Made by a program: the position numbers and the translations under genes | Origin: a virus | Lineage: Duplodnaviria; Heunggongvirae; Uroviricota; Caudoviricetes | DNA length: 42,613 nucleotides | Virus record (IMG/VR): IMGVR_UViG_2703718839_000008 | Direction: 5' to 3' (one strand) | In this document: positions 1 to 42,613 of the stretch, one piece after another | Position numbering within the stretch: position 1 is the first letter of the stretch | Layout of the letters: each line of letters starts with the position of its first letter | The notes under the pieces: model-generated | The model's input: the letters and a program-made list of their open reading frames with translations, nothing else | The model's database searches: none | Told to the model about the DNA's origin: nothing

Positions 1-708
1 ATGTGGGTCAATAAGTATATTGACGATTGCACTGATGAGGATTTAAACGATCGTGACTTTATTGCATCAGTTGTTGACCGGGCTATTTTTCATTTCGCGA
101 TTAATAGTATATGTAATCCTGGGGATAATAAAGATGCAATGCCCATTGAACAATGTACTTTTGATGTAGAAACTAAGAATGACCTTCCCTCCACGGTTCA
201 GCTATTTTATGAGGAATCTAAGGATAATGAACCTTTAGCGAATATACATTTTCAAGCAATAGGTTCTGGTTTTTTAACGTTTGTTAATGCCTGCCAGGAA
301 CATGATGACAACAGCTTAAAATTATTTGCTTCGCTGTTAATTTCACTTTCATATTCTAGTGCCTACGCAGATTTATCAGAAACAGTGTATATTAATGAAA
401 ATAATGAGAGCTACCTGAAAGCTCAGTTTGAAAAATTATCTCAACGTGATATGAAGAAGTACCTGGGAGAGATGAAGCGTCTGGCTGATGGGGGAGAAAT
501 GAATTTTGATGGCTATCTGGATAAGATGTCACATCTGGTGAATGAAGGAACGCTCGATCCTGATATTTTAAGCAAAATGCGAGATGCTGCACCACAATTA
601 ATTAGCTTCGCGAAGTCGTTTGACCCAACCTCAAAGGAAGAGATTAAAATACTTACAGACACTTCTAAATTAATTTATGATTTGTTCGGGGTTAAATCGG
701 AGAAATAA
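1..708 (+). CDS. Host-flank hypothetical protein, 235 aa; by size and position upstream of dusA possibly YjbM
   Basis: Full ORF starting at base 1, followed by a hairpin and T-tract; AT-rich. Identification is by context and length only, not sequence recall. Confidence 0.45.
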   Translation: MWVNKYIDDCTDEDLNDRDFIASVVDRAIFHFAINSICNPGDNKDAMPIEQCTFDVETKNDLPSTVQLFYEESKDNEPLANIHFQAIGSGFLTFVNACQEHDDNSLKLFASLLISLSYSSAYADLSETVYINENNESYLKAQFEKLSQRDMKKYLGEMKRLADGGEMNFDGYLDKMSHLVNEGTLDPDILSKMRDAAPQLISFAKSFDPTSKEEIKILTDTSKLIYDLFGVKSEK

Positions 709-749
709 TATGTGAAGTTCTTCGATAGTATGGAAGGCATTATATAAAA

Positions 750-778
750 GGACCCAATATTTATTGGGTTCTTTTTTC
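750..778 (+). terminator. Rho-independent terminator after the 1-708 gene
   Basis: gacccaata / tattgggtt stem followed by TTTTTT. Confidence 0.6.
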
Positions 779-1070
779 TCTATCAATGCTATTAGCAGGG
801 AGATATATCACCAGAGTTTAATGTGTGATTTTTTATTTATCGTCGAACCTGGATTGTTTATCATTGGCCTTAACAAAGTTAACGGCTAATAAGATTATTT
901 CCATCACTTCGTGAGAGCTTCATGCCTTGAGAGGATCTCAATTTTCTTTTGCAATGAGACAGGCGCTTCCTGTTGTTATGGTATAGTACCCCGCTATTGA
1001 GCCTCCTGAATAGTGATGCTGAATAACATAACCCCATGATATATCGATAAAATAATCTCTACATTTGAAA

Positions 1071-1193
1071 ATGCACGGTAATTCTGAAATGCAAAAAATC
1101 AACCAAACCAGCGCAATGCCTGAAAAAACTGACGTTCACTGGAGTGGTCGGTTTAGCGTTGCACCAATGCTCGATAGGATGTACCGTTTTTGA
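1071..1193 (+). pseudogene. dusA: Displaced original 5' end of dusA (first about 35 codons) left at the prophage junction
   Basis: Translates MHGNSEMQKINQTSAMPEKTDVHWSGRFSVAPMLD then diverges (RMYRF, stop); near-identical to the N-terminus of the intact dusA at 41200. Confidence 0.85.
1161..1176. other. attL core region (crossover within dusA codons ...APMLD)
   Basis: Host-like sequence ends at gcaccaatgctcgat; the same atgctcga core is found at 41296-41304. Confidence 0.6.
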
Positions 1194-1318
1194 AAAACAA
1201 GTAGTTATACACTTTGTGGGAGCCTATTGGGAACCCGGTGTTTTCATTTCAAGGTGTAATCCATGCCGGGCATCAGAATGAGATATAATGAGATTTTTAG
1301 TGTTCCGCTTGAGAGTCT

Positions 1319-1855
1319 ATGATGCTTACCCTAGACGAGATAGGTCAATCTGTACGTAACAATATCCAGTTGATTATTGATCATGTCGGCTTACCTCTTG
1401 CTGTTGGTCCGCTCAGTGATGATGATTACAAGATTCTGTGTGGTGGCTATGGTGAGCTTGAATGGGACTATGCGTTAAGCACCTATGGCAACTCCAGAGA
1501 AAAGTATGAGTTCTGCATAAAACTTGTTCAGCAAGGTCGGGTTCAGGGAATACCATCAGGAGCAGCAATTTGTGTTTATGGGGTTGAAGAAAACATCTTT
1601 CGTATCCATATGATCGAAAGGTTTTCTAGAGAAGATGAATCTCACCCATTGAAAGGGCGCATGGTTTTACTCACTCTTATGAGTGCTTTTATATTTTGTA
1701 AAGCTGTTGAATGTAAAGTTGTCCACATTGTAGAGCCAGTACCAGAACTGGTGCAGTATTACGAGTCTTTTGGTTTCCGCATGGAACAGTGCGGTTATGT
1801 GATGTCTGCAGTCATTGATGAGCTGCAGGATATCTTTCTTAAATTTGCTCAGTAG
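1319..1855 (+). CDS. Cargo protein, 178 aa, possible GNAT-like acyltransferase fold
   Basis: ORF just inside attL; C-terminal ...VVHIVEPVPELVQYYESFGF resembles the GNAT C-terminal motif; no confident family match from memory. Confidence 0.4.
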   Translation: MMLTLDEIGQSVRNNIQLIIDHVGLPLAVGPLSDDDYKILCGGYGELEWDYALSTYGNSREKYEFCIKLVQQGRVQGIPSGAAICVYGVEENIFRIHMIERFSREDESHPLKGRMVLLTLMSAFIFCKAVECKVVHIVEPVPELVQYYESFGFRMEQCGYVMSAVIDELQDIFLKFAQ

Positions 1856-2051
1856 GTATAGACGAGAAGGGTCTACAAATTGTAGGATACCCGTCCAGAT
1901 TACCTTAAAGGTACATCTATGGCAGTCGTTTTGTGCTTAAACTACTAAGAAACGATGTCACCAATCGACATGATCGATTGGCATAAGTTAGCGAAACAAG
2001 CTAGCTTTAAAGAGAGGGTTAGAGACGCCTTTACTGTCTCGGGAGTTTTCT

Positions 2052-2225
2052 ATGAAAGATCAAAAAGCAACCAAGCCACAGGTTAAGTTCGACACAATGA
2101 AAGCATTCGCAGGTATGGGTGCTGCTGTTGAAGTTCTGATGAAGGCTGCTCCTAATGCGTTCACTCACGCTACTGTCTCTGGTAAAGAGCAGCAGGGTAA
2201 GCTTCGTCGTCGCAAAGCAGCATGA
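2052..2225 (+). CDS. Small basic protein, 57 aa, hypothetical
   Basis: ATG with GGGAG RBS; MKDQKATKPQVKFDTMKAFAGMGAAVEVLMKAAPNAFTHATVSGKEQQGKLRRRKAA; followed directly by a strong terminator. Below the ORF-track size cutoff. Confidence 0.35.
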   Translation: MKDQKATKPQVKFDTMKAFAGMGAAVEVLMKAAPNAFTHATVSGKEQQGKLRRRKAA

Positions 2226-2244
2226 TCATAGCTGGTGCTTTTTG

Positions 2245-2272
2245 AAAACCCGCCTTTAGGCGGGTTTTTTCT
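2245..2272. terminator. Bidirectional rho-independent terminator
   Basis: aaaacccgcc-ttta-ggcgggtttttt; A-tract and T-tract flank a GC stem; sits between convergent transcription units. Confidence 0.7.
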
Positions 2273-2554
2273 TTAGTGATGTTCTTTGCCCTTCTGTTTG
2301 CTTGTTCTGACCTGTTCCCACTCGATACGCCCTTCTTCCCGTCTTTTGTCAATATATTCCGCAAGATCCTGAATGTTGATGCAGCGTTTTGCTTTTTGTG
2401 ATGTACCGATGCGATATGTAGGTACAGGCAACTTACAAGCGTTTGCTTTTGCTTCTGCTGTGGCTGGACTCATACCAAAGTATTTTTGACTAACTGCTGA
2501 GAGTTCAATGTTAGGGGTATTGAATTCAGCCATCAGTAAAAACAAGGTGTTCAT
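2273..2554 (-). CDS. PrtN/AlpA-like small DNA-binding protein, candidate excisionase or regulator
   Basis: MNTLFLLMAEF...MSPATAEAKANACKLPVPTYRIG...LAEYIDKRR recalls PrtN-family/excisionase-like phage proteins; start chosen at the ATG with a GGAG RBS. Confidence 0.5.
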   Translation of the reverse strand: MNTLFLLMAEFNTPNIELSAVSQKYFGMSPATAEAKANACKLPVPTYRIGTSQKAKRCINIQDLAEYIDKRREEGRIEWEQVRTSKQKGKEHH

Positions 2555-2590
2555 AATTTTCTCCATCAAAACCGGCTGCACCCGGGAAAA

Positions 2591-3163
2591 TCATAATTCT
2601 GTGCTGGTGGCAGGAATTAATTTCTGCCAGATAGCGGAAACATATTTTGCCTGATGACGGGCATCGGCCAGGGCGTTGTGCCGTTCGCCATCGAAAGGCA
2701 TGTCCATTTTGGGGTCGAATCCGATGGAACGCCCAAGCGTAACGATCGTGCGTACATCGTGGTCATTCCAGTATGCCCACGGGCAGATTTGTCCTGCTCG
2801 CTCGTAAGCTCCACGTAAAATTACGTTGTCGAAGGTGGCCCCGTTACCCCAGACTTTTAAATATTTTGTATTGTCTGCATGCTGATTAATGAAATGGCTC
2901 AGTTCAGAGAGTGCATCGCTGATCGACAAAGTATCATCAATACAGATTGCAGCTCGTGCTTCAGAGCTCTGTTTCAACCACCACAGGATGGTATCGCCGT
3001 CAGGTGTAGCTCCTTGCTTCATAGCACTGTCCAGGCTAACAACCGTATAGAATTCTTGTCCGATGTCTCCGGTTTCTGGAGTGAAGAACACCGCGCCAAT
3101 GGAAACGATCGGTGCATCCTTATTTTTCCCCATCGTCTCAAGGTCGATCATTAAGTTGTTCAT
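2591..3163 (-). CDS. DEDD-type 3'-5' exonuclease (DnaQ-like fold)
   Basis: MIDLETMG...WGNGATFD...H..ALADA pattern of DnaQ-like exonuclease motifs; stop/start overlap with upstream gene. Confidence 0.6.
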   Translation of the reverse strand: MNNLMIDLETMGKNKDAPIVSIGAVFFTPETGDIGQEFYTVVSLDSAMKQGATPDGDTILWWLKQSSEARAAICIDDTLSISDALSELSHFINQHADNTKYLKVWGNGATFDNVILRGAYERAGQICPWAYWNDHDVRTIVTLGRSIGFDPKMDMPFDGERHNALADARHQAKYVSAIWQKLIPATSTEL

Positions 3164-3972
3164 CACTTCACCTCTTGTGATGGTTTTGCTGCAAAATACT
3201 CGATACCTTTATCCCAGATAGATTTTATGGTCGACCACGTGACTGGCACTTTAATTTCAATACGTCCGCTCCCGTCACAGGTATCGCAATCATCATCGCC
3301 AAAGCATTCCAGGCAGCTTATAAACGTAGTTTCTGAAAATTCACCGGATAGCGCCCCCTTAGCGCCGTTCTCGGCTGTTAGTCTCTTCGGCACCATAACC
3401 CAACCATCCGGAGTTACCGGAGAGTTGCCAGACAGTGCGTTCTGCAATCGTTCCAGCTTAACGTATTCCTGAACCCTGTTTCCGTCGCACGCCTGAAGCC
3501 ATTGCACAGCCTTTTGCGCATCAGTGTGAAAGGCACAAGTGCGACCGTCATCAAATTGCATTTCGTAGAGGTCAGCAACCTGTTTAAACTGCGTTTGTGG
3601 CAACTTGTAAGCCTGGCTTGCAGGTACGGCACCATAGAGCATGGCAGCGCGGCAGGCGTTCCAGCCTTCATCAAAACCGACTATGCCATTATTTAAAGAC
3701 GGACGAGCATCTGGCACCACCGGCACTGGCTTGGCTATATATAGCGGCTGAACATACCAGCCCTTTGATAACCAACTGTCAGCAATGTTTTTACTCCTGG
3801 TTATTGCCGGAATACCTAAGCCATTGTCTGAATGCAGCCATGCCACCGGATCCTCTTCCAGCGATGCCAGAGCAATTTCATAAGCACGGCGCTCAACATT
3901 GTCTCGCACGTCCATGCTGCTGATTCGTTCTTTGATTTCTTTAATCAGTTCTTTATCGGTAAATGTGGTCAT
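3163..3972 (-). CDS. Hypothetical early protein, 269 aa, with C-terminal Cys cluster (zinc-ribbon-like)
   Basis: ORF translationally coupled on both sides; C-terminal CLECFGDDDCDTCDGSG. Confidence 0.5.
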   Translation of the reverse strand: MTTFTDKELIKEIKERISSMDVRDNVERRAYEIALASLEEDPVAWLHSDNGLGIPAITRSKNIADSWLSKGWYVQPLYIAKPVPVVPDARPSLNNGIVGFDEGWNACRAAMLYGAVPASQAYKLPQTQFKQVADLYEMQFDDGRTCAFHTDAQKAVQWLQACDGNRVQEYVKLERLQNALSGNSPVTPDGWVMVPKRLTAENGAKGALSGEFSETTFISCLECFGDDDCDTCDGSGRIEIKVPVTWSTIKSIWDKGIEYFAAKPSQEVK

Positions 3973-4334
3973 TATGCTCCAGCCTCCGGTGCTTTTGGCA
4001 TTACTGCCCAGTGAGTGATGTTGACGTTTTCAAGGTCCCCGACCTGAAATATCCACTGCCATTCTCCGGTTTCTTTTTGCCCCCATGTATACCAGAGAGA
4101 ACGCCAGCCAATCAGCCAGCCTTCTCCATTAGCATCAAATAACAGAACACTTTCATTTGCTGGTGGCAGTTCAGCTGACACTGGTATTATTTTGTTTTCC
4201 AGTGCCGTACATTTAGCTTCAAGCGCATCGAATTTACGTACCAGGTACTCAGCATTTGTTTCGTTCACTTTCAGATCTCGCGGTACACATTTCCCGCGAA
4301 GAAACCCTTCCATTTCGAAAACATTCATGCGCAT
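3972..4334 (-). CDS. DUF551-like phage protein (YfdS-like, 120 aa)
   Basis: Trp-rich C-terminus EGWLIGWRSLWYTWGQKETGEWQWIF; size and position match the CPS-53 yfdS slot. Confidence 0.55.
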   Translation of the reverse strand: MRMNVFEMEGFLRGKCVPRDLKVNETNAEYLVRKFDALEAKCTALENKIIPVSAELPPANESVLLFDANGEGWLIGWRSLWYTWGQKETGEWQWIFQVGDLENVNITHWAVMPKAPEAGA

Positions 4335-4861
4335 TTGCGTAACTCCGATAACTCGTTAAAACGTTCCATAAACATCCCGTAGGCATGGCCTGGTGACAGT
4401 GGAATAACTTTGAACATCTCTGTCGCCGGGATACCTTCCAGTACAGGCCAGAAAGAGCCATCATCAAGCCCGAGATCGCGGCGTTCGGTTGCCAGCATAA
4501 TGAGATCGGCATATTTCACTGGCGTGCTCATAACAGGAGGTAACCCGTATTTCTCACGGATTACGGCGTCTATTTTTTCTTCCATCCGTTTATAGTCAGG
4601 AAGAAGGCGTTTCAGTGGTGCGGGGATGTCCTGGCAATATGCTTCTGTTGCATCATGCATTAACGCTTCAAAAGCAAATTCCTGCGGTACCAGCTGGCTG
4701 CAAAGCACCGCATGTTGGGCGACGCTGTAGAAGTGTGAAAGATGTCCTGCAAAGCGACAGATATTTGAAAGGGAAACCGCGACATCGTTAATAACGATGT
4801 CGTCTTTATTTATCCTGTCATAATAAAAATGCTTCCCGGAAAAAGTTTTAATAAATGACAT
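4325..4861 (-). CDS. HD-domain phosphohydrolase (YfdR-like 5'-nucleotidase family), 178 aa
   Basis: H..H and HD motifs (FAGHLSHF..., MHDATEAY); GGAG RBS before MSFIKTF; size matches YfdR. Confidence 0.6.
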   Translation of the reverse strand: MSFIKTFSGKHFYYDRINKDDIVINDVAVSLSNICRFAGHLSHFYSVAQHAVLCSQLVPQEFAFEALMHDATEAYCQDIPAPLKRLLPDYKRMEEKIDAVIREKYGLPPVMSTPVKYADLIMLATERRDLGLDDGSFWPVLEGIPATEMFKVIPLSPGHAYGMFMERFNELSELRKCA

Positions 4862-4988
4862 TTTATTCTCCACGTATATGCGCTGCACCGCGCTGAATTC
4901 TGGTAAAAGGAAGCCCTCACTATCCGGCGATTATTGAGTAAATTATGTTTCCATAAATGCCCCCGCAGGGGCATTTGCAGTAATGAAA

Positions 4989-5813
4989 TCAGGCGGTGAA
5001 AGTACCAATAAAGGTTTCTACTTTGCTGTCTTTAAATTTCTCAACAAGCAGATCACGAAATTCGTTAGCCATTTCTTCCTGCACCGCTTCCAGCTGAATA
5101 ATGCGCAGAACCAGTACAGGACGATCGCCAGTGATAATGCTGAGGCGTAATTTAAACGGACGTTCTTTAAGGCCTTCAAACGGAACGCATTTAAATTCAA
5201 ATGCCACTGGCATAATGTCTTTGGTCTTCGCTTCGACAGACTCCATCAGGGAGCGTTTGCCGCTGAAGTCATTATCTTCAAAATCAGCGGTCTGGTTTGC
5301 TTCAATCGTGATTTTACGGACTGCCGCAGCCGCTTTTGTTGCCTGAATGGCGTCACCATTCGCATCAAAGCCCACAAGGTAGTCGGCCCAGTCTTCAATC
5401 CATTCTGCCAGTGACTTCTGGGAGTTACGCTCGCCGTTAACAGACAACAGAGCAGAGAACGGTGCTGTCTTTTTCAGTTTGAGAGTGGCGGTGTTATCTG
5501 CGTGACCTGGTTCATCAATAGTACCCAGGTTAAGCACACTAACGGCACGCATATTATCAGCATCGATAAAGCAGCGGGTGCCTTCATCTGCAAGATCTTT
5601 AGAATAACGGGTAAAATCATCGATGCTGGCAGTGGAAAGCGCGCCACGGAAACGGAAGCGATTTAAATTAAATTTTTCCAGATCATGAATGCGGAAATTC
5701 TCAGGCAATGCCACAGCATCGGCACCAATCTTACTGATAATTTCATTAACACCCTGAGCAGAAATAAGGGCATGGATTTGATTAATTGCGGTTGAGTCTA
5801 AGTTCTGAGACAT
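4989..5813 (-). CDS. DUF2303/YfdQ-like phage protein, 274 aa
   Basis: Length and operon position match CPS-53 YfdQ; GAGGA RBS. Confidence 0.5.
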
Positions 5814-5878
5814 AATAAGTCCTCACTATATTAAGATATTCAGTGATGAGATAAATAATCAGTTAATTAAGAACGATA

Positions 5879-6241
5879 TTAATGACCTGCTGCGCGGAGT
5901 TTTCCGTCAGGTTCACCGGCAAGAGTCAGTAATTGTCCCTGGTCTTCCTGCAGAATAGTCAGGCGACCACCGCGATTGACATACATCGGCGTTTCGGTGG
6001 TGTCTTCTTCGGAAATTTTCCCGCGGTTAGTCGGGCGAACATATGAGAGTTTGTGTTTGATTTTCACACGGTTCTCATCAAATGGTTCGATTTCCAGGTT
6101 GAGTGAGACCTTCCCTTTGGTTTTCGTGTTCATCACACCGGAAGCGACTTCACTGAGAACTGCGCCGATTTTGGTTTCAAATACGCCGCCGTCCAGCTCC
6201 CCGATAAATGCCTGCACATCAGTACTGCGTTCGCTAGCCAT
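5879..6241 (-). CDS. YfdP-like hypothetical protein, 120 aa
   Basis: Internal ATG (MASERS...) with GAGGAG RBS; the longer ORF-track N-terminal extension runs through the GC-rich leader and is not protein-like. Confidence 0.55.
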   Translation of the reverse strand: MASERSTDVQAFIGELDGGVFETKIGAVLSEVASGVMNTKTKGKVSLNLEIEPFDENRVKIKHKLSYVRPTNRGKISEEDTTETPMYVNRGGRLTILQEDQGQLLTLAGEPDGKLRAAGH

Positions 6242-6289
6242 TTTGCTGCTCCTCATCATATCGACCCTGCAAGGTCGGTTGGTTTCTCC

Positions 6290-6560
6290 ACAAAACAGAG
6301 AAGAACACCTGCGGTGGCAGCCGCCCGGATGGATTGGGTTATGAGCCCGTCGTCCGGTGATGCTCTTCTCTGTTTTGTAAAAAGAGCGGTACCAGCCGGA
6401 AGCAAGTGTACAAACTGGTACCGCGAGGACTACACACAGCATAAAGTTGTGGTGCCGGGTGCCTCCCGGTGCCTGGCGAAGGTTGCACACCAGGCGGGTG
6501 GGTATCCACAGAAGGTCGACTGTCAGCCTCAACCTTAACCCGCGTGCGCTGAGCCGCATT
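6290..6560 (-). promoter_or_regulatory. GC-rich structured leader in the leftward early transcript; candidate cis-acting RNA (antitermination or processing element)
   Basis: Long-range inverted repeat caaaacagagaaga (6297-6310) / tcttctctgttttg (6373-6386); perfect hairpin ggtaccag...ctggtacc (about 6399-6433); boxA-like CGCTCTTTTTACAA on the minus strand; no credible ORF. Confidence 0.35.
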
Positions 6561-6678
6561 CACCACAACGCTAAGGATTCTCTCTGGTTGAAAATACTTA
6601 GCTGTTATGTGCCTGTCTTTTCACCACTTCAGGCTCGGTGGTATCCTTTTAAGCCCGTATACATAAAAGGAAAATCAA

Positions 6679-6924
6679 ATGACTTTTGATGAAAAAGAAC
6701 TTGATAATGCAATTAATAAAATCATCGTAACGTCGCTCTTTTCCTGTCTCAGCGACACTCAGCAGAAACAGTTCTACGAATCGGCTTTCAACATGATCGA
6801 GCGTTGTTGTTTCTGCGATGCCGACGAGTTACCTGAAAAAATCAGGAAACAGTTGGCTGATGCTCTTCGAGTGCGACTTTCTGACCAATTTTCTGAAATG
6901 TGCTCTCCGAATTTGGACAAATAG
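6679..6924 (+). CDS. Small hypothetical protein, 81 aa
   Basis: ATG with AAGGA RBS; plausible helical protein; convergent with and overlapping the 6842-7117 minus ORF, so one of the two may be spurious. Confidence 0.35.
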   Translation: MTFDEKELDNAINKIIVTSLFSCLSDTQQKQFYESAFNMIERCCFCDADELPEKIRKQLADALRVRLSDQFSEMCSPNLDK

Positions 6925-7117
6925 AAAAAGGCCATTTCCATTCAGGGTCTGATGGAAATACTTCAGCCTGTTCCAAAGCACGGCGTAAAGAGAATACAAC
7001 TCCAGCCATAATCTGATGTTTCCCATTGGTCCAGCTATCGCCGCTCTGATCTACAGGAGCGGCTATGTCGTATGACCAAACGACTTCACCACTATTGTTT
7101 AAAATCTGGACTTTCAT
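6842..7117 (-). CDS. Small hypothetical protein, 91 aa, first ORF downstream of pL (N / nun / rex-equivalent position)
   Basis: Starts about 115 nt downstream of the predicted pL start site; GGAGG upstream; overlaps the plus-strand ORF by 83 nt. Confidence 0.35.
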   Translation of the reverse strand: MKVQILNNSGEVVWSYDIAAPVDQSGDSWTNGKHQIMAGVVFSLRRALEQAEVFPSDPEWKWPFSICPNSESTFQKIGQKVALEEHQPTVS

Positions 7118-7234
7118 TTTGTTCTTTAACCTCCAGATACGGGCGTTTAATGGCCCCGCCGAACAGCTCTTTTCCGCAATAGCTGCAATGTCTTTCGCGC
7201 ATCAGCCTGCGCATTCACCACAACTCTAAAAACA

Positions 7235-7264
7235 AATGTAGGATATCCAACATGTGAGTGTCAA
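7235..7264 (-). promoter_or_regulatory. pL-like early leftward promoter
   Basis: Minus strand TTGACA (7264-7259), 18-bp spacer, TACATT (7240-7235), overlapped by an operator; mirror image of pR. Confidence 0.5.
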
Positions 7265-7288
7265 GAGTTTATGTTGGTTATCCTACAT
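7236..7288. promoter_or_regulatory. OL operator sites (two 18-bp near-palindromes)
   Basis: atgtaggatatccaacat (7236-7253) and atgttggttatcctacat (7271-7288), the same motif as at OR. Confidence 0.6.
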
Positions 7289-7301
7289 AAAAAGATAGGC
7301 T

Positions 7302-7330
7302 CATAAAAAAACCGGGGATACCCCGGTTTT
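7302..7330 (-). terminator. Rho-independent terminator downstream of the repressor gene
   Basis: accgggg-ata-ccccggt stem followed by TTTTTTT on the minus strand. Confidence 0.6.
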
Positions 7331-7350
7331 GCGATAGTGAGGAAGATGTG

Positions 7351-8004
7351 TCAAAAATCCATTATTACTTGTTTGACAAGACCAACTATTCTGCAGTTCT
7401 CACCGCATTCAATAGTTTTATAGTTAGGATTTAGTGGGACGAGATACCTGTTCGGCCAGTCCTCAACAAATTTTTTGAGTGTCGCTTCTTGCCCACCATT
7501 GATATGGGCAACAACGATTTTTCCGTTAATACACTCTGTATCAATAATATCTGGCTCTACGATAACGATAGAACCTTCTGGTATCGATGGTGAGCCGAGG
7601 GGATTGGTCATTGAATCACCACGGACCCGTAGTGCAAATGCCATTTCTGATACAAGGGCGGTAGTATAAACCCACTCTTCAGCATCTTCTTTCCTGACAC
7701 CAGGCTCCGTCATTGTCCATGAACCCGCCTGAACCCACGAGATGAGGGGGACTTTTTTAACTGCGAATATTTCAGGTTTTAGATTTATCTTTGGTTCAGG
7801 CGAGCCTTTTCCGCTAACAAGCCACAGAGGATCGCATTTAAGTGCGTTGGCTAGGGCTTGAAGGTTGGCTCCATTTGGTTGGTAGTCGTCCTTTTCCCAT
7901 CCAGTAACCGTGACACGGTTCACACCAGTCAAATCAGCCAGTGCTTGTTGTGTCAGGTTCAGTTCTTTTCGCCTTTGGCGAATACGATCACTCATGTTCA
8001 TCAT
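7351..8004 (-). CDS. CI-type prophage repressor (N-terminal HTH, C-terminal S24 LexA-like autopeptidase)
   Basis: N-terminal ...LNLTQQALADLTGVNRVTVTGWE HTH; C-terminal GDSM Ser and downstream Lys; divergent from the Cro-like gene with operators between. Confidence 0.85.
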   Translation of the reverse strand: MMNMSDRIRQRRKELNLTQQALADLTGVNRVTVTGWEKDDYQPNGANLQALANALKCDPLWLVSGKGSPEPKINLKPEIFAVKKVPLISWVQAGSWTMTEPGVRKEDAEEWVYTTALVSEMAFALRVRGDSMTNPLGSPSIPEGSIVIVEPDIIDTECINGKIVVAHINGGQEATLKKFVEDWPNRYLVPLNPNYKTIECGENCRIVGLVKQVIMDF

Positions 8005-8067
8005 GTAGGCAATCCTACCACATGCCCATGTAGGATTCTTGACATTGGTATGTTGGATATCCTACAT
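8003..8067. promoter_or_regulatory. OR operator cluster (three sites)
   Basis: atgtaggcaatcctacca (8003-8020), atgtaggat half-site (about 8029-8037), atgttggatatcctacat (8050-8067). Confidence 0.6.
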
Positions 8068-8068
8068 T
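8039..8068 (+). promoter_or_regulatory. pR-like early rightward promoter
   Basis: TTGACA (8039-8044), 18-bp spacer, TACATT (8063-8068), overlapping an operator. Confidence 0.55.
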
Positions 8069-8099
8069 TCTGCTTAACGTAATTTAACGGGAGACAGAA

Positions 8100-8297
8100 A
8101 TGCGGAAATCCGACGTGATTAATTATTTCGGCGGAGTTTGTAAAACCGCCGAAGCCCTAGGTATTAAGCATCCGTCTGTTTCAGAGTGGCCTGAGATTAT
8201 TCCTGAAGGCCGAGCGTACCAGTTAGAAAAAATTACTAACGGGAAACTGAAAGTTGACGTGTCTTTATATCAAAAGACTAACAGTGCTGCGGCATAA
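8100..8297 (+). CDS. Cro-like / YdaS-like small HTH regulator
   Basis: 65 aa; first gene after pR; GGGAGA RBS. Confidence 0.6.
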   Translation: MRKSDVINYFGGVCKTAEALGIKHPSVSEWPEIIPEGRAYQLEKITNGKLKVDVSLYQKTNSAAA

Positions 8298-8324
8298 AAA
8301 CACCACAGAAATGAGGAATTAACC

Positions 8325-8909
8325 GTGGGTAAAGAACCTGAATGGAAAGTTGATAAACAACCAGCATGGCTGGTGGCAGCAATACGAAGAACGATTGCTG
8401 ATTTACCTCATGGCTATGAGGAAGCAGCAGAAATTCTTGGTTTGTATAAATCTGATGATATCACCCCAGCAAAAGATCAATTGCATAACAGACTGCGTAG
8501 CGGTGGGGATCAAATTTTTCCACTTGAGTGGGCCATGGTTTTACAGGATGCCAGTGGTACCAGGCATGTAACAGATGCAATAGCCCGTCGTAGTAATGGG
8601 GTGTTTGTGCCGCTGGTGGTCATTGATGACATTGACAATGGTGACATTAATCAGCGGCTGATGGAGTCAATAGAATGGATTGGCAAGCATTCCCAGTACT
8701 TACGCAAGGCAACTGCTGATGGAGTTATTGACCAAGCTGAGCGTGAGCAAATCGAAGAGAACAGCTACCAAGTAATGGCGAAGTGGCAGGAGCATTTAAC
8801 ACTGTTATTTCGTGTTTTTTGTGCGCCGGAAAAGAGTAACGCCCGCGAGTGTGCAGCTCCGGGCGTCGTGGCGTCGATTGCTTCTGGTTGTGGAGAAACT
8901 AACGCATGA
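8325..8909 (+). CDS. CII-like / YdaT-like early regulator, 194 aa
   Basis: GTG start with GAGGAA RBS; position after Cro-like gene; family assignment from recall only. Confidence 0.4.
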
Positions 8910-9244
8910 ACAGTTTAACAACACACTACCGTCGCTCGCAACTGATTGCGCTTCCTGTACCGGGTGGAAAAGCGAAGGTGGAGTATTGCTATGCAGTGAA
9001 TGTACCAGGTGACAGGGAAATTGTAACCCACAGCTTTGCAGAGTGGGCTGTGGGGGATTTCAACCGGCAGAAGGAGACAGTCCTTTGCGACAAGTTAACC
9101 GCTGGTTCAAAGATCACTACGGAGTGCCCGTCAGAGTCATTCGTTGGGAACCGGAAACACAACGGGTTATCTACCTCCGCGAAGGCTATGAGCATGAGTG
9201 CTTCAGTCCGCTCGAACAGTTTCGTCGTAAATTCAGGGAAATAG
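8906..9244 (+). CDS. Hypothetical protein (frame uncertain; alternative overlapping frame 9043-9264)
   Basis: ATGA overlap with upstream stop; ends 10 nt before the O-like start; the 3' half looks more protein-like in the other frame. Confidence 0.35.
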
Positions 9245-9253
9245 AGGTCGGTC

Positions 9254-10195
9254 ATGAGCACTAAATTAACCGGCTATGTATGGGATGGTTGCGCAGCGTC
9301 AGGCATGAAATTATCCAGCGTGGCAATTATGGCCCGCCTGGCTGATTTCAGTAATGACGAAGGTGTGTGCTGGCCATCAATTGAAACCATTGCCCGCCAG
9401 ATTGGCGCGGGGATGAGTACCGTCAGAACGGCTATCGCACGGCTGGAAGCAGAAGGCTGGTTAACGCGTAAGGCGCGTCGCCAGGGTAACCGCAATGCGT
9501 CGAATGTTTATCAGCTTAACGTTGCGAAGCTTCAGGCAGCGGCATTTTCTCAACTGTCAGATTCTGACCCGTCAAAATCTGACGCATCAAAATCTGACCC
9601 GTCAAAATTTGATGCGTCGAAATCTGGCAAAAAAGCGGGTTTTCACCCGTCAGAATCTGGCGGGGATCCGTCAGTAAAATCAAAACATGATCCGTCAGAT
9701 AAAAAACCTTCTCGTCCGGACGCTTCGCAACCGGACACGCAGACGGCTGAACAGGATTTTTTAACTCGCCATCCTGATGCGGTTGTATTCAGCCCTAAAA
9801 AACGCCAGTGGGGGACGCAGGATGATTTGACCTGCGCACAGTGGCTCTGGAAAAAAATCATCGCCCTGTACGAGCAGGCTGCCGAATGTGACGGCGAGGT
9901 GGTTCGTCCCAAAGAACCGAACTGGACAGCCTGGGCAAACGAAATTCGCCTGATGTGTGTGCAGGATGGTCGTACTCACAAACAAATCTGCGAGATGTAC
10001 AGCCGCGTCAGCCGCGATCCGTTCTGGTGCCGTAACGTGCTCAGCCCGTCGAAGCTGCGGGAAAAATGGGATGAGCTTTCCCTGCGCTTATCGCCGTCCG
10101 TCAGCACATACACAGAAAAACGTGAAGATCCGTACTTCAAATCCAGTTACGACAACGTGGACTACAGCCAGATCCCGGCAGGATTCAGGGGGTGA
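9254..10195 (+). CDS. Replication initiator (lambda O-like role) with origin iterons inside the gene
   Basis: N-terminal winged-helix-like region; internal DNA direct repeats encode repeated SDPSKSDASKSDPSKFDASKS linker. Confidence 0.6.
   Translation: MSTKLTGYVWDGCAASGMKLSSVAIMARLADFSNDEGVCWPSIETIARQIGAGMSTVRTAIARLEAEGWLTRKARRQGNRNASNVYQLNVAKLQAAAFSQLSDSDPSKSDASKSDPSKFDASKSGKKAGFHPSESGGDPSVKSKHDPSDKKPSRPDASQPDTQTAEQDFLTRHPDAVVFSPKKRQWGTQDDLTCAQWLWKKIIALYEQAAECDGEVVRPKEPNWTAWANEIRLMCVQDGRTHKQICEMYSRVSRDPFWCRNVLSPSKLREKWDELSLRLSPSVSTYTEKREDPYFKSSYDNVDYSQIPAGFRG
9556..9662. repeat. Origin iterons: 15-bp-spaced direct repeats of GTCAAAATCTGAC-like units
   Basis: Copies starting near 9556, 9571, 9586, 9601, 9616 and 9648. 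Confidence 0.65.
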
Positions 10196-10197
10196 TC

Positions 10198-10686
10198 ATG
10201 AGTCTTTTGAATGAAGTTCAGAAATTCATTGAAGCCCATCCGGGGTGTACTTCCGGAGACATTGCGGATGCTTTTGCAGGTTACTCACGGCAGCGCGTTC
10301 TGCAGTCAGCAAGCAAGTTACGTCAGAGTGGGCGTGTGGCTCACCGTTGTGAAGGAGATACACGCAGACATTTCTCGCGCCTGACTGAGAGAGCGCAGGA
10401 GCCGGAACCACAACCAGTTCGTGAAACCAGACCTGTGCGCAAGTTCTATGTCGGCACTAACGACCCCCGGGTGATTTTGTGCCTGACCCGCCAGGCTGAA
10501 GAACTGGAGTCGAGGGGCTTATACCGTCGTGCTGCAACGGTGTGGATGGCGGCATTCCGTGAAAGCCACTCCCAGCCAGAACGAAACAATTTTCTGGCGC
10601 GTCGTGAACGGTGTTTACGGAAAAGCAGTAAGCGGGCTGCATCAGGTGAAGAGTGGTATCTCTCAGGGAATTACGTGGGGGCTTAA
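10198..10686 (+). CDS. Putative regulator with PerC-like C-terminal motif
   Basis: AEELESRGLYRRAATVWMAAF resembles the PerC/Pch signature; ATG just after O-like stop. Confidence 0.35.
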   Translation: MSLLNEVQKFIEAHPGCTSGDIADAFAGYSRQRVLQSASKLRQSGRVAHRCEGDTRRHFSRLTERAQEPEPQPVRETRPVRKFYVGTNDPRVILCLTRQAEELESRGLYRRAATVWMAAFRESHSQPERNNFLARRERCLRKSSKRAASGEEWYLSGNYVGA

Positions 10687-11339
10687 TGAGTAATAAATAT
10701 TGCCAGGCGCTGGCGGAACTGCGGAACAAACCAGCCCATGAACTGAAGGAAGTGGGCGATCAGTGGCGCACGCCGGACAACATTTTCTGGGGAATTAACA
10801 CCCTGTTTGGCCCGTTTGTTCTGGATCTGTTCACTGACGGTGATAACGCCAAATGTGCTGCGTATTACACGGCGGAAGACAACGCGCTGGCGCATGACTG
10901 GTCAGAACGCCTTGCGGAGCTTAAAGGTGCTGCCTTTGGTAATCCCCCATACAGCCGCGCCAGTCAGCATGAGGGGCAATACATCACCGGCATGCGTTAC
11001 ATCATGAAGCATGCCAGTGCCATGCGTGATAAAGGCGGGCGCTATGTTTTCCTGATCAAAGCTGCCACCAGCGAAGTGTGGTGGCCGGAAGATGCAGATC
11101 ATATTGCTTTTATTCGCGGGCGTATTGGTTTTGAACTGCCTGCCTGGTTTATCCCGAAGGATGAGAAGCAGGTGCCGACAGGCGCTTTCTTCGCTGGTGC
11201 TATTGCTGTTTTCGACAAGACCTGGAAGGGACCGGCAATCAGCTACATCGGGCGCGATGAACTTGAGGCATGTGGTGAGGCCTTTCTGGCGCAGGTTCGC
11301 CAGCAGGCAGAAAAACTGGTCAGGGAGATGGCGGCATGA
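10686..11339 (+). CDS. Phage N6-adenine DNA methyltransferase (Dam-like), orphan
   Basis: GNPPYS catalytic motif; no adjacent endonuclease. Confidence 0.7.
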   Translation: MSNKYCQALAELRNKPAHELKEVGDQWRTPDNIFWGINTLFGPFVLDLFTDGDNAKCAAYYTAEDNALAHDWSERLAELKGAAFGNPPYSRASQHEGQYITGMRYIMKHASAMRDKGGRYVFLIKAATSEVWWPEDADHIAFIRGRIGFELPAWFIPKDEKQVPTGAFFAGAIAVFDKTWKGPAISYIGRDELEACGEAFLAQVRQQAEKLVREMAA

Positions 11340-11662
11340 CGACGTTAACTCAATGCCAGCAGCAGGTGCTGGATATGCTGATTTCTTATCAGAAAGAACG
11401 TGGCTTCCCGCCAACCAATCAGGAGGTGGCAACCATGCTGGGATACCGTTCAGTGAATGCAGCGGTGGAGCATCTTCGCGCACTGGAGAAAAAAGGCGTC
11501 ATCACGATAAAGCGTGGCGTGGCCCGGGGCATCACGCTTCATACCGCGGTGAAGGACGACGACAGCGAGGCGGTCGGGATTATCCGCGCACTGCTTGCCG
11601 GTGAGGCAAACGCCAGGCTGCGTGCAGCCCACTGGTTACATGAGAGGGGCCTGAAAGTATGA
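11336..11662 (+). CDS. LexA N-terminal DNA-binding-domain homolog lacking the S24 cleavage domain, 108 aa
   Basis: Aligns by eye to the LexA N-terminus (LT.RQQEV.D.I.....G.PPT..E.A..LG.RS.NAA.EHL.AL..KGVI.I..G..RGI.L); ends after the DNA-binding domain. Confidence 0.7.
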   Translation: MTTLTQCQQQVLDMLISYQKERGFPPTNQEVATMLGYRSVNAAVEHLRALEKKGVITIKRGVARGITLHTAVKDDDSEAVGIIRALLAGEANARLRAAHWLHERGLKV

Positions 11663-12048
11663 AGCTAATACTGCCTTTTCCGCCCAGCGTGAACACGTAC
11701 TGGCGACACCCCAACAAAGGGGCGCTTGCAGGTAAGAGCCTGATAAGCGCGGCGGGGCGAAAATTCCAGAGCGCAGCGTGTGCAGCCATCATTGAGCAGT
11801 TACGTCGTCTGCCGAAACCAACGTCGGCACCAGCTTCAGTGGAGATCGTGTTGTTTCCTCCGGATAACCGGCTTCGCGATCTGGACAACTATAACAAGGC
11901 GCTGTTTGACGCCCTGACCCACGCGGGTGTGTGGGTGGACGACAGCCAGGTGAAAAGAATGCTGGTGGAGTGGGGGCCGGTTATCCCGGAAGGGAAGGTC
12001 GAAATCACTATCAGTAAGTACGAGAAAACGGCGGGTGCAGCCGCCTGA
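11659..12048 (+). CDS. rusA: RusA-family Holliday junction resolvase
   Basis: MKLILPFPPSVNTYW...RDLDNYNKALFDAL...VWVDDSQV matches the RusA signature. Confidence 0.8.
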   Translation: MKLILPFPPSVNTYWRHPNKGALAGKSLISAAGRKFQSAACAAIIEQLRRLPKPTSAPASVEIVLFPPDNRLRDLDNYNKALFDALTHAGVWVDDSQVKRMLVEWGPVIPEGKVEITISKYEKTAGAAA

Positions 12049-12067
12049 TTAAGAGGAGAAACGAAGT

Positions 12068-12877
12068 ATGAATAATCTGATGGTTATTGATGGTATTGAA
12101 GTTCGTCGTGATGCTTATGGGCGTTACAGCCTGAACGATCTGCATCGCGCAGCAGTAGCATCTGGTGCAAATGCCAGAACCAAGGAGCCAGGAAAGTTTC
12201 TTTCCAGCCAACAAACTGTTGAGCTTGTTCATGAATTAACCAACACCCAGAATTTGGGTGTTGACCCGGTGAGTGTGATTCATGGGGGAAATGAACGGGG
12301 AACGTATGTCTGTAAGGAACTGGTGTATGCCTATGCAATGTGGATCAGCCCGTCATTCCATCTGAAGGTGATCCGTACTTTCGATATGGTAACCAGCGCA
12401 CCGGAAAAATTATCCGGACAGGCTGCTGACAAGATGCAGGCTGGCGTGATTCTGCTGGACTTTATGCGCCGGGAGTTAAATCTGTCTAACTCATCTGTGC
12501 TTGGGGCCTGTCAGAAACTCCAGGAGGCTGTTGGCTTACCGAATCTGGCACCGCGCTATGCCATTGATGCACCTGCTGACGCGCCTGATGGCTCAAGCCG
12601 CCCGACGCTGTCGCTGAGTGCACTGCTGAAGCAGTATGGTATCCGCCTGACGGCTAATCAGGCATATCACCAGATGGTGAAGCTGGGGATCGTCGAGCAG
12701 CGCGAACGATACAGCCGTACCGGGATTAACAACATCAAAAAATTCTGGTCGCTGACGGCGAAAGGCTGCATGTTCGGCAAGAACATCACCAGTCCCGCAA
12801 ATCCGCGTGAGACGCAGCCGCATTTCTTCGAATCCCGATTCCCTGAGCTGTTAAAGCTGCTCGATACCGTTCATTGA
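12068..12877 (+). CDS. KilA-N domain protein (antirepressor-like)
   Basis: N-terminal YSLNDLHRAA...GTYVCKELVYAYAMWISPSFHLKVI KilA-N signature. Confidence 0.65.
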   Translation: MNNLMVIDGIEVRRDAYGRYSLNDLHRAAVASGANARTKEPGKFLSSQQTVELVHELTNTQNLGVDPVSVIHGGNERGTYVCKELVYAYAMWISPSFHLKVIRTFDMVTSAPEKLSGQAADKMQAGVILLDFMRRELNLSNSSVLGACQKLQEAVGLPNLAPRYAIDAPADAPDGSSRPTLSLSALLKQYGIRLTANQAYHQMVKLGIVEQRERYSRTGINNIKKFWSLTAKGCMFGKNITSPANPRETQPHFFESRFPELLKLLDTVH

Positions 12878-12878
12878 G

Positions 12879-13874
12879 GTGACCGTGAGAGCACTACTGA
12901 CCCCTGAAATAGCCCCGCGTATGGGGATTGTATTGTTCAGACCAGGTTCAGAGCTGATGCCCCTGTTTATGCAGGGGCGTGTCCTGCTGGAGCCTGAGCC
13001 GGAACGTTATTCATCTTTCGCCAGTGGTGCCGTTCCGGCGGCATCACAACCGCTGGCGGATGATCCTGCCGTTAGGGCCGTGTTCCGCAATGAGGCAGTG
13101 ATCCGTCGTGCTGGTGGCGTGGAATGTCTTGAAAGCTGGTTACTTCGTGAAAAAGGCTGCCAGTGGCCTCATTCCGACTGGCACAGCGAGAACATGACCA
13201 CAATGCGACACGCGCCGGGCGCGATCCGTCTGTGCTGGCACTGCGATAACCAGCTGCGCGATCAGTTCACGGAACGGCTGGAATCAATGGCAACGGATAA
13301 CTGTGCCCGCTGGGTGTTGTCTGTAGTCCGTCTGGATCTCGGTTTTGATGATAACCATGCCGTGACAATGCCGGAACTGTGCTGGTGGCTGATTCGTAAT
13401 GACCTGGCGGATGCCTTACCGGAAAGTGCAGCCCGTAAGGCACTGAGATTACCGAAGCCTGTTGTGCCGTCTGTCACCCGGGAAAGTGACCTTGTGCCTT
13501 CGGTTCCTGCCACCAGCATCATCCAGGATAAGGCGAAAAAGGTGCTGGCGCTGAAAGTGGATCCGGAGTCGCCGGAGTCTTTTATGTTACGCCCAAAACG
13601 CCGCCGCTGGGTTAATGAAAAGTACACGCGCTGGGTTAAGACACAGCCGTGTGCATGTTGTGGAAAGCCTGCTGATGATCCCCACCACCTGATAGGCCAC
13701 GGTCAGGGTGGAATGGGTACAAAAGCGCATGACCTCTTTGTGTTGCCTTTGTGCAGAAAGCATCACGACGAGCTGCATGCGGATACCGTGGCATTTGAAG
13801 AGAAGTATGGCTCTCAGCTGGAGCTGATATTTCGTTTTATCGATCGTGCGCTGGCAATTGGCGTATTGGCGTAA
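12879..13874 (+). CDS. DUF968-family nin-region protein (putative HNH-like C-terminus)
   Basis: C-terminal CACCGKPADDPHHLIGHG...LCRKHHDELH; GTG start. Confidence 0.6.
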   Translation: MTVRALLTPEIAPRMGIVLFRPGSELMPLFMQGRVLLEPEPERYSSFASGAVPAASQPLADDPAVRAVFRNEAVIRRAGGVECLESWLLREKGCQWPHSDWHSENMTTMRHAPGAIRLCWHCDNQLRDQFTERLESMATDNCARWVLSVVRLDLGFDDNHAVTMPELCWWLIRNDLADALPESAARKALRLPKPVVPSVTRESDLVPSVPATSIIQDKAKKVLALKVDPESPESFMLRPKRRRWVNEKYTRWVKTQPCACCGKPADDPHHLIGHGQGGMGTKAHDLFVLPLCRKHHDELHADTVAFEEKYGSQLELIFRFIDRALAIGVLA

Positions 13875-13887
13875 GTGGAGAACGAGC

Positions 13888-14640
13888 ATGAACCTTGAAG
13901 CCTTACCAAAATATTACTCCCCAAAATCTCCAAAATTGAGCGATGACGCACCGGCGACAGGCTCAGGTGGTTTAACGATTACGGATGTGATGGCTGCGCA
14001 GGGGATGGTGCAGTCGAAAGCACCGCTTGGGTTTGCCTTATTCCTGGCAAAAGTTGGTGTTCAGGATCCTCAATTTGCGATTGAAGGTCTGCTCAATTAC
14101 GCGATGGCACTGGATAACCCGACATTGAACAAATTGAGTGAAGAAACCCGGTTACAGATCATCCCTTACCTTGTGAATTTTGCCTTTGCTGATTATTCCA
14201 GGTCTGCGGCAAGTAAGGCTCGCTGTGAGCATTGTGCTGGTACTGGATTTCATAATGTATTGCGCGAAGTGGTGAAACACTCCAGAAGCGGGGAATCTGT
14301 TATCAAGGAAGAGTGGGTGAAGGAACTATGTCAGCATTGTCATGGTAAGGGAGAAGTCAGCACAGCGTGCAGAGGGTGTAAGGGTAAAGGTATTGTCCTG
14401 GATGAAAAAAGGACCCGGCTTCATGGCACGCCTGTTTATAAGATTTGTGGGCGTTGCAATGGAAACCGGTTTAGCCGTTTACCAACCACACTGGCGCGGC
14501 ATCATGTCCAGAAGCTGGTACCAGACCTGACGGATTATCAGTGGTACAAAGGATATGCAGATGTCATTGATAAACTGGTTACAAAGTGCTGGCAGGAAGA
14601 AGCATATGCAGAGATACAATTGAGAAAGGTGACAAGATAA
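13888..14640 (+). CDS. Late-gene antiterminator Q-like protein
   Basis: Multiple CxxC zinc-binding pairs; immediately upstream of the PR'-like promoter and terminator; GGAG RBS at MNLEAL. The ORF could instead start at 13846. Confidence 0.65.
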   Translation: MNLEALPKYYSPKSPKLSDDAPATGSGGLTITDVMAAQGMVQSKAPLGFALFLAKVGVQDPQFAIEGLLNYAMALDNPTLNKLSEETRLQIIPYLVNFAFADYSRSAASKARCEHCAGTGFHNVLREVVKHSRSGESVIKEEWVKELCQHCHGKGEVSTACRGCKGKGIVLDEKRTRLHGTPVYKICGRCNGNRFSRLPTTLARHHVQKLVPDLTDYQWYKGYADVIDKLVTKCWQEEAYAEIQLRKVTR

Positions 14641-14671
14641 ATGGTTTTCGCCGAAGATGACGACATGATGC

Positions 14672-14700
14672 TTGCATTTTTCAAAAAATATGGATAAGAT
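14672..14700 (+). promoter_or_regulatory. PR'-like late promoter (with presumed qut region)
   Basis: TTGCAT, 17-bp spacer, TAAGAT, directly after the Q-like gene. Confidence 0.55.
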
Positions 14701-14744
14701 TTTCCCAACGATGGGCTTTGTATGTCTACCGTTGATAAGATTTA

Positions 14745-14772
14745 GGAACCCGCCACTGAGCGGGTTTTTTGT
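14745..14772 (+). terminator. tR'-like terminator about 40-65 nt downstream of PR'
   Basis: cccgc-cactga-gcggg followed by TTTTTT. Confidence 0.7.
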
Positions 14773-14892
14773 ACCTGTAAACTTGGTGCAGTACAGTAAA
14801 CACGCTGGTGGTCGTGAATACTGACTTTTTATCTTGCTGGATTTTTAGACAAGAGTTATTGGTATGTCATGTTAACCAGAAGGGAAAAAGAC

Positions 14893-15096
14893 ATGCTAAA
14901 ACAGCAAGATATGACAGAAACCGCCGCCGCAGTCCTTCATTTCTTACCTGCTGACAAGTGGGTAACGCCACGCATGATGACGAGAACTACCGGAGTAAGC
15001 GAAGCCCGGTGCCAGTTAATACTGACTCAGTTAGTTCTGGCGGGTCTGGCGAAGGATAACGGCGGGTACGGGAATAAATTCAGACGCTGCCAGTAA
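14893..15096 (+). CDS. Small putative winged-helix protein (FaeA/PapI-like architecture), about 67 aa
   Basis: ...TRTTGVSEARCQLILTQLVLAGLAKDNGG... reads as an HTH recognition helix plus wing; ORF-track start at 14869 is also possible. Confidence 0.35.
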   Translation: MLKQQDMTETAAAVLHFLPADKWVTPRMMTRTTGVSEARCQLILTQLVLAGLAKDNGGYGNKFRRCQ

Positions 15097-15246
15097 TGGC
15101 GGTTTCCTGCTGTGAAAATGGGCGGCTGGTGGGTGTTGGTAGCACCTGCCAGCCATTCGCTCATGCTTACTGGTCACAAGCGAACCACGGCCCACTGCTT
15201 TAGCGCAAAAGCAGAGTGAGCCTACCAGAGTTACGCTTACTGATCC

Positions 15247-16299
15247 ATGAAAAATACTGTAAAAATAAACAGTGTTGATTTAATCAACGCTGATTGCCTG
15301 CATTTTATTCAGTCCTTGCCTGATGATTCCATTGATCTGATTGTTACCGATCCGCCGTACTTCAAAGTGAAGCCCAACGGCTGGGACAATCAGTGGAAAG
15401 GGGACGAAGATTACCTGAAGTGGCTGGACTACTGTCTGGCCCAGTTCTGGCGGGTACTGAAACCAGCCGGAAGCCTTTACCTGTTCTGTGGACATCGCCT
15501 CGCATCTGATATCGAGATCATGATGCGTGAACGTTTCAACGTGCTTAACCATATCATCTGGGCGAAGCCGTCCGGACGATGGAACGGGTGTAATAAAGAA
15601 AGCCTGCGGGCATATTTCCCCGCTACAGAGCGCGTTCTGTTTGCTGAACATTACCAGGGGCCATATCGCGGCAAAAGTGACGGCTATGCGGCAAAAGAAA
15701 GGGAACTCAAACAGCACATAATGGCACCGCTGATATCGTATTTCAGGGATGCTCGTGCCGAACTGGGTATAACGGCAAAACAAATTGCCGAAGCCACAGG
15801 TAAGAAAAATATGGTTTCCCACTGGTTTGGTGCCAGTCAGTGGCAGTTGCCGAATGAGGCTGACTATCGGAAGTTACAGGCACTGTTTTCCCGTATAGCG
15901 GCAGAGAAGTTTCAGGAACAACAACTGGAACAACCACACCACCAGCTGGTGGCATCTTATGATTCACTGAATCGCAAATATTCTGAATTGCTGGATGAGT
16001 TTAAATCTCTCCGGCGCTATTTCTCCGTATCAGTCTCCGTGCCTTATACCGATGTCTGGACGCATAAGCCCGTTCAGTTCTACCCGGGTAAACATCCGTG
16101 CGAGAAACCGGCGGATATGCTCCGGCAAATAATCAATGCCAGTAGTCGACCTGGTGATCTGGTTGCTGATTTCTTTATGGGATCCGGTTCCACAATAAAA
16201 GCAGCAATGGCGCTGGGGCGTCGGGCGTTAGGTGTTGAACTTGAGTCAGAGCGGTTTAATCAGACGGTGAAAGAGGTAAGTGAACTGGTGGGGAAATAA
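15247..16299 (+). CDS. DNA methyltransferase (beta-class N6A/N4C type), orphan, in the late region
   Basis: N-terminal DPPY motif (LIVTDPPYF) and C-terminal FMGSGST AdoMet motif; no adjacent nuclease. Confidence 0.75.
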   Translation: MKNTVKINSVDLINADCLHFIQSLPDDSIDLIVTDPPYFKVKPNGWDNQWKGDEDYLKWLDYCLAQFWRVLKPAGSLYLFCGHRLASDIEIMMRERFNVLNHIIWAKPSGRWNGCNKESLRAYFPATERVLFAEHYQGPYRGKSDGYAAKERELKQHIMAPLISYFRDARAELGITAKQIAEATGKKNMVSHWFGASQWQLPNEADYRKLQALFSRIAAEKFQEQQLEQPHHQLVASYDSLNRKYSELLDEFKSLRRYFSVSVSVPYTDVWTHKPVQFYPGKHPCEKPADMLRQIINASSRPGDLVADFFMGSGSTIKAAMALGRRALGVELESERFNQTVKEVSELVGK

Positions 16300-16375
16300 T
16301 TCTGGTGGCCACGTTGCGTGGCCTTTTTATTTCCAACACAGCACCCGCAAATATCGCGAGGTGAGAGATGACGAA

Positions 16376-16711
16376 ATGCCTCATAACCCAAATACCTGGC
16401 CGGACTGGCTGGAGTTGTTTCAGAGCTGGTGGCGTGGAGACACACCGCTGGGTGCAGTGATTATGTCGATCGTTATGGCTGGTTTGCGCATCGCCTATTT
16501 TGGCGGTGGTGGTGGCTGGAAGCGAAAAACGCTCGAGATTTTGCTATGTGGCGCTCTGACGCTGACCTTTGCATCCGCTCTTGAATATGTCGGATGGCCT
16601 AAATCGCTTTCTGTTGCCATTGGTGGTGGCGTGGGGCTGATCGGTGTCGATGCTATTCGTGGGGCTGCAATGCGAGTAATCGGTAACAAATTTGGTAGCT
16701 CGAAGGAGTAA
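16376..16711 (+). CDS. Holin (lambda S-like family)
   Basis: Transmembrane helices with charged C-terminus; GAVIMSIVMAGLRIAYFGG resembles lambda S GIGAILAFAMAYLRG; directly upstream of endolysin. Start uncertain. Confidence 0.65.
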   Translation: MPHNPNTWPDWLELFQSWWRGDTPLGAVIMSIVMAGLRIAYFGGGGGWKRKTLEILLCGALTLTFASALEYVGWPKSLSVAIGGGVGLIGVDAIRGAAMRVIGNKFGSSKE

Positions 16712-16714
16712 TTT

Positions 16715-17191
16715 ATGCAGGCACTAAATTCCCAGCGTAAAGCTTTCCTGGATATGGTGGCATGGTCAGAAGGAACGGATAACGGGCGACAACCGACACG
16801 TAACCACGGTTATGATGTTATTGTTGGTGGCGAACTGTTCACTGATTACTCCGATCACCCTCGCAAACTTGTCACGCTAAACCCCAAACTCAAATCAACA
16901 GCTGCCGGACGTTACCAGCTTCTTTCACGCTGGTGGGATGCTTACCGTAAGCAGCTTGGCCTGAAAGACTTCTCTCCCAAAAGCCAGGACGCTGTTGCGC
17001 TGCAGCAGATTAAGGAACGTGGCGCTTTGCCGATGATTGATCGCGGTGATATCCGTCAGGCAATCGACCGTTGCAGCAATATCTGGGCTTCACTGCCGGG
17101 TGCTGGTTATGGCCAGTTCGAGCATAAGGCTGACAGCCTGATTGCAAAATTCAAAGAGGCTGGCGGAACGGTCAGAGAGATTGATGTATGA
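16715..17191 (+). CDS. R: Endolysin, lambda R-like lytic transglycosylase
   Basis: [51 protein letters not shown]... is near-identical to lambda R as recalled. Confidence 0.9.
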
Positions 17192-17625
17192 GCAGAGTAA
17201 CCGCGATTATCTCCGCTCTGGTTATCTGCATCATCGTCTGCCTGTCATGGGCGGTTAATCATTACCGTGATAACGCCATGACCTACAAAGAGCAGCGCGA
17301 TAAAGCCACATCCATCATCGCTGATATGCAGAAGCGTCAACGTGATGTAGCAGAACTCGACGCAAGATACACAAAGGAGCTTGCTGATGCTAACGCGACT
17401 ATCGAAAGTCTCCGTGCTGATGTTTCTGCTGGTCGTAAGCGCCTGCAAGTCGCCGCCACCTGTGCAAAGTCAACGACCGGAGCCAGCAGCATGGGCGATG
17501 GAGAAAGCCCAAGACTTACAGCAGATGCTGAACTCAATTATTACCGTCTCCGAAGTGGAATCGACAAGATAACCGCGCAGGTTAACTACCTGCAGGAATA
17601 CATCAGGACGCAATGCCTTCGATGA
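17188..17625 (+). CDS. Rz: Rz-like i-spanin
   Basis: N-terminus [30 protein letters not shown] matches lambda Rz; overlaps endolysin stop. Confidence 0.85.
17387..17572 (+). CDS. Rz1: Rz1-like o-spanin lipoprotein embedded in the +1 frame of Rz
   Basis: Signal peptide with lipobox LVVSAC, Pro-rich mature region; GGAG RBS. Confidence 0.75.
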
Positions 17626-17843
17626 TAGCGATAATTTTACTTATCATCCTTCACATCTGGCTCTGTAGACAGGGTGGTGATCACTTCTGGAGTGAATCCA
17701 GATTAAACATCTCATTGCTGATGCTTGAAGTTGAGCATCTGGCGCGCGGTAAGGGGCTGCGTTGAGATAAGAGCCAGTCATCACAAACACCAGGATTTAG
17801 CCTCGCATTCGCGGGGCTTTTTATTGCAACAAAGGTAAAGACG

Positions 17844-18131
17844 ATGGATGAAGAATATCGTAAAGACCTGCAATTGTGGTTTGGCCTGACGCATGCGTCG
17901 TTCTGCGTGATGCCGAGAGTATTCATGGAGGCTATGCCACAAGAATGGCAAGAGAAGATGGCGCAGTTGCTTTTTGAGTATGGCGACACGATCAAAACGG
18001 ATGTCTGCGGAGTTCACAGCTGTTTCGTTACTGCCAAAGACGGCAACAACCGCTTTATGAGGATGCCAGAAGATATTCTGAACTATCGTCATCCCCGGCG
18101 TGAGTTCATCGAATCATTTCTGAAGAAGTAG
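17844..18131 (+). CDS. Hypothetical protein, 95 aa, between lysis and packaging modules
   Basis: ORF with plausible composition; competing minus-strand ORFs look low-complexity. Confidence 0.4.
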   Translation: MDEEYRKDLQLWFGLTHASFCVMPRVFMEAMPQEWQEKMAQLLFEYGDTIKTDVCGVHSCFVTAKDGNNRFMRMPEDILNYRHPRREFIESFLKK

Positions 18132-18356
18132 CCATTACAAAGCCTATCTGCGGGTGGGCTTGATAATGAAACCGGAGCTTATTCTTGGCAACCAGTTATG
18201 GCAGTACCACGAAGCAACCCAAGCCAGTAAGTGGGGAAATAACACTGGCAGCCACTGAAAGATGAACCTCCTGCCTGATGGCAAAAAAGATTCTTTGTGG
18301 TGGCGGACTGATGGAAAGACATCCTAATCAAGCAACCACTCCACAGGGTCATAATT

Positions 18357-18713
18357 ATGAACGACCAGCAAATCGAAAAAGAAATCGTTGAGAAAGGCCA
18401 AACGGCATCGCGCGTTACGCCTCAATATATCGAAAGCATCATTCTTGAAGAGCATTTCTTTACTGCTTATGACGGCATTCGTGCTGCCAATATGGGCGTT
18501 GGCGATTCATGGACAGCGCATAAATCTACAGACCTCCTGACTTTCTGCGTACTGGTGCTGAAGAATGGCTTCACCGTCACCGGAGAGAGTGCCTGTGCAA
18601 GCCCGGAAAACTTTGATGCAGAAATTGGTCGGAAGATTGCCCGGCAAAATGCTGTAAACAAAATCTGGATGCTCGAAGGTTACTTGCTGAAGCAGAAGCT
18701 AAGCGAACAGTAG
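18357..18713 (+). CDS. Gp49-like phage protein
   Basis: ...TAHKSTDLLTFCVLVLKNGFTVTGESACASPENFDAEIGRKIARQNA... resembles the Gp49/Sf6 gp66 family commonly found upstream of terminase genes. Confidence 0.5.
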   Translation: MNDQQIEKEIVEKGQTASRVTPQYIESIILEEHFFTAYDGIRAANMGVGDSWTAHKSTDLLTFCVLVLKNGFTVTGESACASPENFDAEIGRKIARQNAVNKIWMLEGYLLKQKLSEQ

Positions 18714-18875
18714 TTATTACAAAAGCCATTCCCTACAGAGTGGCTTTGATAATGGCTTATACCCTACACGGGATAACTTAACTGATATCCCTTTTAACGG
18801 ATAAACGGAGCCAACAATGGCAGAGAATGTCGGCATTATGGCAGTGAAATTTGGATAAATCGGAGATTAGTACAT

Positions 18876-19226
18876 ATGCCGCCACGAATCCCAAAAGCCT
18901 GCCGTGTTCGCGGTTGCCGCCATACCACCACAGATCCGTCAGGCTATTGTGAAAGCCACAAAAGCGAAGGCTGGAGGCAATACAAGCCAGGTCAGTCCCG
19001 TCACCAGCGCGGTTATGGTTCGAAGTGGGACGTTATCCGCGCGCGTGTGCTGAAGCGTGACAAAGGCCTGTGTCAGTTATGTCTGCGTGCCGGTGTGGTG
19101 CGTGAGGCGAAAACCGTTGACCACATCATCCCTAAAGCGCATGGCGGCACTGATGCAGACAGTAATCTGCAGAGTCTGTGCTGGCCGTGTCATAAGGCGA
19201 AGACGGCCCGTGAACGGTTGAAGTGA
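18876..19226 (+). CDS. HNH endonuclease (terminase-associated)
   Basis: CxxC...H..H...N...CxxCH motifs (CQLCLRAG...VDHIIPKAHGG...CWPCHKAK); directly upstream of TerS. Confidence 0.8.
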   Translation: MPPRIPKACRVRGCRHTTTDPSGYCESHKSEGWRQYKPGQSRHQRGYGSKWDVIRARVLKRDKGLCQLCLRAGVVREAKTVDHIIPKAHGGTDADSNLQSLCWPCHKAKTARERLK

Positions 19227-19351
19227 TAATGATTCTCAACTGCCTGAGGGGAGGGGCGGGTCAAATCTCTGTGACCTGACGTCTTCCGGACTGCCCGCCC
19301 CATCGTTTTTTTATACCCGCGAAAAATGAAATTTAACCAGGAGTGCCGCAT

Positions 19352-19837
19352 ATGGCTGGAACGGCGGGGCGTTCCGGGCGTCGCCCCAAGCCAACGGCGC
19401 GCAAGGCGCTGGCCGGAAACCCCGGCAAGCGAGCCCTGAATAAAGATGAACCTGTTTTTACGCCCATCAAAGGTGTTGAGCCACCGGAGTGGTTCGCTGA
19501 AGAAGATCTCCCTCTCGCCACGATCATGTGGCAACTGACAACCAAAGAACTCTGCGGTCAGGGCCTGCTGTGCGTGACTGACCTGGCGGTACTTGAGCGG
19601 TGGTGTGTGGCCTATGAATTCTGGCGACGTGCCGTGAAAAATATTGCCAGACAGGGCAACACCATCACCGGTGCAATGGGCGGCATGGTCAAAAATCCGG
19701 AGCTGACCGCCAAAAAAGAACAGGAGTCCGAGATGAGCAGCACGGGGGCAATGCTCGGACTCGACCCCAGCAGCCGCCAGCGTCTGATTGGCCTGGCGGG
19801 GAAGAAGAAAGCCACTAACCCGTTTCTGACAATCTGA
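19352..19837 (+). CDS. Terminase small subunit (P27-like family)
   Basis: [28 protein letters not shown]-terminus typical of P27-family TerS. Confidence 0.75.
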
Positions 19838-19850
19838 AAATCATCGAATC

Positions 19851-21584
19851 ATGAGCCGGAAATCTTACCCCAACGTAAATGCAGCCAATCAGTATGCCCG
19901 GGATGTCGTGCGCGGAAAGATTGTTGCCTGCCAGTTTGTGATTCAGGCCTGCCAGCGCCATCTTGATGACCTGATGGCGGAAAAAAGTAAGTCGTTTCGT
20001 TACCGCTTCGACAAGGACCTGGCTGAACGGGCCGCGAAATTTATTCAGCTGTTGCCGCACACCAAGGGGGAGTGGGCATTCAAACGGATGCCCATCACGC
20101 TGGAGCCGTGGCAGCTATTTGTGATCTGCTGTGCGTTTGGCTGGGTCAATAAAGGCACCCGGTTGCGCCGCTTCCGGGAGGTGTACACCGAAATCCCCCG
20201 TAAGAACGGCAAATCAGCAATCTCTGCCGGTGTTGCCCTGTATTGTTTTGCCTGTGATAACGAGTTTGGCGCGGAAGTGTATTCCGGTGCCACGACAGAG
20301 AAACAGGCGTGGGAAGTCTTTCGCCCGGCGCGACTGATGTGTAAACGCACACCCATGCTGACAGAAGCGTTCGGGATTGAGGTTAACGCCTCAAACATGA
20401 ACCGTCCGGAGGATGGCGCGCGGTTTGAACCGCTGATCGGCAACCCAGGTGATGGTTCATCACCCCACTGTGCCGTGGTTGATGAATATCACGAGCATGC
20501 CACCGATGCGCTTTATACCACAATGCTTACCGGGATGGGGGCGCGACGTCAGCCACTGATGTGGGCCATCACCACCGCCGGGTACAACATTGAGGGGCCG
20601 TGCTACGACAAACGGCGGGAAGTCATCGAGATGCTCAACGGCTCGGTGCCTAACGATGAACTGTTCGGGATCATCTATACCGTTGATGAAGGTGACGACT
20701 GGACCGACCCGCAGGTGCTGGAAAAAGCCAATCCAAATATTGGCGTGTCGGTTTATCGCGAATTTTTGTTAAGTCAGCAGCAGCGTGCGAAAAATAATGC
20801 CCGTCTGGCAAACGTCTTTAAAACAAAACACCTCAATATCTGGGTGTCGGCGCGTTCGGCGTATTTCAACCTGGTGAGCTGGCAGAGCTGCGAGGATAAA
20901 TCACTGACTCTTGAGCAGTTCGAGGGGCAGCCGTGCATTCTGGCCTTTGACCTGGCGCGTAAGCTGGATATGAACAGCATGGCGCGACTTTATACCCGCG
21001 AGATTGACGGTAAAACGCATTACTACAGTGTGGCCCCGCGTTTCTGGGTACCGTATGACACGGTGTACAGCGTCGAGAAAAATGAAGATCGCCGGACAGC
21101 CGAACGCTTTCAGAAATGGGTGGAAATGGGCGTTCTGACCGTTACCGATGGTGCAGAGGTGGATTATCGCTACATCCTCGAAGAGGCCAAAGCGGCGAAC
21201 AAAATCAGCCCGGTCAGTGAGTCACCCATCGACCCTTTTGGAGCGACCGGGCTGTCACATGACCTTGCTGATGAAGACCTGAATCCCGTTACTATCGTCC
21301 AGAACTTCGCCAATATGTCCGACCCGATGAAAGAGCTGGAGGCAGCGATTGAATCGGGACGCTTTCATCATGACGGCAATCCCATCATGACCTGGTGTAT
21401 CGGCAATGTGGTCGGCAAAAACATGCCAGGTAACGATGATTTAGTGAAGCCCGTCAAAGAGCAGGCGGAAAACAAAATCGATGGTGCAGTTGCGCTGATT
21501 ATGGCGGTTGGCAGAGCCATGCTGTACGAGAAAGAAGACACGCTGTCTGACCACATTGAGTCCTATGGGATCCGCTCGCTTTAA
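19851..21584 (+). CDS. Terminase large subunit
   Basis: 577 aa; ATPase and nuclease regions (DEYHEH, Asp-rich segments); position between TerS and portal. Confidence 0.85.
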
Positions 21585-21595
21585 CTGAGGTAATT

Positions 21596-21778
21596 ATGAT
21601 CATGCTGATTCTCGCGCCTCTGGTGGGCGTGCTGGGGGCGCTTTTGCTGGCGTATGGTGCCTGGCTGATTTATCCCCCGGCGGGGTTTGTTGTTGCCGGG
21701 GCGTTGTGCCTGTTCTGGTCGTGGCTGGTGGCGCGATATCTCGACCGTACACAGTCGTCTGTCGGCGGAGGTAAATAG
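21596..21778 (+). CDS. Small hydrophobic membrane protein, 60 aa
   Basis: GAGG RBS; two predicted transmembrane stretches. Confidence 0.4.
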
Positions 21779-23019
21779 TGTTCTTTTCGGGATTATTTCA
21801 ACGAAAAAGTGACGCACCGGTGACCACGCCAGCAGAGCTGGCGGATGCTATCGGGTTGTCCTACGACACCTATACCGGAAAGCAGATCAGCAGCCAGCGG
21901 GCCATGCGACTGACGGCGGTTTTTTCCTGTGTCAGGGTGCTGGCGGAGTCGGTCGGGATGTTGCCCTGCAATCTGTATCACCTGAACGGCAGCCTTAAAC
22001 AGAGAGCCACCGGCGAACGTCTGCATAAGCTGATCTCCACGCATCCCAATGGCTATATGACGCCGCAGGAGTTCTGGGAGCTGGTGGTCACCTGTCTGTG
22101 CCTGAGGGGAAACTTTTACGCCTACAAAGTGAAAGCATTTGGCGAAGTGGCTGAACTGCTGCCCGTCGATCCCGGCTGTGTGGTACCGAAGCTTAACAGT
22201 AGCTGGGAACCGGTCTATCAGGTCACATTCCCGGATGGCTCCGCGGATGTACTGAGCCAGGAGGATATCTGGCATGTGCGCACGCTGACGCTGGACGGAC
22301 TGGTGGGGCTGAATCCCATCGCCTATGCCCGCGAGGCAATATCGCTGGCGGCAGCGACCGAAGAGCACGGGGCCAGACTGTTCAGCAATGGCGCGGTGAC
22401 GTCGGGTGTGTTGCGTACAGAGCAGACGCTGTCGGATCAGGCTTATGAGCGCCTGAAGAAAGATTTTGAGGAGCGTCACACCGGGCTTGGCAATGCTCAC
22501 CGCCCGATGATCCTTGAGATGGGGCTGGACTGGAAGTCGATGGCGCTGAACGCCGAGGACAGCCAGTTCCTGGAAACCCGCAAGTTTCAGCTTGAAGAAA
22601 TCTGTCGTCTGTTCCGTGTGCCATTGCACATGGTGCAGAACACCGATCGCGCCACCTTCAACAATATCGAAGAGCTGGGGCTGGGATTTATCAACTATTC
22701 ACTGGTGCCGTATCTGACCCGCATTGAGCAGCGGATCAACACCGGACTGGTACGAAAAAGTAAGCAGGGCGTTTATTACGCCAAATTTAACGCCGGGGCG
22801 TTACTGCGCGGGGATATGAAGTCCCGTTTTGAAGCCTACGCCACCGGGATCAACTGGGGAATTTACTCTCCCAATGACTGCCGCGACCTGGAAGATATGA
22901 ATCCGCGTCCCGGTGGTGATGTCTATCTCACACCGATGAACATGACCACGAAGCCCTCCGATGGCAGTAAAGCCGGTAAGCAGAAGGATAACGCCAATGC
23001 AGACGAAACAACGTCTTGA
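21778..23019 (+). CDS. Portal protein (HK97-like)
   Basis: 413 aa after TerL; GTG start overlapping upstream stop. Confidence 0.8.
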   Translation: MFFSGLFQRKSDAPVTTPAELADAIGLSYDTYTGKQISSQRAMRLTAVFSCVRVLAESVGMLPCNLYHLNGSLKQRATGERLHKLISTHPNGYMTPQEFWELVVTCLCLRGNFYAYKVKAFGEVAELLPVDPGCVVPKLNSSWEPVYQVTFPDGSADVLSQEDIWHVRTLTLDGLVGLNPIAYAREAISLAAATEEHGARLFSNGAVTSGVLRTEQTLSDQAYERLKKDFEERHTGLGNAHRPMILEMGLDWKSMALNAEDSQFLETRKFQLEEICRLFRVPLHMVQNTDRATFNNIEELGLGFINYSLVPYLTRIEQRINTGLVRKSKQGVYYAKFNAGALLRGDMKSRFEAYATGINWGIYSPNDCRDLEDMNPRPGGDVYLTPMNMTTKPSDGSKAGKQKDNANADETTS

Positions 23020-23647
23020 TGTACCGCTGAGTCTGAAATCTGTCAGTGACTCCGGTGAGTTTGAAGGGTATGGCTCCGTCTTTGGTGTAAAGGACAGCCA
23101 CGATGATGTGGTGATGTCCGGGGCATTTGCTGCTTCCCTGCGGGCGTGGAGTGACAGAAAAGCGTTACCTGCGCTGCTCTGGCAGCACCGCATGGATGAA
23201 CCCATCGGTGTTTACACCGAAATGAAGGAAGACGATGTCGGGCTTTACGTCAGGGGACGGTTGCTTATTGATGATGATCCCCTCGCAAAACGCGCACATG
23301 CACACATGAAGGCCGGTTCGTTAACCGGCCTTTCTATTGGGTACGTCCTGAAAGACTGGGAATACGACCGGAGCAAAGAAGCCTTTCTGCTGAAAGAAAT
23401 CGACCTCTGGGAAGTCAGCCTGGTGACGTTCCCGTCTAACGACGAGGCGCGGATCAGCGACGTCAAGAACGCACTGGCCCGCGGGGAAATCCCCGAACAG
23501 AAAAAAATCGAAAGAGTCCTGCGTGATGTCGGACTCTCCCGTACCCAGGCCAAAGCATTCATGACCGGGGGCTATGGCGCACTGTCCCTGCGCGACGCTG
23601 AGGATGTGGGCTCTGCACTGAATGCACTGAAAAATCTGAACTTCTAA
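22997..23647 (+). CDS. Prohead protease (HK97 family)
   Basis: Between portal and capsid genes; AGGA RBS before MQTKQ. Confidence 0.75.
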   Translation: MQTKQRLDVPLSLKSVSDSGEFEGYGSVFGVKDSHDDVVMSGAFAASLRAWSDRKALPALLWQHRMDEPIGVYTEMKEDDVGLYVRGRLLIDDDPLAKRAHAHMKAGSLTGLSIGYVLKDWEYDRSKEAFLLKEIDLWEVSLVTFPSNDEARISDVKNALARGEIPEQKKIERVLRDVGLSRTQAKAFMTGGYGALSLRDAEDVGSALNALKNLNF

Positions 23648-23661
23648 TCAGGAGAAATACG

Positions 23662-24867
23662 ATGGCGGTTGATATTAAAGATGTCGAACAGGTCGCGCAG
23701 GAGCTGCAGCAGAAGTTTGACGACTTCAAAGCAAAGAACGACAAGCGCGTGGATGCGATTGAGCAGGAAAAAGGCAAGCTTGCCGGGCAGGTGGAAACCC
23801 TGAACGGAAAACTCAGCGAGCTGGAAAACCTCAAAAGCGATCTTGAAAAAGAGCTGCTTGAGCTGAAACGTCCGGCAGGTGGTGCGCAAAATAAACTGAC
23901 CACCGAGCATAAAGAAGCGTTTGTGGGCTTCCTGCGTAAAGGCCGTGAAGATGGTCTGCGCGATCTGGAGCGCAAGGCATTACAGGTGGGCACCGATGAA
24001 GACGGCGGCTATGCCGTGCCGGAAGAACTGGATCGCAACATTCTTAACCTGCTGAAAGATGAAGTGGTGATGCGTCAGGAAGCCACGGTGATCACCATTG
24101 GTGGTTCCGACTACAAAAAACTGGTGAATCTGGGCGGCACGGCTTCCGGATGGGTTGGCGAGACTGACGCGCGCTCCCAGACTGCCACCTCAAAACTGGG
24201 CCTGATTGAACCTTTCATGGGGGAAATCTACGGTAACCCGCAGGCCACCCAGAAAATGCTGGATGATGCCTTTTTCAACGTGGAAGCATGGATCAACAGC
24301 GAGCTGGCAACCGAATTTGCCGAACAGGAAGAAATTGCCTTTACCTCAGGCGATGGCACCAAGAAGCCGAAAGGGTTCCTGGCGTATGAATCCACTGATG
24401 AAACCGATAAGGTCCGGGCGTTCGGCAAACTTCAGCATATTGTATCCGGCGAAGCGACGGCGGTGACCGCAGACGCCATTATCAAACTGATTTACACGCT
24501 GCGTAAGGCACACCGCACTGGCGCGAAGTTCATGATGAACAACAACAGCCTGTTTGCCATCCGTCTGCTGAAAGACAGCGAGGGTAACTATCTGTGGCGT
24601 CCGGGGCTGGAGCTGGGGCAGCCGTCCTCTCTGGCGGGTTACGGTATCGCTGAAAACGAACAGATGCCGGATATCGCCGCTGATGCGAAAGCCATTGCAT
24701 TTGGTAACTTCAAACGGGGTTACACCATCGTTGACCGTATCGGCACCCGCATTCTGCGTGACCCGTACACCAATAAACCGTTTGTCGGTTTTTATACCAC
24801 CAAGCGCACCGGCGGGATGCTGGTCGATTCGCAGGCCATCAAACTGCTGAAGATTGCAGCGGCGTAA
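23662..24867 (+). CDS. Major capsid protein (HK97 fold) with N-terminal coiled-coil delta domain
   Basis: 401 aa; N-terminal charged heptad-like region then capsid body; strong RBS. Confidence 0.85.
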   Translation: MAVDIKDVEQVAQELQQKFDDFKAKNDKRVDAIEQEKGKLAGQVETLNGKLSELENLKSDLEKELLELKRPAGGAQNKLTTEHKEAFVGFLRKGREDGLRDLERKALQVGTDEDGGYAVPEELDRNILNLLKDEVVMRQEATVITIGGSDYKKLVNLGGTASGWVGETDARSQTATSKLGLIEPFMGEIYGNPQATQKMLDDAFFNVEAWINSELATEFAEQEEIAFTSGDGTKKPKGFLAYESTDETDKVRAFGKLQHIVSGEATAVTADAIIKLIYTLRKAHRTGAKFMMNNNSLFAIRLLKDSEGNYLWRPGLELGQPSSLAGYGIAENEQMPDIAADAKAIAFGNFKRGYTIVDRIGTRILRDPYTNKPFVGFYTTKRTGGMLVDSQAIKLLKIAAA

Positions 24868-24873
24868 TCACTC

Positions 24874-24901
24874 AGGGGCGCGGAACCGCGCCCCCTGTTC
24901 T
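24874..24901 (+). terminator. GC hairpin (attenuator/terminator) after the capsid gene
   Basis: ggggcgcgg-aa-ccgcgcccc stem followed by a T-rich tail. Confidence 0.45.
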
Positions 24902-24916
24902 GACGGGTGAAGAATC

Positions 24917-25117
24917 ATGATCCTGAAACAAGATCTGAAATGGTCACCGGACGGTATGCGTGTTGAGGTCATTCGGGCCGGTGAGTATGACGACGGGGCA
25001 CTTCCTGCCCGGGTGCAGGAGATTGCACTTCAGGCCGGGTTAGCAGAGCGCGGAATCAGTGCAAAAAGCAGTAAAGCGGCAAAAGAGAAAAAAGCCACGA
25101 CCAGTAAAGAGGGCTGA
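24917..25117 (+). CDS. Small hypothetical head-module protein, 66 aa
   Basis: ORF between capsid and connector genes. Confidence 0.4.
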   Translation: MILKQDLKWSPDGMRVEVIRAGEYDDGALPARVQEIALQAGLAERGISAKSSKAAKEKKATTSKEG

Positions 25118-25119
25118 GT

Positions 25120-25443
25120 ATGCTTCTGACAATGGAAGAGATTAAAGCCCAACTCCGGCTGGATGAGGATTTCGATGCTGATGACCGCCATCTGCAACTG
25201 CTGGCCTGTGCGGCACAAAAGCGGACGGAAACGTATCTGAACCGGAAGCTCTATGCACCGGATGAAACCATTCCGGACAGCGACCCGGACGGGCTACACC
25301 TGCCGGATGATATTCGTCTGGGGATGCTGATGCTTATCAGCCATTTTTACGAAAACCGCTCGTCGGTTACAGACGTTGAGAAAATGGAGTTGCCAATGAG
25401 TTTTAACTGGTTGGTTGTTCCTTATCGCCTTATACCACTATGA
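25120..25443 (+). CDS. Head-tail connector protein (gp6-like)
   Basis: MLLTMEEIKAQLRLDEDFDADD... typical gp6-like N-terminus. Confidence 0.65.
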   Translation: MLLTMEEIKAQLRLDEDFDADDRHLQLLACAAQKRTETYLNRKLYAPDETIPDSDPDGLHLPDDIRLGMLMLISHFYENRSSVTDVEKMELPMSFNWLVVPYRLIPL

Positions 25444-25850
25444 AAATTCGTCAGGCGCAGACCAGCGCAACCTACATTCTGCCGGACCCCGGCGAACTGA
25501 ATAAACGCGTCCTGATCCGCCAGCGGGTGGATATGCCCGCGGATAACTTTGGCGTGGAGCCTCAATACCCGGTTGCGTTCCGGGCATGGGCGAAGGTTAT
25601 CCAGACCAGTGCCACCACCTGGCAGGAAACCGCGCAGACCGGAGACGCCATCACCCATTACATCACCATTCGCTACCGCCGGGGGATCACTGCTGATTAT
25701 GAGGTGGTCTGTGATGACAGTGTGTACCGGGTGAAACGTCAGCGCGATCTGAACGGGGCGCGGCGCTTTCTGCTGCTGGAGTGTACGGAACTGGGCGAAT
25801 TTACGCAGAGTCACGGAGGCAGCAATGGCGACTCCCTTTTTTCACGTTGA
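25440..25850 (+). CDS. Head closure / head-tail adaptor protein
   Basis: Size and position after the gp6-like gene. Confidence 0.55.
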   Translation: MKIRQAQTSATYILPDPGELNKRVLIRQRVDMPADNFGVEPQYPVAFRAWAKVIQTSATTWQETAQTGDAITHYITIRYRRGITADYEVVCDDSVYRVKRQRDLNGARRFLLLECTELGEFTQSHGGSNGDSLFSR

Positions 25851-26331
25851 TGTTCAGCAGCCCGCGGAGATGCGCTTTAACCGCGCCCGTGTCCGGCGGG
25901 CGTTTGTCACGATTGGGCAGCGTCATATGCGTGATGCCCGTCGGCTGGTGATGCGCCGTGCGCGGTCGGCACCGGGTGAAAACCCCGGTTATCAGACCGG
26001 ACGCCTGGCTCGTTCGATTGGTTACATGGTGCCGAGAGCCAGTAAAAAGCGAGCCGGTTTTATGACACGCATTGCCCCTAACCAGCGCAACGGGAAGGGG
26101 AACCGGATGATCTCTGGTGACTTCTATCCGGCGTTTCTGTTTTTTGGTGTCCGGGGAGGAGCAAAACGTCGTCGTAGTCATCATCGTGGTGCATCCGGTG
26201 GCAGCGGCTGGCGACTGGCTCCACGTAATAACTTCATGGTGGAAACTCTTGAAAAGAACCGCAGCTGGACACGCTATTTTCTGGCGCGGGAATTGCGTAA
26301 ATCACTGAAGCCGGAGCGACGACACAGATGA
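25825..26331 (+). CDS. HK97 gp10-like tail-component protein
   Basis: Basic protein in the conserved head-to-tail joining position. Confidence 0.5.
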   Translation: MATPFFHVDVQQPAEMRFNRARVRRAFVTIGQRHMRDARRLVMRRARSAPGENPGYQTGRLARSIGYMVPRASKKRAGFMTRIAPNQRNGKGNRMISGDFYPAFLFFGVRGGAKRRRSHHRGASGGSGWRLAPRNNFMVETLEKNRSWTRYFLARELRKSLKPERRHR

Positions 26332-26888
26332 AACTGACGCCTGTTATTGCTGCGCTGCGTGCCCGCTGCCCGTATTTTGAAAACCGGGTGGCAGGCGCGG
26401 CCCAGTTCAAAAATCTGCCGGAGGTCGGAAAGCTGAAACTCCCGGCGGCATATGTTGTACCGGGTGATGATTCTCCGGGAGAAAACAAAAGCCAGACCGA
26501 CTACTGGCAGGAGCTGAAAGAGGGCTTCTCCGTGGTTGTCATACTGAGTAACGGGCGTGATGAGCGCGGTCAGTTTGCCTCGTATGATGTGGTGGACGAT
26601 GTCCGGCAGATGCTCTTTAAGGCTCTGCTGGGCTGGAACCCGGAGGCGTGCGGTAACCCGATTACCTATGACGGCGGCACGCTGCTGGATCTGAATCGTC
26701 ATGAGCTGATTTATCAGTTCGATTTTTCGGTCATCAGCGAGCTGACCGAAGACGATACCCGCCAGCAGGATGACCTGAACAGTCTGGATGAACTGCGAAC
26801 GCTGGCGATTGATGTTGATTATCTCGATCCCGGTAACGGGCCTGACGGCGATATCGAACATCACACCGAAATAACCCTTCCTACCTGA
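26328..26888 (+). CDS. Tail terminator / completion-like protein (Mu-like)
   Basis: 186 aa acidic protein immediately before sheath-proximal genes. Confidence 0.4.
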   Translation: MKLTPVIAALRARCPYFENRVAGAAQFKNLPEVGKLKLPAAYVVPGDDSPGENKSQTDYWQELKEGFSVVVILSNGRDERGQFASYDVVDDVRQMLFKALLGWNPEACGNPITYDGGTLLDLNRHELIYQFDFSVISELTEDDTRQQDDLNSLDELRTLAIDVDYLDPGNGPDGDIEHHTEITLPT

Positions 26889-26896
26889 GAATCTTC

Positions 26897-27064
26897 ATGT
26901 TTGTGAAACCTGTTAAAGGGCGGTCAGTTCCTGACCCTGCCCGCGGCGACCTTTTGCCCGCCGAGGGGCGAAATGTTGATGAGAACAACTACTGGCTGCG
27001 CCGTGAAGCAGCGGGTGATATCCGGCGCGTGAATGAAAAGGTGAATACCGATGACGAGCTTTAA
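26897..27064 (+). CDS. Small DUF2635-like protein preceding the tail sheath, 55 aa
   Basis: MFVKPVKGRSVPDPARGDLLPAEGRNVDENNYWLRR; overlaps sheath start; below ORF-track cutoff. Confidence 0.45.
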   Translation: MFVKPVKGRSVPDPARGDLLPAEGRNVDENNYWLRREAAGDIRRVNEKVNTDDEL

Positions 27065-28544
27065 CACCATTCCGTCGAATACGCTGGTTCCGATTTTTTA
27101 TGCGGAAATGGATAACTCGGCGGCGAATACTGCACAGGACAGCGGAGCATCGCTGCTGATTGGTCATGCCAATAACGGTGCAGAGATTGTTGCCAACAGT
27201 CTGGTGCTGATGCCATCGGCAGACTATGCACGCCAGATTTGTGGTGCGGGAAGTCAGCTGGCGCGTATGGTCGAGGCTTATCGCCAGACTGACCCGTTTG
27301 GCGAGCTGTATGTGATTGCCGTTCCTGAATCCACAGGCGCGGCGGCAACAGTTACGCTGACGGTGACCGGGGCAGCAACCGAAACCGGCACGGTGAATGT
27401 TTATGTGGGACGTACCCGCGTGCAGGCACCGGTGACCAACGGCGATAACGTCGCGACGATTGCCAGCAGTATCAAAGATGCCATCAATGCCGTTCCGACC
27501 CTGCCGTTTACTGCCTCATCTTCGGCAGGCGTGGTCACACTGACCGCGCGTCATAAGGGGCTTTGCGGGAATGAAATTCCTGTCAGCCTCAATTACTACG
27601 GCTTTGGTGGGGGCGAAGTGCTGCCAGCGGGCGTACAGATTGCCGTGGCGACGGGTACCGCCGGAACGGGTGCTCCGGTTCTCACCGGCGCGGTGGCTGC
27701 AATGGCGGATGAGCCGTTTGATTATATCGGTCTGCCGTTCAACGACACGGCCTCCGTTAACACGCTGGTGACCGAGATGAACGATACCAGCGGTCGCTGG
27801 AGCTATGCGCGTCAGCTGTATGGTCATGTGTATACGGCAAAGATCGGCACGCTGTCAGAACTGGTGACCGCAGGTGACCAGTTTAACCAGCAGCACATTA
27901 CCCTGGCGGGGTACGAAAAAGAGACCCAGACGCCTGCCGACGAGCTGGCGGCAAGCCGTACCGCCCGCGCAGCGGTGTTTATTCGCAACGATCCGGCACG
28001 TCCCACGCAGACCGGTGAGCTGGTGGGTATGCTGCCTGCGCCGAAGGGGAAACGGTTCACGATGACCGAACAACAGACCCTGCTGTCTCATGGCGTGGCA
28101 ACGGCGTATGTCGAAAGCGGGGTGCTGCGCATTCAGCGTGATGTCACCACGTACAGGAAAAATGCTTACGGGGTTGCGGATAACAGCTACCTCGACAGCG
28201 AGACGCTGCATACCAGTGCGTATGTACTGCGCAAACTGAAATCCGTCATTACCAGTAAGTACGGGCGTCACAAGCTTGCCAGTGACGGTACCCGCTTTGG
28301 TCCCGGTCAGGCGATTGTCACCCCGGCGGTGATCAAAGGGGAACTGCTGGCAACCTACCGTCAGCTTGAGCGTGCGGGGATCGTGGAAAACTACGAACTG
28401 TTTAAGCAGTACCTGGTTGTGGAGCGTGATGCCAGCGATCCGAACCGCCTGAACACGCTGTTCCCGCCTGACTATGTTAACCAGTTGCGTGTTTTTGCCG
28501 TGGTTAACCAGTTCCGTCTTCAGTATTCAGAGGAGTCTGCATAA
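27051..28544 (+). CDS. Tail sheath protein (Mu L-like)
   Basis: 497 aa immediately upstream of tube and chaperone genes. Confidence 0.75.
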   Translation: MTSFNTIPSNTLVPIFYAEMDNSAANTAQDSGASLLIGHANNGAEIVANSLVLMPSADYARQICGAGSQLARMVEAYRQTDPFGELYVIAVPESTGAAATVTLTVTGAATETGTVNVYVGRTRVQAPVTNGDNVATIASSIKDAINAVPTLPFTASSSAGVVTLTARHKGLCGNEIPVSLNYYGFGGGEVLPAGVQIAVATGTAGTGAPVLTGAVAAMADEPFDYIGLPFNDTASVNTLVTEMNDTSGRWSYARQLYGHVYTAKIGTLSELVTAGDQFNQQHITLAGYEKETQTPADELAASRTARAAVFIRNDPARPTQTGELVGMLPAPKGKRFTMTEQQTLLSHGVATAYVESGVLRIQRDVTTYRKNAYGVADNSYLDSETLHTSAYVLRKLKSVITSKYGRHKLASDGTRFGPGQAIVTPAVIKGELLATYRQLERAGIVENYELFKQYLVVERDASDPNRLNTLFPPDYVNQLRVFAVVNQFRLQYSEESA

Positions 28545-28900
28545 TGGCCCGTATCGGGGGAACCTGTTATTTCAAAATTGACGGTCAGCAGCTATCGCTG
28601 ACCGGCGGCATTGAGGTGCCCATGAACAGGACGGTCAATGATGACATCATCGGCCTGGACGGTTCAGTGGACCGCAAGGAAACTCACCGTGCGCCTTATG
28701 TCAAAGGGACTTTCAAGGTGCCGAAGAATTTTCCGGTGAACAAAATCACCTCGTCTGATGAGATGACTATCACTGCCGAGCTGGCGAACGGTCAGGTCTA
28801 TGTACTGTCGTCTGCCTGGCTGCACGGCGAAGCGAACCATAATGCCGAAGAAGGCACGGTCGATCTTGAGTTCCACGGTGAAGAAGGGGATTACCAGTAA
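28544..28900 (+). CDS. Tail tube protein (Mu M-like)
   Basis: 118 aa following sheath. Confidence 0.7.
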   Translation: MARIGGTCYFKIDGQQLSLTGGIEVPMNRTVNDDIIGLDGSVDRKETHRAPYVKGTFKVPKNFPVNKITSSDEMTITAELANGQVYVLSSAWLHGEANHNAEEGTVDLEFHGEEGDYQ

Positions 28901-29169
28901 TGAAAGAGCTTGAGTTAAAGAAACCGATTACTGCTCATGGCGAGACACTCTCCGTACTGGAGTTTGATGAGCCCACCGGGAAGGATGTCCGCGAGCTGGG
29001 GTATCCCTACCAGATGAATCAGGATGAGTCCGTCAGACTTCTGGCGCATGTGGTGTCGAAATACATTGTGCGGCTGGCGAAAGTGCCGCAAAGCTCTGTC
29101 GACCAGATGTCTCCGGCAGACCTGAATGCAGCGGCGTGGCTTGTGGCTGGTTTTTTCCTCCAGGCCTGA
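28900..29169 (+). CDS. Tail assembly chaperone (short form); -1 frameshift product extends to 29318
   Basis: Conserved position before tape measure; slippery T_TTT_TTC near 3' end; -1 frame ORF 29136-29318 overlaps. Confidence 0.7.
   Translation: MKELELKKPITAHGETLSVLEFDEPTGKDVRELGYPYQMNQDESVRLLAHVVSKYIVRLAKVPQSSVDQMSPADLNAAAWLVAGFFLQA
29151..29157 (+). promoter_or_regulatory. Programmed -1 ribosomal frameshift slippery heptamer
   Basis: T TTT TTC in zero frame, 4 codons before the stop; -1 frame continues as FFPPGLTAEY... to 29318. Confidence 0.6.
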
Positions 29170-29310
29170 CGGCTGAATACCTCACTGATCGCTTCTTTGA
29201 CTGCGCCAGCTACTGGCGCATTAATCCCTTCGAATTGCTGAGTATGCCGATCAGTGAAATTCCCTTGCTGGTCAGTCAGGCAAACAGGATAGAGCAGGAG
29301 AAACGCACAC

Positions 29311-31143
29311 ATGGCTGAATTTGAGCTTAAGGCGTTGATCACCGGTGTCGACAGGCTTTCTCCCGCGCTGTCGAAAATGCAAAAGAAAATCCGGGGATTT
29401 AAACGCCAGGCGGAAGAAGCGTCACAGGGTGGGCTGGCGCTTGGGGGCGGATTGGCAGCGGGTCTGACGCTTTCCCTGAAATCTTATGCCGATCAGGAAA
29501 ACGCCGCCACCGGGCTGAAAGTCGCCATGATGGATGCGAACGGCGAGGTTGGAAAGAGCTTTCAGGACATCAATAAACTGGCTATTGGCCTGGGTAACCA
29601 GCTACCTGGTACAACGGCTGATTTCCAGAACATGATGCAGATGCTGGTGCGTCAGGGGATCCCGGCAGAAAACATTCTTGGCGGTGTGGGTAAAGCGACA
29701 GCTTATCTTGCGGTACAACTGAAAAAAACACCGGAAGCGGCTGCCGAGTTTGCCGCAAAGATGCAGGATGCTACCGGAACGGCGTCAGAAGACATGATGG
29801 GGCTGTTCGACACTATCCAGAAGGCGTTTTATCTGGGCGTTGACGATACCAACATGTTGTCCTTCTTCACTAAAACCAGCTCTGTTCTGAAGATGGTGAA
29901 CAAGGACGGTCTTCAGGCTGCACAGAGCCTTGCCCCCATCAGCGTCATGATGGATCAGATGGGGATGAACGGGGAGGCGGCAGGTAATGCCCTGCGAAAA
30001 GTTATCCAGTCCGGATTAAGTGTTAAGAAAATCAGGGACGTCAATAAAGTCATGGCCCGCCAGAAACTCGGGGTACAGCTCGATTTTACTGACGGCAAAG
30101 GAAGTTTTGGCGGTCTTGATAACATGTTTAAGCAACTGGCAAAGTTGCGAAAACTGACTGACGTTAAGCGAACTAATGTACTTAAGGCAATATTTGGTGA
30201 TGATGCCGAAACCATTCAGGTGGTCAATGCGCTGATCGATAAAGGAAAGGATGGTTACGATCAGATCCAGCAGAAGATGAATAAACAGGCCAGCCTGAAT
30301 AAACGTGTTCAGGCACAGCTTGGTACGTTGTCCAACCTGTGGGAGGCAATGACGGGGACCGCAACTAACGGCCTTGCAGCTATTGGCGGCGCATTTTCTG
30401 GTGACGCTAAAAATATCACGCAATGGCTGGGGGAGTTGGGGGAGAAATTCACGAAGTTTGCGGATCAAAATCCCCGGGTTATTCGCGGCGTCGTCGGGCT
30501 TGCTGCCGGTCTTGCGATTCTGAAACTGGGATTGATGGGCGTGGGCAGTGCCATCAGTATCGTCAGCAGGATCATGTCGATGACGCCGATTGGCATGATT
30601 GCGACGGCGATTGCCCTGGCTGCGGGATTAATTATCACTAACTGGGATGTTGTTGGACCTTATTTCAAGAAGCTCTGGGAAACCATTGGTCCTTATTTTG
30701 AGGTTGGCTGGGAACTCCTCAAGAAAGTTTTTGCCTGGTCGCCGCTGGGGATGGTGATCAATAACTGGGGACCGGTTGTTAAGTGGTTTCAGGATATGTG
30801 GGACAAGCTGAAGCCAATTATTGAGTGGTTTACTGACAGTTCCGGTGACACGGTCGATGCCATTAACTCTGCGCAGTGGGGCGCAGGTGCCTATGATGCT
30901 TATGGGACGGGAATACCGGCGCGGGGATACACACCTTACCCGGCGGTGGATCCGGCGCAGTCAAACAACGCCTCCGGTGCCACAGGCCCGAATCCCTTCA
31001 TGATAAACAAAGCTTCTGCGCCAAAAGTTGATGGTGAGATCAAGGTATCTTTTGTGAATATGCCACCAGGTATGCGGGTTATGGAAACGCGATCCAGCGG
31101 TATTGATGTCAGCCATGATGTTGGCTATACGCGGTTCAGGTAG
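29311..31143 (+). CDS. Tail tape measure protein
   Basis: 610 aa, helical, with Gly/Ala-rich and hydrophobic segments. Confidence 0.85.
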   Translation: MAEFELKALITGVDRLSPALSKMQKKIRGFKRQAEEASQGGLALGGGLAAGLTLSLKSYADQENAATGLKVAMMDANGEVGKSFQDINKLAIGLGNQLPGTTADFQNMMQMLVRQGIPAENILGGVGKATAYLAVQLKKTPEAAAEFAAKMQDATGTASEDMMGLFDTIQKAFYLGVDDTNMLSFFTKTSSVLKMVNKDGLQAAQSLAPISVMMDQMGMNGEAAGNALRKVIQSGLSVKKIRDVNKVMARQKLGVQLDFTDGKGSFGGLDNMFKQLAKLRKLTDVKRTNVLKAIFGDDAETIQVVNALIDKGKDGYDQIQQKMNKQASLNKRVQAQLGTLSNLWEAMTGTATNGLAAIGGAFSGDAKNITQWLGELGEKFTKFADQNPRVIRGVVGLAAGLAILKLGLMGVGSAISIVSRIMSMTPIGMIATAIALAAGLIITNWDVVGPYFKKLWETIGPYFEVGWELLKKVFAWSPLGMVINNWGPVVKWFQDMWDKLKPIIEWFTDSSGDTVDAINSAQWGAGAYDAYGTGIPARGYTPYPAVDPAQSNNASGATGPNPFMINKASAPKVDGEIKVSFVNMPPGMRVMETRSSGIDVSHDVGYTRFR

Positions 31144-31242
31144 TGTACAAAATGATTAATGTGTTTTTGTCTGGCATAATTTGGGTTTTCAACTTTAAGC
31201 AGTTAATATAATCACTCCTTACAAATGATTGAAGGGATGATT

Positions 31243-31737
31243 ATGCGTATCTTTGTGTTTTTTATATCTGCACTTTTATCTTTTAACTTGGCAGCGGAAG
31301 AGTGTAAGTTCAGCTTTAATGAGTCAGAATTAATCTCTTCTATAGGTATTGCACCAGTTAAGCAAGAGATAGTAAAGGATGAAGGAATAACTAAGCGTCA
31401 ATATGAATTCAGGAGAGAATTGTCTTTTGAAGAAATGCTTGGCGATGATGCTGATGAAAAATATGAGCCGCAGTTTTATATATCTGTTTATAATCCATCA
31501 TGTCCACAAAAGGTTATTATTTGGTTTTTCAAAGACAATAAAAACACACAAACTTTAAGTAATGAGGTCCTTGCTGGTAGAGCATTCAAGTATTTAACTG
31601 GTGTTAATGAAAGTATTTTTGAAAATAAAATGAAAAAGTTTTCAAAGGTACAGTCATTTGAATCCTTTGATGAAAGGACGGACTCTAAATTTATAAAGAG
31701 TGGTAATGTTTATTCCATTGATGTTCAACTCAGATAG
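31243..31737 (+). CDS. AT-rich moron encoding a secreted protein with N-terminal signal peptide, 164 aa
   Basis: MRIFVFFISALLSFNLAAEE signal peptide; much lower GC than flanking tail genes; own RBS, possible TATAAT upstream and own terminator. Confidence 0.6.
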   Translation: MRIFVFFISALLSFNLAAEECKFSFNESELISSIGIAPVKQEIVKDEGITKRQYEFRRELSFEEMLGDDADEKYEPQFYISVYNPSCPQKVIIWFFKDNKNTQTLSNEVLAGRAFKYLTGVNESIFENKMKKFSKVQSFESFDERTDSKFIKSGNVYSIDVQLR

Positions 31738-31754
31738 TAATTAAAAATATTAGG

Positions 31755-31813
31755 TTCCCGCCACATCTTCTGCGATGTAAATAACTGACAAAGCAGATTT
31801 GGCGGGTTTTTTG
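31755..31813 (+). terminator. Terminator after the moron
   Basis: cccgccacatc...gatttggcggg interrupted stem followed by TTTTTT. Confidence 0.55.
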
Positions 31814-31827
31814 TATCCGGAGTTTAT

Positions 31828-33156
31828 ATGACGTGGAAAGACAGGCTTCAGGATGCGTCATTTCGCGGCGTACCGTTTAAGGTTGAAGAAGAAAGTGCGG
31901 GAACCGGTCGCCGTGTGGAAACACACGAATATCCGAACCGCGACAAGCCCTATACCGAAGATCTGGGAAAAGTCACTTTCCGCCCGTCCATCACAGCTTA
32001 TGTGGTGGGAGATGACTGCTTTGACCAGCGCGATCGCCTGATTGACGCGCTGAATAAACCCGGTCCCGGCACGCTTGTCCACCCGACATATGGTGAGCTG
32101 AAAGTCTGTGTTGACGGGGAAGTTCGGGTCAGCACATCGAAAAGTGAAGGGCGTATTGTCCGCTTTGACCTGAAGTTTGTCGAAGCAGGAGAACTCTCTT
32201 ACCCCACATCAGGTGCGGCGACGGCGCAGACGCTGATGTCATCCTGTTCTGCACTGGATGACTGCATCAGTGACAGCTTCAGCGGTTTCAGTATCGATGG
32301 TGTGGCGGATTTTGTGCAGAACGACGTTATCGGTAATGCCAGCATAATGCTGGGGTATGTTTCTGATGCGATGAAAGTGGTGGATTCTGCCGTATCGGAT
32401 GCCGCCAGGCTGTTGCAGGGGGATATCTCGGTACTTCTGCCGCCGCCATCGTCAGGCAAAAATTTCGTTGAGCAGGTGCAGAAAATGTGGCGTACCGGGA
32501 AACGCCTTTATGGTAACGCCAGCGACCTGGTCACCATGATCAAAACGCTTTCCGGTGTCAGCCTCGGCAGCGATCTGCAACCGCGCGGCGTCTGGAAAAC
32601 GGACAGTAAAACCACCGCCACGGCGACGCAGCAGCGTAACGTGGTTGCCAGCACCCTTCGTACGACCGCAATCAGCGAAGCGGCGTATGCCGTCACCCGA
32701 TTGCCTGCGCCAACAACTTCCGCGGTGATGCAGAATTCCGCAGTGGGGCAGGCAACAACACCTGCGCAGAGCACTGGCTGGCCTTCCGTCACGCATCCGG
32801 CACTGAACAATGCACCGGCGGTGAAAAACACAGTTGACCTGCCGACGTGGGAAGAACTGACTGACATTCGCGACACACTGAATACGGCAATTGATAAGGA
32901 GTTGTCCCGTACAACCAGTGATGCGCTGTTTCTGGCGCTGCGCCGGGTGAAAGCAGATCTGAATGCGGATATCAACACGCGCCTTGAACAGTCTGCACGG
33001 ATCATTCAGCGCACACCGGATGAGGTTTTACCCGCGCTGGTGCTGGCGGCGACCTGGTTTGATAACGCGGCGCGTGACGCGGACATTATCCGGCGTAATG
33101 CCATTACGCATCCCGGCTTTGTGCCGGTGATCCCTCTGAAGGTGCCAGTGCAATGA
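31828..33156 (+). CDS. Mu N-like DNA circularization protein (tail/baseplate)
   Basis: N-terminal MTWKDRLQDASFRGVPFKVEEESAGTGRRVETHEYPNRD is typical of the family. Confidence 0.7.
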   Translation: MTWKDRLQDASFRGVPFKVEEESAGTGRRVETHEYPNRDKPYTEDLGKVTFRPSITAYVVGDDCFDQRDRLIDALNKPGPGTLVHPTYGELKVCVDGEVRVSTSKSEGRIVRFDLKFVEAGELSYPTSGAATAQTLMSSCSALDDCISDSFSGFSIDGVADFVQNDVIGNASIMLGYVSDAMKVVDSAVSDAARLLQGDISVLLPPPSSGKNFVEQVQKMWRTGKRLYGNASDLVTMIKTLSGVSLGSDLQPRGVWKTDSKTTATATQQRNVVASTLRTTAISEAAYAVTRLPAPTTSAVMQNSAVGQATTPAQSTGWPSVTHPALNNAPAVKNTVDLPTWEELTDIRDTLNTAIDKELSRTTSDALFLALRRVKADLNADINTRLEQSARIIQRTPDEVLPALVLAATWFDNAARDADIIRRNAITHPGFVPVIPLKVPVQ

Positions 33157-34232
33157 ACGATAACGTCACGCTACGGGTAAATGGCCGGGAGTGGAATGGC
33201 TGGACATCGGTGCGCATCGGTGCCGGTGTTGAACGACTGGCGCGGGATTTCAGTGTGGAGATCACCCGCCAGTGGCCGGGAGATGAGGGTATCACCACGC
33301 TTCAGCCGCGCATTAAAAACGGTTCAAAAGTGGAAGTGCTGATTGGTGATGAGCTGGTGATCACCGGCTGGGTGGAGGCGACGCCCGTTCGTTACGATGC
33401 CCGTTCGGTCAGCACCGGTATTGCCGGACGCAGTCTAACCGCTGATCTGATTGACTGTGCAGCCGAACCGACACAGTTTAACGGACGATCGCTGGTACAG
33501 ATTGCGCAGGCGCTTGCTGCGCCCTTCGGCATTGAGGTGGTGAACAACGGTGCGCCGTCGGGTGTTATTCCTGACGTCCAGCCTGATCACGGTGAAACGG
33601 TGATTGAGGTAATCAACAAAATACTCGGTCAGCAGCAGGCACTGGCTTACGACGACCCGCACGGCAGGCTGGTGATTGGCGGTATTGGCTCAACGCGGGC
33701 ACATACCGCGCTGGTACTTGGGGAAAACATCCTTTCCTGTGATACGGAGAAGAGTATCCGGGAGCGGTTTTCAGTTTACCAGGTGGCGGGGCAGCGTGCC
33801 GGAAACGACGATGATTTCGGTGAGGCCACCACCACCGCGCTGCGGGCCCGCACAGAGGACGCATTTATTGCCCGTTACCGTCCGATGTATATCAGGCAGA
33901 CAGGGCAGGCCACGGGGGCAGGCTGTATTGCGCGTGCTGACTTTGAAGCCCGACAACGGGCGGCGCGGACGGATGAAACCACCTATGTGGTGCAGGGCTG
34001 GCGACAGGGTAACGGTACGCTGTGGCAGCCCAACCAGCGGGTGATTGTCTTTGATCCGGTCTGTGGTTTCGACAATACCGAACTGCTTGTTTCGGAAGTC
34101 ACGTTTACTCAGGACCAGAACGGCACCCTGACGGAAATCCGTGTCGGCCCGCCTGATGCTTATCTGCCTGAACCCGAAGATCCCGGCGCGCGGAAAAAGA
34201 AAAAAGCCAGAGTACAGGAGGACCCGTTCTGA
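33153..34232 (+). CDS. Mu P-like baseplate hub (late control D family)
   Basis: 359 aa in the conserved Mu-like order after the N-like gene. Confidence 0.65.
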   Translation: MNDNVTLRVNGREWNGWTSVRIGAGVERLARDFSVEITRQWPGDEGITTLQPRIKNGSKVEVLIGDELVITGWVEATPVRYDARSVSTGIAGRSLTADLIDCAAEPTQFNGRSLVQIAQALAAPFGIEVVNNGAPSGVIPDVQPDHGETVIEVINKILGQQQALAYDDPHGRLVIGGIGSTRAHTALVLGENILSCDTEKSIRERFSVYQVAGQRAGNDDDFGEATTTALRARTEDAFIARYRPMYIRQTGQATGAGCIARADFEARQRAARTDETTYVVQGWRQGNGTLWQPNQRVIVFDPVCGFDNTELLVSEVTFTQDQNGTLTEIRVGPPDAYLPEPEDPGARKKKKARVQEDPF

Positions 34233-34780
34233 TGAGGGCGATTGAAACCATACAGCGACAACTCCTCGGGCTGATTGGGCGGGCCGTGGTGAAAAGCATC
34301 AGTGCCGCAACGAAATGTCAGACCGTGGATGTGTCCCTGATTGCCGGTGAACCCAAAGCCGGGGTTGAACATCTTGAACCTTACGGTTTTACCGCAAGGG
34401 CAAACAGCGGTGCGGAAGCGGTGGTGTTGTTTCCGGATGGCGACCGTTCTCATGCGGTGGTTGTTACGGTGTCGGATCGGCGTTACCGCCTGAAAGGGCT
34501 GCAGACGGGTGAGGTGGCTGTCTATGACGATCAGGGGCAGTCCGTGACGCTGACCCGGGAGGGGATCGTGGTGGACGGTGCAGGTAAAACGATCACGTTT
34601 CGCAATTCACCTAAAGCACGTTTTGAAATGGACCTGGAAGTGACAGGACAGGTGAAAGACCTGTGCGACTCCAGCGGCACCACCATGTCAGCGATGCGGC
34701 TTGCCTATAACGGGCATCGTCACAGAGAGAACGGTCAGGGCAGTAACACCGACAAACCTGATAAAGCGATGGAGGCATGA
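34232..34780 (+). CDS. Baseplate spike / assembly protein V-like (Mu gp45-like)
   Basis: Position and size; translationally coupled. Confidence 0.6.
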   Translation: MRAIETIQRQLLGLIGRAVVKSISAATKCQTVDVSLIAGEPKAGVEHLEPYGFTARANSGAEAVVLFPDGDRSHAVVVTVSDRRYRLKGLQTGEVAVYDDQGQSVTLTREGIVVDGAGKTITFRNSPKARFEMDLEVTGQVKDLCDSSGTTMSAMRLAYNGHRHRENGQGSNTDKPDKAMEA

Positions 34781-35205
34781 TGGAACTGTGGCTGACGGTG
34801 AACGGTAAACGCACCTGCGCCAGCGCACCGCTGGATCCGCTGACCCGCGCCGTGGTGATTTCCCTGTTTACCTGGCGGCGGGCGGAGCCTGATGACAACG
34901 CCGACGTCCCGATGGGATGGTGGGGGGATACCTGGCCTGCGGTACAGAATGACCGTTACGGCTCCCGACTGTGGCTGCTTCAGCGCAGCAAACTGACCAA
35001 TCAGCTGGTGCAGACGGTAAGGGGGTATATCCGCGAATGCCTGCAATGGATGATTGATGATGGCGTGGTGTCCCGTATTGATCTGGATATCCGCCGCACC
35101 GGGATTAATGAACTGGGTAACAGTATCACTCTCTGGCGTCGTGACGGACCGGTAATGATTTCTTTTGATGATCTGTGGAGTGCGATAACGCATGGCGGAC
35201 AGTGA
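34777..35205 (+). CDS. Mu gp46-like baseplate protein
   Basis: 142 aa in conserved order. Confidence 0.55.
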   Translation: MMELWLTVNGKRTCASAPLDPLTRAVVISLFTWRRAEPDDNADVPMGWWGDTWPAVQNDRYGSRLWLLQRSKLTNQLVQTVRGYIRECLQWMIDDGVVSRIDLDIRRTGINELGNSITLWRRDGPVMISFDDLWSAITHGGQ

Positions 35206-36250
35206 ATTTCAGCGCCCGACGCTGGCAGAAAATATCAGTATGCTCCGTAACGATTTATTCGCCAGGCTGGACGTCAGCGACACGCTCCGGCGCATGGATG
35301 AAGACGTGCGGGCAAAGGTGTATGCGGCGGCGCTGCATACGGTTTACGGTTACATCGATTATCTGGCAATGAACATGCTGCCTGATCTGTGCGATGAGTC
35401 CTGGCTGGCGCGACATGCTGCGATGAAACGGTGTCCGCGCAAGGGGGCCACGGCTGCCAGCGGGTATATGCGCTGGGAAGGTGTCAGCGATGGCCTGAAG
35501 GTGACCGCCGGGAGTGTTATTCAGCGCGATGACCTGGTTCAGTACACGGCAACTGCCGATGCAATCAGCACTGGTGGTGTCCTGCGTGTGCCGATCACTT
35601 GCTCAACTACAGGCGCGGTCGGTAACGCTGACGACGGTACGGCATTAATCCTGGTCACGCCGGTGAATGGTCTGCCGTCTTCCGGTGTGGCTGACACCCT
35701 GACAGGCGGATTTGATACTGAAGAGCTGGAAACGTGGCGCGCCCGCGTCATTGAGCGGTATTACTGGACGCCTCAGGGCGGGGCTGACGGGGACTATGTC
35801 GTCTGGGCTAAAGAAGTGCCCGGCATTACCCGCGCATGGACATACCGACACTGGATGGGAACGGGGACTGTCGGTGTGATGATTGCCAGCAGTGACCTGA
35901 TTAATCCCATTCCGGAAGAGTCAACGGAAACGGCGGCAAGACAACATATCGAGCCACTGGCCCCGGTGGCAGGCTCTGATTTGTATGTATTCAGGCCGGT
36001 GGCGCATAAAGTGGATTTTCATATCCGCGTGACGCCGGACACACCGGAAATACGGGCTGCCATCACCGCCGAGTTGCGTTCGTTCCTGCTGCGTGATGGT
36101 TATCCGCAGGGAGAACTGAAGGTGTCACGTATCAGTGAAGCGATTTCCGGTGCGAACGGGGAATACAGCCATCAGTTGCTTGCCCCGGCGGACAATATCT
36201 CCATTGCAAAAAATGAGCTGGCGGTTCTGGGGACGATTTCATGGACGTGA
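35192..36250 (+). CDS. Baseplate J-like protein (Mu gp47-like)
   Basis: 352 aa in conserved order. Confidence 0.65.
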
Positions 36251-36825
36251 CAAACGATGATTATATCCGTCTGTTGTCGGCACTGTTGCCGCCCGGTCCG
36301 GCGTGGTCAGTCAGCGATCCGGCGATTGCCGGTGCGGCACCGTCATTAACCCGCGTTCATCAGCGTGCGGATGCCCTGATGCGGGAGCTGGATCCGCGCA
36401 CCACCACTGAACTGATAAACCGCTGGGAGCGTCTGTGCGGTCTGCCGGATGAATGTATTCCCGCAGGGACACAGACCCTTCGCCAGCGTCAGCAACGGCT
36501 GGATGCGAAGGTTAATCTGGCGGGCGGCATCAATGAGGATTTTTATCTTGCACAGCTTGCTGCCCTGGGCAGACCAGACGCCACTATCACGCGATACGAT
36601 AAAAGCACGTTCACCTGCTCATCGGCCTGTACTGACGCAGTGAATGCGCCGGAATGGCGGTATTACTGGCAGGTCAACATGCCAGCCGCCACCAACACCA
36701 CCTGGATGACATGTGGCGCTCCCTGTGATTCCGCACTGCGTATCTGGGGCGACACCGTTGTCGAGTGCGTGCTTAACAAACTCTGCCCTTCGCATACCTA
36801 CGTAATTTTTAAATATCCGGAGTAA
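36241..36825 (+). CDS. YmfQ/DUF2313-like tail protein (Mu gp48-like)
   Basis: 194 aa immediately upstream of the tail fibre gene, as in e14 ymfQ. Confidence 0.6.
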
Positions 36826-36828
36826 TCC

Positions 36829-37467
36829 ATGCATCGTATAGACACGAAAACCGCGCAGAAGGATAAGTTCGGCGCGGGTAAGAACGGTTTTACCCGTGGT
36901 AACCCCCAGACCGGCACACCTGCCACCGATCTGGATGATGACTACTTTGACATGTTGCAGGAGGAGCTTTGCAGCGTTGTGGAGGCATCCGGTGCCAGCC
37001 TGGAGAAGGGGCGGCACGACCAGCTGCTTACCGCGCTTCGTGCGCTGCTGTTAAGCCGCAAGAATCCGTTTGGTGATATCAAATCGGATGGCACGGTGAA
37101 AACGGCTCTCGAAAACCTTGGTTTGGGGGAATTGGCTCTGGCTGGCGCAACAACCGGCGCTATGTTGGTGAATGGGTATGTAGCAATTCCATTAATTATT
37201 TCTGGCGTTCGGAGACCACTTATTATCCAGTGGGGAGTGGGGCAGTTTGGGGGAAGTCTGGGGGATGATGCGGGATATTTAAACAATTTCCCTTTCGCTT
37301 TTCCGTCGGCGTGCTACGTGATGGTTGCCAGCCACGTGGGGCATACACCTTCGGGTGCCGGAATACTATCTGCTTCCGCAATCACAAAAAGCGGCTTTCG
37401 TGGTTTTTCCAGCGTAGCGACTGCCGCAAATCCTGTATCGGGCTGTTATGTTGCTATAGGAGGGTGA
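36829..37467 (+). CDS. Tail fibre protein: constant N-terminal part fused to variable C-terminal part in current orientation
   Basis: N-terminus [55 protein letters not shown] matches e14/Mu-type fibre N-termini; recombination site falls within codons ENLGLGE. Confidence 0.8.
37108..37130. repeat. Left inverted-repeat recombination site (gix/pix-like) of the invertible fibre segment
   Basis: ctcgaaaaccttggtttgggggaa is the near-inverse of 38912-38934; resembles Gin/Hin site core. Confidence 0.6.
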
Positions 37468-37468
37468 T

Positions 37469-37903
37469 GTGTTTTTTAGTCCATCTTTAAATATTTTTGT
37501 GAATCCTGCGCTTAAGGATGACTACATCAATGAAAATTCATGGCCAGATGATGCTGTTGAAGTTGATGAGCAGGTGTATATTGAGTTTTCCGGATTACCG
37601 CCGAAAGGAAAAATCCGTATCGCTGGGGAAAATGGTTTTCCTGCATGGTCTGAAATTCCACCACCAACGCATGAGGAACAGATTGCCGCAGCCGAATTGA
37701 AAAAACAGCAATTGATTAATCAGTCCAACGAATATATGAATACCAAGCAATGGCCTGGTAAAGCGGCTATTGGTCGTCTGAAAGGTGAGGAACTGGCGCA
37801 ATATAATTTGTGGCTGGATTATCTGGACGCACTGGAACTGGTTGATACCTCCAGTGCTCCAGATATTGAATGGCCTACGCCTCCGGCAGTTCAGGCCAGA
37901 TGA
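37469..37903 (+). CDS. Tail fibre assembly protein
   Basis: GTG start after GGAGGG; C-terminal ...LDYLDALELVDTSSAPDIEWP typical of Tfa chaperones. Confidence 0.7.
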   Translation: MFFSPSLNIFVNPALKDDYINENSWPDDAVEVDEQVYIEFSGLPPKGKIRIAGENGFPAWSEIPPPTHEEQIAAAELKKQQLINQSNEYMNTKQWPGKAAIGRLKGEELAQYNLWLDYLDALELVDTSSAPDIEWPTPPAVQAR

Positions 37904-38468
37904 CATCCGGCGCGGTGCTCGTATCTGTTGCCGTCGCCGCGTCAATGTAATCAAGCACGGCGTTAAGCCGGGTGGTTTCTGCCTGCGTCAGCTTCCGCCC
38001 GGCCTGTAATTTCAGCTGAATCAGACTGATGGAAGCCATTGCAGCATCAATCAGTGACTGGCGCTGTGCTTCTGCCGCTTCTACTGCGGCACCGTGTTGT
38101 GCCTCAGTATCTGTCACCCATTTCTCACCATCCCATTTATCATATGGCGTTAACGGTGAAAGCGTGACATAACCGTTTTTGATGGCACCGATATAATCCA
38201 CTGTAACAGCAGCACCATTTTCGATTGAGTAAACAGTCTCATTGCGATGGTCTTCTTCATGGCTCCATCCCTTACCTGTAAATACTGCCACTCTTCCCGG
38301 AATGTTTTCGCCAGGGTCAATACCAGTGGAACAGGCGGGCATACTTACGCCAGTATTAATATATTCATCAGACCAGCCCGTATACTCAGATGTTTCAGCA
38401 TCATAATAAAAACAACGCATATCGCCCGGCACTGTAGCCAGCCCATTTTCATCAAAAACAGGTTTCAT
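37875..38468 (-). CDS. Alternative tail fibre assembly protein, opposite orientation
   Basis: Convergent with and overlapping the plus-strand Tfa gene; C-terminal ...LDYIDAATATDTSTAPDVIWP motif. Confidence 0.7.
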   Translation of the reverse strand: MKPVFDENGLATVPGDMRCFYYDAETSEYTGWSDEYINTGVSMPACSTGIDPGENIPGRVAVFTGKGWSHEEDHRNETVYSIENGAAVTVDYIGAIKNGYVTLSPLTPYDKWDGEKWVTDTEAQHGAAVEAAEAQRQSLIDAAMASISLIQLKLQAGRKLTQAETTRLNAVLDYIDAATATDTSTAPDVIWPELPEA

Positions 38469-38925
38469 TATTTAGCCCTCACCAGAAAGTTAAATGCAAT
38501 ATTTCGCGGTCTGACAGCAACAAAATTCACACCATCACCCACAGAGTTACTGGTGAAATTAAATCGTGAAAATCCTGGCTGATTTCCGGCGATGCCATCA
38601 TGAAAGTTAATTGCGTGTCCCGCACCTCCGCCTATATTCCCGGCAAACTGAGAAAAGTTTGTAGCTTCCTGCCAGCTTAATAATTCGCGACCACCATCGG
38701 CACCTCGCCCGTCATCCCAGATACGAATGAAATCACCGCGGGCTTCAGGTAATACCAGTGAAGGAAACACTTTCGCCAGCACAGGGTAATCAGAGGCAGA
38801 AAATTTCGCCCCGTTGAACTTCAAAAACACCATACTGGACCAGCTGTCGATTACAGTATTTGGCATTGCAGCGGACGGCCAGAAGAACGGAACGCCAATA
38901 GCTGGAGCACCTTCTCCCAAACCAA
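38468..38925 (-). CDS. Alternative variable tail-fibre C-terminal segment, start-less, expressed only after inversion
   Basis: Reads from the right recombination site as LGLGEGAPAIG..., joining in frame to ...ENLGLGE; no own start codon. Confidence 0.65.
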
Positions 38926-38934
38926 CCTTTCAAA
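38912..38934. repeat. Right inverted-repeat recombination site of the invertible segment
   Basis: ttctcccaaaccaacctttcaaa; reverse complement matches the left site with few mismatches. Confidence 0.6.
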
Positions 38935-38996
38935 TATTTTTCTGAATCAGGTGATATTTCGCCTCTTCTCCTGTTTTTACAACAGGAGAAGCACTC

Positions 38997-39560
38997 ATGA
39001 TTTACGGGTATGTTCGTGTATCAACAAATCATCAGGATACAGAGTTGCAACGTCTTGCACTTGAGTCAGCTGGCTGTGAGCGAATTTATGAAGAATATGC
39101 CAGTGGCAGAACAGCTAATCGCCCTGTGTTAAAGGAATTAATTACGGTGATGAAAAGTGGAGATGAGTTGATTGTCTGGAAGTTAGATCGGATAGGGAGA
39201 AATGTGCTGCATGCGCTATTGATGTTTCAAAATCTGCACGAAAAAGGTGTTAATTTTCGGAGTATTACAGATGGCGTAGACCTGAAAACAGCAAGTGGTC
39301 GCTATAATTTCCGTAATATTCTTTCTGCTGCGCAGTATGAATCTGATTTGAATAGCGAGCGAACTTTAGCTGGTTTGGCTATTGCCAGATCCAAAGGCCG
39401 GATTGGTGGGCGTAGACCGAAGTTTAGCGACGAGCAGTGGCAACAGATGGGAGCGATCATAGCGGCAGGGAAATCACGGCGTTATGTTGCACGTATCTAT
39501 AACGTTGGGCTATCAACCCTATATAAACGATTTCCTGTTACTGGCATTCAAACGAAATAA
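38997..39560 (+). CDS. pin: Serine DNA invertase (Pin/Gin/Hin family)
   Basis: MIYGYVRVSTNHQDTELQ... catalytic Ser, resolvase domain and C-terminal HTH; adjacent to the invertible segment; AGGAGA RBS. Confidence 0.85.
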   Translation: MIYGYVRVSTNHQDTELQRLALESAGCERIYEEYASGRTANRPVLKELITVMKSGDELIVWKLDRIGRNVLHALLMFQNLHEKGVNFRSITDGVDLKTASGRYNFRNILSAAQYESDLNSERTLAGLAIARSKGRIGGRRPKFSDEQWQQMGAIIAAGKSRRYVARIYNVGLSTLYKRFPVTGIQTK

Positions 39561-39703
39561 TTTAAAAGCAATTTAAAGAGTTATTTGTCTAATGTTGGAA
39601 GCCGCAGCCACGTCGTATGCAAGAACGTGCTGCGGCTGGCTGGCGAACTTTCGATAGTGCGAGTATTGAATGATTTCCAGCCGTTACCGATTTTACGTGT
39701 TAA

Positions 39704-39952
39704 TTAGTGAACAAACCACTCGTCAGCAGATTCCCAGGTATCTTTCAGAGTCTCCTGAACAAAAGTTTTTGCAGAATCCTTATCTGCGGTGCGTGTAACA
39801 GAAAGGCCATCGTTGCTGGTGGCTTTTACGATCACCTCTACATCGTCATAACGTTTACTGATGCGTCGGGTTAATTCTTCCTTTAACGCATCCACAGCAC
39901 CGGTTGGCATTTTAGTCATTTTTTCTTTGGCTATGCAGATTTCAATACGCAT
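39704..39952 (-). CDS. DinI-like protein
   Basis: [11 protein letters not shown]...LKEELTRRI...[16 protein letters not shown] matches the DinI-family pattern; two LexA boxes upstream. Confidence 0.7.
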
Positions 39953-39965
39953 AAAAGTCCCTCTA

Positions 39966-39985
39966 TACTGTGTTTGTATACAGTA
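39966..39985. promoter_or_regulatory. LexA (SOS) box 1
   Basis: TACTGTGTTTGTATACAGTA, a perfect CTGT-N8-ACAG palindrome. Confidence 0.75.
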
Positions 39986-39993
39986 TTATTTTT

Positions 39994-40013
39994 AACTGTA
40001 TAGATAAACAGTG
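39994..40013. promoter_or_regulatory. LexA (SOS) box 2
   Basis: AACTGTATAGATAAACAGTG, CTGT-N8-ACAG. Confidence 0.7.
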
Positions 40014-41111
40014 TCAAGAGGCCTTATTTCTGCTCCTTTGGAGCTCTTCAAAACGATTATGTAAAGATTTCGGATACAGTTCGGTATATACCTGCCATAG
40101 CACGTTTAATGAACGATGCCCTGTAACCTGGGCGACTTCCTCAATACTAAAACCAGCCTCAAATAAGCGACTTGCCCCTTCTCTACGCAAATCATGGTAT
40201 CGCAGATCTTTAATACCTAATTTGCTTCTTACCCTCTGGAATCCCGCAGTAACAGAAGTGCTGTTATATGGAAAAATGAATTCTGATTTTTTGGGTTGTC
40301 GTTGGACGATATCCCAGGCTTCCCCAAGCAAGGCTACTTTCATATGGTTGCCTTCCTTTTTACGTGGATCTTTCCTGTCTCTTACGAGTATGGATTTTTG
40401 TTCCTGATCGAGATCCTCCCATCGTAATCGGCATACTTCACCGATTCGCATACATGACCACACAGAAAATTTGAGGATATCAACGAACGGAATTTTTGAG
40501 CATTTATGTGTAGATCGTTGTTGAAGACCTTCAATGAGCATGTCCAGTTCATCAGATGCCGGTCTACGATTACGACGATTTGATTTACCAATTAAACCAA
40601 GTTTAAGTAGATATGGACGAGCGGCTTTTGCTGGGTTTGATGTGTAATTAATTCCATATACAGGTTTGGCAGCATCCAGAACACTGCCAAGATAACTAAC
40701 ATCGTGGCTAACTGTAGCTGGACCTGCACCAGCGTTGTTTCTTAGCCTGCAATGTTCAATTACGTCATTTTCTGTCAGTTCAGATAGTTTGAGCGCGGAG
40801 ACGTCACTATCCATAAGCAGTTCCAGCACATATCTTTTAGTACGGCCTGCTTTACCTCCGGCATTTGGGTCATTTAAATATTTGTGTAGTAAGTCACGGA
40901 CTGTAAGTCCGTCAACTGCATTTGATGATGGAATGCCATATAGATCTAATTCCATCACTTTCTGTGTGCCCCATGTTTTGGCATGAGCATGTTTAGGGAA
41001 TGTTTTACTTTCCCTGTAAGTGATAACACCTTTTTCTTTGATAATCACATTACAGCGATAGCGTGGTGTGCCATCGGATTTTAGTCGTTTCTCTATGTTA
41101 TAGTATGCCAT
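40014..41111 (-). CDS. int: Tyrosine integrase (dusA-targeting type)
   Basis: 365 aa with C-terminal tyrosine recombinase catalytic region (R..H..R..Y); adjacent to attR within dusA. Confidence 0.85.
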   Translation of the reverse strand: MAYYNIEKRLKSDGTPRYRCNVIIKEKGVITYRESKTFPKHAHAKTWGTQKVMELDLYGIPSSNAVDGLTVRDLLHKYLNDPNAGGKAGRTKRYVLELLMDSDVSALKLSELTENDVIEHCRLRNNAGAGPATVSHDVSYLGSVLDAAKPVYGINYTSNPAKAARPYLLKLGLIGKSNRRNRRPASDELDMLIEGLQQRSTHKCSKIPFVDILKFSVWSCMRIGEVCRLRWEDLDQEQKSILVRDRKDPRKKEGNHMKVALLGEAWDIVQRQPKKSEFIFPYNSTSVTAGFQRVRSKLGIKDLRYHDLRREGASRLFEAGFSIEEVAQVTGHRSLNVLWQVYTELYPKSLHNRFEELQRSRNKAS

Positions 41112-41199
41112 TACACGACCTCGTTATTTCGGGTTCCCATAAAACGTGGGAACCTGTGCGGGAACCTAACGCGAGAAAAATAGCCTGAAATGTTCAAAA

Positions 41200-42237
41200 A
41201 TGCACGATAATCATGAAACACAAAAAATTAATCAAACCAGCGTGATGCCTGAAAAAACTGGTGTTTACTGGAATTCTCGGTTTAGCATTGCTCCTATGCT
41301 CGACTGGACGGACAGACATTGCCGCTATTTCTTGCGTCTGCTTTCCCGCAATACGTTGCTGTATACCGAAATGGTGACCACAGGGGCGATTATTCACGGT
41401 AAAGGTGATTATCTGGCGTACAGTGAAGAAGAACATCCGGTAGCGTTGCAACTGGGCGGTAGCGATCCGGCGGCGCTGGCGCAGTGTGCAAAGCTGGCAG
41501 AAGCGCGCGGATATGATGAGATCAACCTGAATGTCGGCTGCCCGTCTGACCGGGTGCAGAACGGCATGTTTGGTGCGTGTCTGATGGGTAATGCGCAGCT
41601 GGTTGCCGACTGCGTGAAAGCGATGCGCGATGTGGTGTCGATTCCGGTGACGGTGAAAACGCGTATTGGCATCGACGACCAGGACAGCTATGAATTTCTC
41701 TGCGATTTCATCAATACCGTTTCCGGCAAAGGCGAGTGTGAGATGTTCATCATCCACGCACGTAAAGCCTGGCTTTCGGGGTTAAGCCCGAAAGAAAACC
41801 GTGAAATCCCGCCGCTCGATTATCCGCGTGTGTATCAACTGAAGCGTGACTTTCCGCATCTGACAATGTCGATTAACGGTGGTATCAAGTCGCTGGAAGA
41901 GGCCAAAGCACACCTGCAACATATGGATGGCGTGATGGTCGGGCGCGAGGCGTATCAGAATCCGGGTATTCTGGCGGCGGTAGACCGGGAGATCTTTGGT
42001 TCCTCGGATACCGATGCCGATCCGGTGGCGGTAGTGCGCGCCATGTATCCGTACATTGAGCGTGAACTCAGCCAGGGGACGTATCTCGGCCATATTACCC
42101 GGCATATGTTGGGCTTGTTCCAGGGTATTCCTGGCGCGCGGCAGTGGCGGCGTTATTTAAGTGAAAATGCCCATAAAGCGGGTGCAGACATTAATGTGCT
42201 GGAACACGCGCTCAAACTGGTGGCGGATAAGCGTTAA
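41200..42237 (+). CDS. dusA: tRNA-dihydrouridine synthase A, intact, with phage-supplied 5' end
   Basis: 345 aa; [63 protein letters not shown]... Dus-family TIM barrel. Confidence 0.9.
41296..41304. other. attR core within the reconstituted dusA 5' end
   Basis: atgctcgac shared with the left junction; upstream differs at several codons from the displaced host 5' end. Confidence 0.55.
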
Positions 42238-42370
42238 CTTTTCACCAAAAAGTAGTCAAATTCACCACGCCCTGCGCACCGTCGCGGGGCGTTTTGCTGT
42301 TAAATCAATAGATTATTTTTGGCATGATTCTTGTAATGCCAGCAAGAGATTTCATATTTGGGAGAGCATC

Positions 42371-42613
42371 ATGCTGGAACTACTTTTTGTGATTGGCTTT
42401 TTTGTCATGCTGATGGTCACCGGCGTTTCGTTGCTGGGCATTATCGCCGCGCTGGTTGTGGCGACGGCCATTATGTTCCTCGGCGGTATGCTGGCATTGA
42501 TGATTAAGTTGCTGCCGTGGTTACTACTGGCGATTGCGGTGGTGTGGGTTATTAAGGCGATTAAAGCACCAAAAGTGCCGAAATATCAGCGTTATGACCG
42601 CTGGCGTTACTAA
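42371..42613 (+). CDS. pspG: Phage shock protein G
   Basis: MLELLFVIGFFVMLMVTGVSLLGIIAALVVATAIMFLGG... 80 aa membrane protein downstream of dusA; GGAGAG RBS. The longer ORF-track extension upstream is not used. Confidence 0.8.
   Translation: MLELLFVIGFFVMLMVTGVSLLGIIAALVVATAIMFLGGMLALMIKLLPWLLLAIAVVWVIKAIKAPKVPKYQRYDRWRY

Follow-up and report, generated by a model that had tools for sequence, protein, structure and literature searches.

The window, i.e., the whole 42,613 nt stretch analysed here, contains a gene for a 108 aa protein with the DNA binding domain of LexA and none of its protease part; we refer to it as LexD. The gene is carried by an SfV-like (lambdoid) prophage integrated beside dusA; a copy with 100% identity occurs in both Escherichia phage vB_EcoM-720R4 and E. 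coli strain HH107. The PGAP annotation of the latter was used for the surrounding region. A preliminary description of this DNA had reported the reading frame and placed it in an early-right operon, flanked by a Dam-like methyltransferase and RusA. The frame was found exactly so, on the plus strand and with an ATG start, the 5′ neighbour matching PF05869 and the 3′ neighbour PF05866 (Table 1). Both the dam/LexD and the LexD/rusA junctions are ATGA stop/start overlaps, so LexD is translationally coupled to dam and rusA. Downstream of rusA are the genes for a KilA-N protein, a DUF968/HNH protein and a Q-type antiterminator. Farther upstream of LexD lie the gene for a CI-type repressor, the candidate pR, and the CII-like, replication and PerC-like genes.

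A promoter consensus scan found nothing promoter-like directly in front of the LexD reading frame, which suggests, together with the gene layout, that LexD belongs to the CI-controlled early-right transcription unit. The CI-type repressor is the RecA-sensitive switch gating this LexD-containing operon.

Table 1. Features of the window relevant to LexD.
Feature	Position	Strand	Basis
CI-type repressor, HTH_3 and Peptidase_S24	7351..8004	-	domain matches; PGAP 'LexA family protein'
Candidate early-right promoter TTGACA-18-TACATT	8039..8068	+	consensus match alone; adjoins operator palindrome at 8011
Dam-type N6-adenine DNA methyltransferase	10653..11339	+	PF05869 E=1e-45, PGAP; stop overlaps LexD start
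LexD, 108 aa LexA-DBD-only protein	11336..11662	+	ATG-start ORF; PHROG 362 E=4e-59, pN/pS 0.043
LexA-type winged helix-turn-helix, LexD residues 1-70	11336..11545	+	PF01726, AF2 model, Foldseek 3JSO
Recognition helix, LexD residues 39-52, SVNAAVEHLRALEK	11450..11491	+	alignment to LexA; family tabulation
Family-specific helical hairpin, LexD residues 75-103 (helices 75-88 and 93-103)	11558..11644	+	AF2 model
RusA Holliday-junction resolvase	11659..12048	+	PF05866; start overlaps LexD stop
Third SOS box, TACTGTAAAAATAAACAGTG; 5′ end of the ORF for the N6_N4 methyltransferase, which lies downstream of Q	15255..15274		CTGT-N8-ACAG scan
DinI-like gene, candidate SOS-controlled RecA modulator	39704..39952	-	PF06183 E=1e-19
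Pair of SOS boxes preceding dinI, TACTGTGTTTGTATACAGTA and AACTGTATAGATAAACAGTG	39966..40013		CTGT-N8-ACAG scan

PF01726 (LexA_DNA_bind) covers residues 1-65 of LexD along its full 65-position profile (E=2.9e-19, 69 bits at a cutoff of 23.7), and the Pfam search found no match to Peptidase_S24 (PF00717). The LexA equivalog TIGR00498 aligned only at profile positions 1-91 of 203, its 70.7 bits falling below the cutoff of 110.95. The top PDB sequence matches, at E of about 1e-15, were the E. coli LexA DNA binding domain 1LEA (E=6e-16) and full-length LexA, and PHROG 362, 'transcriptional repressor', matched the whole protein (residues 1-108 against 1-106 of 106, E=4.2e-59). In the AlphaFold2 model built from 38 homologues (pLDDT 84; the single-sequence model was uninformative, with pLDDT 52) the DNA binding domain consists of helices 6-22, 28-35 and 40-52 and of strands 56-58 and 66-68, which form a two-strand wing. 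The best Foldseek match of this model was LexA in the LexA-DNA crystal 3JSO (rmsd 1.0 A over 68 residues, 50% identity). LexD ends at residue 108, with rusA beginning at its stop codon, and is devoid of the Ser119/Lys156 dyad. The profile and structure comparisons thus agree with the preliminary description, according to which the protein spans the whole LexA N-terminal winged helix and stops before S24. LexD is confirmed to be a LexA DNA binding domain without the autocleavage domain, which makes LexA-type self-cleavage impossible. A genome-contig search with the single LexD protein returned mostly true lexA genes.

LexD is present in 2233 of 5426 complete E. coli genomes (~41%), with up to four copies per genome, as well as in 50 sequenced phages including SfV (orf42), SfIV, mEp460 and many Stx2c phages. 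Profile searches have found full-length relatives (105-135 aa, 35-57% identity, all with the C-terminal hairpin) across Enterobacteriaceae, namely in Citrobacter, Salmonella, Cronobacter, Klebsiella, Raoultella, Atlantibacter and Kosakonia; the Klebsiella relatives form clusters of more than 1000 sequences. LexD is already annotated in thousands of genomes, as 'LexA family transcriptional regulator', 'LexA DNA binding domain protein' or, in PHROG 362, 'transcriptional repressor', and on that score the preliminary description was overstated. A literature search found no functional study of the E. coli/Shigella protein. Phage proteins limited to the LexA DNA binding domain are frequent in many phage groups (BFVD matches) and constitute a recognised, widely annotated class, one characterised member of which is gp6 of the Bacillus phage GIL01. 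Judging by sequence comparison, the enterobacterial LexD family is apparently a separate, independent capture of this domain.

Forty-eight distinct alleles were found among 83 copies of the gene, with pS of 0.108, pN of 0.0047 and pN/pS of 0.043. The DNA binding domain is near-invariant, residues 21-71 having a single conservative change across all 48 alleles. LexD is therefore a real gene under strong purifying selection. The shortness of the protein and the lack of a known phenotype could be taken to mean that a piece of lexA was once captured and now persists without a function, but we give this hardly any credence: the pN/pS value effectively refutes it, the architecture is kept at 35-57% identity across many genera, and the gene is translationally coupled within an operon. 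For the first two of these reasons a decayed lexA or truncated pseudogene is ruled out as well.

As cited at second hand, the DNA-contacting residues of helix III in E. coli LexA are Ser39, Asn41, Ala42, Glu44 and Glu45 (PMC3091678); the role of Asn41 has also been described elsewhere (PMC5999292). LexD keeps four of the five contacts listed there (Ser39, Asn41, Ala42 and Glu45), Glu44 being replaced by Val. Helix 3 reads SVNAAVEHLR in LexD and SPNAAEEHLK in LexA (7 of 10 positions identical), and the wing residues Arg64-Gly65-Ile66 of LexA are retained. Compared with the LexA domain in 1LEA and 3JSO, LexD thus shares the winged helix, the Ser39/Asn41/Ala42/Glu45 contacts of that list and the Arg-Gly-Ile wing. 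It differs from LexA in the absence of the S24 protease/dimerisation domain, the replacement of Glu44, the extra hairpin and the location in a phage early-right operon.

Residue conservation was tabulated in 19 LexD family representatives sharing less than 75% identity. Ser39 and the wing residues Arg64, Gly65 and Ile66 are kept in all 19, Asn41 in 18 and Ala42 in 16, and an acidic residue occupies position 45 in 13. Position 44 is never Glu in the 126 full-length family members, being Ala, Val, Phe, Leu, Thr, Asn or Tyr, whereas Glu44 is the majority residue among the 23 full-length LexA-like proteins of the same data set. Glu45 is replaced in some subfamilies, by Leu in that of Klebsiella and by Ile in one from Salmonella. 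[quoted passage not shown] As Glu44 is never kept and Glu45 is lost in subfamilies, specificity may be altered or relaxed; loss of Glu44 could relax or alter the recognition of one base, or else raise affinity.

An altered specificity has a precedent. GIL01 gp6, a truncated LexA homologue, binds a non-SOS palindrome, GaCACAnnTGTGaC, which overlaps the -35 element of the late promoter, and acts as an activator (PMC6182141). The DNA binding domain of LexD could likewise have drifted towards a phage-specific non-SOS operator and activate or repress a phage promoter, e.g., in the timing of nin-region or late expression, with no direct effect on the host SOS regulon. This is the main rival of the interpretation developed below. 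It is favoured by the differences between subfamilies at positions 44 and 45, the former never matching LexA, and by the frequency of LexA-DBD-only proteins in many phage groups. Like LexD, gp6 is a LexA DNA binding domain without the cleavage domain, encoded by a temperate phage and expressed early in the lytic programme. However, gp6 is only 66 aa long, lacks the C-terminal hairpin and reads SHKTAHRYLMQ in its diverged helix 3, while helix 3 of LexD is far nearer to that of LexA. No pairwise BLASTP alignment was obtained between the two proteins, and the best PHROG of gp6 is 3502 rather than 362, to which it has a weak match (2.8e-05). With gp6 being 44% identical to LexA of B. thuringiensis and LexD 50% identical to LexA of E. 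coli, the two look like independent captures, each from its own host LexA. The window phage already has the Q antiterminator for its late genes. Moreover, LexD moves among mosaic genomes with differing immunity, replication and late modules, RusA alone being constant, so a linked cis target is not evident. With these points and the operator data presented below taken together, we consider a gp6-like role unlikely.

The C-terminal hairpin is kept in all LexD family members. It has no Pfam match, and a tail-only profile search of the PDB was also empty. By eye the tail resembles one HEAT-like repeat, for which Pfam gave no support. The hairpin may be an oligomerisation or partner-binding element, as far as can be judged from an AlphaFold2 model of the monomer.

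On its own, the N-terminal domain of LexA is a much weaker operator binder than the LexA dimer. LexD function would hence hinge on the putative dimerisation element. Alternatively, the hairpin might bind another protein (host LexA, RecA or a phage repressor) in the manner of GIL01 gp7 or DinI, the DNA binding domain serving for localisation alone. The hairpin is indeed conserved within the family, specific to it and different from all known dimerisation modules, and small phage proteins are known to modulate LexA and RecA (PMC6182141, PMC7556043). Like LexD, DinI-like proteins and gp7 come from temperate phages; their genes often stand behind SOS boxes, and they act as modulators of the LexA/RecA circuit. 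In two lineages dinI is co-operonic with LexD family members. On the other hand, DinI-like proteins and gp7 have unrelated folds and act on the RecA and LexA proteins, not on DNA. As there is no evidence for any partner, and a hairpin of ~30 residues is most simply a homodimerisation element of a winged-helix repressor, such a role seems quite improbable. We also considered the LexD motif LLAGE (residues 86-90), which is aligned opposite VAAGE, the Ala-Gly self-cleavage site of LexA, as a cleavage-site mimic that would make LexD a trans-cleavage substrate or a decoy. This was rejected, since the motif is not kept in distant members and the segment is predicted to be helical.

The window contains three perfect SOS boxes where 0.5 would be expected, and none of 100 shuffles reached this number. 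Two of them, at 39968-39983 and 39996-40011, are located immediately upstream of dinI, in line with the preliminary description of a DinI-like gene behind two canonical LexA boxes. Host LexA, and possibly LexD as well, is a candidate binder of the dinI boxes. The third box, another candidate cis target, recurs in every related locus with this N6_N4 methyltransferase (24 of 24) and in Salmonella phages. Phages closely related to that of the window have additional SOS boxes, located between RusA and KilA-N, within an alternative cI-type gene and at the N6_N4 methyltransferase start. No SOS box is located beside the LexD gene itself in the architecture of the window.

LexA-box-controlled dinI genes and SOS boxes are common in temperate enterobacterial phages generally (PMC7556043). 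As such dinI genes occur with or without LexD, finding the two together in one prophage says little by itself. Nor is the SOS-box enrichment in LexD-carrying phages attributable to LexD, the counts having been made in carriers.

Among CTGT/ACAG half-sites, N8 is the only enriched spacing. In 10 diverse loci, ACTGT-N8-ACAGT (6 of 10) is the sole recurrent palindrome apart from terminators and immunity operators. Beyond these, a recurrent non-SOS palindrome was found neither in the window nor in these loci, which again disfavours a phage-specific operator of the gp6 kind. An altered half-site spacing or another phage operator for LexD was rejected on the same data, as N8 alone is enriched and the other palindromes are terminators or immunity operators.

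Comparison of the loci has revealed two architectures. Type A, found in the window and in Cronobacter, Salmonella, Atlantibacter, Kosakonia and Dryocola, has the order DNA methyltransferase, LexD-family gene, RusA with overlapping stops and starts, the methyltransferase belonging to PF05869, PF02086 or PF00145. In 80 IMG/VR loci with a near-identical LexD, RusA is located at +323 in all 80, with the start/stop overlap, and Dam lies upstream in 57. RusA also follows the family gene in the other type A genera listed above and in a metagenomic phage, and the linkage of LexD to RusA is stronger than to any other gene. This could mean that LexD is an accessory DNA-binding or DNA-bending factor acting with RusA (and DUF968/HNH) in recombination or replication, its sequence specificity being secondary, like the small binders beside lambdoid nin resolvases. 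Nevertheless, gene order in the nin region is often historical, the Klebsiella form lacks RusA, and there is no known physical link of LexD to RusA. The strictly conserved base contacts Ser39, Asn41 and Arg64 argue for specific recognition. We therefore regard an accessory function as improbable and, along with the partner-binding role of the hairpin, as a lesser alternative to a gp6-like one.

Three unrelated methyltransferase families precede the LexD-family gene in different phages. Control of the upstream methyltransferase by LexD in the manner of a C-protein was rejected, as the methyltransferase is missing in 23 of the 80 close loci and in Klebsiella, and there is no intergenic operator. 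The association of LexD with methyltransferases is treated as positional.

Type B proteins are N-terminally extended (118-135 aa). Their genes lie in a separate unit that comes after a terminator and has, at its start, a perfect SOS box overlapping a sigma-70-like promoter. In Klebsiella the box TACTGTTTATTTATACAGTA precedes dinI, a small orfX and the LexD-family gene. In a metagenomic phage the box AACTGTATGTTTATACAGTA, located after a terminator, is followed by dinI, orfX, the LexD-family gene, orf67, RusA, DUF968 and Q. In a Salmonella prophage the box TACTGTTTATATATACAGTG heads an operon of orfX, the LexD-family gene and RusA without dinI. As operons headed by a perfect SOS box occur in at least three lineages, expression of the family member is under host LexA control there, and the LexD family is wired into the SOS circuit. 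These SOS-box-headed operons are the main new evidence of this work. For the subfamilies that have lost Glu45 and stand behind canonical SOS boxes, this establishes LexA control of expression and is not evidence that they bind the boxes themselves. The link between LexD, DinI and SOS boxes proposed in the preliminary description is accordingly upheld in part: it gains from the SOS-box operons of three lineages, two of them with dinI, whereas co-presence in the same prophage carries little weight (PMC7556043).

Overall, LexD is best explained as a small sequence-specific DNA-binding regulator. We propose that its origin lies in an enterobacterial LexA, the N-terminal domain of which was captured. 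Upon CI inactivation or infection, LexD would be made from pR, dimerise via the hairpin and occupy LexA-type (CTGT-containing) operators. As it has no S24 domain, RecA* could not remove it, and SOS-box promoters would be re-repressed while host LexA is being destroyed. Besides the dinI and methyltransferase boxes of the phage, such re-repression would reach the SOS genes of the host and those genes of other mobile elements that LexA controls. In the type B lineages, which have their own SOS box, the family member would form a damage-induced but damage-insensitive negative-feedback element alongside DinI.

This model of a LexA-site repressor immune to RecA* is suggested by the LexA fold and contacts, the absence of S24, the purifying selection, the operon position, the SOS boxes of the family, the ACTGT-N8-ACAGT motif and the three boxes of the window. 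Against it are the changes at Glu44 and Glu45, the weak operator binding expected of a LexA N-terminal domain that does not dimerise, the absence of a box beside the LexD gene, the general abundance of SOS boxes and dinI in such phages and the precedent of gp6. On balance we put it forward tentatively, as a reading that falls a little short of probable.

A functional model for LexD is provided by LexA (Ind-) mutants and the LexA 1-84 fragment, which share with it a LexA-type recognition that RecA* would not switch off. The Ind- mutants keep the C-terminal dimerisation domain of LexA, whereas LexD has a C-terminal module of its own. The natural 1-84 fragment is a weak and short-lived binder; unlike this cleavage product, LexD is evolutionarily maintained.

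A more far-reaching version, which we find doubtful, is that prophages of about 40% of E. coli strains, Stx2c phages among them, bring in LexD as an 'off switch' that is RecA-proof and silences the entire LexA regulon once the prophage is induced. One prophage could in this way monopolise the cell and reshape the responses to antibiotics and the induction of toxin phages. Besides host SOS genes, the targets would then comprise colicins, SOS toxins and those antirepressors of co-resident prophages that LexA controls. Where the gene stands behind its own SOS box together with dinI, the resulting feedback loop might set the induction threshold.

The presence of a LexA DNA binding domain in these phages is in itself unsurprising to a specialist, while the hypothesis built on it is medically relevant. 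Should LexD bind a different site, it would count among the ordinary small regulators of phages. Binding to SOS boxes would give E. coli, Shigella and their relatives a second repressor of the LexA type, one insensitive to RecA, through a very common prophage gene. The length and strength of the SOS response after prophage induction could then change, and so could the choice of co-resident prophages and colicins that fire and the responses of Stx2c and serotype-converting phages to DNA-damaging antibiotics. LexD would in that case be, beside gp6, a second and independently evolved phage borrowing of the host LexA DNA binding domain, with an outcome that may be the opposite one: mimicry of LexA rather than a new specificity.

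In the window, the N6_N4 DNA methyltransferase ORF downstream of the Q antiterminator gene has an SOS box close to consensus, TACTGTAAAAATAAACAGTG, at its extreme 5′ end (coordinates of all features are in the table). The box is retained in all 24 related loci possessing this methyltransferase. These loci include variants with 81-85% identity, in which the box persists even though one spacer base differs, as does the residue encoded there. The Salmonella phages L013, L014 and L101 have the box as well; in L101 it precedes the called start by about 40 bp. This suggests either an orphan methyltransferase under LexA regulation or a start codon that was called wrongly.

SOS boxes were also observed in or near other genes of related phages. 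A perfect one, TTACTGTTTTTATATACAGTAT, falls inside the coding sequence of an alternative repressor gene of cI type in the comparison locus L006. It is also present in about 20 IMG/VR loci, approximately 577 bp upstream of a ymfL-like gene. The phages carrying this internal box are related Shigella and E. coli phages with the same LexA-DBD gene. Another box, TACTGTATTTATGAACAGTG, occupies the RusA/KilA-N intergenic region of the comparison locus L019, beside a promoter-like sequence. About 17 of the 80 IMG/VR loci have it, at +766 from the start of the LexA-DBD gene. The KilA-N gene of these phages is a variant with 70% identity; the window lacks the spacer bearing this box. The antirepressor-like KilA-N gene directly 3′ of the LexA-DBD/RusA pair would be under LexA control in such phages.

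Coordinates of the features (window or comparison locus)
Feature	Sequence	Coordinates	Strand
Panacea-domain protein, then hypothetical protein	window	about 1270-2320	+
Same pair	L001	1934-2982	
N6_N4 methyltransferase ORF	window	15247..16299	
SOS box at its 5′ end	window	15255-15274	
Tail-fibre-like ORFs flanking invertase	window	37875..38920	-
Inverted repeat near invertase	window	38965-38991	
Serine invertase ORF	window	38997..39560	+
Integrase	window	40014..41111	-
Intact dusA (tRNA-dihydrouridine synthase A) ORF	window	41200..42237	+
SOS box in cI-type gene	L006	7103-7122	
RusA/KilA-N SOS box	L019	about 10650-10680	
Region with small ORF 5′ of N-extended LexA-DBD gene	L002	5387-6393	
	L099	2853-3846	
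	L101	7562-8357	

The integrase abuts an intact dusA ORF in the window, and the annotation of strain HH107 has a fragment of dusA at the opposite prophage end. The prophage targets dusA and restores its 5′ end. The Panacea-domain protein and the accompanying hypothetical protein, placed at the far prophage end in the identical strain HH107 (PGAP annotation), may constitute a PanA-type toxin-antitoxin or defence pair.

A Hin/Gin/Pin-type serine invertase (MIYGYVRVSTNHQD...) was recognised by eye. Since it adjoins oppositely oriented tail-fibre fragments, the region is probably a host-range segment that can be inverted, like those of Mu, P1 or e14.

N-extended LexA-DBD family genes are preceded by a conserved small ORF (75-96 aa; motif ...GYA.IRC.D...SF.PL..DEI.GT...) that matches no Pfam family and lacks a homologue in the window. 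A terminator and SOS-box promoter head the whole unit, with or without dinI. The representative library, rather than the window, contains five proteins of about 160 aa (P0133, P0151, P0156, P0160 and P0164) with two tandem LexA DNA-binding domains and no S24 domain. These are possible single-chain pseudo-dimers, which could recognise palindromic boxes with no need for a dimerisation domain.

What the first reader, a model, noticed from the sequence alone, without database searches (positions are those of the whole stretch)
14869..16299. Late-region orphan methyltransferase preceded by a small FaeA/PapI-like winged-helix ORF
A small ORF with a winged-helix-like segment sits after tR' and before a DPPY-type methyltransferase. 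PapI/FaeA-type proteins act with DNA methylation in epigenetic switches, so the pairing is suggestive of a methylation-linked regulatory module, but the resemblance of the small ORF is weak.
Basis: inference. Interest (0 to 1): 0.45.

Follow-up and report, generated by a model that had tools for sequence, protein, structure and literature searches.

The report
Regulated non-specific adenine methylase cassette
The methyltransferase belongs to the known M.EcoGII family of non-specific adenine methylases carried by prophages; it is not part of a PapI-type epigenetic switch, but it sits in a conserved cassette with a small winged-helix protein and a previously uncatalogued structured RNA leader that probably keep this toxic enzyme under control.

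Summary
Both ORFs are real. The window is an SfV/mEp460-like lambdoid prophage. The layout is Q, tR', small ORF, a 150-nt spacer, methyltransferase, terminator, then holin.

The 350-aa methyltransferase is 81% identical to M.EcoGII, the characterised non-specific N6-adenine methylase that is silent in lysogens. It is 89% and 70% identical to two engineered relatives that are also non-specific. A motif-based Dam/PapI-style epigenetic switch is therefore not supported.

The small ORF most likely starts at 14893 (67 aa). It is under protein-level selection and is predicted to fold as a winged helix. It is not a FaeA/PapI family member.

The pairing is nevertheless real. About 29 of 33 species-level loci have the same small ORF followed 134-154 nt later by the methylase.

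The unexpected result is the spacer. It is a ~130-nt structured RNA with strong covariation. It is conserved from Escherichia to N15-like, Vibrio and Aeromonas phages and has no Rfam match. It persists where the winged-helix gene is absent or is replaced by a Com-like zinc-finger ORF.

Best reading: this is a late-operon anti-restriction methylase under com/mom-like control. The winged-helix protein's exact role (regulator or enzyme subunit) is unresolved.

The parts
13888..14640 (+). Q antiterminator gene (context)
   Evidence: PF03589 Antiterm, E 1.3e-53. It is 99.6% identical to the Q genes of SfV and Ayreon, and the start was taken from the SfV annotation.
14672..14700 (+). Putative pR' late promoter (TTGCAT, 17 bp, TAAGAT). 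Inferred only.
   Evidence: Read from the sequence. It matches 7 of 12 consensus positions, below the scan threshold. The position between Q and the terminator fits lambdoid pR'.
14747..14770 (+). tR' intrinsic terminator (AACCCGC-CACTGA-GCGGGTT plus T-run)
   Evidence: Folded (-15 kcal/mol for 14725-14785). It is annotated as a terminator in Ayreon and SfV. Nearly all related loci (L112 and L114 excepted) have a terminator at this place with different, self-complementary stems.
14833..14870 (+). Conserved promoter-like element, CTTGCTG-N10-CAGAGTTAT(C/T)TGT(A/G)TGTCA. Candidate -35 TTGCTG at 14834-14839; candidate -10 TATTGG at 14857-14862, 17 bp apart.
   Evidence: TTG, AGAG and TA are invariant across 36 loci. 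RNAalifold finds no consensus structure, so this is a DNA-level element. It travels with the winged-helix gene even where the methylase is lost. Its geometry resembles the annotated N15 late promoter, TTGGCA-17-TATCTT. Function is untested.
14893..15096 (+). Small winged-helix protein gene (67 aa; the alternative start 14869 gives 75 aa). SD AAGGG at 14880-14884.
   Evidence: phrog_331, E 3e-26. 91 homologues. Invariant helix 3 with free synonymous variation. Winged-helix model, pLDDT 87. Weak TrmB, MarR_2 and DprA_WH matches and no FaeA match.
15086..15103 (+). Hairpin with the winged-helix gene's stop codon in its loop, followed by a short U-rich tract. A weak terminator or attenuator candidate.
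   Evidence: -11.9 kcal/mol. The stems covary between the coding and non-coding arms across Enterobacteriaceae. It is absent in Proteus and Providencia, where the stop codon abuts or overlaps leader helix P1.
15111..15222 (+). Structured RNA leader. P1 15111-15115/15174-15178; P2 15118-15123/15159-15164; hairpin A (P3-P4) 15124-15154; hairpin B 15189-15222. The covariance-model match spans 15092-15255.
   Evidence: MFE z-score -3.3. On the MAFFT alignment, 96.8% of cells are paired, 7 pairs show double-sided changes, and 0 of 500 shuffles reach the observed values. On the model-fitted alignment with N15, PY54, phiKO2, VHML and Aeromonas leaders, 95.4% of cells are paired, 20 of 31 pairs are double-sided, and 0 of 500 shuffles reach this. 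There is no Rfam match at E<=1.
15247..16299 (+). M.EcoGII-family beta-class N6-adenine DNA methyltransferase (350 aa). DPPY 15349-15360; TRD with helix-turn-helix about 15724-15957; FxGxG 16174-16188.
   Evidence: PF01555, E 3.2e-42. 81% identical to M.EcoGII over the full length. 89% identical to Anc291 and 70% to SUPREM. It equals SfV orf48 and the mEp460, cdtI and Ayreon methylases at 98-99%.
16307..16331 (+). Intrinsic terminator between the methylase and the holin
   Evidence: GGCCACG-TTG-CGTGGCC plus TTTTTATTT. -12.5 kcal/mol. Annotated as a terminator in SfV, Ayreon, N15 and phiKO2 at the same place.
16376..16711 (+). Holin S, the first lysis gene (context)
   Evidence: PF05106 Phage_holin_3_1, E 5.9e-27. 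Start taken by analogy with SfV S.

Best explanation
This is a conserved cassette at the head of the late (lysis) operon of temperate phages. Its cargo is an M.EcoGII-type enzyme that methylates adenines in any sequence context.

**Shown**
- The enzyme's family and architecture.
- The terminators on both sides.
- The conserved structured leader directly upstream of the enzyme's start codon.
- The tight synteny with the small winged-helix gene.

**Inferred**
- The enzyme is made only when Q-modified RNA polymerase reads through tR', that is, late in lytic growth. It then hyper-methylates progeny phage DNA so that it escapes restriction in the next host.
- Unscheduled expression is harmful, so translation is held in check by the ~130-nt leader. 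The start codon has no good Shine-Dalgarno sequence.
- The 67-aa winged-helix protein is a dedicated accessory of the cassette. It is possibly made from its own weak promoter. Most likely it is a regulator that acts on the leader RNA or on the cassette's own promoter DNA through its invariant helix 3. This would be functionally analogous to Com for mom in phage Mu, or to controller proteins of restriction-modification systems.
For: **Enzyme identity**
- PF01555 with DPPY, then TRD, then FxGxG.
- 81%, 89% and 70% identity to three experimentally non-specific enzymes (PMC5778455; PMC11551740).
- M.EcoGI and M.EcoGII are prophage-borne, silent in the lysogen and harmful when overexpressed (PMC5778455).

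**Position**
- In every phage examined except phiO18P, where the holin comes first, the homologue is the first gene before the holin and is bracketed by terminators. This holds for SfV, Ayreon, N15, phiKO2, PY54, OS31, phiARM81ld, Val-yong3 and VHML.

**Leader**
- Covariation on two alignments.
- It is found once per locus, on the sense strand only, by the covariance model.
- It is retained without the winged-helix gene in Eeyore, OS31 and N15.

**Winged-helix gene**
- About 29 of 33 species-level loci, and 4 of 5 contexts looked up from the methylase side, have motif, winged-helix gene, leader and methylase with a constant 134-154-nt spacing.
- Helix 3 is invariant under free synonymous change.
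- Nearly identical methylases pair with winged-helix variants only 51% identical: SfV versus the window. The variable parts therefore do not track the enzyme.

**Precedent for com-type control in this family**
- Aeromonas phage phiARM81ld has an annotated Com-like ORF overlapping the methylase start.
- Vibrio phage Val-yong3 has a 38-aa CxxC...CxxC ORF there.
- Mu-like prophages pair com homologues with non-specific adenine methylases (PMC3299994).
Against: - No expression, binding or methylation data exist for this locus.
- The leader and methylase exist without the winged-helix gene (Eeyore, OS31, N15). One methylase has neither leader nor winged-helix gene (Erwinia endophytica, L126). The winged-helix protein is therefore not essential.
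- A winged-helix homologue persists without the methylase in Stx-like prophages (L007; a cluster of 1869 sequences). This may point to an independent role.
- The proposed helix that would sequester the methylase start region is only weakly supported (mean z -1.3).
- The promoter-like element matches only 6 of 12 consensus positions.
- Non-specificity of this particular enzyme is extrapolated from relatives.
Confidence: 0.6

Rival explanations
1. The winged-helix protein is a second subunit of the methylase. It forms a holoenzyme and changes what the enzyme methylates, for example a particular RNA or DNA class, rather than regulating its expression.
For: There is a direct precedent in Stx phages. 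PNB-2 is a small winged-HTH protein encoded immediately upstream of an MT-A70 methylase. It co-purifies 1:1 with that enzyme and redirects it to 16S rRNA (PMC10810198). M.EcoGII also methylates RNA (PMC5778455). The synteny is strict and the winged-helix surface is invariant.
Against: M.EcoGII is fully active alone (PMC5778455). Nearly identical methylases pair with winged-helix variants only 51% identical. Methylases 79-82% identical occur with no winged-helix gene (Eeyore, LLS and Flotzy are absent from the winged-helix hit list). The two genes are separated by a 150-nt structured spacer rather than being translationally coupled. PNB-2's partner belongs to a different enzyme family.
Confidence: 0.2
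2. The winged-helix gene is an independent moron: a small transcription factor or exclusion protein expressed from its own promoter in the lysogen. It merely shares an insertion hot spot with the methylase downstream of tR'.
For: The conserved promoter-like element travels with the winged-helix gene, and a hairpin sits at its stop codon. The gene is retained without the methylase in L007-type prophages. There is a weak match to Ren-like exclusion proteins, phrog_142, E 0.04.
Against: In about 29 of 33 species-level loci the gene lies at a fixed distance from the leader and methylase. It was never seen next to anything else, except in obvious deletion remnants (L007, L107, L108) where the junction falls inside the leader or inside the gene. 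N15-like phages keep a distant homologue (gp51; hhalign 70%) at the same cassette.
Confidence: 0.12
3. The pair behaves like a toxin-antitoxin or addiction module. The small DNA-binding protein neutralises or represses the toxic methylase in the lysogen.
For: The gene order (small DNA-binding protein first, toxic enzyme second, candidate autoregulated promoter) resembles type II toxin-antitoxin systems. Overexpressed M.EcoGII slows growth (PMC5778455).
Against: The 150-nt structured spacer and the flanking terminators are unlike toxin-antitoxin operons. The methylase exists without the small gene in viable phages. There is no PADLOC or toxin-antitoxin family signal, though no PADLOC search was run.
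Confidence: 0.06
4. One reading: a PapI/FaeA-like co-regulator works with the methylase in a heritable methylation-dependent ON/OFF switch.
For: Both proteins are about 70-aa single-domain winged helices, and PefI appears among distant fold matches (rank 41). hhalign against PapI gives E 4.5e-4 over 45 columns.
Against: There is no PF04703 signal in 22 members, against a positive control at 6.5e-32. hhalign probability is 33% at 18% identity. The partner enzyme is non-specific and silent in lysogens (PMC5778455). The context is a late lysis operon.
Confidence: 0.02

Closest known systems
M.EcoGII / M.EcoGI (E. coli O104:H4 C227-11 prophage methylases; Murray et al. 2018, PMC5778455)
   Same: A 349-350-aa beta-class enzyme with the order DPPY, central helical TRD with a helix-turn-helix, then FxGxG. 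81% identity over the full length. Prophage-borne. Phage 1720a-02, named in that paper as carrying a close homologue, carries the same winged-helix gene plus methylase pair.
   Different: This copy's activity has not been assayed. The published work treats the enzyme alone and does not describe the upstream small ORF or the leader.
Phage Mu com-mom operon, and the com-methylase operons of Mu-like prophages (Hattman 1999; Drozdz et al. 2012, PMC3299994)
   Same: A harmful, late-expressed DNA adenine-modifying anti-restriction enzyme is preceded by a small nucleic-acid-binding protein gene and an RNA structure near its start. Relatives of this very methylase in Aeromonas and Vibrio phages have Com-like zinc-finger ORFs in that position.
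   Different: The small protein here is a winged helix, not a zinc finger. It lies upstream of the structured leader rather than overlapping the enzyme's start. Sequestration of the start codon is not demonstrated.
PNB-2 / M.EcoPA8orf6770P two-subunit methylase of Stx2 phages (Gong, Chakraborty and Koudelka 2023, PMC10810198)
   Same: A small winged-HTH ORF lies immediately upstream of a phage methylase, is co-transcribed with it, and is functionally tied to it.
   Different: That enzyme is MT-A70 family, sits at the other end of the prophage and needs the partner for activity. M.EcoGII works alone.
PapI/FaeA/PefI (PF04703) with Dam and Lrp
   Same: A small single-domain winged helix linked in some way to adenine methylation.
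   Different: No family-level sequence signal. A different partner enzyme (non-specific, not GATC). A different genomic setting. No evidence of phase variation.
Controller (C) proteins of restriction-modification systems
   Same: A small DNA-binding protein encoded first, with a weak, possibly autoregulated promoter, timing expression of a dangerous enzyme.
   Different: C proteins are XRE-type HTH dimers that bind C-boxes and control the nuclease. There is no nuclease here and the fold is a winged helix.
N15 / phiKO2 / PY54 gene 51-52 region
   Same: The order is gp51 (annotated winged HTH; hhalign 70% to this family), late promoter, terminator, homologous leader, methylase (56-60% identical), terminator, holin.
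   Different: There the winged-helix gene lies upstream of the late promoter and terminator instead of downstream.

Membership tests
FaeA/PapI family (Pfam PF04703) | Sequence match to the PF04703 profile | tested here: not met
   No FaeA hit for the window protein at E<=1, nor for any of 22 family members at E<=10. A PapI control sequence scores 110 bits, E 6.5e-32.
FaeA/PapI family (Pfam PF04703) | Profile-level homology to PapI | tested here: not met
   hhalign of A2 against PapI: probability 33%, 18% identity over 45 columns. A profile search of PDB sequences at E<=10 does not retrieve PapI or PefI.
FaeA/PapI family (Pfam PF04703) | Winged-helix fold of about 70 aa | tested here: met
   Model with pLDDT 87, H-S-H-H-S-S. 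The fold is generic, however: the top matches are Zalpha, IclR, TrmBL2 and the SelB winged helix, and PefI (2jt1) ranks 41st with TM about 0.6.
FaeA/PapI family (Pfam PF04703) | Works with a site-specific methylase (Dam, GATC) and Lrp at a fimbrial switch region | tested here: not met
   The partner is M.EcoGII-type and non-specific. The context is a phage late operon. Lrp dependence itself cannot be tested here.
M.EcoGII family (beta-class N6-adenine DNA methyltransferases) | PF01555 domain with the order DPPY (N-terminal), TRD, FxGxG (C-terminal) | tested here: met
   PF01555, E 3.2e-42, covering aa 29-341 with a ~130-aa insertion. DPPY at aa 35-38 and FMGSG at aa 310-314.
M.EcoGII family (beta-class N6-adenine DNA methyltransferases) | Full-length similarity to the characterised enzyme, including the helical TRD with a helix-turn-helix (M.EcoGII residues 160-237) | tested here: met
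   283 of 349 residues identical with 2 gaps. 89% identical to Anc291 and 70% to SUPREM. Weak HTH_3 match at aa 167-193. The reference sequences were read by machine from a supplementary PDF and may contain a few errors.
M.EcoGII family (beta-class N6-adenine DNA methyltransferases) | Methylates adenine in any sequence context | not testable with these tools
   Extrapolated from three assayed relatives (PMC5778455; PMC11551740).
M.EcoGII family (beta-class N6-adenine DNA methyltransferases) | Prophage-borne and transcriptionally silent in the lysogen | tested here: inconclusive
   The prophage late-operon location and the flanking terminators are shown. Expression cannot be tested here.
Mu com-mom type translational control | Small ORF directly upstream of a harmful DNA-modification gene in the same late transcription unit | tested here: met
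Mu com-mom type translational control | The small protein is a Com-type zinc finger (two CxxC pairs) | tested here: not met
   The window protein has two Cys, no CxxC pair, and a winged-helix fold. Com-like ORFs do occur with homologous methylases in phiARM81ld and Val-yong3.
Mu com-mom type translational control | The start region of the enzyme gene is masked by an RNA helix that the small protein opens | tested here: inconclusive
   A strongly supported structured leader ends about 25 nt before the AUG. A candidate masking helix has only weak support. Binding cannot be tested here.
Any Rfam family (release 15) | Covariance-model match over the leader | tested here: not met
   Nothing at E<=1 over 15097-15246, nor over the leaders of six divergent phages.
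Phage 'moron' (promoter, gene and terminator inserted between late genes) | Own promoter upstream and terminator downstream | tested here: inconclusive
   Terminators on both sides are shown. The conserved TTGCTG-17-TATTGG element is only promoter-like.

The most novel reading that the evidence does not exclude
The ~130-nt leader is a new class of cis-regulatory RNA dedicated to M.EcoGII-family methylases. It would respond to a protein, or possibly to a metabolite such as SAM or SAH, and it spans lambdoid, N15-like, Vibrio and Aeromonas phages. The invariant helix 3 of the 67-aa winged-helix protein would be its trans-acting reader in Enterobacterales, with Com-like zinc fingers filling the same role in Aeromonas and Vibrio phages. 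That would be two unrelated small proteins recruited to one RNA switch that gates a genome-wide, non-specific DNA methylase.
Probability: 0.3. Interest if true: 0.72.

Novelty: new variant of a known kind. Interest (0 to 1): 0.55.

Why it matters
M.EcoGII is sold and widely used as a non-specific m6A 'footprinting' enzyme, yet how phages keep such a dangerous enzyme silent and then switch it on is not described.

This locus shows that the natural gene comes with a conserved structured leader. The leader has strong covariation, is absent from Rfam, and is shared from Escherichia to Vibrio and Aeromonas phages. In Enterobacterales the gene also comes with a dedicated small winged-helix protein and a promoter-like element.

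That turns a vague annotation ('hypothetical protein' plus 'DNA methylase') into a testable regulatory cassette. It also offers a candidate new RNA motif.

The cassette is relevant to Stx2a, Stx2c, Stx2d and Stx2k phages, which carry it in the Q-to-lysis late region where stx genes are known to lie (the stx position itself was not checked here).

Tried and rejected
- **PapI/FaeA membership.** Rejected.
- **tRNA genes in the Q-to-lysis gap, as in Stx phages.** None found.
- **Known RNA families.** Only a sub-threshold STnc130 hit on the minus strand over tR' and the promoter-like element. Nothing over the leader.
- **A peptide encoded in the spacer (ORFs 15096-15203 and 15112-15219).** Rejected. 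The frame is broken by stops in Providencia and Proteus, and the substitutions are compensatory for base pairing.
- **A nucleic-acid element hidden in the invariant RCQLILTQL codons.** Rejected, because synonymous sites vary freely.
- **RNA structure as the reason for conservation of the 14833-14870 motif.** RNAalifold finds none. The single-sequence fold that pairs GUAUGUC with the winged-helix gene's start codon is not supported across the alignment.
- **An alternative hairpin (UUCGCU/AGCGAA) that competes with P1 and P2.** It shows two covarying pairs on the MAFFT alignment. After the divergent leaders were added I kept P1 and P2, so a conformational switch remains possible.
- **A helix masking the methylase start region.** Weak.
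- **My recollection that the prophage non-specific enzyme was M.EcoGIX.** Wrong. That enzyme is plasmid-borne.
- **The Stx-phage 'two-subunit methylase' paper.** It concerns a different enzyme family and is used only as an analogy.
- **The viral-contig scan with the winged-helix profile.** It returned 80 identical copies and gave no diversity.
- **The methylase protein search.** It listed only hits of at least 76% identity, so distant contexts were taken from the phage collection instead.
- **Fang et al. 2012.** Not available in the library.
Full report
**What is at the coordinates**

The window is an SfV/mEp460-like lambdoid prophage of E. coli. It is 98.6% identical over 81% of its first 25 kb to phage vB_EcoM-720R4, with long matches to mEp460, SfV and Stx2c phages.

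Around the finding the order of features is:
- a DUF968 gene, then the Q antiterminator (PF03589; 13888-14640);
- an intrinsic terminator at about 14747-14770;
- the small ORF;
- a 150-nt spacer;
- the 350-aa methyltransferase (15247-16299);
- a second intrinsic terminator (16307-16331);
- holin S (16376-16711), lysozyme and Rz.

The same segment is annotated in SfV as orf47 and orf48 ('unknown') with terminators on both sides. It is also annotated in Ayreon, mEp460, cdtI and many Stx2-converting phages.

**The methyltransferase**

It matches PF01555 (E 3.2e-42). DPPY lies at residues 35-38 and FxGxG at 310-314, separated by a ~130-residue insertion with a weak HTH_3 match. This is the beta-class order.

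The literature search led to M.EcoGII. That is a 349-aa beta-class enzyme on an E. coli O104:H4 prophage. It methylates adenine in any context, is not expressed in the lysogen, and slows growth when overexpressed (PMC5778455).

Its sequence, taken from the supplement of PMC11551740 (machine-read, so a few errors are possible), is 81% identical to the window protein over the full length with two gaps. The window protein is also 89% identical to the reconstructed ancestor Anc291 and 70% identical to SUPREM. Both are reported as active and largely non-sequence-specific.

The enzyme is thus a new member of a known family. Its non-specificity is an extrapolation, but a well-bracketed one.

**The small ORF**

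The 75-aa reading frame probably starts at the second ATG, 14893 (67 aa).
- That ATG has AAGGG 8 nt upstream.
- Nearly all homologues begin MLKQQDMTE.
- The sequence upstream differs between homologues by frame-shifting indels.

It is a real gene.
- It belongs to phrog_331, function unknown, at E 3e-26.
- It has 91 database relatives.
- It is intact in 35 of 36 listed sequences (the window plus 35 loci).
- Overall identity between variants falls to 43-50%. The N-terminal DMT motif and helix 3 (RCQLILTQL) stay essentially invariant, while their codons use four Arg, five Leu and four Thr codons. That pattern means selection on the protein, not on an embedded nucleic-acid signal.

AlphaFold with a 22-sequence alignment gives a confident model (pLDDT 87) with H-S-H-H-S-S topology, a winged helix.

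Fold searches return only generic winged helices, all at E of about 1e-3 or weaker: ADAR1 and poxvirus Zalpha, IclR N-domains, TrmBL2, NsrR, the SelB mRNA-binding winged helix and the DprA C-domain. Pfam gives sub-threshold TrmB (19 of 22 members), MarR_2 (15 of 22) and DprA_WH (12 of 22) matches.

**Is it PapI/FaeA-like?**

Only in the sense that both are small winged helices.
- No member hits PF04703 at E<=10.
- A PapI sequence that I recalled from memory and then validated scores 6.5e-32 against that family.
- hhalign of the family against PapI gives 33% probability and 18% identity.
- A profile search of PDB sequences does not find PapI or PefI.
- PefI ranks 41st by fold.

The partner enzyme has no recognition motif and its close relative is silent in lysogens. 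The gene sits in a lysis operon. For these reasons the epigenetic-switch reading is not supported.

**The pairing is nevertheless real**

A scan of one genome per species found 33 loci in Mangrovibacter, Plesiomonas, Buttiauxella, Providencia, Proteus, Kluyvera, Citrobacter, Salmonella, Klebsiella, Mixta, Scandinavium and others.
- In 28 of them, an M.EcoGII-family gene (56-93% identical) starts 134-154 nt after the small ORF's stop. In a 29th (L090) the methylase is present but the small ORF carries a premature stop.
- One locus is cut by a contig end but still has the leader.
- One keeps most of the leader but no methylase (L120).
- Two are deletion remnants that keep only the first 29 codons.

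Starting from the methylase side, the Pantoea, Klebsiella and E. coli contexts have the same arrangement. The E. coli one carries an enzyme 90% identical to M.EcoGII. Erwinia endophytica has the methylase with neither the small ORF nor the leader.

In the phage collection, 57 records carry the small ORF and 95 carry the methylase.

SfV carries a methylase 98.9% identical to the window's but a small protein only 51% identical. The variable parts of the small protein therefore do not co-vary with the enzyme.

**The spacer is a structured RNA**

Aligning the 150-nt spacers showed that they are more conserved than either flanking gene and that their substitutions are compensatory. For example, GGCTGG/CCAGCC becomes GACTGT/ACAGTC in Providencia and GACAG/CTGTC in one Proteus.

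RNAalifold on a plain MAFFT alignment of 33 sequences predicts the following:
- P1 (UGUGA/UCACA);
- P2 (AUGGGC/GCUCAU);
- a long hairpin A (P3-P4);
- a second hairpin B.

On that alignment 96.8% of cells are paired and 7 pairs show changes on both sides. No shuffle out of 500 reaches the observed values for four of the five measures (17 of 500 do for pair-type diversity). Slid controls pair at 33-46%.

A covariance model built from this alignment finds exactly one copy per locus, always on the sense strand directly upstream of the methylase. It also detects homologous leaders whose hairpin sequences are completely different:
- N15, E 1e-5;
- PY54 and phiKO2, E 1e-13 to 3e-16;
- Serratia phage OS31;
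- Vibrio phages VHML and Val-yong3;
- Aeromonas phage phiARM81ld.

On the resulting 26-sequence alignment, 95.4% of cells are paired and 20 of 31 pairs show changes on both sides. None of 500 shuffles reaches this, and slid controls pair at 32-44%. This alignment is fitted to the model, which favours the structure; the MAFFT result is the unbiased check.

No Rfam family matches the leader at E<=1, in the window or in six divergent phages.

A peptide-coding explanation fails, because the frame is interrupted in Providencia and Proteus.

An alternative hairpin that competes with P1 and P2 has some covariation. A helix that would mask the methylase start region is only weakly supported. Whether the RNA switches conformation is open.

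The methylase start codon has no convincing Shine-Dalgarno sequence in the window (CTTACTGATCCATG).

**What the wider family shows**

In every phage examined except phiO18P, where the holin comes first, the homologous methylase is the first gene before the holin. It usually lies between two terminators.

The leader is linked to the enzyme more tightly than the small ORF is. Eeyore (82% identical methylase), OS31 and N15 all have terminator, leader, methylase with no small ORF in between.

In Aeromonas phage phiARM81ld, an annotated 'Com-like translational regulator' ORF follows the leader and overlaps the methylase start. Val-yong3 has a 38-aa CxxC...CxxC ORF in that place, and phiO18P has a zinc-finger ORF nearby.

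Mu-like prophages are already known to pair com homologues with non-specific adenine methylases in place of mom. The mom gene itself is a harmful late function under Com-dependent translational control (PMC3299994).

In N15-like phages, gp51 is annotated as a winged HTH and aligns to the small-ORF family at hhalign probability 70% (E 4e-5). It lies just upstream of the late promoter, terminator, leader and methylase.

**Other conserved pieces of the cassette**

About 25-60 nt upstream of the small ORF's start lies an element with invariant TTG, AGAG and TA positions: CTTGCTG-N10-CAGAGTTAT(C/T)TGT(A/G)TGTCA, at window 14833-14870.
- In nearly all loci (L112 and L114 excepted) it follows an intrinsic terminator.
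- It stays with the small ORF in remnants that have lost the methylase.
- RNAalifold finds no shared structure in it, so it is best read as a DNA signal.
- Its geometry, TTGCTG-17 bp-TA(T/C)NTG, resembles the annotated N15 late promoter TTGGCA-17-TATCTT.
- At 6 of 12 consensus matches it would be a weak promoter, perhaps one that depends on an activator.

The small ORF's stop codon sits in the loop of a hairpin whose coding and non-coding arms covary. A short U-rich tract follows. In Proteus and Providencia this hairpin is missing, and the stop codon abuts or overlaps leader helix P1.

A consistent but unproven picture follows from this. Transcripts from the cassette's own promoter would give the small protein and largely stop. 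Q-modified transcripts from pR' would read through into the leader, the methylase and the lysis genes.

**Mechanism and rivals**

I commit to the following, with overall confidence of about 0.6.
- The enzyme is a late-expressed, non-specific adenine methylase used for anti-restriction, as proposed for M.EcoGII.
- It is insulated by terminators and gated at the translational level by the leader.
- The winged-helix protein is a dedicated accessory, most likely a regulator acting through its invariant helix 3 on a conserved nucleic-acid target. That target would be the leader RNA or the promoter-like DNA.

The main rival (confidence 0.2) is that the protein is a second subunit that retargets the enzyme. 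PNB-2 does this for an unrelated MT-A70 methylase in Stx2 phages (PMC10810198). Three points argue against it: M.EcoGII's activity on its own, the free exchange of winged-helix variants between identical enzymes, and the existence of enzymes without the partner.

Less likely are an independent moron function (0.12) and an antitoxin-like role (0.06). The PapI-type switch is at about 0.02.

**Novelty and score**

The enzyme is known. Neither the winged-helix partner (no Pfam or NCBIfam family; PHROG of unknown function) nor the leader (no Rfam family; no paper found) appears to have been described.

Together they make a new variant of the com/mom style of control over a harmful DNA-modifying enzyme. 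I score interest at 0.55. The cassette, however, contains a well-supported candidate RNA motif of broad phage distribution, attached to a biotechnologically important enzyme.

Noticed in passing
window 10653-11339 and 11336-11662: The phage carries a second adenine methyltransferase in the nin region (PF05869 'Dam' family, E 1.2e-45). It is followed immediately, with a 4-nt overlap, by a 108-aa protein that consists of a LexA DNA-binding winged-helix domain (PF01726, E 2.9e-19). This is another methylase plus small winged-helix pairing in the same genome.
   Followed up: no
window 14738-14874, minus strand: A sub-threshold but full-length match to the Salmonella sRNA family STnc130 (27.7 bits against a gathering score of 55; E 0.17). 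It spans tR' and the promoter-like element on the opposite strand. A promoter-like site on the minus strand at 14870-14841 was also listed.
   Followed up: no
L134 1215-1276 and L135 987-1062: Sub-threshold isrK-like matches (the Gifsy-1 late-region Hfq-binding RNA) cover the late promoter-to-terminator short transcript just upstream of the leader in Serratia phage OS31 and Yersinia phage PY54.
   Followed up: no
L007 2113-2310 (E. coli Stx-like prophage; protein P0072, a cluster of 1869 sequences): An intact winged-helix homologue with its promoter-like element and only the first ~30 nt of the leader. It is followed by unrelated DNA and a NanS-p-type esterase gene instead of the methylase. 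This is a widespread recombinant in which the small gene survives alone.
   Followed up: partly
window 10192-10686: An ORF with a PerC transcriptional-activator domain (PF06069, E 7e-9) lies in the replication/nin region. PerC homologues in prophages are known to cross-talk with virulence regulation in EPEC and EHEC (from my own knowledge).
   Followed up: no
window 13846-14640: The Q antiterminator carries a DnaJ-type CXXCXGXG zinc-finger signal (PF00684, E 3.5e-7, below its cut-off) in addition to PF03589.
   Followed up: no
window 15243-15246 (GATC immediately before the methylase ATG): The sequence TGATC(C/T)ATG, which contains a Dam GATC site abutting the methylase start codon, is conserved in nearly all Enterobacterales cassettes. 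No explanation was tested.
   Followed up: no
L126 (Erwinia endophytica): A methylase 78% identical to the window's sits after a terminator with an unrelated ~115-nt upstream region. It has no winged-helix gene and no leader, so the cassette can lose both control elements.
   Followed up: partly

What the first reader, a model, noticed from the sequence alone, without database searches (positions are those of the whole stretch)
28900..29318. Programmed -1 frameshift in the tail assembly chaperone
The chaperone ORF ends four codons after a U_UUU_UUC heptamer (29151-29157). The -1 frame continues for 54 more codons up to the tape-measure start, the conserved arrangement for tail chaperone pairs (lambda G/GT, P2 E/E').
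Basis: partly seen in the sequence, partly recalled or inferred. Interest (0 to 1): 0.4.

Follow-up and report, generated by a model that had tools for sequence, protein, structure and literature searches.

The report
Tail chaperone programmed -1 frameshift
An SfV-like E. coli/Shigella prophage makes its tail-assembly chaperone in a short and a long form by letting a few ribosomes slip back one base on UUUUUUC; this is the familiar lambda G/GT and P2 E/E+E' trick, found here in a lineage whose public records do not annotate it.

Summary
T_TTT_TTC lies at 29151-29157 in the X_XXY_YYZ register (GGT TTT TTC). The 89-aa chaperone (PF10109) stops at 29167-69. The -1 frame then runs 53 codons to a TGA at 29316-18, which overlaps the tape-measure ATG (29311) by 8 nt, as in P2 E+E'/T.

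The heptamer alone is not above chance, but the comparative evidence is decisive.
- In 45 non-redundant relatives (mean 75% nt identity), GGT TTT TTC is invariant while the neighbouring Ala codon uses all four synonyms.
- There are no indels, and codon periodicity switches to the -1 frame downstream of the site.
- 35 of 45 have no start codon for the -1 ORF.
- Clades at about 40% aa identity keep T_TTT_TTY at the homologous ..FF site, with a homologous 52-55-aa extension (55 of 58 loci).
- P2 has its annotated -1 frameshift site in TTTTTTG at the same position.

This is a new, unannotated member of a known kind, so interest is modest.

One extra finding remains unexplained. An 8-bp hairpin at 29202-29220, 45 nt downstream, has frozen synonymous sites in 45 of 45 relatives. 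It is too far away to be a canonical stimulator.

The parts
28900..29169 (+). Short tail assembly chaperone ('G/E-like'), 89 aa, 0-frame product
   Evidence: ORF. PF10109 Phage_TAC_7 E=1.9e-16. phrog_166 'tail protein' E=7e-24. Lies between the tube and tape-measure genes.
29151..29157 (+). Slippery heptamer T_TTT_TTC in X_XXY_YYZ register (GGT TTT TTC)
   Evidence: Invariant, including synonymous sites, in 45 of 45 representatives, while the preceding Ala codon uses GCT/GCC/GCG/GCA 11/13/8/13. U_UUU_UUC belongs to the efficient H_HH.U_UU.Y class in E. coli.
29167..29169 (+). 0-frame stop codon (TGA) of the short product, fourth codon after the heptamer
   Evidence: The position is conserved (TGA, TAA or TAG) in the close family.
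29157..29318 (+). -1-frame extension ('T/E'-like' domain): 53 codons (PPGLTAEY...EKRTHG) plus TGA at 29316-18
   Evidence: Third-position substitution periodicity is in the -1 frame (0.445 against 0.224 and 0.129). The motif A.(Y/F)W(R/K).(N/D)P...S......A.RI is shared with relatives at 40% identity. Collinear with P2 E'. Public pipelines call it a separate ORF (phrog_32181).
29202..29220 (+). Conserved hairpin UGCGCCAG-CUA-CUGGCGCA (8-bp stem, 3-nt loop) inside the extension, 45 nt 3' of the heptamer; role unknown
   Evidence: All 8 pairs are kept in 45 of 45 representatives. The synonymous sites of TGC, GCC, TAC and CGC are frozen while the first loop base and the flanking third positions vary. 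The only stem change gives G.U. dG is -14.2 kcal/mol, z=-4.7. No Rfam match.
29296..29313 (+). Shine-Dalgarno (AGGAG, 29296-29300) and ATG (29311) of the tape-measure gene, overlapped by the extension's stop (ATGGCTGA)
   Evidence: P2 has the same 8-nt overlap (ATGAGTAA).
29311..31143 (+). Tape measure protein, 610 aa (presumed client of the chaperone)
   Evidence: PF10145 PhageMin_Tail E=1.3e-26.
28544..28900 (+). Tail tube protein, 118 aa (presumed partner of the extension domain)
   Evidence: PF10618 Tail_tube E=3.3e-33.
27051..28544 (+). Tail sheath protein, 497 aa (context: contractile, Mu-type tail module)
   Evidence: PF04984, PF17482 and PF17481. 98.5% nt identity to SfV, whose record notes 'similar to phage Mu GpL'.

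Best explanation
This is a programmed -1 ribosomal frameshift of the lambda G/GT and P2 E/E+E' type. Most ribosomes translating the chaperone gene (28900-29169) read GGU UUU UUC CUC CAG GCC UGA and release an 89-aa chaperone. A minority slip back one base while UUU and UUC occupy the P and A sites. Both tRNA-Phe re-pair with UUU UUU, decoding resumes at CCU (29157), and 53 more residues are added. The result is a 139-aa fusion (...LVAGFF-PPGLTAEY...KRTHG) that ends 8 nt inside the tape-measure gene.

By analogy with lambda, the shared N-terminal domain coats the tape-measure protein. The frameshift-only C-terminal domain would recruit the tube protein, so a fixed high ratio of short to long product is set by the slip frequency.

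Shown here: the signal, its register, the purifying selection on it and on the -1 frame, the absence of an independent start, and homology of both halves with frameshifting relatives. Inferred, not shown: that the slip is ribosomal, its frequency, and the roles of the two products.
For: - **Anatomy:**
- **Gene identity and position:** PF10109 between the tube and tape-measure genes.
- **Close family.** 45 representatives below 96% identity to each other (mean 75%) show GGT/TTT/TTC in 45 of 45. Flanking third-position diversity is 0.57-0.76. There are no indels over 431 nt.
- **Synonymous-site suppression.** The lowest 5-codon windows of third-position diversity are at the slip site and the overlap.
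- **Frame switch.** Upstream diversity by codon position is 0.17/0.10/0.53 in frame 0. Downstream it is 0.22/0.13/0.45 in frame -1.
- **No independent initiation.** 35 of 45 relatives have no ATG, GTG or TTG in the -1 ORF upstream of the site, and 44 of 45 have none in the 20 codons after it.
- **Distant clades.** tblastn finds both halves in two frames in ST64B, SfIV, phiP27, F1055 and BgVeeders33. 55 of 58 distinct loci have in-register T_TTT_TTT or T_TTT_TTC with a 52-54-codon extension. The preceding codon always ends in T although its amino acid differs (GGT, CGT, AAT).
- **P2.** The annotated -1 translational frameshift is at GGT TTT TTG, at the equivalent ..VGF(L/F) position, with a 57-aa extension and the same overlap with gene T. 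The profile alignment is collinear over 119 columns, E=5.9e-4.
- **Motif efficiency.** U_UUU_UUC is a functional E. coli shift motif: 0.12% bare, 0.9% with the IS911 stimulator, 7.6% with the IS3 stimulator.
- **Literature.** The G/GT frameshift is conserved in long-tailed phages, and the ratio is critical in lambda.
Against: - There is no experimental evidence for this lineage, and none of the ten annotated public records inspected for its relatives joins the two ORFs; an eleventh, phage IPK, carries no annotation.
- No canonical stimulator was found. There is no SD-like sequence upstream, and no conserved structure 5-9 nt downstream.
- The bare heptamer gives only about 0.1% in a reporter, so the real frequency is unknown.
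- The extension does not reach Pfam PF06528 (P2 GpE), whereas P2's own extension does. Similarity to P2 over the whole fusion is weak (hhalign probability 29%).
- The data cannot separate ribosomal from transcriptional slippage.
Confidence: 0.88

Rival explanations
1. Transcriptional slippage. RNA polymerase stutters on the T6 run and adds one U to a fraction of mRNAs. Standard translation of those mRNAs then yields the same GFF-PPGL fusion.
For: The signal is a homopolymer (T6 here, T7 in the ST64B-like clade). Sharma et al. note that U7 and A7 are avoided in all three frames, possibly because of transcriptional slippage. The conserved T at the end of the preceding codon lengthens the run as well as completing the heptamer. 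The predicted peptide is identical under either mechanism (direct reading).
Against: From my own knowledge, productive bacterial transcriptional slippage normally needs runs of about 8-9 or more, so T6 is short. The homologous P2 site is annotated as a translational frameshift, and the family-wide phenomenon is attributed to ribosomal frameshifting. U_UUU_UUC supports ribosomal -1 shifting in E. coli.
Confidence: 0.06
2. Two separate genes. The -1 ORF (29136-29318, GTG start) is translated on its own as a 60-aa protein, as some pipelines annotate it.
For: The ORF finder lists a 60-aa GTG ORF. Phage vB_EcoM-689R6 annotates it as a hypothetical protein. There is a PHROG for it (phrog_32181, E=2e-40).
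Against: The GTG has no Shine-Dalgarno sequence (one search prints the upstream 30 nt). 35 of 45 relatives have no start codon anywhere in the -1 ORF before the conserved part. The same domain in P2 is made only as a frameshift extension.
Confidence: 0.02
3. No recoding. The heptamer and the open -1 frame are incidental or vestigial, and only the 89-aa product matters.
For: TTTTTTY is no more frequent than chance in the window. 3 of 80 near-identical copies carry a damaged heptamer (GGG TTT TTC).
Against: Synonymous sites at the heptamer are frozen. The -1 frame is under purifying selection with correct codon periodicity and no indels. It is conserved as a protein domain down to about 40% identity.
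Confidence: 0.02

Closest known systems
Bacteriophage P2 gpE / gpE+E' (-1 frameshift at TTTTTTG in the FETUD operon)
   Same: - Same Pfam family for the N-terminal part (PF10109).
- The heptamer is at the equivalent ..VGF(L/F) position in the context GGT TTT TTN.
- The extension is of similar length (57 against 53 aa), with a shared (F/Y)(H/W)W..P.EL..M.(L/I)(T/S)E(L/I)....A.R pattern.
- The stop overlaps the tape-measure ATG by 8 nt.
- The gene sits between the tube and tape-measure genes of a contractile tail.
- Both families have an invariant stem-loop 45-50 nt downstream of the heptamer.
   Different: - The last base of the heptamer is C, not G.
- The 0-frame stop comes after 3 sense codons, against 6 in P2.
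- The extension does not reach PF06528, whereas P2's does at 2e-22.
- Overall similarity is weak (24% identity, hhalign E=5.9e-4).
- The rest of the tail module is Mu-like (gpL, gpM, gpN and gpP homologues), not P2-like.
Bacteriophage lambda gpG / gpGT
   Same: The logic is the same. The chaperone gene lies directly upstream of the tape-measure gene. A low-frequency -1 slip near its 3' end gives a C-terminally extended form. Neither the ratio-setting role nor any strong RNA stimulator is encoded separately.
   Different: There is no sequence similarity. Lambda uses G_GGA_AAG with tRNA-Lys, in a non-contractile tail. In lambda the T extension is followed by gene H rather than overlapping it in this 8-nt geometry (own knowledge).
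Bacteriophage Mu gp41 (Mup41) tail assembly chaperone
   Same: It occupies the same position in a homologous tail module: sheath L, tube M, gp41, tape measure gp42, then N and P. It is also reported to need a frameshift.
   Different: Mu is reported to shift by -2, and it has no in-register X_XXY_YYZ heptamer. The Mu protein is 144 aa and shows no significant similarity to this one apart from a 29-column match in the extension (E=0.035).
ST64B Sb15 / SfIV gp12 / phiP27 L46 chaperones
   Same: These are true homologues at about 40% aa identity, in the same module. They carry an in-register T-run at the same ..FF position and a homologous 52-aa extension ending at the tape-measure start.
   Different: The heptamer is T_TTT_TTT. 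The 0 frame runs on for 22 codons past the site, giving a long dual-coding stretch. The 29202-type hairpin is absent and there is no excess folding energy (z=+0.9).

Membership tests
Pfam PF10109 Phage_TAC_7 (tail assembly chaperone E / 41 / 14) | Sequence match to the family HMM above the gathering score | tested here: met
   60.3 bits against a cut-off of 25, E=1.9e-16, covering profile positions 2-78 of 79.
G/GT-type tail chaperone frameshift pair (Xu, Hendrix and Duda 2004) | Gene located between the major tail (tube) gene and the tape-measure gene | tested here: met
   Tube 28544-28900 (PF10618), chaperone 28900-29169, tape measure 29311-31143 (PF10145).
G/GT-type tail chaperone frameshift pair (Xu, Hendrix and Duda 2004) | [quoted passage not shown] | tested here: met
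   T_TTT_TTC lies 4 codons before the stop. The -1 ORF has 53 codons and ends 8 nt inside the tape-measure gene. There is no conserved start codon.
G/GT-type tail chaperone frameshift pair (Xu, Hendrix and Duda 2004) | Arrangement conserved in relatives despite sequence divergence | tested here: met
   45 of 45 close representatives, 55 of 58 distant loci, and P2-like phages.
G/GT-type tail chaperone frameshift pair (Xu, Hendrix and Duda 2004) | Both products actually made, at a fixed ratio, and both required for tail assembly | not testable with these tools
   Needs a western blot, reporter or genetics. The only support here is by analogy with lambda and P2.
Pfam PF06528 Phage_P2_GpE (the E' extension) | Sequence match of the frameshift extension to the family HMM | tested here: not met
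   No hit at E<=10 for this extension or for those of ST64B, BgVeeders33 and YeP1. P2's own extension scores 78.7 bits, E=2e-22. There is only a weak collinear profile match to P2 E+E'.
Canonical bacterial -1 PRF cassette (dnaX / IS3 type) | X_XXY_YYZ heptamer in the 0-frame register | tested here: met
   GGT TTT TTC. The motif class H_HH.U_UU.Y is efficient in E. coli.
Canonical bacterial -1 PRF cassette (dnaX / IS3 type) | Stimulatory hairpin or pseudoknot starting 5-9 nt (rarely 12-15 nt) 3' of the heptamer, and/or an SD-like element 6-17 nt 5' of it | tested here: inconclusive
   In the window a 7-bp long-range stem (29164-70 with 29275-81) starts 6 nt after the heptamer and closes a domain of -46.5 kcal/mol (z=-3.0). 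Its conservation is explained by coding constraints and it shows no covariation. The only structure under independent selection is 45 nt away. No SD-like sequence is visible upstream.
Mu-type (-2) chaperone frameshift | Extension lies in the +1/-2 frame, with no X_XXY_YYZ heptamer | tested here: not met
   Here the extension is in the -1 frame with a canonical heptamer. In Mu the open frame reaching gp42 is +1/-2 (literature).

The most novel reading that the evidence does not exclude
The invariant hairpin at 29202-29220, 45 nt downstream of the slip site, may be a functional cis-element of the frameshift cassette, as may the analogous invariant stem-loop about 50 nt downstream of TTTTTTG in P2-like phages. 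It lies in the stretch that about 99% of ribosomes never enter. It could be a distal modulator of slip frequency, for example by pausing an already shifted ribosome so that the next one queues on the heptamer. Or it could be an RNA-stability or processing barrier that sets sheath/tube/chaperone output against tape-measure output. Either would explain why native P2-type sites are reported to shift far more often than the bare heptamers do in reporters.
Probability: 0.2. Interest if true: 0.55.

Novelty: new member of a known kind. Interest (0 to 1): 0.25.

Why it matters
For annotation: SfV, SfI, SfII, EPP-1, AH07 and several hundred E. coli, Shigella, Citrobacter, Edwardsiella and Pantoea prophage copies carry this chaperone (414 to 560 relatives confirmed in each IMG/VR scan). 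In the annotated records inspected it appears as a lone 89-aa 'tail protein', sometimes followed by an orphan 60-aa 'hypothetical protein'. The essential 139-aa fusion is missing, and PHROGs has a family of unknown function (phrog_32181) that is really the frameshift extension.

For biology: this adds a well-sampled clade showing that a Mu-type tail module can carry a P2-type -1 signal rather than Mu's -2 signal. It also shows that the chaperone is exchanged together with the tape measure, not with the tube. The frozen downstream hairpin gives a concrete, mutable target for asking what sets frameshift efficiency at U6N sites that lack a classical stimulator.

Tried and rejected
1. **Canonical stimulator.** I folded 29151-29270 and 29158-29290, ran RNAalifold on 11 sequences and on 45 sequences, and scanned for inverted repeats. 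The window has nested stems I7, I4 and I5 with z about -3. Only the inner hairpin I5 survives across relatives. I4 is broken in the Pantoea clade despite two compensatory pairs, and the conservation of I7 is explained by coding. A proven stimulator is therefore rejected.
2. **Rfam and terminator scans** found nothing.
3. **'Fused' 137-139-aa proteins in the protein database** (P0001-P0006) looked like natural in-frame versions. They are indel-ridden single-contig assemblies, so they were rejected as evidence.
4. **Pfam and PDB searches with the extension or the fusion** gave no hit.
5. **Mu as comparator** showed no significant similarity.
6. **Literature.** No accessible paper mentions a frameshift in SfV-type phages. 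Xu et al. 2004 and Christie et al. 2002 are not held, so I could not check whether SfV is in their lists.
7. **CCUCC after the heptamer pairing with the tape-measure SD GGAG** is only 4 bp, and both partners are constrained for other reasons. I did not pursue it.
8. **ST64B-like clade.** I searched for an equivalent hairpin and found no clear one.
Full report
**What the window is.** The region belongs to an SfV/SfI/SfII-type temperate myovirus or prophage of E. coli and Shigella. Positions 28400-29500 are 98.4-98.8% identical to phages vB_EcoM-689R6, SfV, SfII, SKA5 and SfI. The left 25 kb is a lambdoid early region with a head module like those of vB_EcoM-720R4 and SfV. The local gene order is:
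- sheath, 27051-28544 (PF04984, PF17482, PF17481);
- tube, 28544-28900 (PF10618);
- an 89-aa ORF, 28900-29169, matching PF10109 'Phage tail assembly chaperone proteins, E, or 41 or 14' (E=1.9e-16);
- tape measure, 29311-31143 (PF10145);
- an inserted ORF;
- a DNA-circularisation-like gene (PF07157) and a Mu gpP-like baseplate hub.

**Checking the observation.** The sequence reads ...GCT GGT TTT TTC CTC CAG GCC TGA. T_TTT_TTC occupies 29151-29157, with its first T at the third position of the Gly codon. That is the X_XXY_YYZ register needed for tandem -1 re-pairing. The 0-frame stop is at 29167-69. Re-reading C29157 gives CCT CCA GGC CTG..., which is 53 sense codons ending at TGA 29316-18. The -1 stop overlaps the tape-measure ATG (29311) in the octamer ATGGCTGA.

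The heptamer alone is not above chance: 25 TTTTTTY in the window against 22.7 expected. However, a -1 frame open for at least 53 codons occurs at only 6.4% of positions inside + strand ORFs. This is also the only in-register slippery heptamer placed in the last few codons of an ORF whose -1 frame bridges to the next gene.

**Comparative evidence, close family.** Genome and IMG/VR scans gave 221 loci and 135 distinct 431-nt sequences. These reduce to 45 representatives below 96% identity to each other (mean pairwise identity 75%, minimum 61%).
- All 45 representatives (of the 132 indel-free sequences) align without a single indel from the chaperone ATG to the tape-measure start.
- GGT, TTT and TTC are each 45 of 45. 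The adjacent Ala codon is GCT/GCC/GCG/GCA at 11/13/8/13, and flanking third positions have diversity 0.57-0.76.
- The three lowest 5-codon windows of third-position diversity in the whole gene are at the slip site and overlap.
- Upstream of the site, substitutions peak at frame-0 third positions (0.17/0.10/0.53). Downstream of the 0-frame stop they peak at -1-frame third positions (0.22/0.13/0.45). So the -1 frame is translated and under purifying selection.
- 35 of 45 representatives have no ATG, GTG or TTG in the -1 ORF between its upstream stop and the heptamer, and 44 of 45 have none in the next 20 codons. The extension can therefore only be reached from the chaperone frame.
- The window's own GTG at 29136, which ORF finders and one GenBank record use, has no Shine-Dalgarno sequence and is not conserved.

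**Comparative evidence, distant relatives.** tblastn with the conceptual fusion finds both halves, in two frames, in ST64B, SfIV, phiP27, 118970_sal3, F1055 and BgVeeders33 at 39-44% identity. It also finds the extension in YeP1-3. In each, an in-register T_TTT_TTT or T_TTT_TTC sits at the homologous ..(G/R/N)FF position. The -1 frame then runs 52-55 codons, ending just before or a few nucleotides inside the tape-measure gene. In two further IMG/VR scans, 55 of 58 distinct loci show this arrangement. The codon before the run always ends in T although it encodes Gly, Arg or Asn. The extensions share A.(Y/F)W(R/K).(N/D)P ... S ... A.RI.

P2 is the reference case. Its record annotates E, E+E' and a 'site of -1 translational frameshift'. 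It has GGT TTT TTG at the equivalent ..VGFL position, a 57-aa extension and the same 8-nt overlap with T (ATGAGTAA). A profile of the present family aligns collinearly with P2 E+E' over 119 columns, including the extension, but weakly (E=5.9e-4, probability 29%). The extension does not reach Pfam PF06528, which P2's extension hits at 2e-22.

Mu, whose tail module is otherwise the closest, has no such heptamer. Its open frame leading to gp42 is +1/-2, in line with the reported -2 shift. So this is a Mu-type tail carrying a P2-type recoding signal.

**Mechanism.** The best-supported reading is tandem -1 slippage of the two tRNA-Phe from UUU-UUC to UUU-UUU. In E. coli, U_UUU_UUC belongs to the efficient H_HH.U_UU.Y class. 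Reporter values are 0.12% without a stimulator, 0.9% with the IS911 signals and 7.6% with the IS3 pseudoknot.

From the lambda work summarised by Atkins et al., the short form and the shared part of the long form bind the tape measure. The frameshift-only domain binds the tube subunit. The ratio, about 30:1 in lambda, is critical, and P2-type sites are reported to shift 2-3 times more often than lambda. These functional roles are inferred here, not shown.

Ribosomal and transcriptional slippage cannot be separated from sequence, and they give the same peptide. I rate transcriptional slippage low because T6 is short and the P2 homologue is annotated as translational.

**Stimulators.** I found no SD-like element upstream. 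The window has three nested inverted repeats:
- 29164-70 with 29275-81, starting 6 nt after the heptamer;
- 29182-91 with 29248-57;
- 29202-09 with 29213-20.

Together they fold into one domain of -46.5 kcal/mol (z=-3.0). Across the 45 representatives the outer stem is kept only to the extent that coding constraints explain, and the middle stem is broken in the Pantoea clade. RNAalifold on the 45 representatives retains only the inner hairpin. A classical stimulator 5-9 nt downstream is therefore not demonstrated. Lynch et al. report no predicted hairpins within 60 bp downstream in three P2-like Burkholderia phages, and say this was expected from the absence of such structures in P2 E+E'.

**The unexpected part: the inner hairpin.** The hairpin UGCGCCAG-NUA-CUGGCGCA (29202-29220) codes for C-A-S-Y-W-R in the -1 frame.
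- All eight pairs are kept in 45 of 45 representatives.
- The synonymous third positions of TGC, GCC, TAC and CGC have diversity 0-0.09, against a gene-wide mean of 0.48.
- The first loop base (C, T or A) and the flanking third positions vary freely (0.48-0.58).
- The only stem substitution, C to U in 2 of 45, keeps a G.U pair.
- It is the fourth-lowest 5-codon window in the gene, after the three at the slip site. A permutation test gives P=0.04 for a window that low anywhere.
- It is stable (-14.2 kcal/mol, z=-4.7), unique in the window, absent from Rfam, and has no U-tail.

P2-like phages have an analogous feature. Invariant blocks GATGACCTGATGGCGGA and CACTGGCCGCCATCAGA form a 10-bp stem about 50 nt downstream of TTTTTTG. 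That stem is 95.7% paired in seven phages down to 66% identity, but with no covariation. The ST64B-like clade shows nothing comparable.

At 45 nt the hairpin is far outside known spacer ranges. It lies in RNA that nearly all ribosomes leave untranslated. Possible roles are a distal effect on slipping, a barrier for RNA decay or processing that uncouples sheath/tube/chaperone output from tape-measure output, or something at the DNA level. None of these is tested, so I report the hairpin as unexplained.

**Public annotation and novelty.** Of the eleven relatives' records I inspected, phage IPK carries no annotation. None of the other ten (SfV RefSeq, vB_EcoM-689R6, EPP-1, AH07, SfIV, ST64B, phiP27, BgVeeders33, YeP1 and Mu) joins the two ORFs. 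P2, PSP3 and Midge do. PHROGs holds the extension as a family of unknown function. The apparent full-length fusions in the protein database are assembly artefacts. A few genomes do encode the fusion in frame, through an extra G or an extra T.

I could not read Xu et al. 2004 or Christie et al. 2002, so I cannot exclude that SfV already appears in their lists. Either way, the phenomenon is a textbook one. This is a new and well-supported member of a known kind, and interest is modest apart from the hairpin.

Noticed in passing
window 29202-29220: An 8-bp hairpin (UGCGCCAG-CUA-CUGGCGCA) sits inside the frameshift extension, 45 nt 3' of the heptamer. Its stem is invariant and its synonymous sites are frozen in 45 of 45 diverged relatives, while the loop and the flanking third positions vary. 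It is not in Rfam and is not a terminator. Its function is unknown.
   Followed up: partly
window 29164-29281 (arms 29164-70/29275-81 and 29182-91/29248-57): Two further perfect inverted repeats (7 and 10 nt) nest around the hairpin. The whole domain folds at -46.5 kcal/mol (z=-3.0), and its base lies 6 nt after the heptamer. The stems are not supported by covariation in relatives.
   Followed up: yes
L025 (P2) 2236-2278; alignment A5 columns 87-129: P2-like phages have an invariant 10-bp stem-loop about 50 nt downstream of their TTTTTTG slip site, over the homologous FHW motif of E'. It is 95.7% paired in 7 phages, with no covariation. This parallels the hairpin in the window.
   Followed up: partly
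window 31150-31820: A low-GC island (29-36% against about 54%) lies between the tape-measure gene and the DNA-circularisation-like gene. It holds a 170-aa ORF (31225-31737) with a signal-peptide-like N-terminus, matching phrog_8976 of unknown function. A terminator-like hairpin follows at 31803-31819. It looks like a moron.
   Followed up: partly
window about 28928-28976: There is a mosaic junction here. Nucleotide identity to SfIV (97%) and to ST64B, phiP27 and YeP1 (74-77%) covers the end of the sheath gene and the tube gene, and stops within the first 30-80 nt of the chaperone gene. Their chaperone is only about 40% identical, and their tape-measure genes gave no nucleotide match in the part searched, so the chaperone appears to be exchanged together with the tape measure.
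   Followed up: partly
window 29311-29318: The extension's stop overlaps the tape-measure start in the octamer ATGGCTGA. P2-like phages have the same 8-nt geometry (ATGAGTAA), which suggests that termination of the long form is coupled to tape-measure initiation.
   Followed up: partly
L106/L107 at about 845-860; L242 at about 845-860; proteins P0001-P0006: A few public genomes encode the predicted fusion in frame: an extra G before the T6 run (GCT GGG TTT TTT CCT CCA), or a T8 run in an ST64B-like copy. The 107-139-aa 'fusions' in the protein database are indel-ridden assemblies. 3 of 80 near-identical copies have a damaged heptamer (2 lost the first T, giving GGG TTT TTC; 1 has a G inserted before the T-run and a C lost after it).
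   Followed up: partly
window 29157-29162 and 29297-29300: The CCUCC immediately after the heptamer is complementary to the GGAG of the tape-measure Shine-Dalgarno sequence 140 nt downstream. The pairing is kept in 42-45 of 45 relatives, but both sites are constrained for other reasons and the helix is only 4 bp.
   Followed up: no
window 29136-29318: Public pipelines annotate the -1 ORF as a separate 60-aa hypothetical protein (vB_EcoM-689R6), and PHROGs has a family for it (phrog_32181, unknown function). This is an annotation artefact of the frameshift.
   Followed up: yes

What the first reader, a model, noticed from the sequence alone, without database searches (positions are those of the whole stretch)
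31144..31813. AT-rich secreted-protein moron inserted between tape measure and baseplate genes
A 164-aa ORF with a clear N-terminal signal peptide, own ribosome-binding site, possible TATAAT -10 upstream and its own terminator interrupts an otherwise tightly coupled Mu-like tail operon. Its GC content is visibly lower than its neighbours, indicating horizontal acquisition. Morons at late-operon positions are typically expressed from the prophage and encode envelope-associated exclusion, serum-resistance or virulence factors.
Basis: seen in the sequence. Interest (0 to 1): 0.6.

Follow-up and report, generated by a model that had tools for sequence, protein, structure and literature searches.

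The report
Periplasmic-protein cargo gene in prophage tail operon
A small, AT-rich gene for an exported (periplasmic) protein of unknown function sits in a cargo slot between the tape-measure and baseplate genes of an SfV-like E. coli prophage; it is a real, conserved but dispensable accessory gene of a familiar kind (a "moron"), most plausibly protecting the lysogen's envelope against other phages.

Summary
A 164-aa ORF (31243-31737, +) lies between the tape-measure gene (29311-31143) and the Mu gp43-type DNA-circulation gene (31828-33156). It has an AAGGGA ribosome site, a Sec-type signal peptide, 32% GC against 52-56% in the flanks, and a downstream hairpin plus T-run.

The window is an SfV-like E. 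coli prophage at dusA. SfV, SfI and SfII, with ~97% identical flanks, lack the gene. Among 5,426 complete E. coli genomes this junction is empty in ~531, holds this gene in ~85, and holds one of four unrelated low-GC genes in ~300. So it is a dispensable cargo gene in a hotspot, not a tail part.

"Recent horizontal acquisition" is not supported. Phage-borne homologues down to 28% identity (Kluyvera, Atlantibacter, Yersinia ruckeri, a Pantoea phage) occupy the same slot, all AT-rich and under purifying selection (dN/dS 0.04-0.2).

The terminator belongs to the slot and is present in empty sites too. A promoter is only suggested, by a conserved TTGnnn-N17-TAnnAT.

The protein is an orphan: PHROG 8976, no Pfam match, and a confident AF2 model with no PDB relative. 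Function is inferred, not shown; the best guess is periplasmic superinfection exclusion. It is a new member of a known kind, of moderate interest.

The parts
29311..31143 (+). Tail tape-measure protein gene (upstream flank). Its last codons (from about 31135) differ between cargo states, which marks the left recombination boundary.
   Evidence: Pfam PhageMin_Tail 1.3e-26. Junction alignments.
31135..31806 (+). Cargo cassette: the segment that replaces 52 nt of the empty SfII/SfV-type junction. GC is 32.6%.
   Evidence: Alignment with the SfII empty site and with phage SKA5. GC.
31181..31212 (+). Candidate sigma-70 promoter: -35 TTGGGT 31181-31186, a 17-nt spacer, -10 TAATAT 31204-31209. It is weak by consensus (7 of 12).
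   Evidence: Not called by the scanner. A TTGnnn-N17-TAnnAT element 35-40 nt upstream of the ATG recurs in diverged lineages; the two A's of the -10 are invariant in the alignment. In two distant lineages a TATAAT/TACAAT at the same distance is formed by the tape-measure gene's last codons.
31232..31237 (+). Shine-Dalgarno AAGGGA, 5 nt upstream of the ATG at 31243.
   Evidence: Read from the sequence. A purine-rich G-run element (AAGGGA, TAGGGA, TAGGAG or GGGGGA) lies a few nt upstream of the start in the homologues.
31243..31737 (+). CDS of the 164-aa precursor (PHROG 8976, function unknown; RefSeq WP_001219113.1 'hypothetical protein').
   Evidence: dN/dS 0.04-0.20.
31243..31296 (+). Signal-peptide coding part (residues 1-18, MRIFVFFISALLSFNLAA). 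Predicted SPase I cleavage is after the invariant Ala18.
   Evidence: Alignments, hydrophobicity, pLDDT below 50. No lipobox.
31297..31734 (+). Mature 146-aa (17.1 kDa, pI 5.1) soluble periplasmic domain with a conserved Cys21/Cys87 pair. Predicted alpha/beta fold with seven beta-strands and flanking helices.
31757..31812 (+). Intrinsic terminator: hairpin 31757-31806 plus T6 at 31807-31812, directly upstream of the DNA-circulation gene's ribosome site (GGAG 31819-31822).
   Evidence: dG -21.2 kcal/mol, z -4.0. Equivalent hairpins with compensatory stem changes occur in all lineages and in empty sites.
31828..33156 (+). Mu gp43-type DNA-circulation (baseplate-associated) protein gene (downstream flank).
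   Evidence: Pfam DNA_circ_N 2.9e-34.
13846..14640 (+). Q-type late antiterminator. Not part of the cassette, but it explains read-through of the internal terminator during lytic growth.
   Evidence: Pfam Antiterm 1.3e-53.

Best explanation
The feature is a single-gene accessory cassette (a moron in the Hendrix/Juhala sense). It sits in a cargo hotspot between the tape-measure gene and the baseplate genes of SfV-like temperate phages, which have a Mu-type contractile tail and lambdoid Q-dependent late transcription.

Its product is exported by Sec, cleaved after Ala18, probably oxidised to a Cys21-Cys87 disulfide, and remains as a soluble ~17-kDa acidic protein in the periplasm.

It can be transcribed in two ways. 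The first is from a weak conserved promoter about 35-40 nt upstream, ending at the slot's intrinsic terminator; this would allow expression from the repressed prophage. The second is read-through of the Q-antiterminated late transcript.

The phage does not need it to build or use its tail.

The most likely job is inferred, not shown. It would act in the periplasm against incoming phages, by binding or disturbing the tape-measure/tail-tip conduit that carries DNA across the periplasm. This would be a soluble-periplasmic counterpart of HK97 gp15, P22 SieA, TP-J34 Ltp or P1 Sim.

Sub-probabilities:
- Dispensable accessory cargo gene: about 0.9.
- Exported periplasmic protein: about 0.85.
- Expressed from the prophage by its own promoter: about 0.5.
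- Function is phage exclusion at the envelope: about 0.35.
For: Shown here.

Presence/absence polymorphism:
- The flanks are about 97% identical in phages with and without the gene.
- Of 5,426 complete E. coli genomes, 863 carry the joined flanks.
- The junction is empty in ~531 genomes and holds this gene in 84-85.
- Other occupants are a 176-aa anchored protein (174), an OB-fold protein (54), a 225-aa lipoprotein (54) and a bPH_1 protein (24).
- The alternative genes are unrelated to it. All are low-GC (34-42%), and one is on the opposite strand.
- Three of the four alternatives, like this gene, carry envelope-targeting N-termini.
- The OB-fold occupant matches PHROG 8545, annotated 'superinfection exclusion Sie-like' (1.5e-49).

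Real gene:
- dN/dS is 0.04-0.20.
- 49 residues are invariant among nine sequences.
- The AF2 model has pLDDT 85.9 and pTM 0.79.

Export:
- The signal-peptide properties are conserved although the sequence varies, the -1 Ala is invariant, and a conserved Cys pair is present.

Transcription signals:
- The terminator is thermodynamically significant and conserved with compensatory changes.
- A conserved -35/-10-like element is present.
- A Q antiterminator is present.

Context from the literature:
- Morons are defined as extra DNA with deviant GC, a promoter and a terminator. The first one, HK97 gene 15 next to the tape-measure gene, is a superinfection-exclusion protein (PMC3594210).
- Exclusion by HK97 gp15 and by TP-J34 Ltp is escaped through tape-measure changes (PMC10883804).
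- Distribution follows the phage across niches: E. coli of many sources, Kluyvera, Atlantibacter, Yersinia ruckeri and a Pantoea leaf phage. This favours a phage-centred function.
Against: - The promoter is weak (7/12) and was not called by the scanner.
- In distant lineages the gene starts 15-17 nt after, or overlaps, the tape-measure gene. That looks like an integral late gene.
- The strict conservation of position down to 28% identity is unusual for a freely mobile moron.
- The terminator exists without the gene.
- The 'Sie-like' label of a neighbouring cargo type is an annotation, not a tested function.
- AT-rich DNA in E. coli is commonly H-NS-silenced (general knowledge), so prophage expression may be low.
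Confidence: 0.55

Rival explanations
1. It is a late lytic-cycle periplasmic helper of the phage itself. It would be made with the tail proteins from the late transcript and act in the infected cell's periplasm. Possible roles are blocking secondary adsorption or injection during the latent period, or limiting loss of progeny on debris. It would not be a lysogenic-conversion function.
For: - It has the same orientation as the late operon and sits inside it.
- In Pantoea phage AH07, L062, L078 and the Yersinia ruckeri lineage the gene lies 15-17 nt after, or overlaps, the tape-measure gene. That leaves no room for an intergenic promoter.
- Its position has been conserved down to 28% identity.
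- No strong promoter is present in the window.
Against: - It is dispensable. SfV, SfI, SfII and SfIV are viable phages without it.
- It is replaced by unrelated genes, including one transcribed on the opposite strand that cannot be part of the late transcript.
- A conserved -10-like element about 35-40 nt upstream exists even where it must be encoded inside the tape-measure gene's last codons.
- The two readings are not exclusive, because morons are usually also read through late.
Confidence: 0.2
2. It is a host-fitness or virulence factor (lysogenic conversion): a periplasmic protein that improves stress, serum or host-colonisation performance of the lysogen, as the first reader suggested by analogy with lambda Bor/Lom.
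For: - The product is exported and the gene is AT-rich prophage cargo.
- It is found in UPEC/APEC and other clinical and animal isolates.
- One chromosomal homologue lies just downstream of a pertactin-type autotransporter.
Against: - It is not a lipoprotein or an outer-membrane protein, so it differs from Bor/Lom.
- Carriers include soil, river, wastewater and commensal strains.
- Homologues occur in a Pantoea phage from a tree leaf and in the fish pathogen Yersinia ruckeri. No common host niche emerges.
- The gene is tied to one phage tail module rather than to pathotypes.
- The chromosomal copy has lost the signal peptide and Cys21.
Confidence: 0.15
3. It is a tail structural or assembly component that is specific to this sub-lineage.
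For: Only its location between the tape-measure and baseplate genes, and its long co-residence with them.
Against: - It has a cleavable Sec signal peptide.
- It is absent from functional phages with ~97% identical tail genes.
- The slot is empty in ~531 E. coli genomes.
- There is no similarity to any structural family in Pfam or PHROGs.
- The slot is interchangeable with a PH-domain protein, a lipoprotein and other unrelated genes.
Confidence: 0.03

Closest known systems
HK97 gene 15 moron (gp15 superinfection-exclusion protein; Juhala 2000, Cumby 2012; reviewed in PMC3594210)
   Same: - Single small gene added inside the tail operon next to the tape-measure gene of a Q-dependent temperate coliphage.
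- GC deviates from the neighbours.
- Followed by a terminator.
- Envelope-located product.
- Absent from close relatives.
   Different: - gp15 is a YebO-like inner-membrane protein placed upstream of the tape-measure gene. This product is a soluble, signal-peptide-cleaved periplasmic protein placed downstream.
- There is no sequence or fold similarity.
- gp15's promoter and exclusion activity are experimentally shown; here neither is.
Periplasm- or surface-exposed exclusion proteins: P1 Sim (processed periplasmic protein; from my own knowledge of Maillou & Dreiseikelmann 1990) and TP-J34 Ltp (PMC3952083, PMC10883804)
   Same: - Prophage-encoded and exported beyond the cytoplasmic membrane.
- Thought to block DNA passage after adsorption.
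- Ltp's block is escaped by tape-measure mutations.
   Different: - No homology detected.
- Ltp is a lipoprotein of Gram-positive hosts.
- Sim is larger and is encoded elsewhere in P1.
- The function of the present protein is untested.
Phage accessory/defence hotspots (e.g. P2/P4 hotspots, Rousset et al. 2022, as cited in PMC11364771 and PMC10884400)
   Same: A fixed position between conserved phage core genes where unrelated, low-GC cargo genes alternate among otherwise near-identical prophages.
   Different: - This slot (tape-measure | DNA-circulation in SfV-like phages) was not found described in my literature searches.
- Its cargo consists of single small genes, mostly envelope-targeted. 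None matches PADLOC defence models.
PHROG 8976
   Same: Full-length match (1-164 of 164 positions, E 1.3e-104). The protein is a member of this catalogued phage family.
   Different: The family has no assigned function, so membership explains nothing mechanistically.

Membership tests
Moron (Juhala/Hendrix definition, as restated in PMC3594210) | Extra DNA relative to otherwise collinear related phages | tested here: met
   The gap between the TMP stop and the DNA-circulation start codon is 684 nt here, against 61 nt in SfII/SfV/SfI, whose flanks are about 97% identical. About 531 E. coli genomes have the empty junction.
Moron (Juhala/Hendrix definition, as restated in PMC3594210) | Base composition differs from the surrounding genes | tested here: met
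   32% GC against 52-56% in the flanks; the lowest stretch in the window. The same holds in every homologous locus. It is therefore a stable property, not proof of recent transfer.
Moron (Juhala/Hendrix definition, as restated in PMC3594210) | Own promoter | tested here: inconclusive
   The scanner finds none. A weak TTGGGT-N17-TAATAT, overlapping TATAAT, is present and its position is conserved across diverged lineages.
Moron (Juhala/Hendrix definition, as restated in PMC3594210) | Own terminator | tested here: met
   Hairpin + T6 at 31757-31812, dG -21.2 kcal/mol, z -4.0, conserved with compensatory changes. However, an equivalent terminator is also present in empty sites, so it belongs to the slot.
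Moron (Juhala/Hendrix definition, as restated in PMC3594210) | Expressed from the repressed prophage | not testable with these tools
   Needs RNA-seq, 5'-RACE or a reporter in lysogens.
Sec/SPase I-exported soluble periplasmic proteins | n-region charge, 10-15-residue hydrophobic core, small residues at -1 and -3, no lipobox | tested here: met
   The signal peptide is MR + 14 hydrophobic residues + L-A-A|E. Ala at -1 is invariant. There is no L-x-[GA]-C lipobox. These properties are conserved across the full-length close homologues. The assessment is heuristic; SignalP was not available.
Known superinfection-exclusion / anti-phage defence protein families | Sequence or profile similarity to a described family | tested here: not met
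   PADLOC returned 0 hits. The only PHROG match is 8976, of unknown function. Pfam and NCBIfam returned 0 hits. The profile search finds only the protein's own family.
Known superinfection-exclusion / anti-phage defence protein families | Reduces infection by incoming phage when expressed alone | not testable with these tools
   Requires plating and DNA-entry assays.
Phage tail structural / assembly proteins | Homology to a structural family and presence in all functional relatives | tested here: not met
   No structural family match. Absent from SfV, SfI, SfII and SfIV.
PHROG 8976 | Full-length significant HMM match | tested here: met
   E 1.3e-104 over positions 1-164 of 164.

The most novel reading that the evidence does not exclude
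The tape-measure | baseplate junction of SfV-like phages may be an undescribed exclusion-gene hotspot. At least five unrelated single-gene cassettes, mostly envelope-targeted, alternate there upstream of a fixed terminator. The 164-aa protein may be the founding member of a new class of soluble periplasmic injection blockers, with a fold not seen in the PDB. It would recognise the tape-measure/tail-tip conduit of contractile-tailed phages in transit. Its long co-residence next to the tape-measure gene, down to 28% identity, could reflect co-evolution with that target.
Probability: 0.2. Interest if true: 0.6.

Novelty: new member of a known kind. Interest (0 to 1): 0.38.

Why it matters
If the protein blocks phage entry from the periplasm, it would add a soluble periplasmic mechanism, and a new fold, to the short list of understood superinfection-exclusion proteins. 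It would also offer a handle on how contractile-tail phages move DNA across the periplasm.

More immediately, the slot is a natural library of small candidate exclusion or fitness genes that current defence-finders (PADLOC) do not recognise. It is occupied in roughly 40% of the ~860 E. coli genomes carrying this tail module, by at least five unrelated cargo genes. This is relevant to phage-therapy host-range prediction in E. coli and Shigella.

If it has no such function, it is simply one more uncharacterised prophage accessory gene.

Tried and rejected
1. An RBS-sequestering hairpin (31208-31220 / 31232-31244) that would make translation depend on promoter choice. It is only -12.2 kcal/mol (z -1.2, 30 of 200 shuffles as good) and is not conserved in homologues. 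Rejected.

3. Profile searches. The PDB sequence profile gives only noise. The 1.84-billion-representative search and the 5.8-billion profile search return only the small family itself.

4. Remote homology between this protein and the other envelope cargo of the slot: hhalign probability at most 1%. They are unrelated.

5. Mobile-element signatures. No convincing direct or inverted repeats flank the insert. Exchange is better explained by homologous recombination in the conserved flanks.

6. Rfam scan of 30900-32000: nothing meaningful.

7. Literature searches for the accession, for SfV morons and for this hotspot. There is nothing on this gene or slot; the SfIV paper's moron is a different region, between Q and the lysis genes.

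8. The GTDB species-representative scan found only Kluyvera sichuanensis and an Atlantibacter MAG.

Full report
**What is there**

Between the tail tape-measure gene (29311-31143; Pfam PhageMin_Tail) and the Mu gp43-type DNA-circulation gene (31828-33156; DNA_circ_N) lies a 684-nt interval. It contains one ORF, 31243-31737 on the + strand, encoding 164 aa.

- **Start and ribosome site.** AAGGGA lies 5 nt upstream of the ATG. An in-frame ATG at 31225 has no ribosome site. PGAP annotates the 164-aa form as a hypothetical protein, WP_001219113.1, in a strain with a 100% identical tail region.
- **Base composition.** The ORF is 32% GC (GC3 27%), against 52% and 56% for the flanking genes. It is the lowest-GC 500-nt stretch of the whole 42.6-kb window.
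- **Terminator.** Downstream is a hairpin (31757-31806) followed by T6 (31807-31812). Its dG is -21.2 kcal/mol, z = -4.0, and none of 200 shuffles folds as well.

**What the element is**

The window is an SfV-like E. coli prophage. It has HK97-type head genes, a Mu-type contractile tail, a lambdoid Q antiterminator at 13846-14640, and an integrase next to dusA.

- Phages SfV, SfI and SfII match the flanks at about 97% identity but lack the gene. In SfII, 61 nt separate the tape-measure stop from the DNA-circulation start codon, and they include a hairpin + T-run that the depositors annotated as a putative terminator.
- Phage SKA5 carries the gene.
- The substitution boundary runs from the last few codons of the tape-measure gene (about 31135) to the terminator stem (about 31806).

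**The slot is a cargo hotspot**

I searched 5,426 complete E. coli genomes with the two flanks joined. They lie close together in 863 genomes. Census of the junction:

| Occupant | Genomes | GC | Notes |
|---|---|---|---|
| Empty (SfII-type) | ~531 | – | hairpin + T-run only |
| 176-aa protein | 174 | 34% | N-terminal anchor |
| This gene | 84-85 | 32% | signal peptide |
| OB-fold tRNA_anti-like protein, 148 aa | 54 | 37% | membrane-anchored, opposite strand |
| Lipoprotein, 225 aa | 54 | 42% | LLGGC lipobox |
| bPH_1 PH-domain protein, 125 aa | 24 | 38% | – |

- The alternative genes are unrelated to this one.
- None hits PADLOC.
- The OB-fold protein matches PHROG 8545, annotated 'superinfection exclusion Sie-like'. 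That is an annotation, not a test.
- Each + strand cargo ends at a variant of the same hairpin + T-run immediately upstream of the DNA-circulation ribosome site. Empty sites have it too. The terminator is therefore a constant of the slot rather than the gene's private terminator.
- Stem variants (CCCGC/GCGGG, CCCAC/GTGGG, CCACC/GGTGG) preserve pairing.
- Q-dependent late transcription explains why such a terminator is tolerated in the tail operon. This is inference from the known lambdoid mechanism; the Q gene itself is shown.

**It is not a recent arrival**

The family is tiny:

- 11 clusters among 5.8 billion proteins.
- 12 representatives among 1.84 billion.
- Nothing new with a profile search.
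- Two of 185,579 species representatives.
- Two isolated phages.

Every phage-borne homologue sits in exactly the same slot, tape-measure | X | DNA_circ_N:

- E. coli alleles at 91-100% identity and metagenomic or isolate-derived prophage contigs at 54-62%.
- Kluyvera and Atlantibacter, 58-60%.
- The Yersinia ruckeri lineage and L062, 36-37%.
- Pantoea phage AH07, 42%.
- L078, 28%.

In all of them the gene is 31-41% GC against 45-57% in the flanks. Synonymous sites are saturated between clades, while dN/dS is 0.04-0.20.

The gene is therefore an old resident of this slot. It has been kept AT-rich and under purifying selection, and repeatedly lost or swapped. Low GC cannot be read as evidence of recent horizontal acquisition.

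In the distant lineages the gene starts 15-17 nt after, or overlaps, the tape-measure gene. This implies late co-transcription there.

One chromosomal, non-phage homologue exists: P0022, 35% identity. It has lost the signal peptide and Cys21, and lies 60 nt downstream of a pertactin-type autotransporter.

**Promoter**

- The consensus scanner finds none.
- An overlapping TAATAT (31204-31209) lies 17 nt from TTGGGT (31181-31186).
- In an alignment of upstream regions from lineages with saturated synonymous divergence, a TTGnnn-N17-TAnnAT element recurs 35-40 nt before the start codon, and the two A's of the -10 are invariant.
- In L062 and L078 a TATAAT or TACAAT at the same distance is formed by the tape-measure gene's final Gly-Tyr-Asn codons.
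- This is suggestive phylogenetic footprinting, not proof.

**The protein**

- **Signal peptide.** Residues 1-18 have the n-, h- and c-regions of an SPase I signal peptide. The -1 Ala is invariant and there is no lipobox. The property is conserved while the sequence drifts.
- **Mature protein.** It is 146 aa, 17.1 kDa, pI 5.1, with two Cys (21 and 87). These are conserved in nearly all homologues, consistent with a periplasmic disulfide.
- **Model.** AlphaFold2 on nine sequences gives a confident model (pLDDT 85.9, pTM 0.79). It has seven beta-strands interleaved with short helices and a helical hairpin.
- **Family searches.** Pfam, NCBIfam and PADLOC give nothing. PHROG 8976, of unknown function, matches full-length.

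**How it most likely works**

*Shown:*
- It is a dispensable cargo gene.
- It has the sequence features of a Sec-exported soluble protein (export itself was not tested experimentally).
- It lies between a candidate promoter and a real terminator.
- It sits inside a Q-antiterminated operon.

*Inferred:*
- In the lysogen a short transcript from the weak promoter stops at the terminator.
- During lytic growth the gene is also read through.

*Function (inference by analogy and position):*
- Many characterised morons in tail operons are envelope proteins that block DNA entry. HK97 gp15, encoded next to the tape-measure gene, is one (PMC3594210).
- Exclusion by gp15 and by TP-J34 Ltp is escaped through tape-measure changes, and P22 SieA targets the trans-periplasmic ejection conduit (PMC10883804).
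- A sibling cargo of this very slot is annotated Sie-like.
- The gene's distribution follows the phage module across unrelated habitats: human, poultry, soil, river, fish pathogen, tree leaf. This favours a phage-directed role over a host-niche role.
- I put about 0.35 on periplasmic superinfection exclusion, about 0.2 on a late lytic-cycle periplasmic role, about 0.15 on a host-fitness or virulence role, and about 0.03 on a structural role.

**Comparison with what is known, and novelty**

- It meets the moron definition on three of five features: extra DNA, deviant GC, and a terminator.
- The promoter test is inconclusive and prophage expression is untestable here.
- It is a member of PHROG 8976.
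- It is not a member of any described exclusion, defence or structural family.
- The kind of thing is familiar. The protein family is uncharacterised, and its fold has no relative among solved structures.
- I did not find this slot described as a hotspot in the searchable literature.
- Verdict: a new member of a known kind, of moderate interest (0.38). The practical value is a short list of five small, mostly envelope-targeted candidate exclusion genes that current defence catalogues miss.

Noticed in passing
window 31757-31822; L001 2360-2400; L057-L060; L004, L008, L062, L071, L074: An intrinsic terminator (hairpin + T-run) immediately upstream of the DNA-circulation gene's ribosome site is kept in every state of the slot, including empty. 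Stem changes are compensatory (CCCGC/GCGGG, CCCAC/GTGGG, CCACC/GGTGG). Why a tail operon keeps a terminator between the tape-measure and baseplate genes is unexplained; possibilities are stoichiometry control or insulation of cargo transcription.
   Followed up: partly
E. coli genomes, loci L057 (765-1142), L058 (742-1188, minus strand), L059 (800-1477), L060 (801-1331): Four other unrelated low-GC single genes occupy the same tape-measure | DNA-circulation slot:
- a bPH_1 PH-domain protein (24 genomes);
- a membrane-anchored OB-fold tRNA_anti-like protein matching PHROG 8545 'Sie-like' (54 genomes);
- a 225-aa lipoprotein (54 genomes);
- a 176-aa N-terminally anchored protein (174 genomes).
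None is in PADLOC.
   Followed up: partly
L076 6001-6471 (metagenome contig ERR5002088_771): There is a chromosomal, non-phage homologue (P0022, 35% identity). It lacks the signal peptide and Cys21, is still 37% GC against 52% in its flanks, and lies 60 nt downstream of a 1079-aa pertactin-type autotransporter, after that gene's terminator. It may be a decayed transferred copy or a cytoplasmic variant.
   Followed up: partly
window 15247-16299: A 350-aa N6/N4 DNA methyltransferase gene lies downstream of the Q antiterminator (13846-14640) and upstream of the packaging and structural genes. The same interval holds the lysis genes in the annotated relative K-15KW01. This is another classic accessory-gene position in lambdoid phages.
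   Followed up: no
window 37113-39560: There is a probable invertible tail-fibre host-range switch:
- 31-nt inverted repeats at 37113-37143 and 38900-38930;
- opposed tail-fibre-assembly genes at 37469-37903 (+) and 37875-38468 (-);
- a serine invertase (Resolvase + HTH_7) at 38997-39560.
The near-identical K-15KW01 prophage lacks about 1.6 kb here.
   Followed up: partly
window 40014-42237: The prophage's right end has a tyrosine integrase (40014-41111, minus strand) abutting dusA (41200-42237). This is the known dusA integration site type.
   Followed up: no
window 28900-29318: The tail assembly chaperone gene (Phage_TAC_7, 28900-29169) is overlapped by a 60-aa ORF in another frame (29136-29318) that runs up to the tape-measure start. 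This is the usual layout for a programmed-frameshift chaperone pair (G/GT-like).
   Followed up: no
window 1-2100 and early region up to about 25000, compared with NZ_CP016358.1: The window is not colinear with strain K-15KW01 in the early and left region: coordinates are offset and the left-end content differs, including a DUF2713 ORF at 1-708. The tail region is 100% identical. This is typical lambdoid mosaicism. The left end is also low-GC (35-40%).
   Followed up: no

Follow-up and report, generated by a model that had tools for sequence, protein, structure and literature searches.

Does the end of the tail operon in this prophage, where two mirror-image fibre cassettes lie beside a serine recombinase gene, form an inversion switch for the tail fibre, and how might the enzyme that serves it be controlled? 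With Mu G, P1 C and e14 P, invertible fibre segments long ago became textbook knowledge. A first-pass annotation, made from the sequence of the window (the whole 42.6-kb stretch of DNA analysed here), had read positions 36829-39560 as an invertible tail-fibre segment with the architecture of Mu G and e14 P. That reading is borne out by the crossover sites, the in-frame fusion, the protein domains, the synteny with e14 and natural flips, and we consider it very probable that the locus is an inversion switch of the Din kind (Hin/Gin/Cin/Pin), homologous to e14 P and ending the tail operon of a dusA prophage. As a tail-fibre switch it brings no new principle, and both phage SKA5 and public E. coli genomes hold near-identical copies. 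Whether a therapeutic or induced phage carries one fibre or the other depends on the orientation of the segment, and the residues of its enzyme suggest a regulatory interface unlike the Hin/Gin paradigm.

Genes of the segment and its prophage

The prophage sits in E. coli dusA; a tRNA-linked integration was considered and rejected, there being no tRNA in the window. The element is an SfV/e14/SKA5-like myovirus prophage, intact-looking, with the switch at the end of its tail operon. It has a complete complement of genes for head, tail, lysis and regulation, collinear with the SKA5 record, and its baseplate genes are Mu-like, running from gp44 to gp48. The YmfQ/Mu gp48-like baseplate wedge gene (36241-36825, plus strand; Pfam Phage_Mu_Gp48 3.6e-26; PHROG baseplate wedge 1.6e-84), whose product is 97% identical in amino acids to e14 YmfQ, lies immediately upstream of the fibre gene and marks the end of the baseplate operon.

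The five open reading frames of the segment lie where the first-pass annotation had placed them, and the fibre, chaperone and invertase identities that it proposed are confirmed by Pfam and PHROGs. A search of NCBIfam placed neither YmfQ nor the Tfa proteins nor the fibre in a specific family and returned for the invertase only sub-threshold matches, to unrelated serine recombinase equivalogs. In the present orientation the tail-fibre gene spans 36829-37467 on the plus strand and encodes 212 aa. Its constant 5' part, Sc (36829-37119, residues 1-97), serves both orientations, and PHROG tail-fibre N-terminus matches span residues 1-107. The variable C-terminus now in use, SvA (37120-37467, plus strand), is gp53-like (Pfam Gp53-like_C 4.4e-12, residues 131-211) and is followed by its assembly chaperone TfaA (37469-37903, plus strand; Pfam Caudo_TAP 6.3e-36; PHROG tail fiber assembly 6.9e-62). 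On the minus strand lie the chaperone TfaB (37875-38468; Pfam Caudo_TAP 2.4e-26; PHROG 3.9e-83) and its partner SvB, an alternative fibre C-terminus of tail-collar type (38468-38923, within an ORF of 38468-38926; PHROG tail fibre/tail collar 9e-53). The TfaA and TfaB frames are convergent with a 29-bp overlap, and all four of these reading frames, cassettes and chaperones alike, are intact. SvB has no ATG, its frame is shut by a TGA at 38930-38932 just beyond the repeat, and it is silent in the present orientation.

Crossover sites and the inverted state in nature

The segment is bounded by two 26-bp sites in inverted orientation, each an imperfect dyad around a 2-bp core. The left, pixL-like site (37106-37131) reads CTCTCGAAAACC TT GGTTTGGGGGAA, with its core TT at 37118-37119, and the right, pixR-like site (38912-38937) reads TTCTCCCAAACC AA CCTTTCAAATAT, with its core AA at 38924-38925 and a degenerate outer half. 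A scan of the 42.6 kb for Din half-sites gave exactly two matches, the left and right sites, and on this result a third cassette or site was rejected; a shufflon, with its Rci tyrosine recombinase and multiple sfx sites, was likewise discarded, the enzyme being a serine recombinase and the sites only two. The inverted repeat reported by the first-pass annotation is real, although the near-identical 23-mers that it described are too long: the well-matched part is 14 bp, TTGGTTTGGG(G/A)GAA, matching at 13 of 14 bases between 37118-37131 (plus) and 38912-38925 (minus), and the actual units are the 26-bp sites. Shuffled sequence would be expected to hold 0.05 matches to this 14-bp repeat, and none of 100 shuffles gave two. 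The outer halves are poorly matched (4/10), and arm complementarity is 74% over 31 nt.

Alignment to the family sites, which had been put forward as a check, shows that both sites match the Din consensus and the e14 pix sites. The left site differs from e14 pixL by one base, the inner half of the right site is identical to that of e14 pixR, and both resemble gix and cix in their AAACC-NN-GGTTT layout. A degenerate outer half is usual in the family, being found likewise in e14 pixR and in hixR. The right site as a whole is identical to the site upstream of pinL in phi80 and mEp237.

Inversion in silico at the cores, which lie 1,804 bp apart (1,780 bp between the repeats), yields ...ENLGLGE-GAPAIGVPFF... 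in frame and a 248-aa fibre. The first-pass fusion of ENLGLGE to EGAPAIGVPFF was therefore right in frame, with the trivial slip that the shared E was written twice. Both orientations of the segment exist in nature: among complete E. coli genomes the flipped fusion is contiguous in 38 and the fusion of the window in 24, evidence that comes from assembled genomes across strains rather than from reads of one population. E. coli E423 carries the same dusA prophage with flanks 99.9% identical and the interior inverted, including a 748-nt flipped fibre gene that is 100% identical to the predicted fusion, while in GPEC1222 the SvA-TfaA cassette of the window is inverted and adjoins the invertase. 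Collinearity with both genomes switches strand at the left site and breaks at the right site too, the GPEC1222 alignments changing strand exactly at 37118 and 38912-38925. A search for an isogenic flipped genome found none; the best flipped relatives, E423 and GPEC1222, share one cassette each, with cassettes 95-96% identical and one cassette different in each genome. Annotation pipelines garble such loci, calling the flipped fibre an 'integrase' and fibre halves pseudogenes.

E. coli strains often carry further Pin enzymes that act on pix sites in trans (PMC12529663), so the natural flips cannot be credited to the enzyme of the window. The flipping of this copy by its own enzyme, and the rate at which it flips, are inferred.

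The invertase and its activation

The invertase gene (38997-39560, plus strand) encodes a 187-aa serine DNA invertase of the PinL clade (Pfam Resolvase 3.4e-36 and HTH_7 1.3e-10). The first-pass annotation had named loss of the catalytic Ser as an example of an inactivating change; Ser9 is present, as are Arg7 and D64-R65-x-x-R68. Among solved structures Gin matches best (2e-56), and the protein aligns end to end with the Gin structures 3UJ3 and 4M6F. The DNA-binding elements, GGRRPK (137-142) and VGLSTLYKRFP (170-180), find their counterparts in alignments with Gin and with the Hin DNA-binding domain in 1HCR, and the minor-groove arm and recognition helix are conserved in 119 PinL-clade members. 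The label 'Pin-type' holds for membership of the Pin family of serine enzymes but masks a real difference: the protein is only 54% identical to PinE, and the canonical Fis-enhancer signature is lacking. Amino acid identity is 49-54% to PinE, Gin and Cin, which are mutually 75-82% identical in the same comparison, and 61-80% to PinL-clade proteins. The SKA5 enzyme is 99.5% identical, with one residue different, and the allele of the window carries a private L154I change. At a 90% identity cut-off the PinL clade includes over 100 protein clusters, drawn from Escherichia, Citrobacter, Salmonella, Klebsiella, Enterobacter and Serratia. In the literature phi80 pinL receives passing mentions, and we found no paper testing a PinL-clade enzyme, which is not proof that none exists.

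The residues of Hin that govern activation by Fis and the enhancer, and the autoinhibited dimer, are F105, H107 and M109; K47, R48 and K51; and R154 and L155 (PMC3798978, PMC4513852). At the first set the enzyme of the window has N104, R106 and I108; at the second K46, E47 and T50, leaving K46 alone of the helix-B basic patch; and at the third A153 and I154. It keeps F105, which corresponds to the essential F106 of Hin. All 119 clade members share the same helix-E set (RYNFRNILSAxQY versus the classical RFFFHVMGALxEM), while across the clade the residue is R, A, E or K at position 153 and L, R or M at 154, against R-L in the three classical enzymes compared. In Hin, F105N is reported to give faster inversion and partial Fis-independence in vivo, and L155V lowers Fis-activated inversion about 10-fold (PMC3798978, PMC4513852).

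Fis sites are degenerate, and we scanned for pairs of the consensus KNNYRNNWNNYRNNM spaced 48 bp apart. One such pair is present in each of pinE, gin, cin and a chimeric mEpX1 gene, at nt 23 and 71 of the gene, coinciding with the annotated cin enhancer. The gene of the window and four other PinL-clade genes have none, nor does the region 36801-39700 as a whole. The canonical Fis-pair signature is thus absent, which does not by itself disprove an enhancer. The synonymous-site profile, examined for an embedded cis element, of the classical genes (n = 3) dips at codons 1-16 to 0.19-0.28, versus 0.5-0.8 elsewhere, and that of the PinL clade, from few sequences, shows a weak dip of 0.41-0.45 versus about 0.5-0.7. 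Given its altered regulatory residues and the failure to find a canonical Fis enhancer, the enzyme is probably activated in another way than Hin and Gin.

A broader but tentative proposal, which we regard as possible and no better than that, is that the PinL clade forms a distinct, widespread enterobacterial subfamily of Din-type enzymes that use ordinary pix/gix-like sites and are not gated by a canonical Fis enhancer in their own gene. It draws on the invariant helix E, a natural equivalent of Hin F105N, on the unconserved Fis contacts, on the reduced helix-B patch and on the missing Fis pair. PinL-clade enzymes would then be naturally enhancer-independent or would depend on another accessory site or factor. 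If free of the Fis enhancer, the enzyme would be a natural counterpart of the hyperactive mutants made in the laboratory and a compact candidate tool for DNA inversion.

Expression of the invertase may be restrained at its leader, where a hairpin with an 11-bp stem (38965-38991, plus strand) holds the Shine-Dalgarno AGGAG in its 3' arm. The hairpin has a dG of -15.4 kcal/mol (z -5.7; none of 200 shuffles folds equally well) and is annotated as IR3 in phi80. It probably damps translation of the invertase and keeps its level low, and if the PinL clade is ungated by a Fis enhancer it might be the main brake on flipping. A promoter and terminator scan of 36500-40100 gave no excess over shuffles and no signal upstream of the invertase; a hand-read promoter overlapping the right site, TTCAAA-N18-GATATT, scored 8/12 and was dropped. 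Downstream of the invertase lies dinI, a DinI-family gene with LexA boxes.

Mechanism, competing readings and known systems

In the proposed mechanism, the late operon would run from the 97 constant codons of the fibre N-terminus into the cassette that faces them, which in the present orientation would give the gp53-like SvA tip together with TfaA. Invertase dimers are expected to bind both 26-bp sites and cut at the 2-bp cores, TT at 37118-37119 and AA at 38924-38925, after which the 1,804 bp between the cores would be inverted by subunit rotation. The flip would join the constant part in frame to the tail-collar-type SvB tip, with TfaB next. By this exchange of cassettes a lysogen population would release virions with two alternative receptor-binding tips, a form of host-range bet-hedging. 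The two tips presumably recognise different receptors, and the switching of host range that the first-pass annotation proposed would follow by homology with related segments.

Two readings would deny this copy its own inversion. In one, the repeat is a chance match, the mirror cassettes are a static duplication or rearrangement, and an unrelated resolvase gene happens to lie nearby. The weakly matched outer halves (4/10) and the 74% arm complementarity over 31 nt are what it can draw on, but a degenerate outer half-site is normal for the family, as in e14 pixR, and a 14-bp core repeat expected 0.05 times, sites that fit both the Din consensus and e14 pixL/pixR, an in-frame fusion and natural genomes that lose collinearity exactly at the sites leave it practically no weight. 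More serious, though still unlikely, is a genuine Din-type segment of which this copy is not flipped by its own enzyme, so that the SvA fibre alone would be made unless a Pin enzyme of another prophage acts in trans, as PinQ, PinR and PinE are documented to do on e14 (PMC12529663). The private L154I change falls at the Hin L155 position, where even L155V all but abolishes Fis-activated inversion, but the exchange is a conservative one, and L, R and M are all tolerated there within the clade. The helix-B basic patch reduced to K46, with E47 and T50, and the failure to find a Fis-site pair in 36801-39700 fit this reading, and decay does happen in the lineage, since the nearest same-orientation relative, Z1323CEC0012, has a frameshift in tfa and the catalytic-motif substitution R65W. 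In the window, however, the catalytic residues and DNA-binding motifs are all intact, as are both cassettes and both chaperones, and a near-identical enzyme is found in prophages of both orientations.

The e14 prophage of K-12 offers a further reading, in which inversion gives rise to proteins derived from the fibre that sit on outer-membrane receptors and keep other phages from adsorbing. In e14, inversion by PinQ yields StfE2, a chimera that blocks adsorption of T2 (PMC12529663), and the pix sites and constant fibre part of the window are nearly the same as those of e14. Yet e14 is a defective remnant, whereas the complete, SKA5-collinear gene set of the window prophage argues that virion host range is the natural function of its switch. 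StfE2 moreover starts at the ATG of stfE itself, outside pixR; the corresponding frame in the window lacks an ATG and is shut by the TGA at 38930-38932, and hence encodes no counterpart of StfE2. With SvB only 43% identical to StfE and SvA diverged from e14 as well, a host-defence role is distinctly improbable, and a Din-type fibre switch remains the reading that we favour.

Among known systems the closest in layout is the e14 P segment of E. coli K-12 (ymfQ-stfP-tfaP-tfaE-stfE-pinE), whose gene order and orientations are identical to those of the window and which inverts experimentally through the action of several Pin enzymes (PMC4272514, PMC12529663). Its repeat-to-repeat size is 1,797 bp (PMC12529663) versus 1,780 bp, and StfP has the same ENLGLGE junction. 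The first-pass annotation had regarded the architecture as grafted onto this phage. This does not hold: from baseplate J through ymfQ and the constant fibre part (stfP) to 37131 the DNA is 96% identical to e14, and the baseplate, ymfQ and fibre N-terminus are shared with SfV-like phages, so the segment is native to the phage lineage. Beyond the shared framework the variable parts have diverged (SvB 43% to StfE, TfaA 58% to TfaP, TfaB 63.5% to TfaE), and stfE has its own start codon where SvB has none. The e14 element is a remnant at icd with mcrA downstream of the invertase, in contrast to a complete prophage at dusA with dinI in that place, and PinE, at 54-55% amino acid identity, is no close orthologue of the enzyme of the window.

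Mu G/Gin and the P1-P7 C/Cin systems follow the same logic, with a constant Sc, mirror cassettes Sv/U and Sv'/U', and an invertase outside one site. Gin and Cin are 49-52% identical to the enzyme of the window, gin and cin (like pinE) carry the Fis pair in the 5' end of the gene whereas the gene of the window does not, and fibres of 212 or 248 aa are much shorter than those of Mu G or P1-P7 C. The closest deposited phage record is SKA5 (OR670062), with which the window aligns over about 70% of its length at 92-98% identity. SKA5 has the same dusA-type integrase and the same order of invertible segment, invertase (annotated as a DNA invertase) and DinI gene, but other variants stand in place of the SvA cassette and of part of SvB, and its head and lysis modules differ in part.

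The invertase module itself points elsewhere. DNA homology to e14 stops at the left site. Leader, invertase gene and right site all match phi80 pinL; from the right site onward the module looks exchanged, the sequence matching phi80 pinL-dinL and not pinE. In phi80, as in HK225 and mEp237, the invertase is 79-80% identical to that of the window, and in phi80 the right site, spacer and leader hairpin are the same sequence, again with a DinI-family neighbour and LexA boxes. In phi80 and its relatives, however, the invertase is orphaned, its neighbours being fibre pseudogene fragments with only one site, so that nothing there is invertible, whereas in the window a PinL-type invertase adjoins its complete substrate of two cassettes and two sites.

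Layout of the fibre segment and its crossover sites

Open reading frames and domain searches matched the five-part layout proposed in the first-pass annotation (fibre, Tfa, mirror Tfa, start-less segment and invertase). On the plus strand, a 212-aa tail-fibre ORF (36829-37467) combines a tail-fibre N-terminus with a gp53-like C-terminal domain and is followed by a 144-aa tail-fibre assembly chaperone (Caudo_TAP; 37469-37903), which converges with and overlaps by 29 bp a 197-aa chaperone of the same family on the minus strand (37875-38468). The mirror-image fibre/tail-collar C-terminus (38468-38926, minus strand) has no ATG, and a TGA at 38930-38932 shuts its frame just upstream. The 187-aa DNA invertase (Resolvase and HTH_7; 38997-39560, plus strand) completes the set. 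Domain searches placed Mu-like baseplate genes (Baseplate_J and gp48/YmfQ) 5' of the fibre gene and a DinI-like gene, a tyrosine integrase and dusA 3' of the invertase.

The segment is flanked by two 26-bp crossover sites of the Din type (Hin/Gin/Cin/Pin), a left site at 37106-37131 (CTCTCGAAAACC TT GGTTTGGGGGAA) and a right site at 38912-38937 (TTCTCCCAAACC AA CCTTTCAAATAT), and a half-site scan of all 42.6 kb returned these two and no others. Both share the half-site, 2-bp core and half-site layout of Mu gix (TTATCCAAAACC TC GGTTTACAGGAA) and P7 cixL (CAATCCTAAACC TT GGTTTAAGAGAA), and their plus-strand cores, TT and AA, place them in the inverted orientation needed for inversion. The e14 pixL site is one base apart from the left site, while the difference between e14 pixR and the right site is confined to the degenerate outer half. 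The inverted repeats had been described as near-identical 23-mers; they are real, but the outer-half match was overstated, as the well-matched part is 14 bp (TTGGTTTGGG(G/A)GAA; 37118-37131 on the plus strand and 38912-38925 on the minus strand). This motif occurs at these two positions and nowhere else in the window, compared with 0.05 matches in shuffled sequences and two matches in none of 100 shuffles; a chance repeat is excluded. In-silico reversal of 37120-38923 joined ...ENLGLGE to GAPAIGVPFF... in frame, yielding a 248-aa fibre with the 197-aa chaperone gene directly after it and bearing out the predicted fusion.

Both orientations among strains and the state of the invertase

The fibre gene produced by the in-silico flip is contiguous in 38 complete E. 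coli genomes, in one at 100% identity, and 24 contain the fusion as it stands in the window. In E. coli strain E423, which also has this prophage at dusA, the flanks match the window at 99.9% identity as far as 37131 on the left and from 38911 on the right, and the segment interior aligns to the opposite strand. In strain GPEC1222 the window's plus-strand cassette, consisting of the variable fibre C-terminus and its chaperone, is inverted and adjoins the invertase; the strand switch in the alignments falls exactly at 37118, and the 14-bp repeat is where they overlap. Neither strain is isogenic with the window, each having one cassette in common with it at 95-96% identity. These alignments provide evidence that the lineage flips at the 37106-37131 and 38912-38937 sites, a claim that concerns the lineage rather than the window's copy. 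RefSeq annotation of such loci (L001 6001-6747; L002 4589-5227 and 6227-6685) is faulty: in several genomes the flipped 248-aa fibre is misnamed 'integrase', and in others the fibre halves are named pseudogenes ('missing C-terminus' or 'missing N-terminus').

The window invertase aligns end to end with Gin crystal structures. The catalytic serine, whose loss the first-pass annotation had given as an example of an inactivating change, is in place (S9), as are R7, D64, R65 and R68, F87 and F105 (corresponding to Hin F88 and F106, the latter essential), the GRRPK arm and the STLYKRFP recognition helix, all of them conserved in 119 relatives. The E423 and GPEC1222 enzymes differ from it by one residue: L154I (codon 154, 39456-39458) is private to the window and is the sole difference from the allele of these strains and Escherichia phage SKA5 (OR670062). 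In the closest same-orientation relative, E. coli Z1323CEC0012, an R65W substitution alters the catalytic D-R-x-x-R motif of the invertase (L002 6756-7319), and the tfa chaperone gene is frameshifted, indicating that decay of the switch occurs in this lineage in some hosts.

The locus would very probably operate as a Din-type inversion switch in which two receptor-binding fibre tips, both supplied with a chaperone of their own, take turns. That the window's copy is frozen, or flipped only in trans, is unlikely, and such a copy would leave the nature of the element unchanged. A host-defence role as described for e14 appears highly improbable, given that the prophage looks complete and that the frame yielding StfE2 in e14 is here closed by a stop and devoid of a start codon. 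The observation of an invertible fibre segment is confirmed, and its interpretation as an inversion switch is supported with two corrections, one to the type of invertase and one to the origin of the switch.

A PinL-type invertase and its possible regulation

The label 'Pin-type' holds insofar as the enzyme is a Pin-family serine invertase, but it is PinL-type, not PinE-type: identity is 99.5% to the SKA5 invertase and ~79% to phi80 PinL, HK225 and mEp237, versus 49-55% to PinE, Gin and Cin. Activation of Hin by the Fis-bound enhancer needs R154 and L155 of the DNA-binding domain, the latter a Fis contact equivalent to position 154 here, and the helix-B basic patch K47, R48 and K51 (PMC3798978). 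It further needs Hin F105 and M109, which lock the inactive dimer; the F105N mutant shows faster inversion and partial independence of Fis in vivo, and H107Y does not require Fis (PMC4513852). At these positions the window enzyme has A153 and I154; K46, E47 and T50; and N104, R106 and I108. Positions 153 and 154 vary within the PinL clade, while the helix-E stretch RYNFRNILSAxQY is invariant in 119 of 119 clade representatives, with RFFFHVMGALxEM in its place in PinE, Gin and Cin.

A single pair of Fis-consensus 15-mers, spaced by 48 bp and located at gene nt 23 and 71, is present in each of pinE, gin and cin and coincides with the annotated P7 cin enhancer. No such pair was present in the window's gene, in four other PinL-clade genes or anywhere in 36801-39700, a comparison tempered by the degeneracy of Fis sites. 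The mEpX1 gene, with a classical N-terminal third, has the pair. Its product (L010 3501-4049) is a natural chimera: roughly 60 N-terminal residues, whose coding part bears the Fis-site pair, belong to the classical Gin/Pin type, and the PinL type is seen in helix E and the DNA-binding domain. The PinL clade may be activated otherwise than Hin and Gin, and its invertases may do without the canonical Fis enhancer; because Fis sites are degenerate, we put this forward as a hypothesis and no more than a lead.

Six nucleotides upstream of the invertase ATG lies a hairpin with an 11-bp stem (38965-38991; -15.4 kcal/mol, z -5.7) that takes up the Shine-Dalgarno AGGAG in its 3' arm. The hairpin is conserved in SKA5, phi80 (where it is annotated IR3) and mEp237, with only a short form in e14 and Mu; it probably limits invertase translation and is a plausible brake on expression.

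Prophage boundaries and relation to known inversion systems

About 70% of the window is collinear with SKA5, where the invertible segment, invertase, DinI gene, integrase and dusA fragment follow one another in the same order, indicating that the window holds a whole prophage (~40 kb). Two degenerate 107-bp copies of the dusA 5' end, in direct repeat (1068-1174 and 41197-41303; 83% identical), mark the ends of the prophage. Beside the integrase gene (40014-41111, minus strand) lies a phage-supplied replacement 5' end for dusA, the displaced original fragment being at the far prophage end; the window contains no tRNA gene. Three stretches of the window, 14734-18875, 21507-25332 and 4973-6275, lack an SKA5 counterpart, which is ordinary module mosaicism. 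A DNA methylase (15247-16299) and a minus-strand DUF2303 gene (4989-5813) are among their contents, and the holin and Rz lysis set (16280-17625) and the portal/protease/capsid block there differ from those of SKA5.

Directly upstream of the DinI-like gene (39704-39952, minus strand), in the gap that separates it from the end of the integrase gene, are two perfect LexA boxes (CTGT-N8-ACAG; 39968-39983 and 39996-40011). The gene has the look of an SOS-controlled moron, and in phi80 pinL and dinL are neighbours in the same way, again with predicted LexA sites. The convergent invertase and DinI genes are separated by a strong, imperfect hairpin at 39600-39643 (-30.8 kcal/mol over 39585-39660, z -2.8); it has no T-run and may stop transcription in both directions or act as an RNA-stability element.

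The Mu G/e14 P-type architecture is upheld by the gix-, cixL- and pix-like site layout and by synteny with the e14 P segment of K-12 (ymfQ, stfP, tfaP, tfaE, stfE, pinE). Inversion of that segment was demonstrated by read mapping and PCR (PMC4272514) and by qPCR (PMC12529663); its sites are acted on by PinE, PinQ and PinR (PMC12529663), and the Salmonella H and Mu G segments are further substrates of PinE (earlier work cited in PMC12529663). The switch is not grafted onto this phage, as had been proposed, but native to its lineage: e14 DNA is 96% identical over the stretch that starts with the baseplate J gene and finishes with the left site, SfV-like Shigella phages have the baseplate and constant fibre part in common with the window, and SKA5 has the same arrangement. 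Near-identical copies of the switch are already in public records.

The e14 homology stops at 37131, the outer edge of the left site, and phi80 homology starts exactly at the right site (joint at 38911), spanning site, spacer, the 11-bp-stem hairpin and the gene, while the cassettes between the sites vary from strain to strain; the crossover sites thus act as mosaic joints for module exchange. The phi80, mEp237 and mEpX1 invertases are orphans, next to pieces of fibre genes and no more than one site, whereas in the window, as in SKA5 and Citrobacter phage Omnitron (with 1,876 bp between its two sites), a PinL-type invertase adjoins a complete substrate.

Follow-up and report, generated by a model that had tools for sequence, protein, structure and literature searches.

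A DinI-family gene preceded by two predicted LexA operators at the integrase end of a lambdoid prophage of Escherichia coli

The systems closest to the gene described here are the chromosomal DinI protein of Escherichia coli and the dinI homologues of the Gifsy prophages. In the cryo-EM structure of the DinI-RecA complex, the contacts with RecA are made by residues L13, L21, W71, W77, and F78, and by the acidic residues E24, E69, and D76, and in the published structures the elements of the RecA groove used by DinI are also those used by lambda CI (PMC9926225). RecA filaments are also stabilized and lengthened by DinI (PMC9926225 and papers cited there). [quoted passage not shown] Each of these copies figures among the SOS genes with a single box (PMC8072944). 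[quoted passage not shown] Since the Gifsy repressors are not cleaved through RecA*, these deletions are no fair test where the phage CI can be cleaved.

An earlier note on the DNA analyzed here had proposed that a prophage copy of dinI under LexA control could dampen or time the RecA-mediated cleavage of the phage repressor, as a feedback on induction. Because LexA-controlled dinI homologues of prophages have already been described in the Gifsy elements, this idea is not new in kind, and the present element refines known biology. In the literature searched, no experiments on this element, or on the function of the DinI-like genes of E. coli prophages, were found, and no report of LexA binding or of lexA-dependent damage induction of these copies was found either. 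The relevant items on DinI-like copies were only passing mentions in genome-association studies.

The whole stretch of DNA that was analyzed (the window, 42,613 nucleotides) corresponds to a lambdoid prophage of E. coli integrated in the 5' end of dusA. Host genes lie at both of its ends, with DUF2713/yjbM at 1-708 and dusA together with pspG from 41200 onward. The prophage genes start with the early-left genes, CI, a CII-like gene, the replication genes, DUF968, and Q, and continue with a DNA methylase gene, the lysis, head, and tail genes, an invertible tail-fiber segment, its invertase, the dinI-like gene, and int (Table 1). The displaced 5' end of the native dusA (1068-1174) and the replacement supplied by the phage (41197-41303) were 83% identical. 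These two dusA 5' stretches bound the prophage of approximately 40 kb, and the same dusA fragments are annotated in SKA5 and in strain 81. The tail-fiber switch extends over 36829-39560, with fiber and assembly genes on the plus strand (36829-37903) and an opposed alternative pair on the minus strand (37875-38920), and its invertase is a serine invertase of the Hin/Gin type. Additionally, a match to the small RNA STnc100 of Rfam was found on the minus strand at 6377-6599 (49.1 bits, for a gathering threshold of 47 bits), where it overlaps the 5' part of the ORF 5879-6559 (PHROG 204).

Table 1. Coordinates of the features discussed in the text (positions in the window).
Feature	Coordinates	Strand	Evidence or remark
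Prophage CI repressor (HTH and S24 peptidase)	7351-8004	minus	Pfam Peptidase_S24 and HTH_3
Q	13846-14640		
Invertase of the tail-fiber segment	38997-39560		Convergent with the dinI-like gene
3' UTR with two hairpins	39600-39682	minus	RNA fold of -36.4 kcal/mol, z = -3.16
DinI-like coding sequence (82 aa, TAA stop included in the coordinates)	39704-39952	minus	ORF list and family matches
Shine-Dalgarno sequence AGAGGGA	39958-39964	minus	Read from the sequence; 5-6 nt ahead of the ATG
Proximal predicted LexA operator TACTGTATACAAACACAGTA	39966-39985 (core 39968-39983)	minus	Exact CTGT-N8-ACAG; 17/20 to the consensus
-10 element, TAAAAA (17-nt spacer) or AAAAAT (18-nt spacer)	39988-39994	minus	Promoter scan
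Distal predicted LexA operator CACTGTTTATCTATACAGTT	39994-40013 (core 39996-40011)	minus	Exact CTGT-N8-ACAG; 16/20 to the consensus
-35 element TTGACA (consensus)	40012-40017	minus	Overlaps the integrase TGA stop (40016-40014)
Tyrosine integrase, dusA-specific	40014-41111	minus	Pfam Phage_integrase, E = 1.1e-20; same strand as the cassette and upstream of it

The cleavage of the phage repressor, to which the earlier note had referred in general terms, was found to be pertinent to this prophage. Its CI is an S24 protein that aligned with lambda CI (3bdn) at E = 7e-25, with the motifs VQAG, GDSM, and LKK in register with the cleavage site and with the Ser/Lys dyad. As a repressor of the lambda type with an intact cleavage site, CI should make the induction of the prophage dependent on RecA*, following the lambda paradigm. 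CI is also the presumed RecA* substrate for which the DinI-like protein would compete.

The presence of a minus-strand ORF of the DinI family next to the integrase gene was confirmed from the ORF list and from three collections, and the relatedness to DinI, for which a profile search had been suggested as a check, was borne out. The product matched Pfam DinI (PF06183) at E = 1.1e-19 and 70.9 bits, for a cut-off of 24.2, over all of the profile (positions 1-63 of 63). It also matched PHROG 189, “RecA filament binding protein DinI” (E = 5.7e-31), and the DinI structures 1ghh and 7ywa (E = 3.7e-13), residues 1-81 aligning on chain residues 1-79. This end-to-end alignment with the solved protein takes in the C-terminal acidic helix, ...TWESAD(D/E)WF. 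The identity with K-12 DinI was 47%, with three small indels. Against the DinI equivalog model of NCBIfam (NF007893), the protein scored 73 bits, below the cut-off of 111 bits, and is therefore a paralogue and not the chromosomal orthologue. Linkage to pyrC is absent, the gene being located between the invertase and the integrase of the prophage. All eight of the residues listed as RecA contacts (PMC9926225) were identical or conservatively replaced. Those of the pocket, L13, L21, W71, W77, and F78 in DinI, correspond to M15, L23, W73, W79, and F80 in the DinI-like protein, and the acidic residues E24, E69, and D76 correspond to E26, D71, and E78.

Only 61 bp separate the ATG of the dinI-like gene (39952) from the stop codon of the integrase gene, and the two CTGT-N8-ACAG palindromes that had been described between them were both found inside this interval, at 39968-39983 and 39996-40011. 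On the minus strand, the promoter reads TTGACA (40017-40012), CTGTTTATCTATACAG (40011-39996), T, TAAAAA (39994-39989), TAATA, and CTGTATACAAACACAG (39983-39968), and CTGTATACAAACACAG is followed by TAT, AGAGGGA, CTTTT, and the ATG. The spacer between the -35 and -10 elements is filled by the distal operator, which has bases in common with the -35 at the junction TTGACACTGT. The promoter scan gave 10 matches out of 12, with TAAAAA accounting for four of the six positions of the -10, and it found no plus-strand promoter under the boxes that would run antisense into int. The proximal operator starts five bases past the -10, and the transcription start, predicted near 39981-39983, falls within it; the two operators are 28 bp apart, centre to centre. 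Both operators overlap promoter elements, so bound LexA would exclude RNA polymerase. The same dinI-like promoter is annotated in the record of phage mEp460, and LexA operators are unannotated in the examined records of the cassettes of mEp460, SKA5, and related phages.

The strength of the operators was expressed as the number of matches to the 20-bp LexA consensus TACTGTATATATATACAGTA, and was benchmarked on the lexA and dinI operators of K-12. The latter scored 15 and 14 for lexA and 15 for dinI, and the boxes of the dinI-like gene, with 17 and 16, were at least as good. The boxes had been called perfect in the earlier note; this description holds for the CTGT and ACAG arms, but not for the full 20-mers. 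When the 42.6 kb were scanned with the consensus, only three 20-mers reached at least 14 of 20 matches (17, 16, and 16). Two of them are the boxes of the dinI-like gene, and beyond the three no further LexA site at this threshold was found in the window for int or for the early genes. The exact CTGT-N8-ACAG motif occurred three times in the window, for an expected count of 0.5, and this number was reached in none of 100 shuffles.

The third LexA box, TACTGTAAAAATAAACAGTG (16/20, 15255-15274), lies inside an ORF on the plus strand (15247-16299) that codes for an N6/N4 DNA methylase downstream of Q, and spans codons 3-9 of that gene. In homologous methylase genes from phages of the Stx2 type and of Klebsiella and Hafnia, the CTGT...CAG arms were invariant, unlike the two codons that directly precede the box. 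This pattern suggests that the methylase gene may be under LexA control or subject to roadblocking, with a coding constraint as the alternative.

The distribution of the promoter was then considered at two scales. Within E. coli, the 68-nt promoter was present with an identity of at least 90% in 997 of the 5426 complete genomes (approximately 18%). The box sequences were kept while their flanks diverged in cdtI, YYZ-2008, PhiR12_1, 1720a-02, and BP-4795, and the proximal operator was kept in every intact homologous promoter that was examined.

The comparison across species comprised 80 loci, with one genome per species. Exactly one CTG-N10-CAG box was found ahead of the chromosomal dinI linked to pyrC in all 39 such loci, usually at a distance of 37 nt from the ATG. 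A clade located at prophage ends, with tail-fiber, baseplate, invertase, or integrase genes as neighbors, is made up by the 15 loci nearest to the gene of the window (56-99% protein identity), and 11 of these 15 had a pair of boxes, near -59 and -32. The loci with two boxes came from Escherichia, Shigella, Erwinia, Mixta, and Pantoea, and from two contigs whose taxonomic labels are doubtful. The TTGACACTGT junction recurred in loci of Escherichia, Erwinia, Mixta, and Rosenbergiella. The Rosenbergiella locus had the distal box only, and an integrase gene with 69% identity directly upstream, which indicates that the linkage of int and dinI is old. Among the relatives with two boxes, the spacing between centres ranged from 24 to 29 bp, so cooperative binding of LexA is not implied; the position of the boxes on the promoter is conserved, whereas their helical phasing is not. 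No earlier description was found of the conserved two-operator promoter of the prophage-end clade, as opposed to the single operator of the chromosomal dinI. The LexA control that the earlier note had asserted is made likely by the placement of the boxes on the promoter and by their conservation across genera.

A second prophage clade, with proteins of 74-79 aa, had one box and was located near Q and DUF968 genes, which fits a position of the Gifsy type. Five Yersinia loci had non-ATG starts (CTA/CTG) and no LexA box within the 150 nt upstream. These matches may be the C-terminal parts of longer Tum-like fusions, the start and the operator of which would lie further upstream.

The limits of homology with other phages delineated the element itself. 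Phages mEp460, SKA5, and 1720a-02 have a nearly identical pair of int and dinI-like gene. In other phage contexts, homology stopped at about 40017-40020, where the -35 begins on its upstream side, and the adjoining sequence further upstream was unrelated. This limit was shared by cdtI (beside cdtABC), Stx1/Stx2, YYZ-2008, PhiR12_1, BP-4795, and one context beside nleC. At the 3' side, homology ended just past a GC-rich hairpin (39600-39637). This distal hairpin is likely a terminator. In other copies the same hairpin is followed by a T-run, as in a canonical terminator, and the T-run has been lost here, where the cassette meets the invertase region; the scan for intrinsic terminators found none at the 3' end of the dinI-like gene of the window. 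With mosaic limits at both edges, the unit of promoter, gene, and hairpin is, as far as can be read from its sequence, a mobile and self-contained cassette (“moron”). It is usually located in the prophage end next to att, together with cargo genes.

In E. coli strain 81 (NZ_CP088131.1, 1503-10028), only a remnant of approximately 8.5 kb of the same prophage was present at dusA. The int gene, the DinI-like gene, and the invertase gene of this remnant were 100% identical to those of the window and were joined directly to the early-left genes, with no head, tail, or lysis genes, and the host lexA-dinF operon was located a few kb beyond. Since the remnant keeps the SOS cassette, the cassette outlasts the decay of the prophage.

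Taken together, these observations make it highly probable that the element is an SOS-regulon cassette that encodes a LexA-repressed RecA* binder of the DinI family. In the lysogen, LexA dimers on both operators would shut a strong sigma-70 promoter. Upon DNA damage, RecA* would drive the self-cleavage of LexA and the dinI-like gene would be derepressed. Since LexA would have to leave two strong operators, the gene should stay tightly silent and be expressed late, or only once damage is deep or prolonged. Tight and late induction through multiple or strong LexA operators is established for other SOS promoters. The 82-aa protein would then bind the groove of the RecA* filament through the pocket formed by M15, L23, W73, W79, and F80 and through the acidic residues E26, D71, and E78. 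The RecA surface involved, with the L2 loop and K232/R243/K245, would be the one shared by LexA, UmuD, and CI repressors of the lambda type. At this surface, the protein would most likely compete with slowly cleaved substrates, UmuD and the prophage's own CI, the filament being stabilized meanwhile, although the direction of the net effect is uncertain. Such a competition would damp or delay both induction and SOS mutagenesis.

That the outcome is specifically a brake on induction is put forward tentatively. Since DinI stabilizes RecA filaments, the protein could also prolong the activity of RecA* and not damp it, and, as a paralogue that falls below the cut-off of the DinI equivalog, it could have a different partner. 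A broader proposal is that the two-operator DinI clade of prophage ends is a device dedicated to the phage, by which the RecA* threshold is set at which lambda-type repressors are cleaved; this is doubtful. If it were true, the device could act as a brake, with transient damage being filtered out, as a latch, with the phage being committed when LexA runs out, or as a weapon that alters in trans the induction of co-resident prophages drawing on the same RecA* pool, and its function would be distinct from those of the host DinI and of the dinI genes of the Gifsy type.

Apart from a brake on induction, the gene could be cargo that benefits the lysogen, the extra dosage of DinI limiting UmuD processing and the toxicity or mutagenesis of the SOS response, for instance under quinolones. 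Such a benefit would explain the persistence of the cassette in degraded prophages, and several observations point in this direction: the gene is found in an att-proximal cargo zone, beside cdt, nleC, and other accessory genes; it was kept with int and the invertase gene in the remnant of strain 81; it is carried by about 18% of the complete E. coli genomes; and a DinI-like gene is part of a viral region that was considered in a discussion of quinolone-resistance associations (bioRxiv 10.1101/2023.06.20.545734). This support is correlative, however, and hitch-hiking with int and att accounts for the retention of the gene equally well. Furthermore, a LexA-controlled dinI is already present in the host. 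This explanation was considered possible but rather unlikely.

A feed-forward latch, in which the protein acts mainly by stabilizing the RecA* filament after a deep depletion of LexA, in the way of the host DinI at moderate levels, promoting the cleavage of CI and the commitment to induction, appears unlikely as well. [quoted passage not shown] Nevertheless, DinI and lambda CI share elements of the RecA groove, so stoichiometric binding should exclude CI, and the deletions of the dinI homologues of Gifsy had no phenotype.

It is improbable that part of the product is an RNA, released from the 3' UTR as an SOS-induced small RNA in the manner of DinR of Klebsiella, which is cut from the dinI mRNA (PMC10907235). 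The 3' UTR (39600-39703, minus strand) is conserved among the E. coli copies. Its length of about 100 nt and its fold (z = -3.16) would suit such an RNA, and one diverged copy was 79% identical in the UTR as compared with 71% in the coding sequence. However, the copies of 1720a-02, PhiR12_1, and BP-4795 have the same promoter with unrelated UTRs, and other copies showed no excess of conservation. The Rfam search of the 3' UTR gave nothing above threshold, and its sole match, on the plus strand, involved the part of CssrB that forms the terminator (23.5 bits, threshold of 76 bits).

[quoted passage not shown] The anatomy of the locus makes this extremely unlikely. No minus-strand ORF of at least 30 aa was found in the 143 bp between the stop of the dinI-like gene and the convergent invertase gene, where hairpins are located instead; only positions 71-149 of PHROG 189 were matched, so the antirepressor half is missing; and CI is a cleavable repressor of the lambda type. 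The antirepressor operon was rejected on these three grounds, the lack of a downstream ORF, the lack of the N-terminal domain, and the cleavable CI. That the boxes are chance or relic motifs with no LexA regulation is hardly credible, given their enrichment over shuffles, their exact placement on promoter elements, and their conservation across genera despite diverged flanks.

Under the favored reading, a LexA-repressed RecA* binder of the DinI family, about a fifth of the sequenced E. coli genomes would have an extra phage-borne modulator of RecA, probably wired to LexA. This matters for the way in which prophages, Shiga-toxin phages among them, tune their induction when antibiotics damage DNA, and also for the SOS mutagenesis of lysogens. 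The layout with two operators, as compared with that of the chromosomal dinI, also offers a clean handle for timing experiments.

Among the known systems, the nearest are other copies of the same element. The “DNA damage-inducible protein” of mEp460 (mEp460_021) and of SKA5 is identical to the DinI-like protein of the window, and the copies of mEp460, SKA5, cdtI, Stx1/Stx2, YYZ-2008, and BP-4795 are the same cassette, with 72-99% DNA identity and no material difference. SOS promoters with several operators are known from lexA, recN, and the colicin genes. In lexA, two adjacent boxes are 21 bp apart, whereas in the dinI-like promoter a spacer box joined to the -35 and a start-site box are 28 bp apart. 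The Tum protein of coliphage 186, with its split versions in PSP3 and Fels-2, is likewise LexA-controlled, and its DinI-like C-terminal half belongs to the same PHROG 189; Tum has an N-terminal antirepressor domain, however, which the DinI-like protein lacks.

The chromosomal DinI (b1061; 1GHH, 7YWA) belongs to the same family and length class, has the same RecA contacts, and also has a LexA box at the start site. The chromosomal gene is linked to pyrC and has one operator, as in all 39 orthologues, whereas the dinI-like gene is borne by a prophage and has two. Finally, the Gifsy genes have a single box, are located downstream of replication genes, and form an operon with the antirepressor gene and irsA in prophages with uncleaved repressors. 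In contrast, the dinI-like gene of the window is a single-gene cassette at the att end, with two operators, in a prophage with a repressor predicted to be cleavable.
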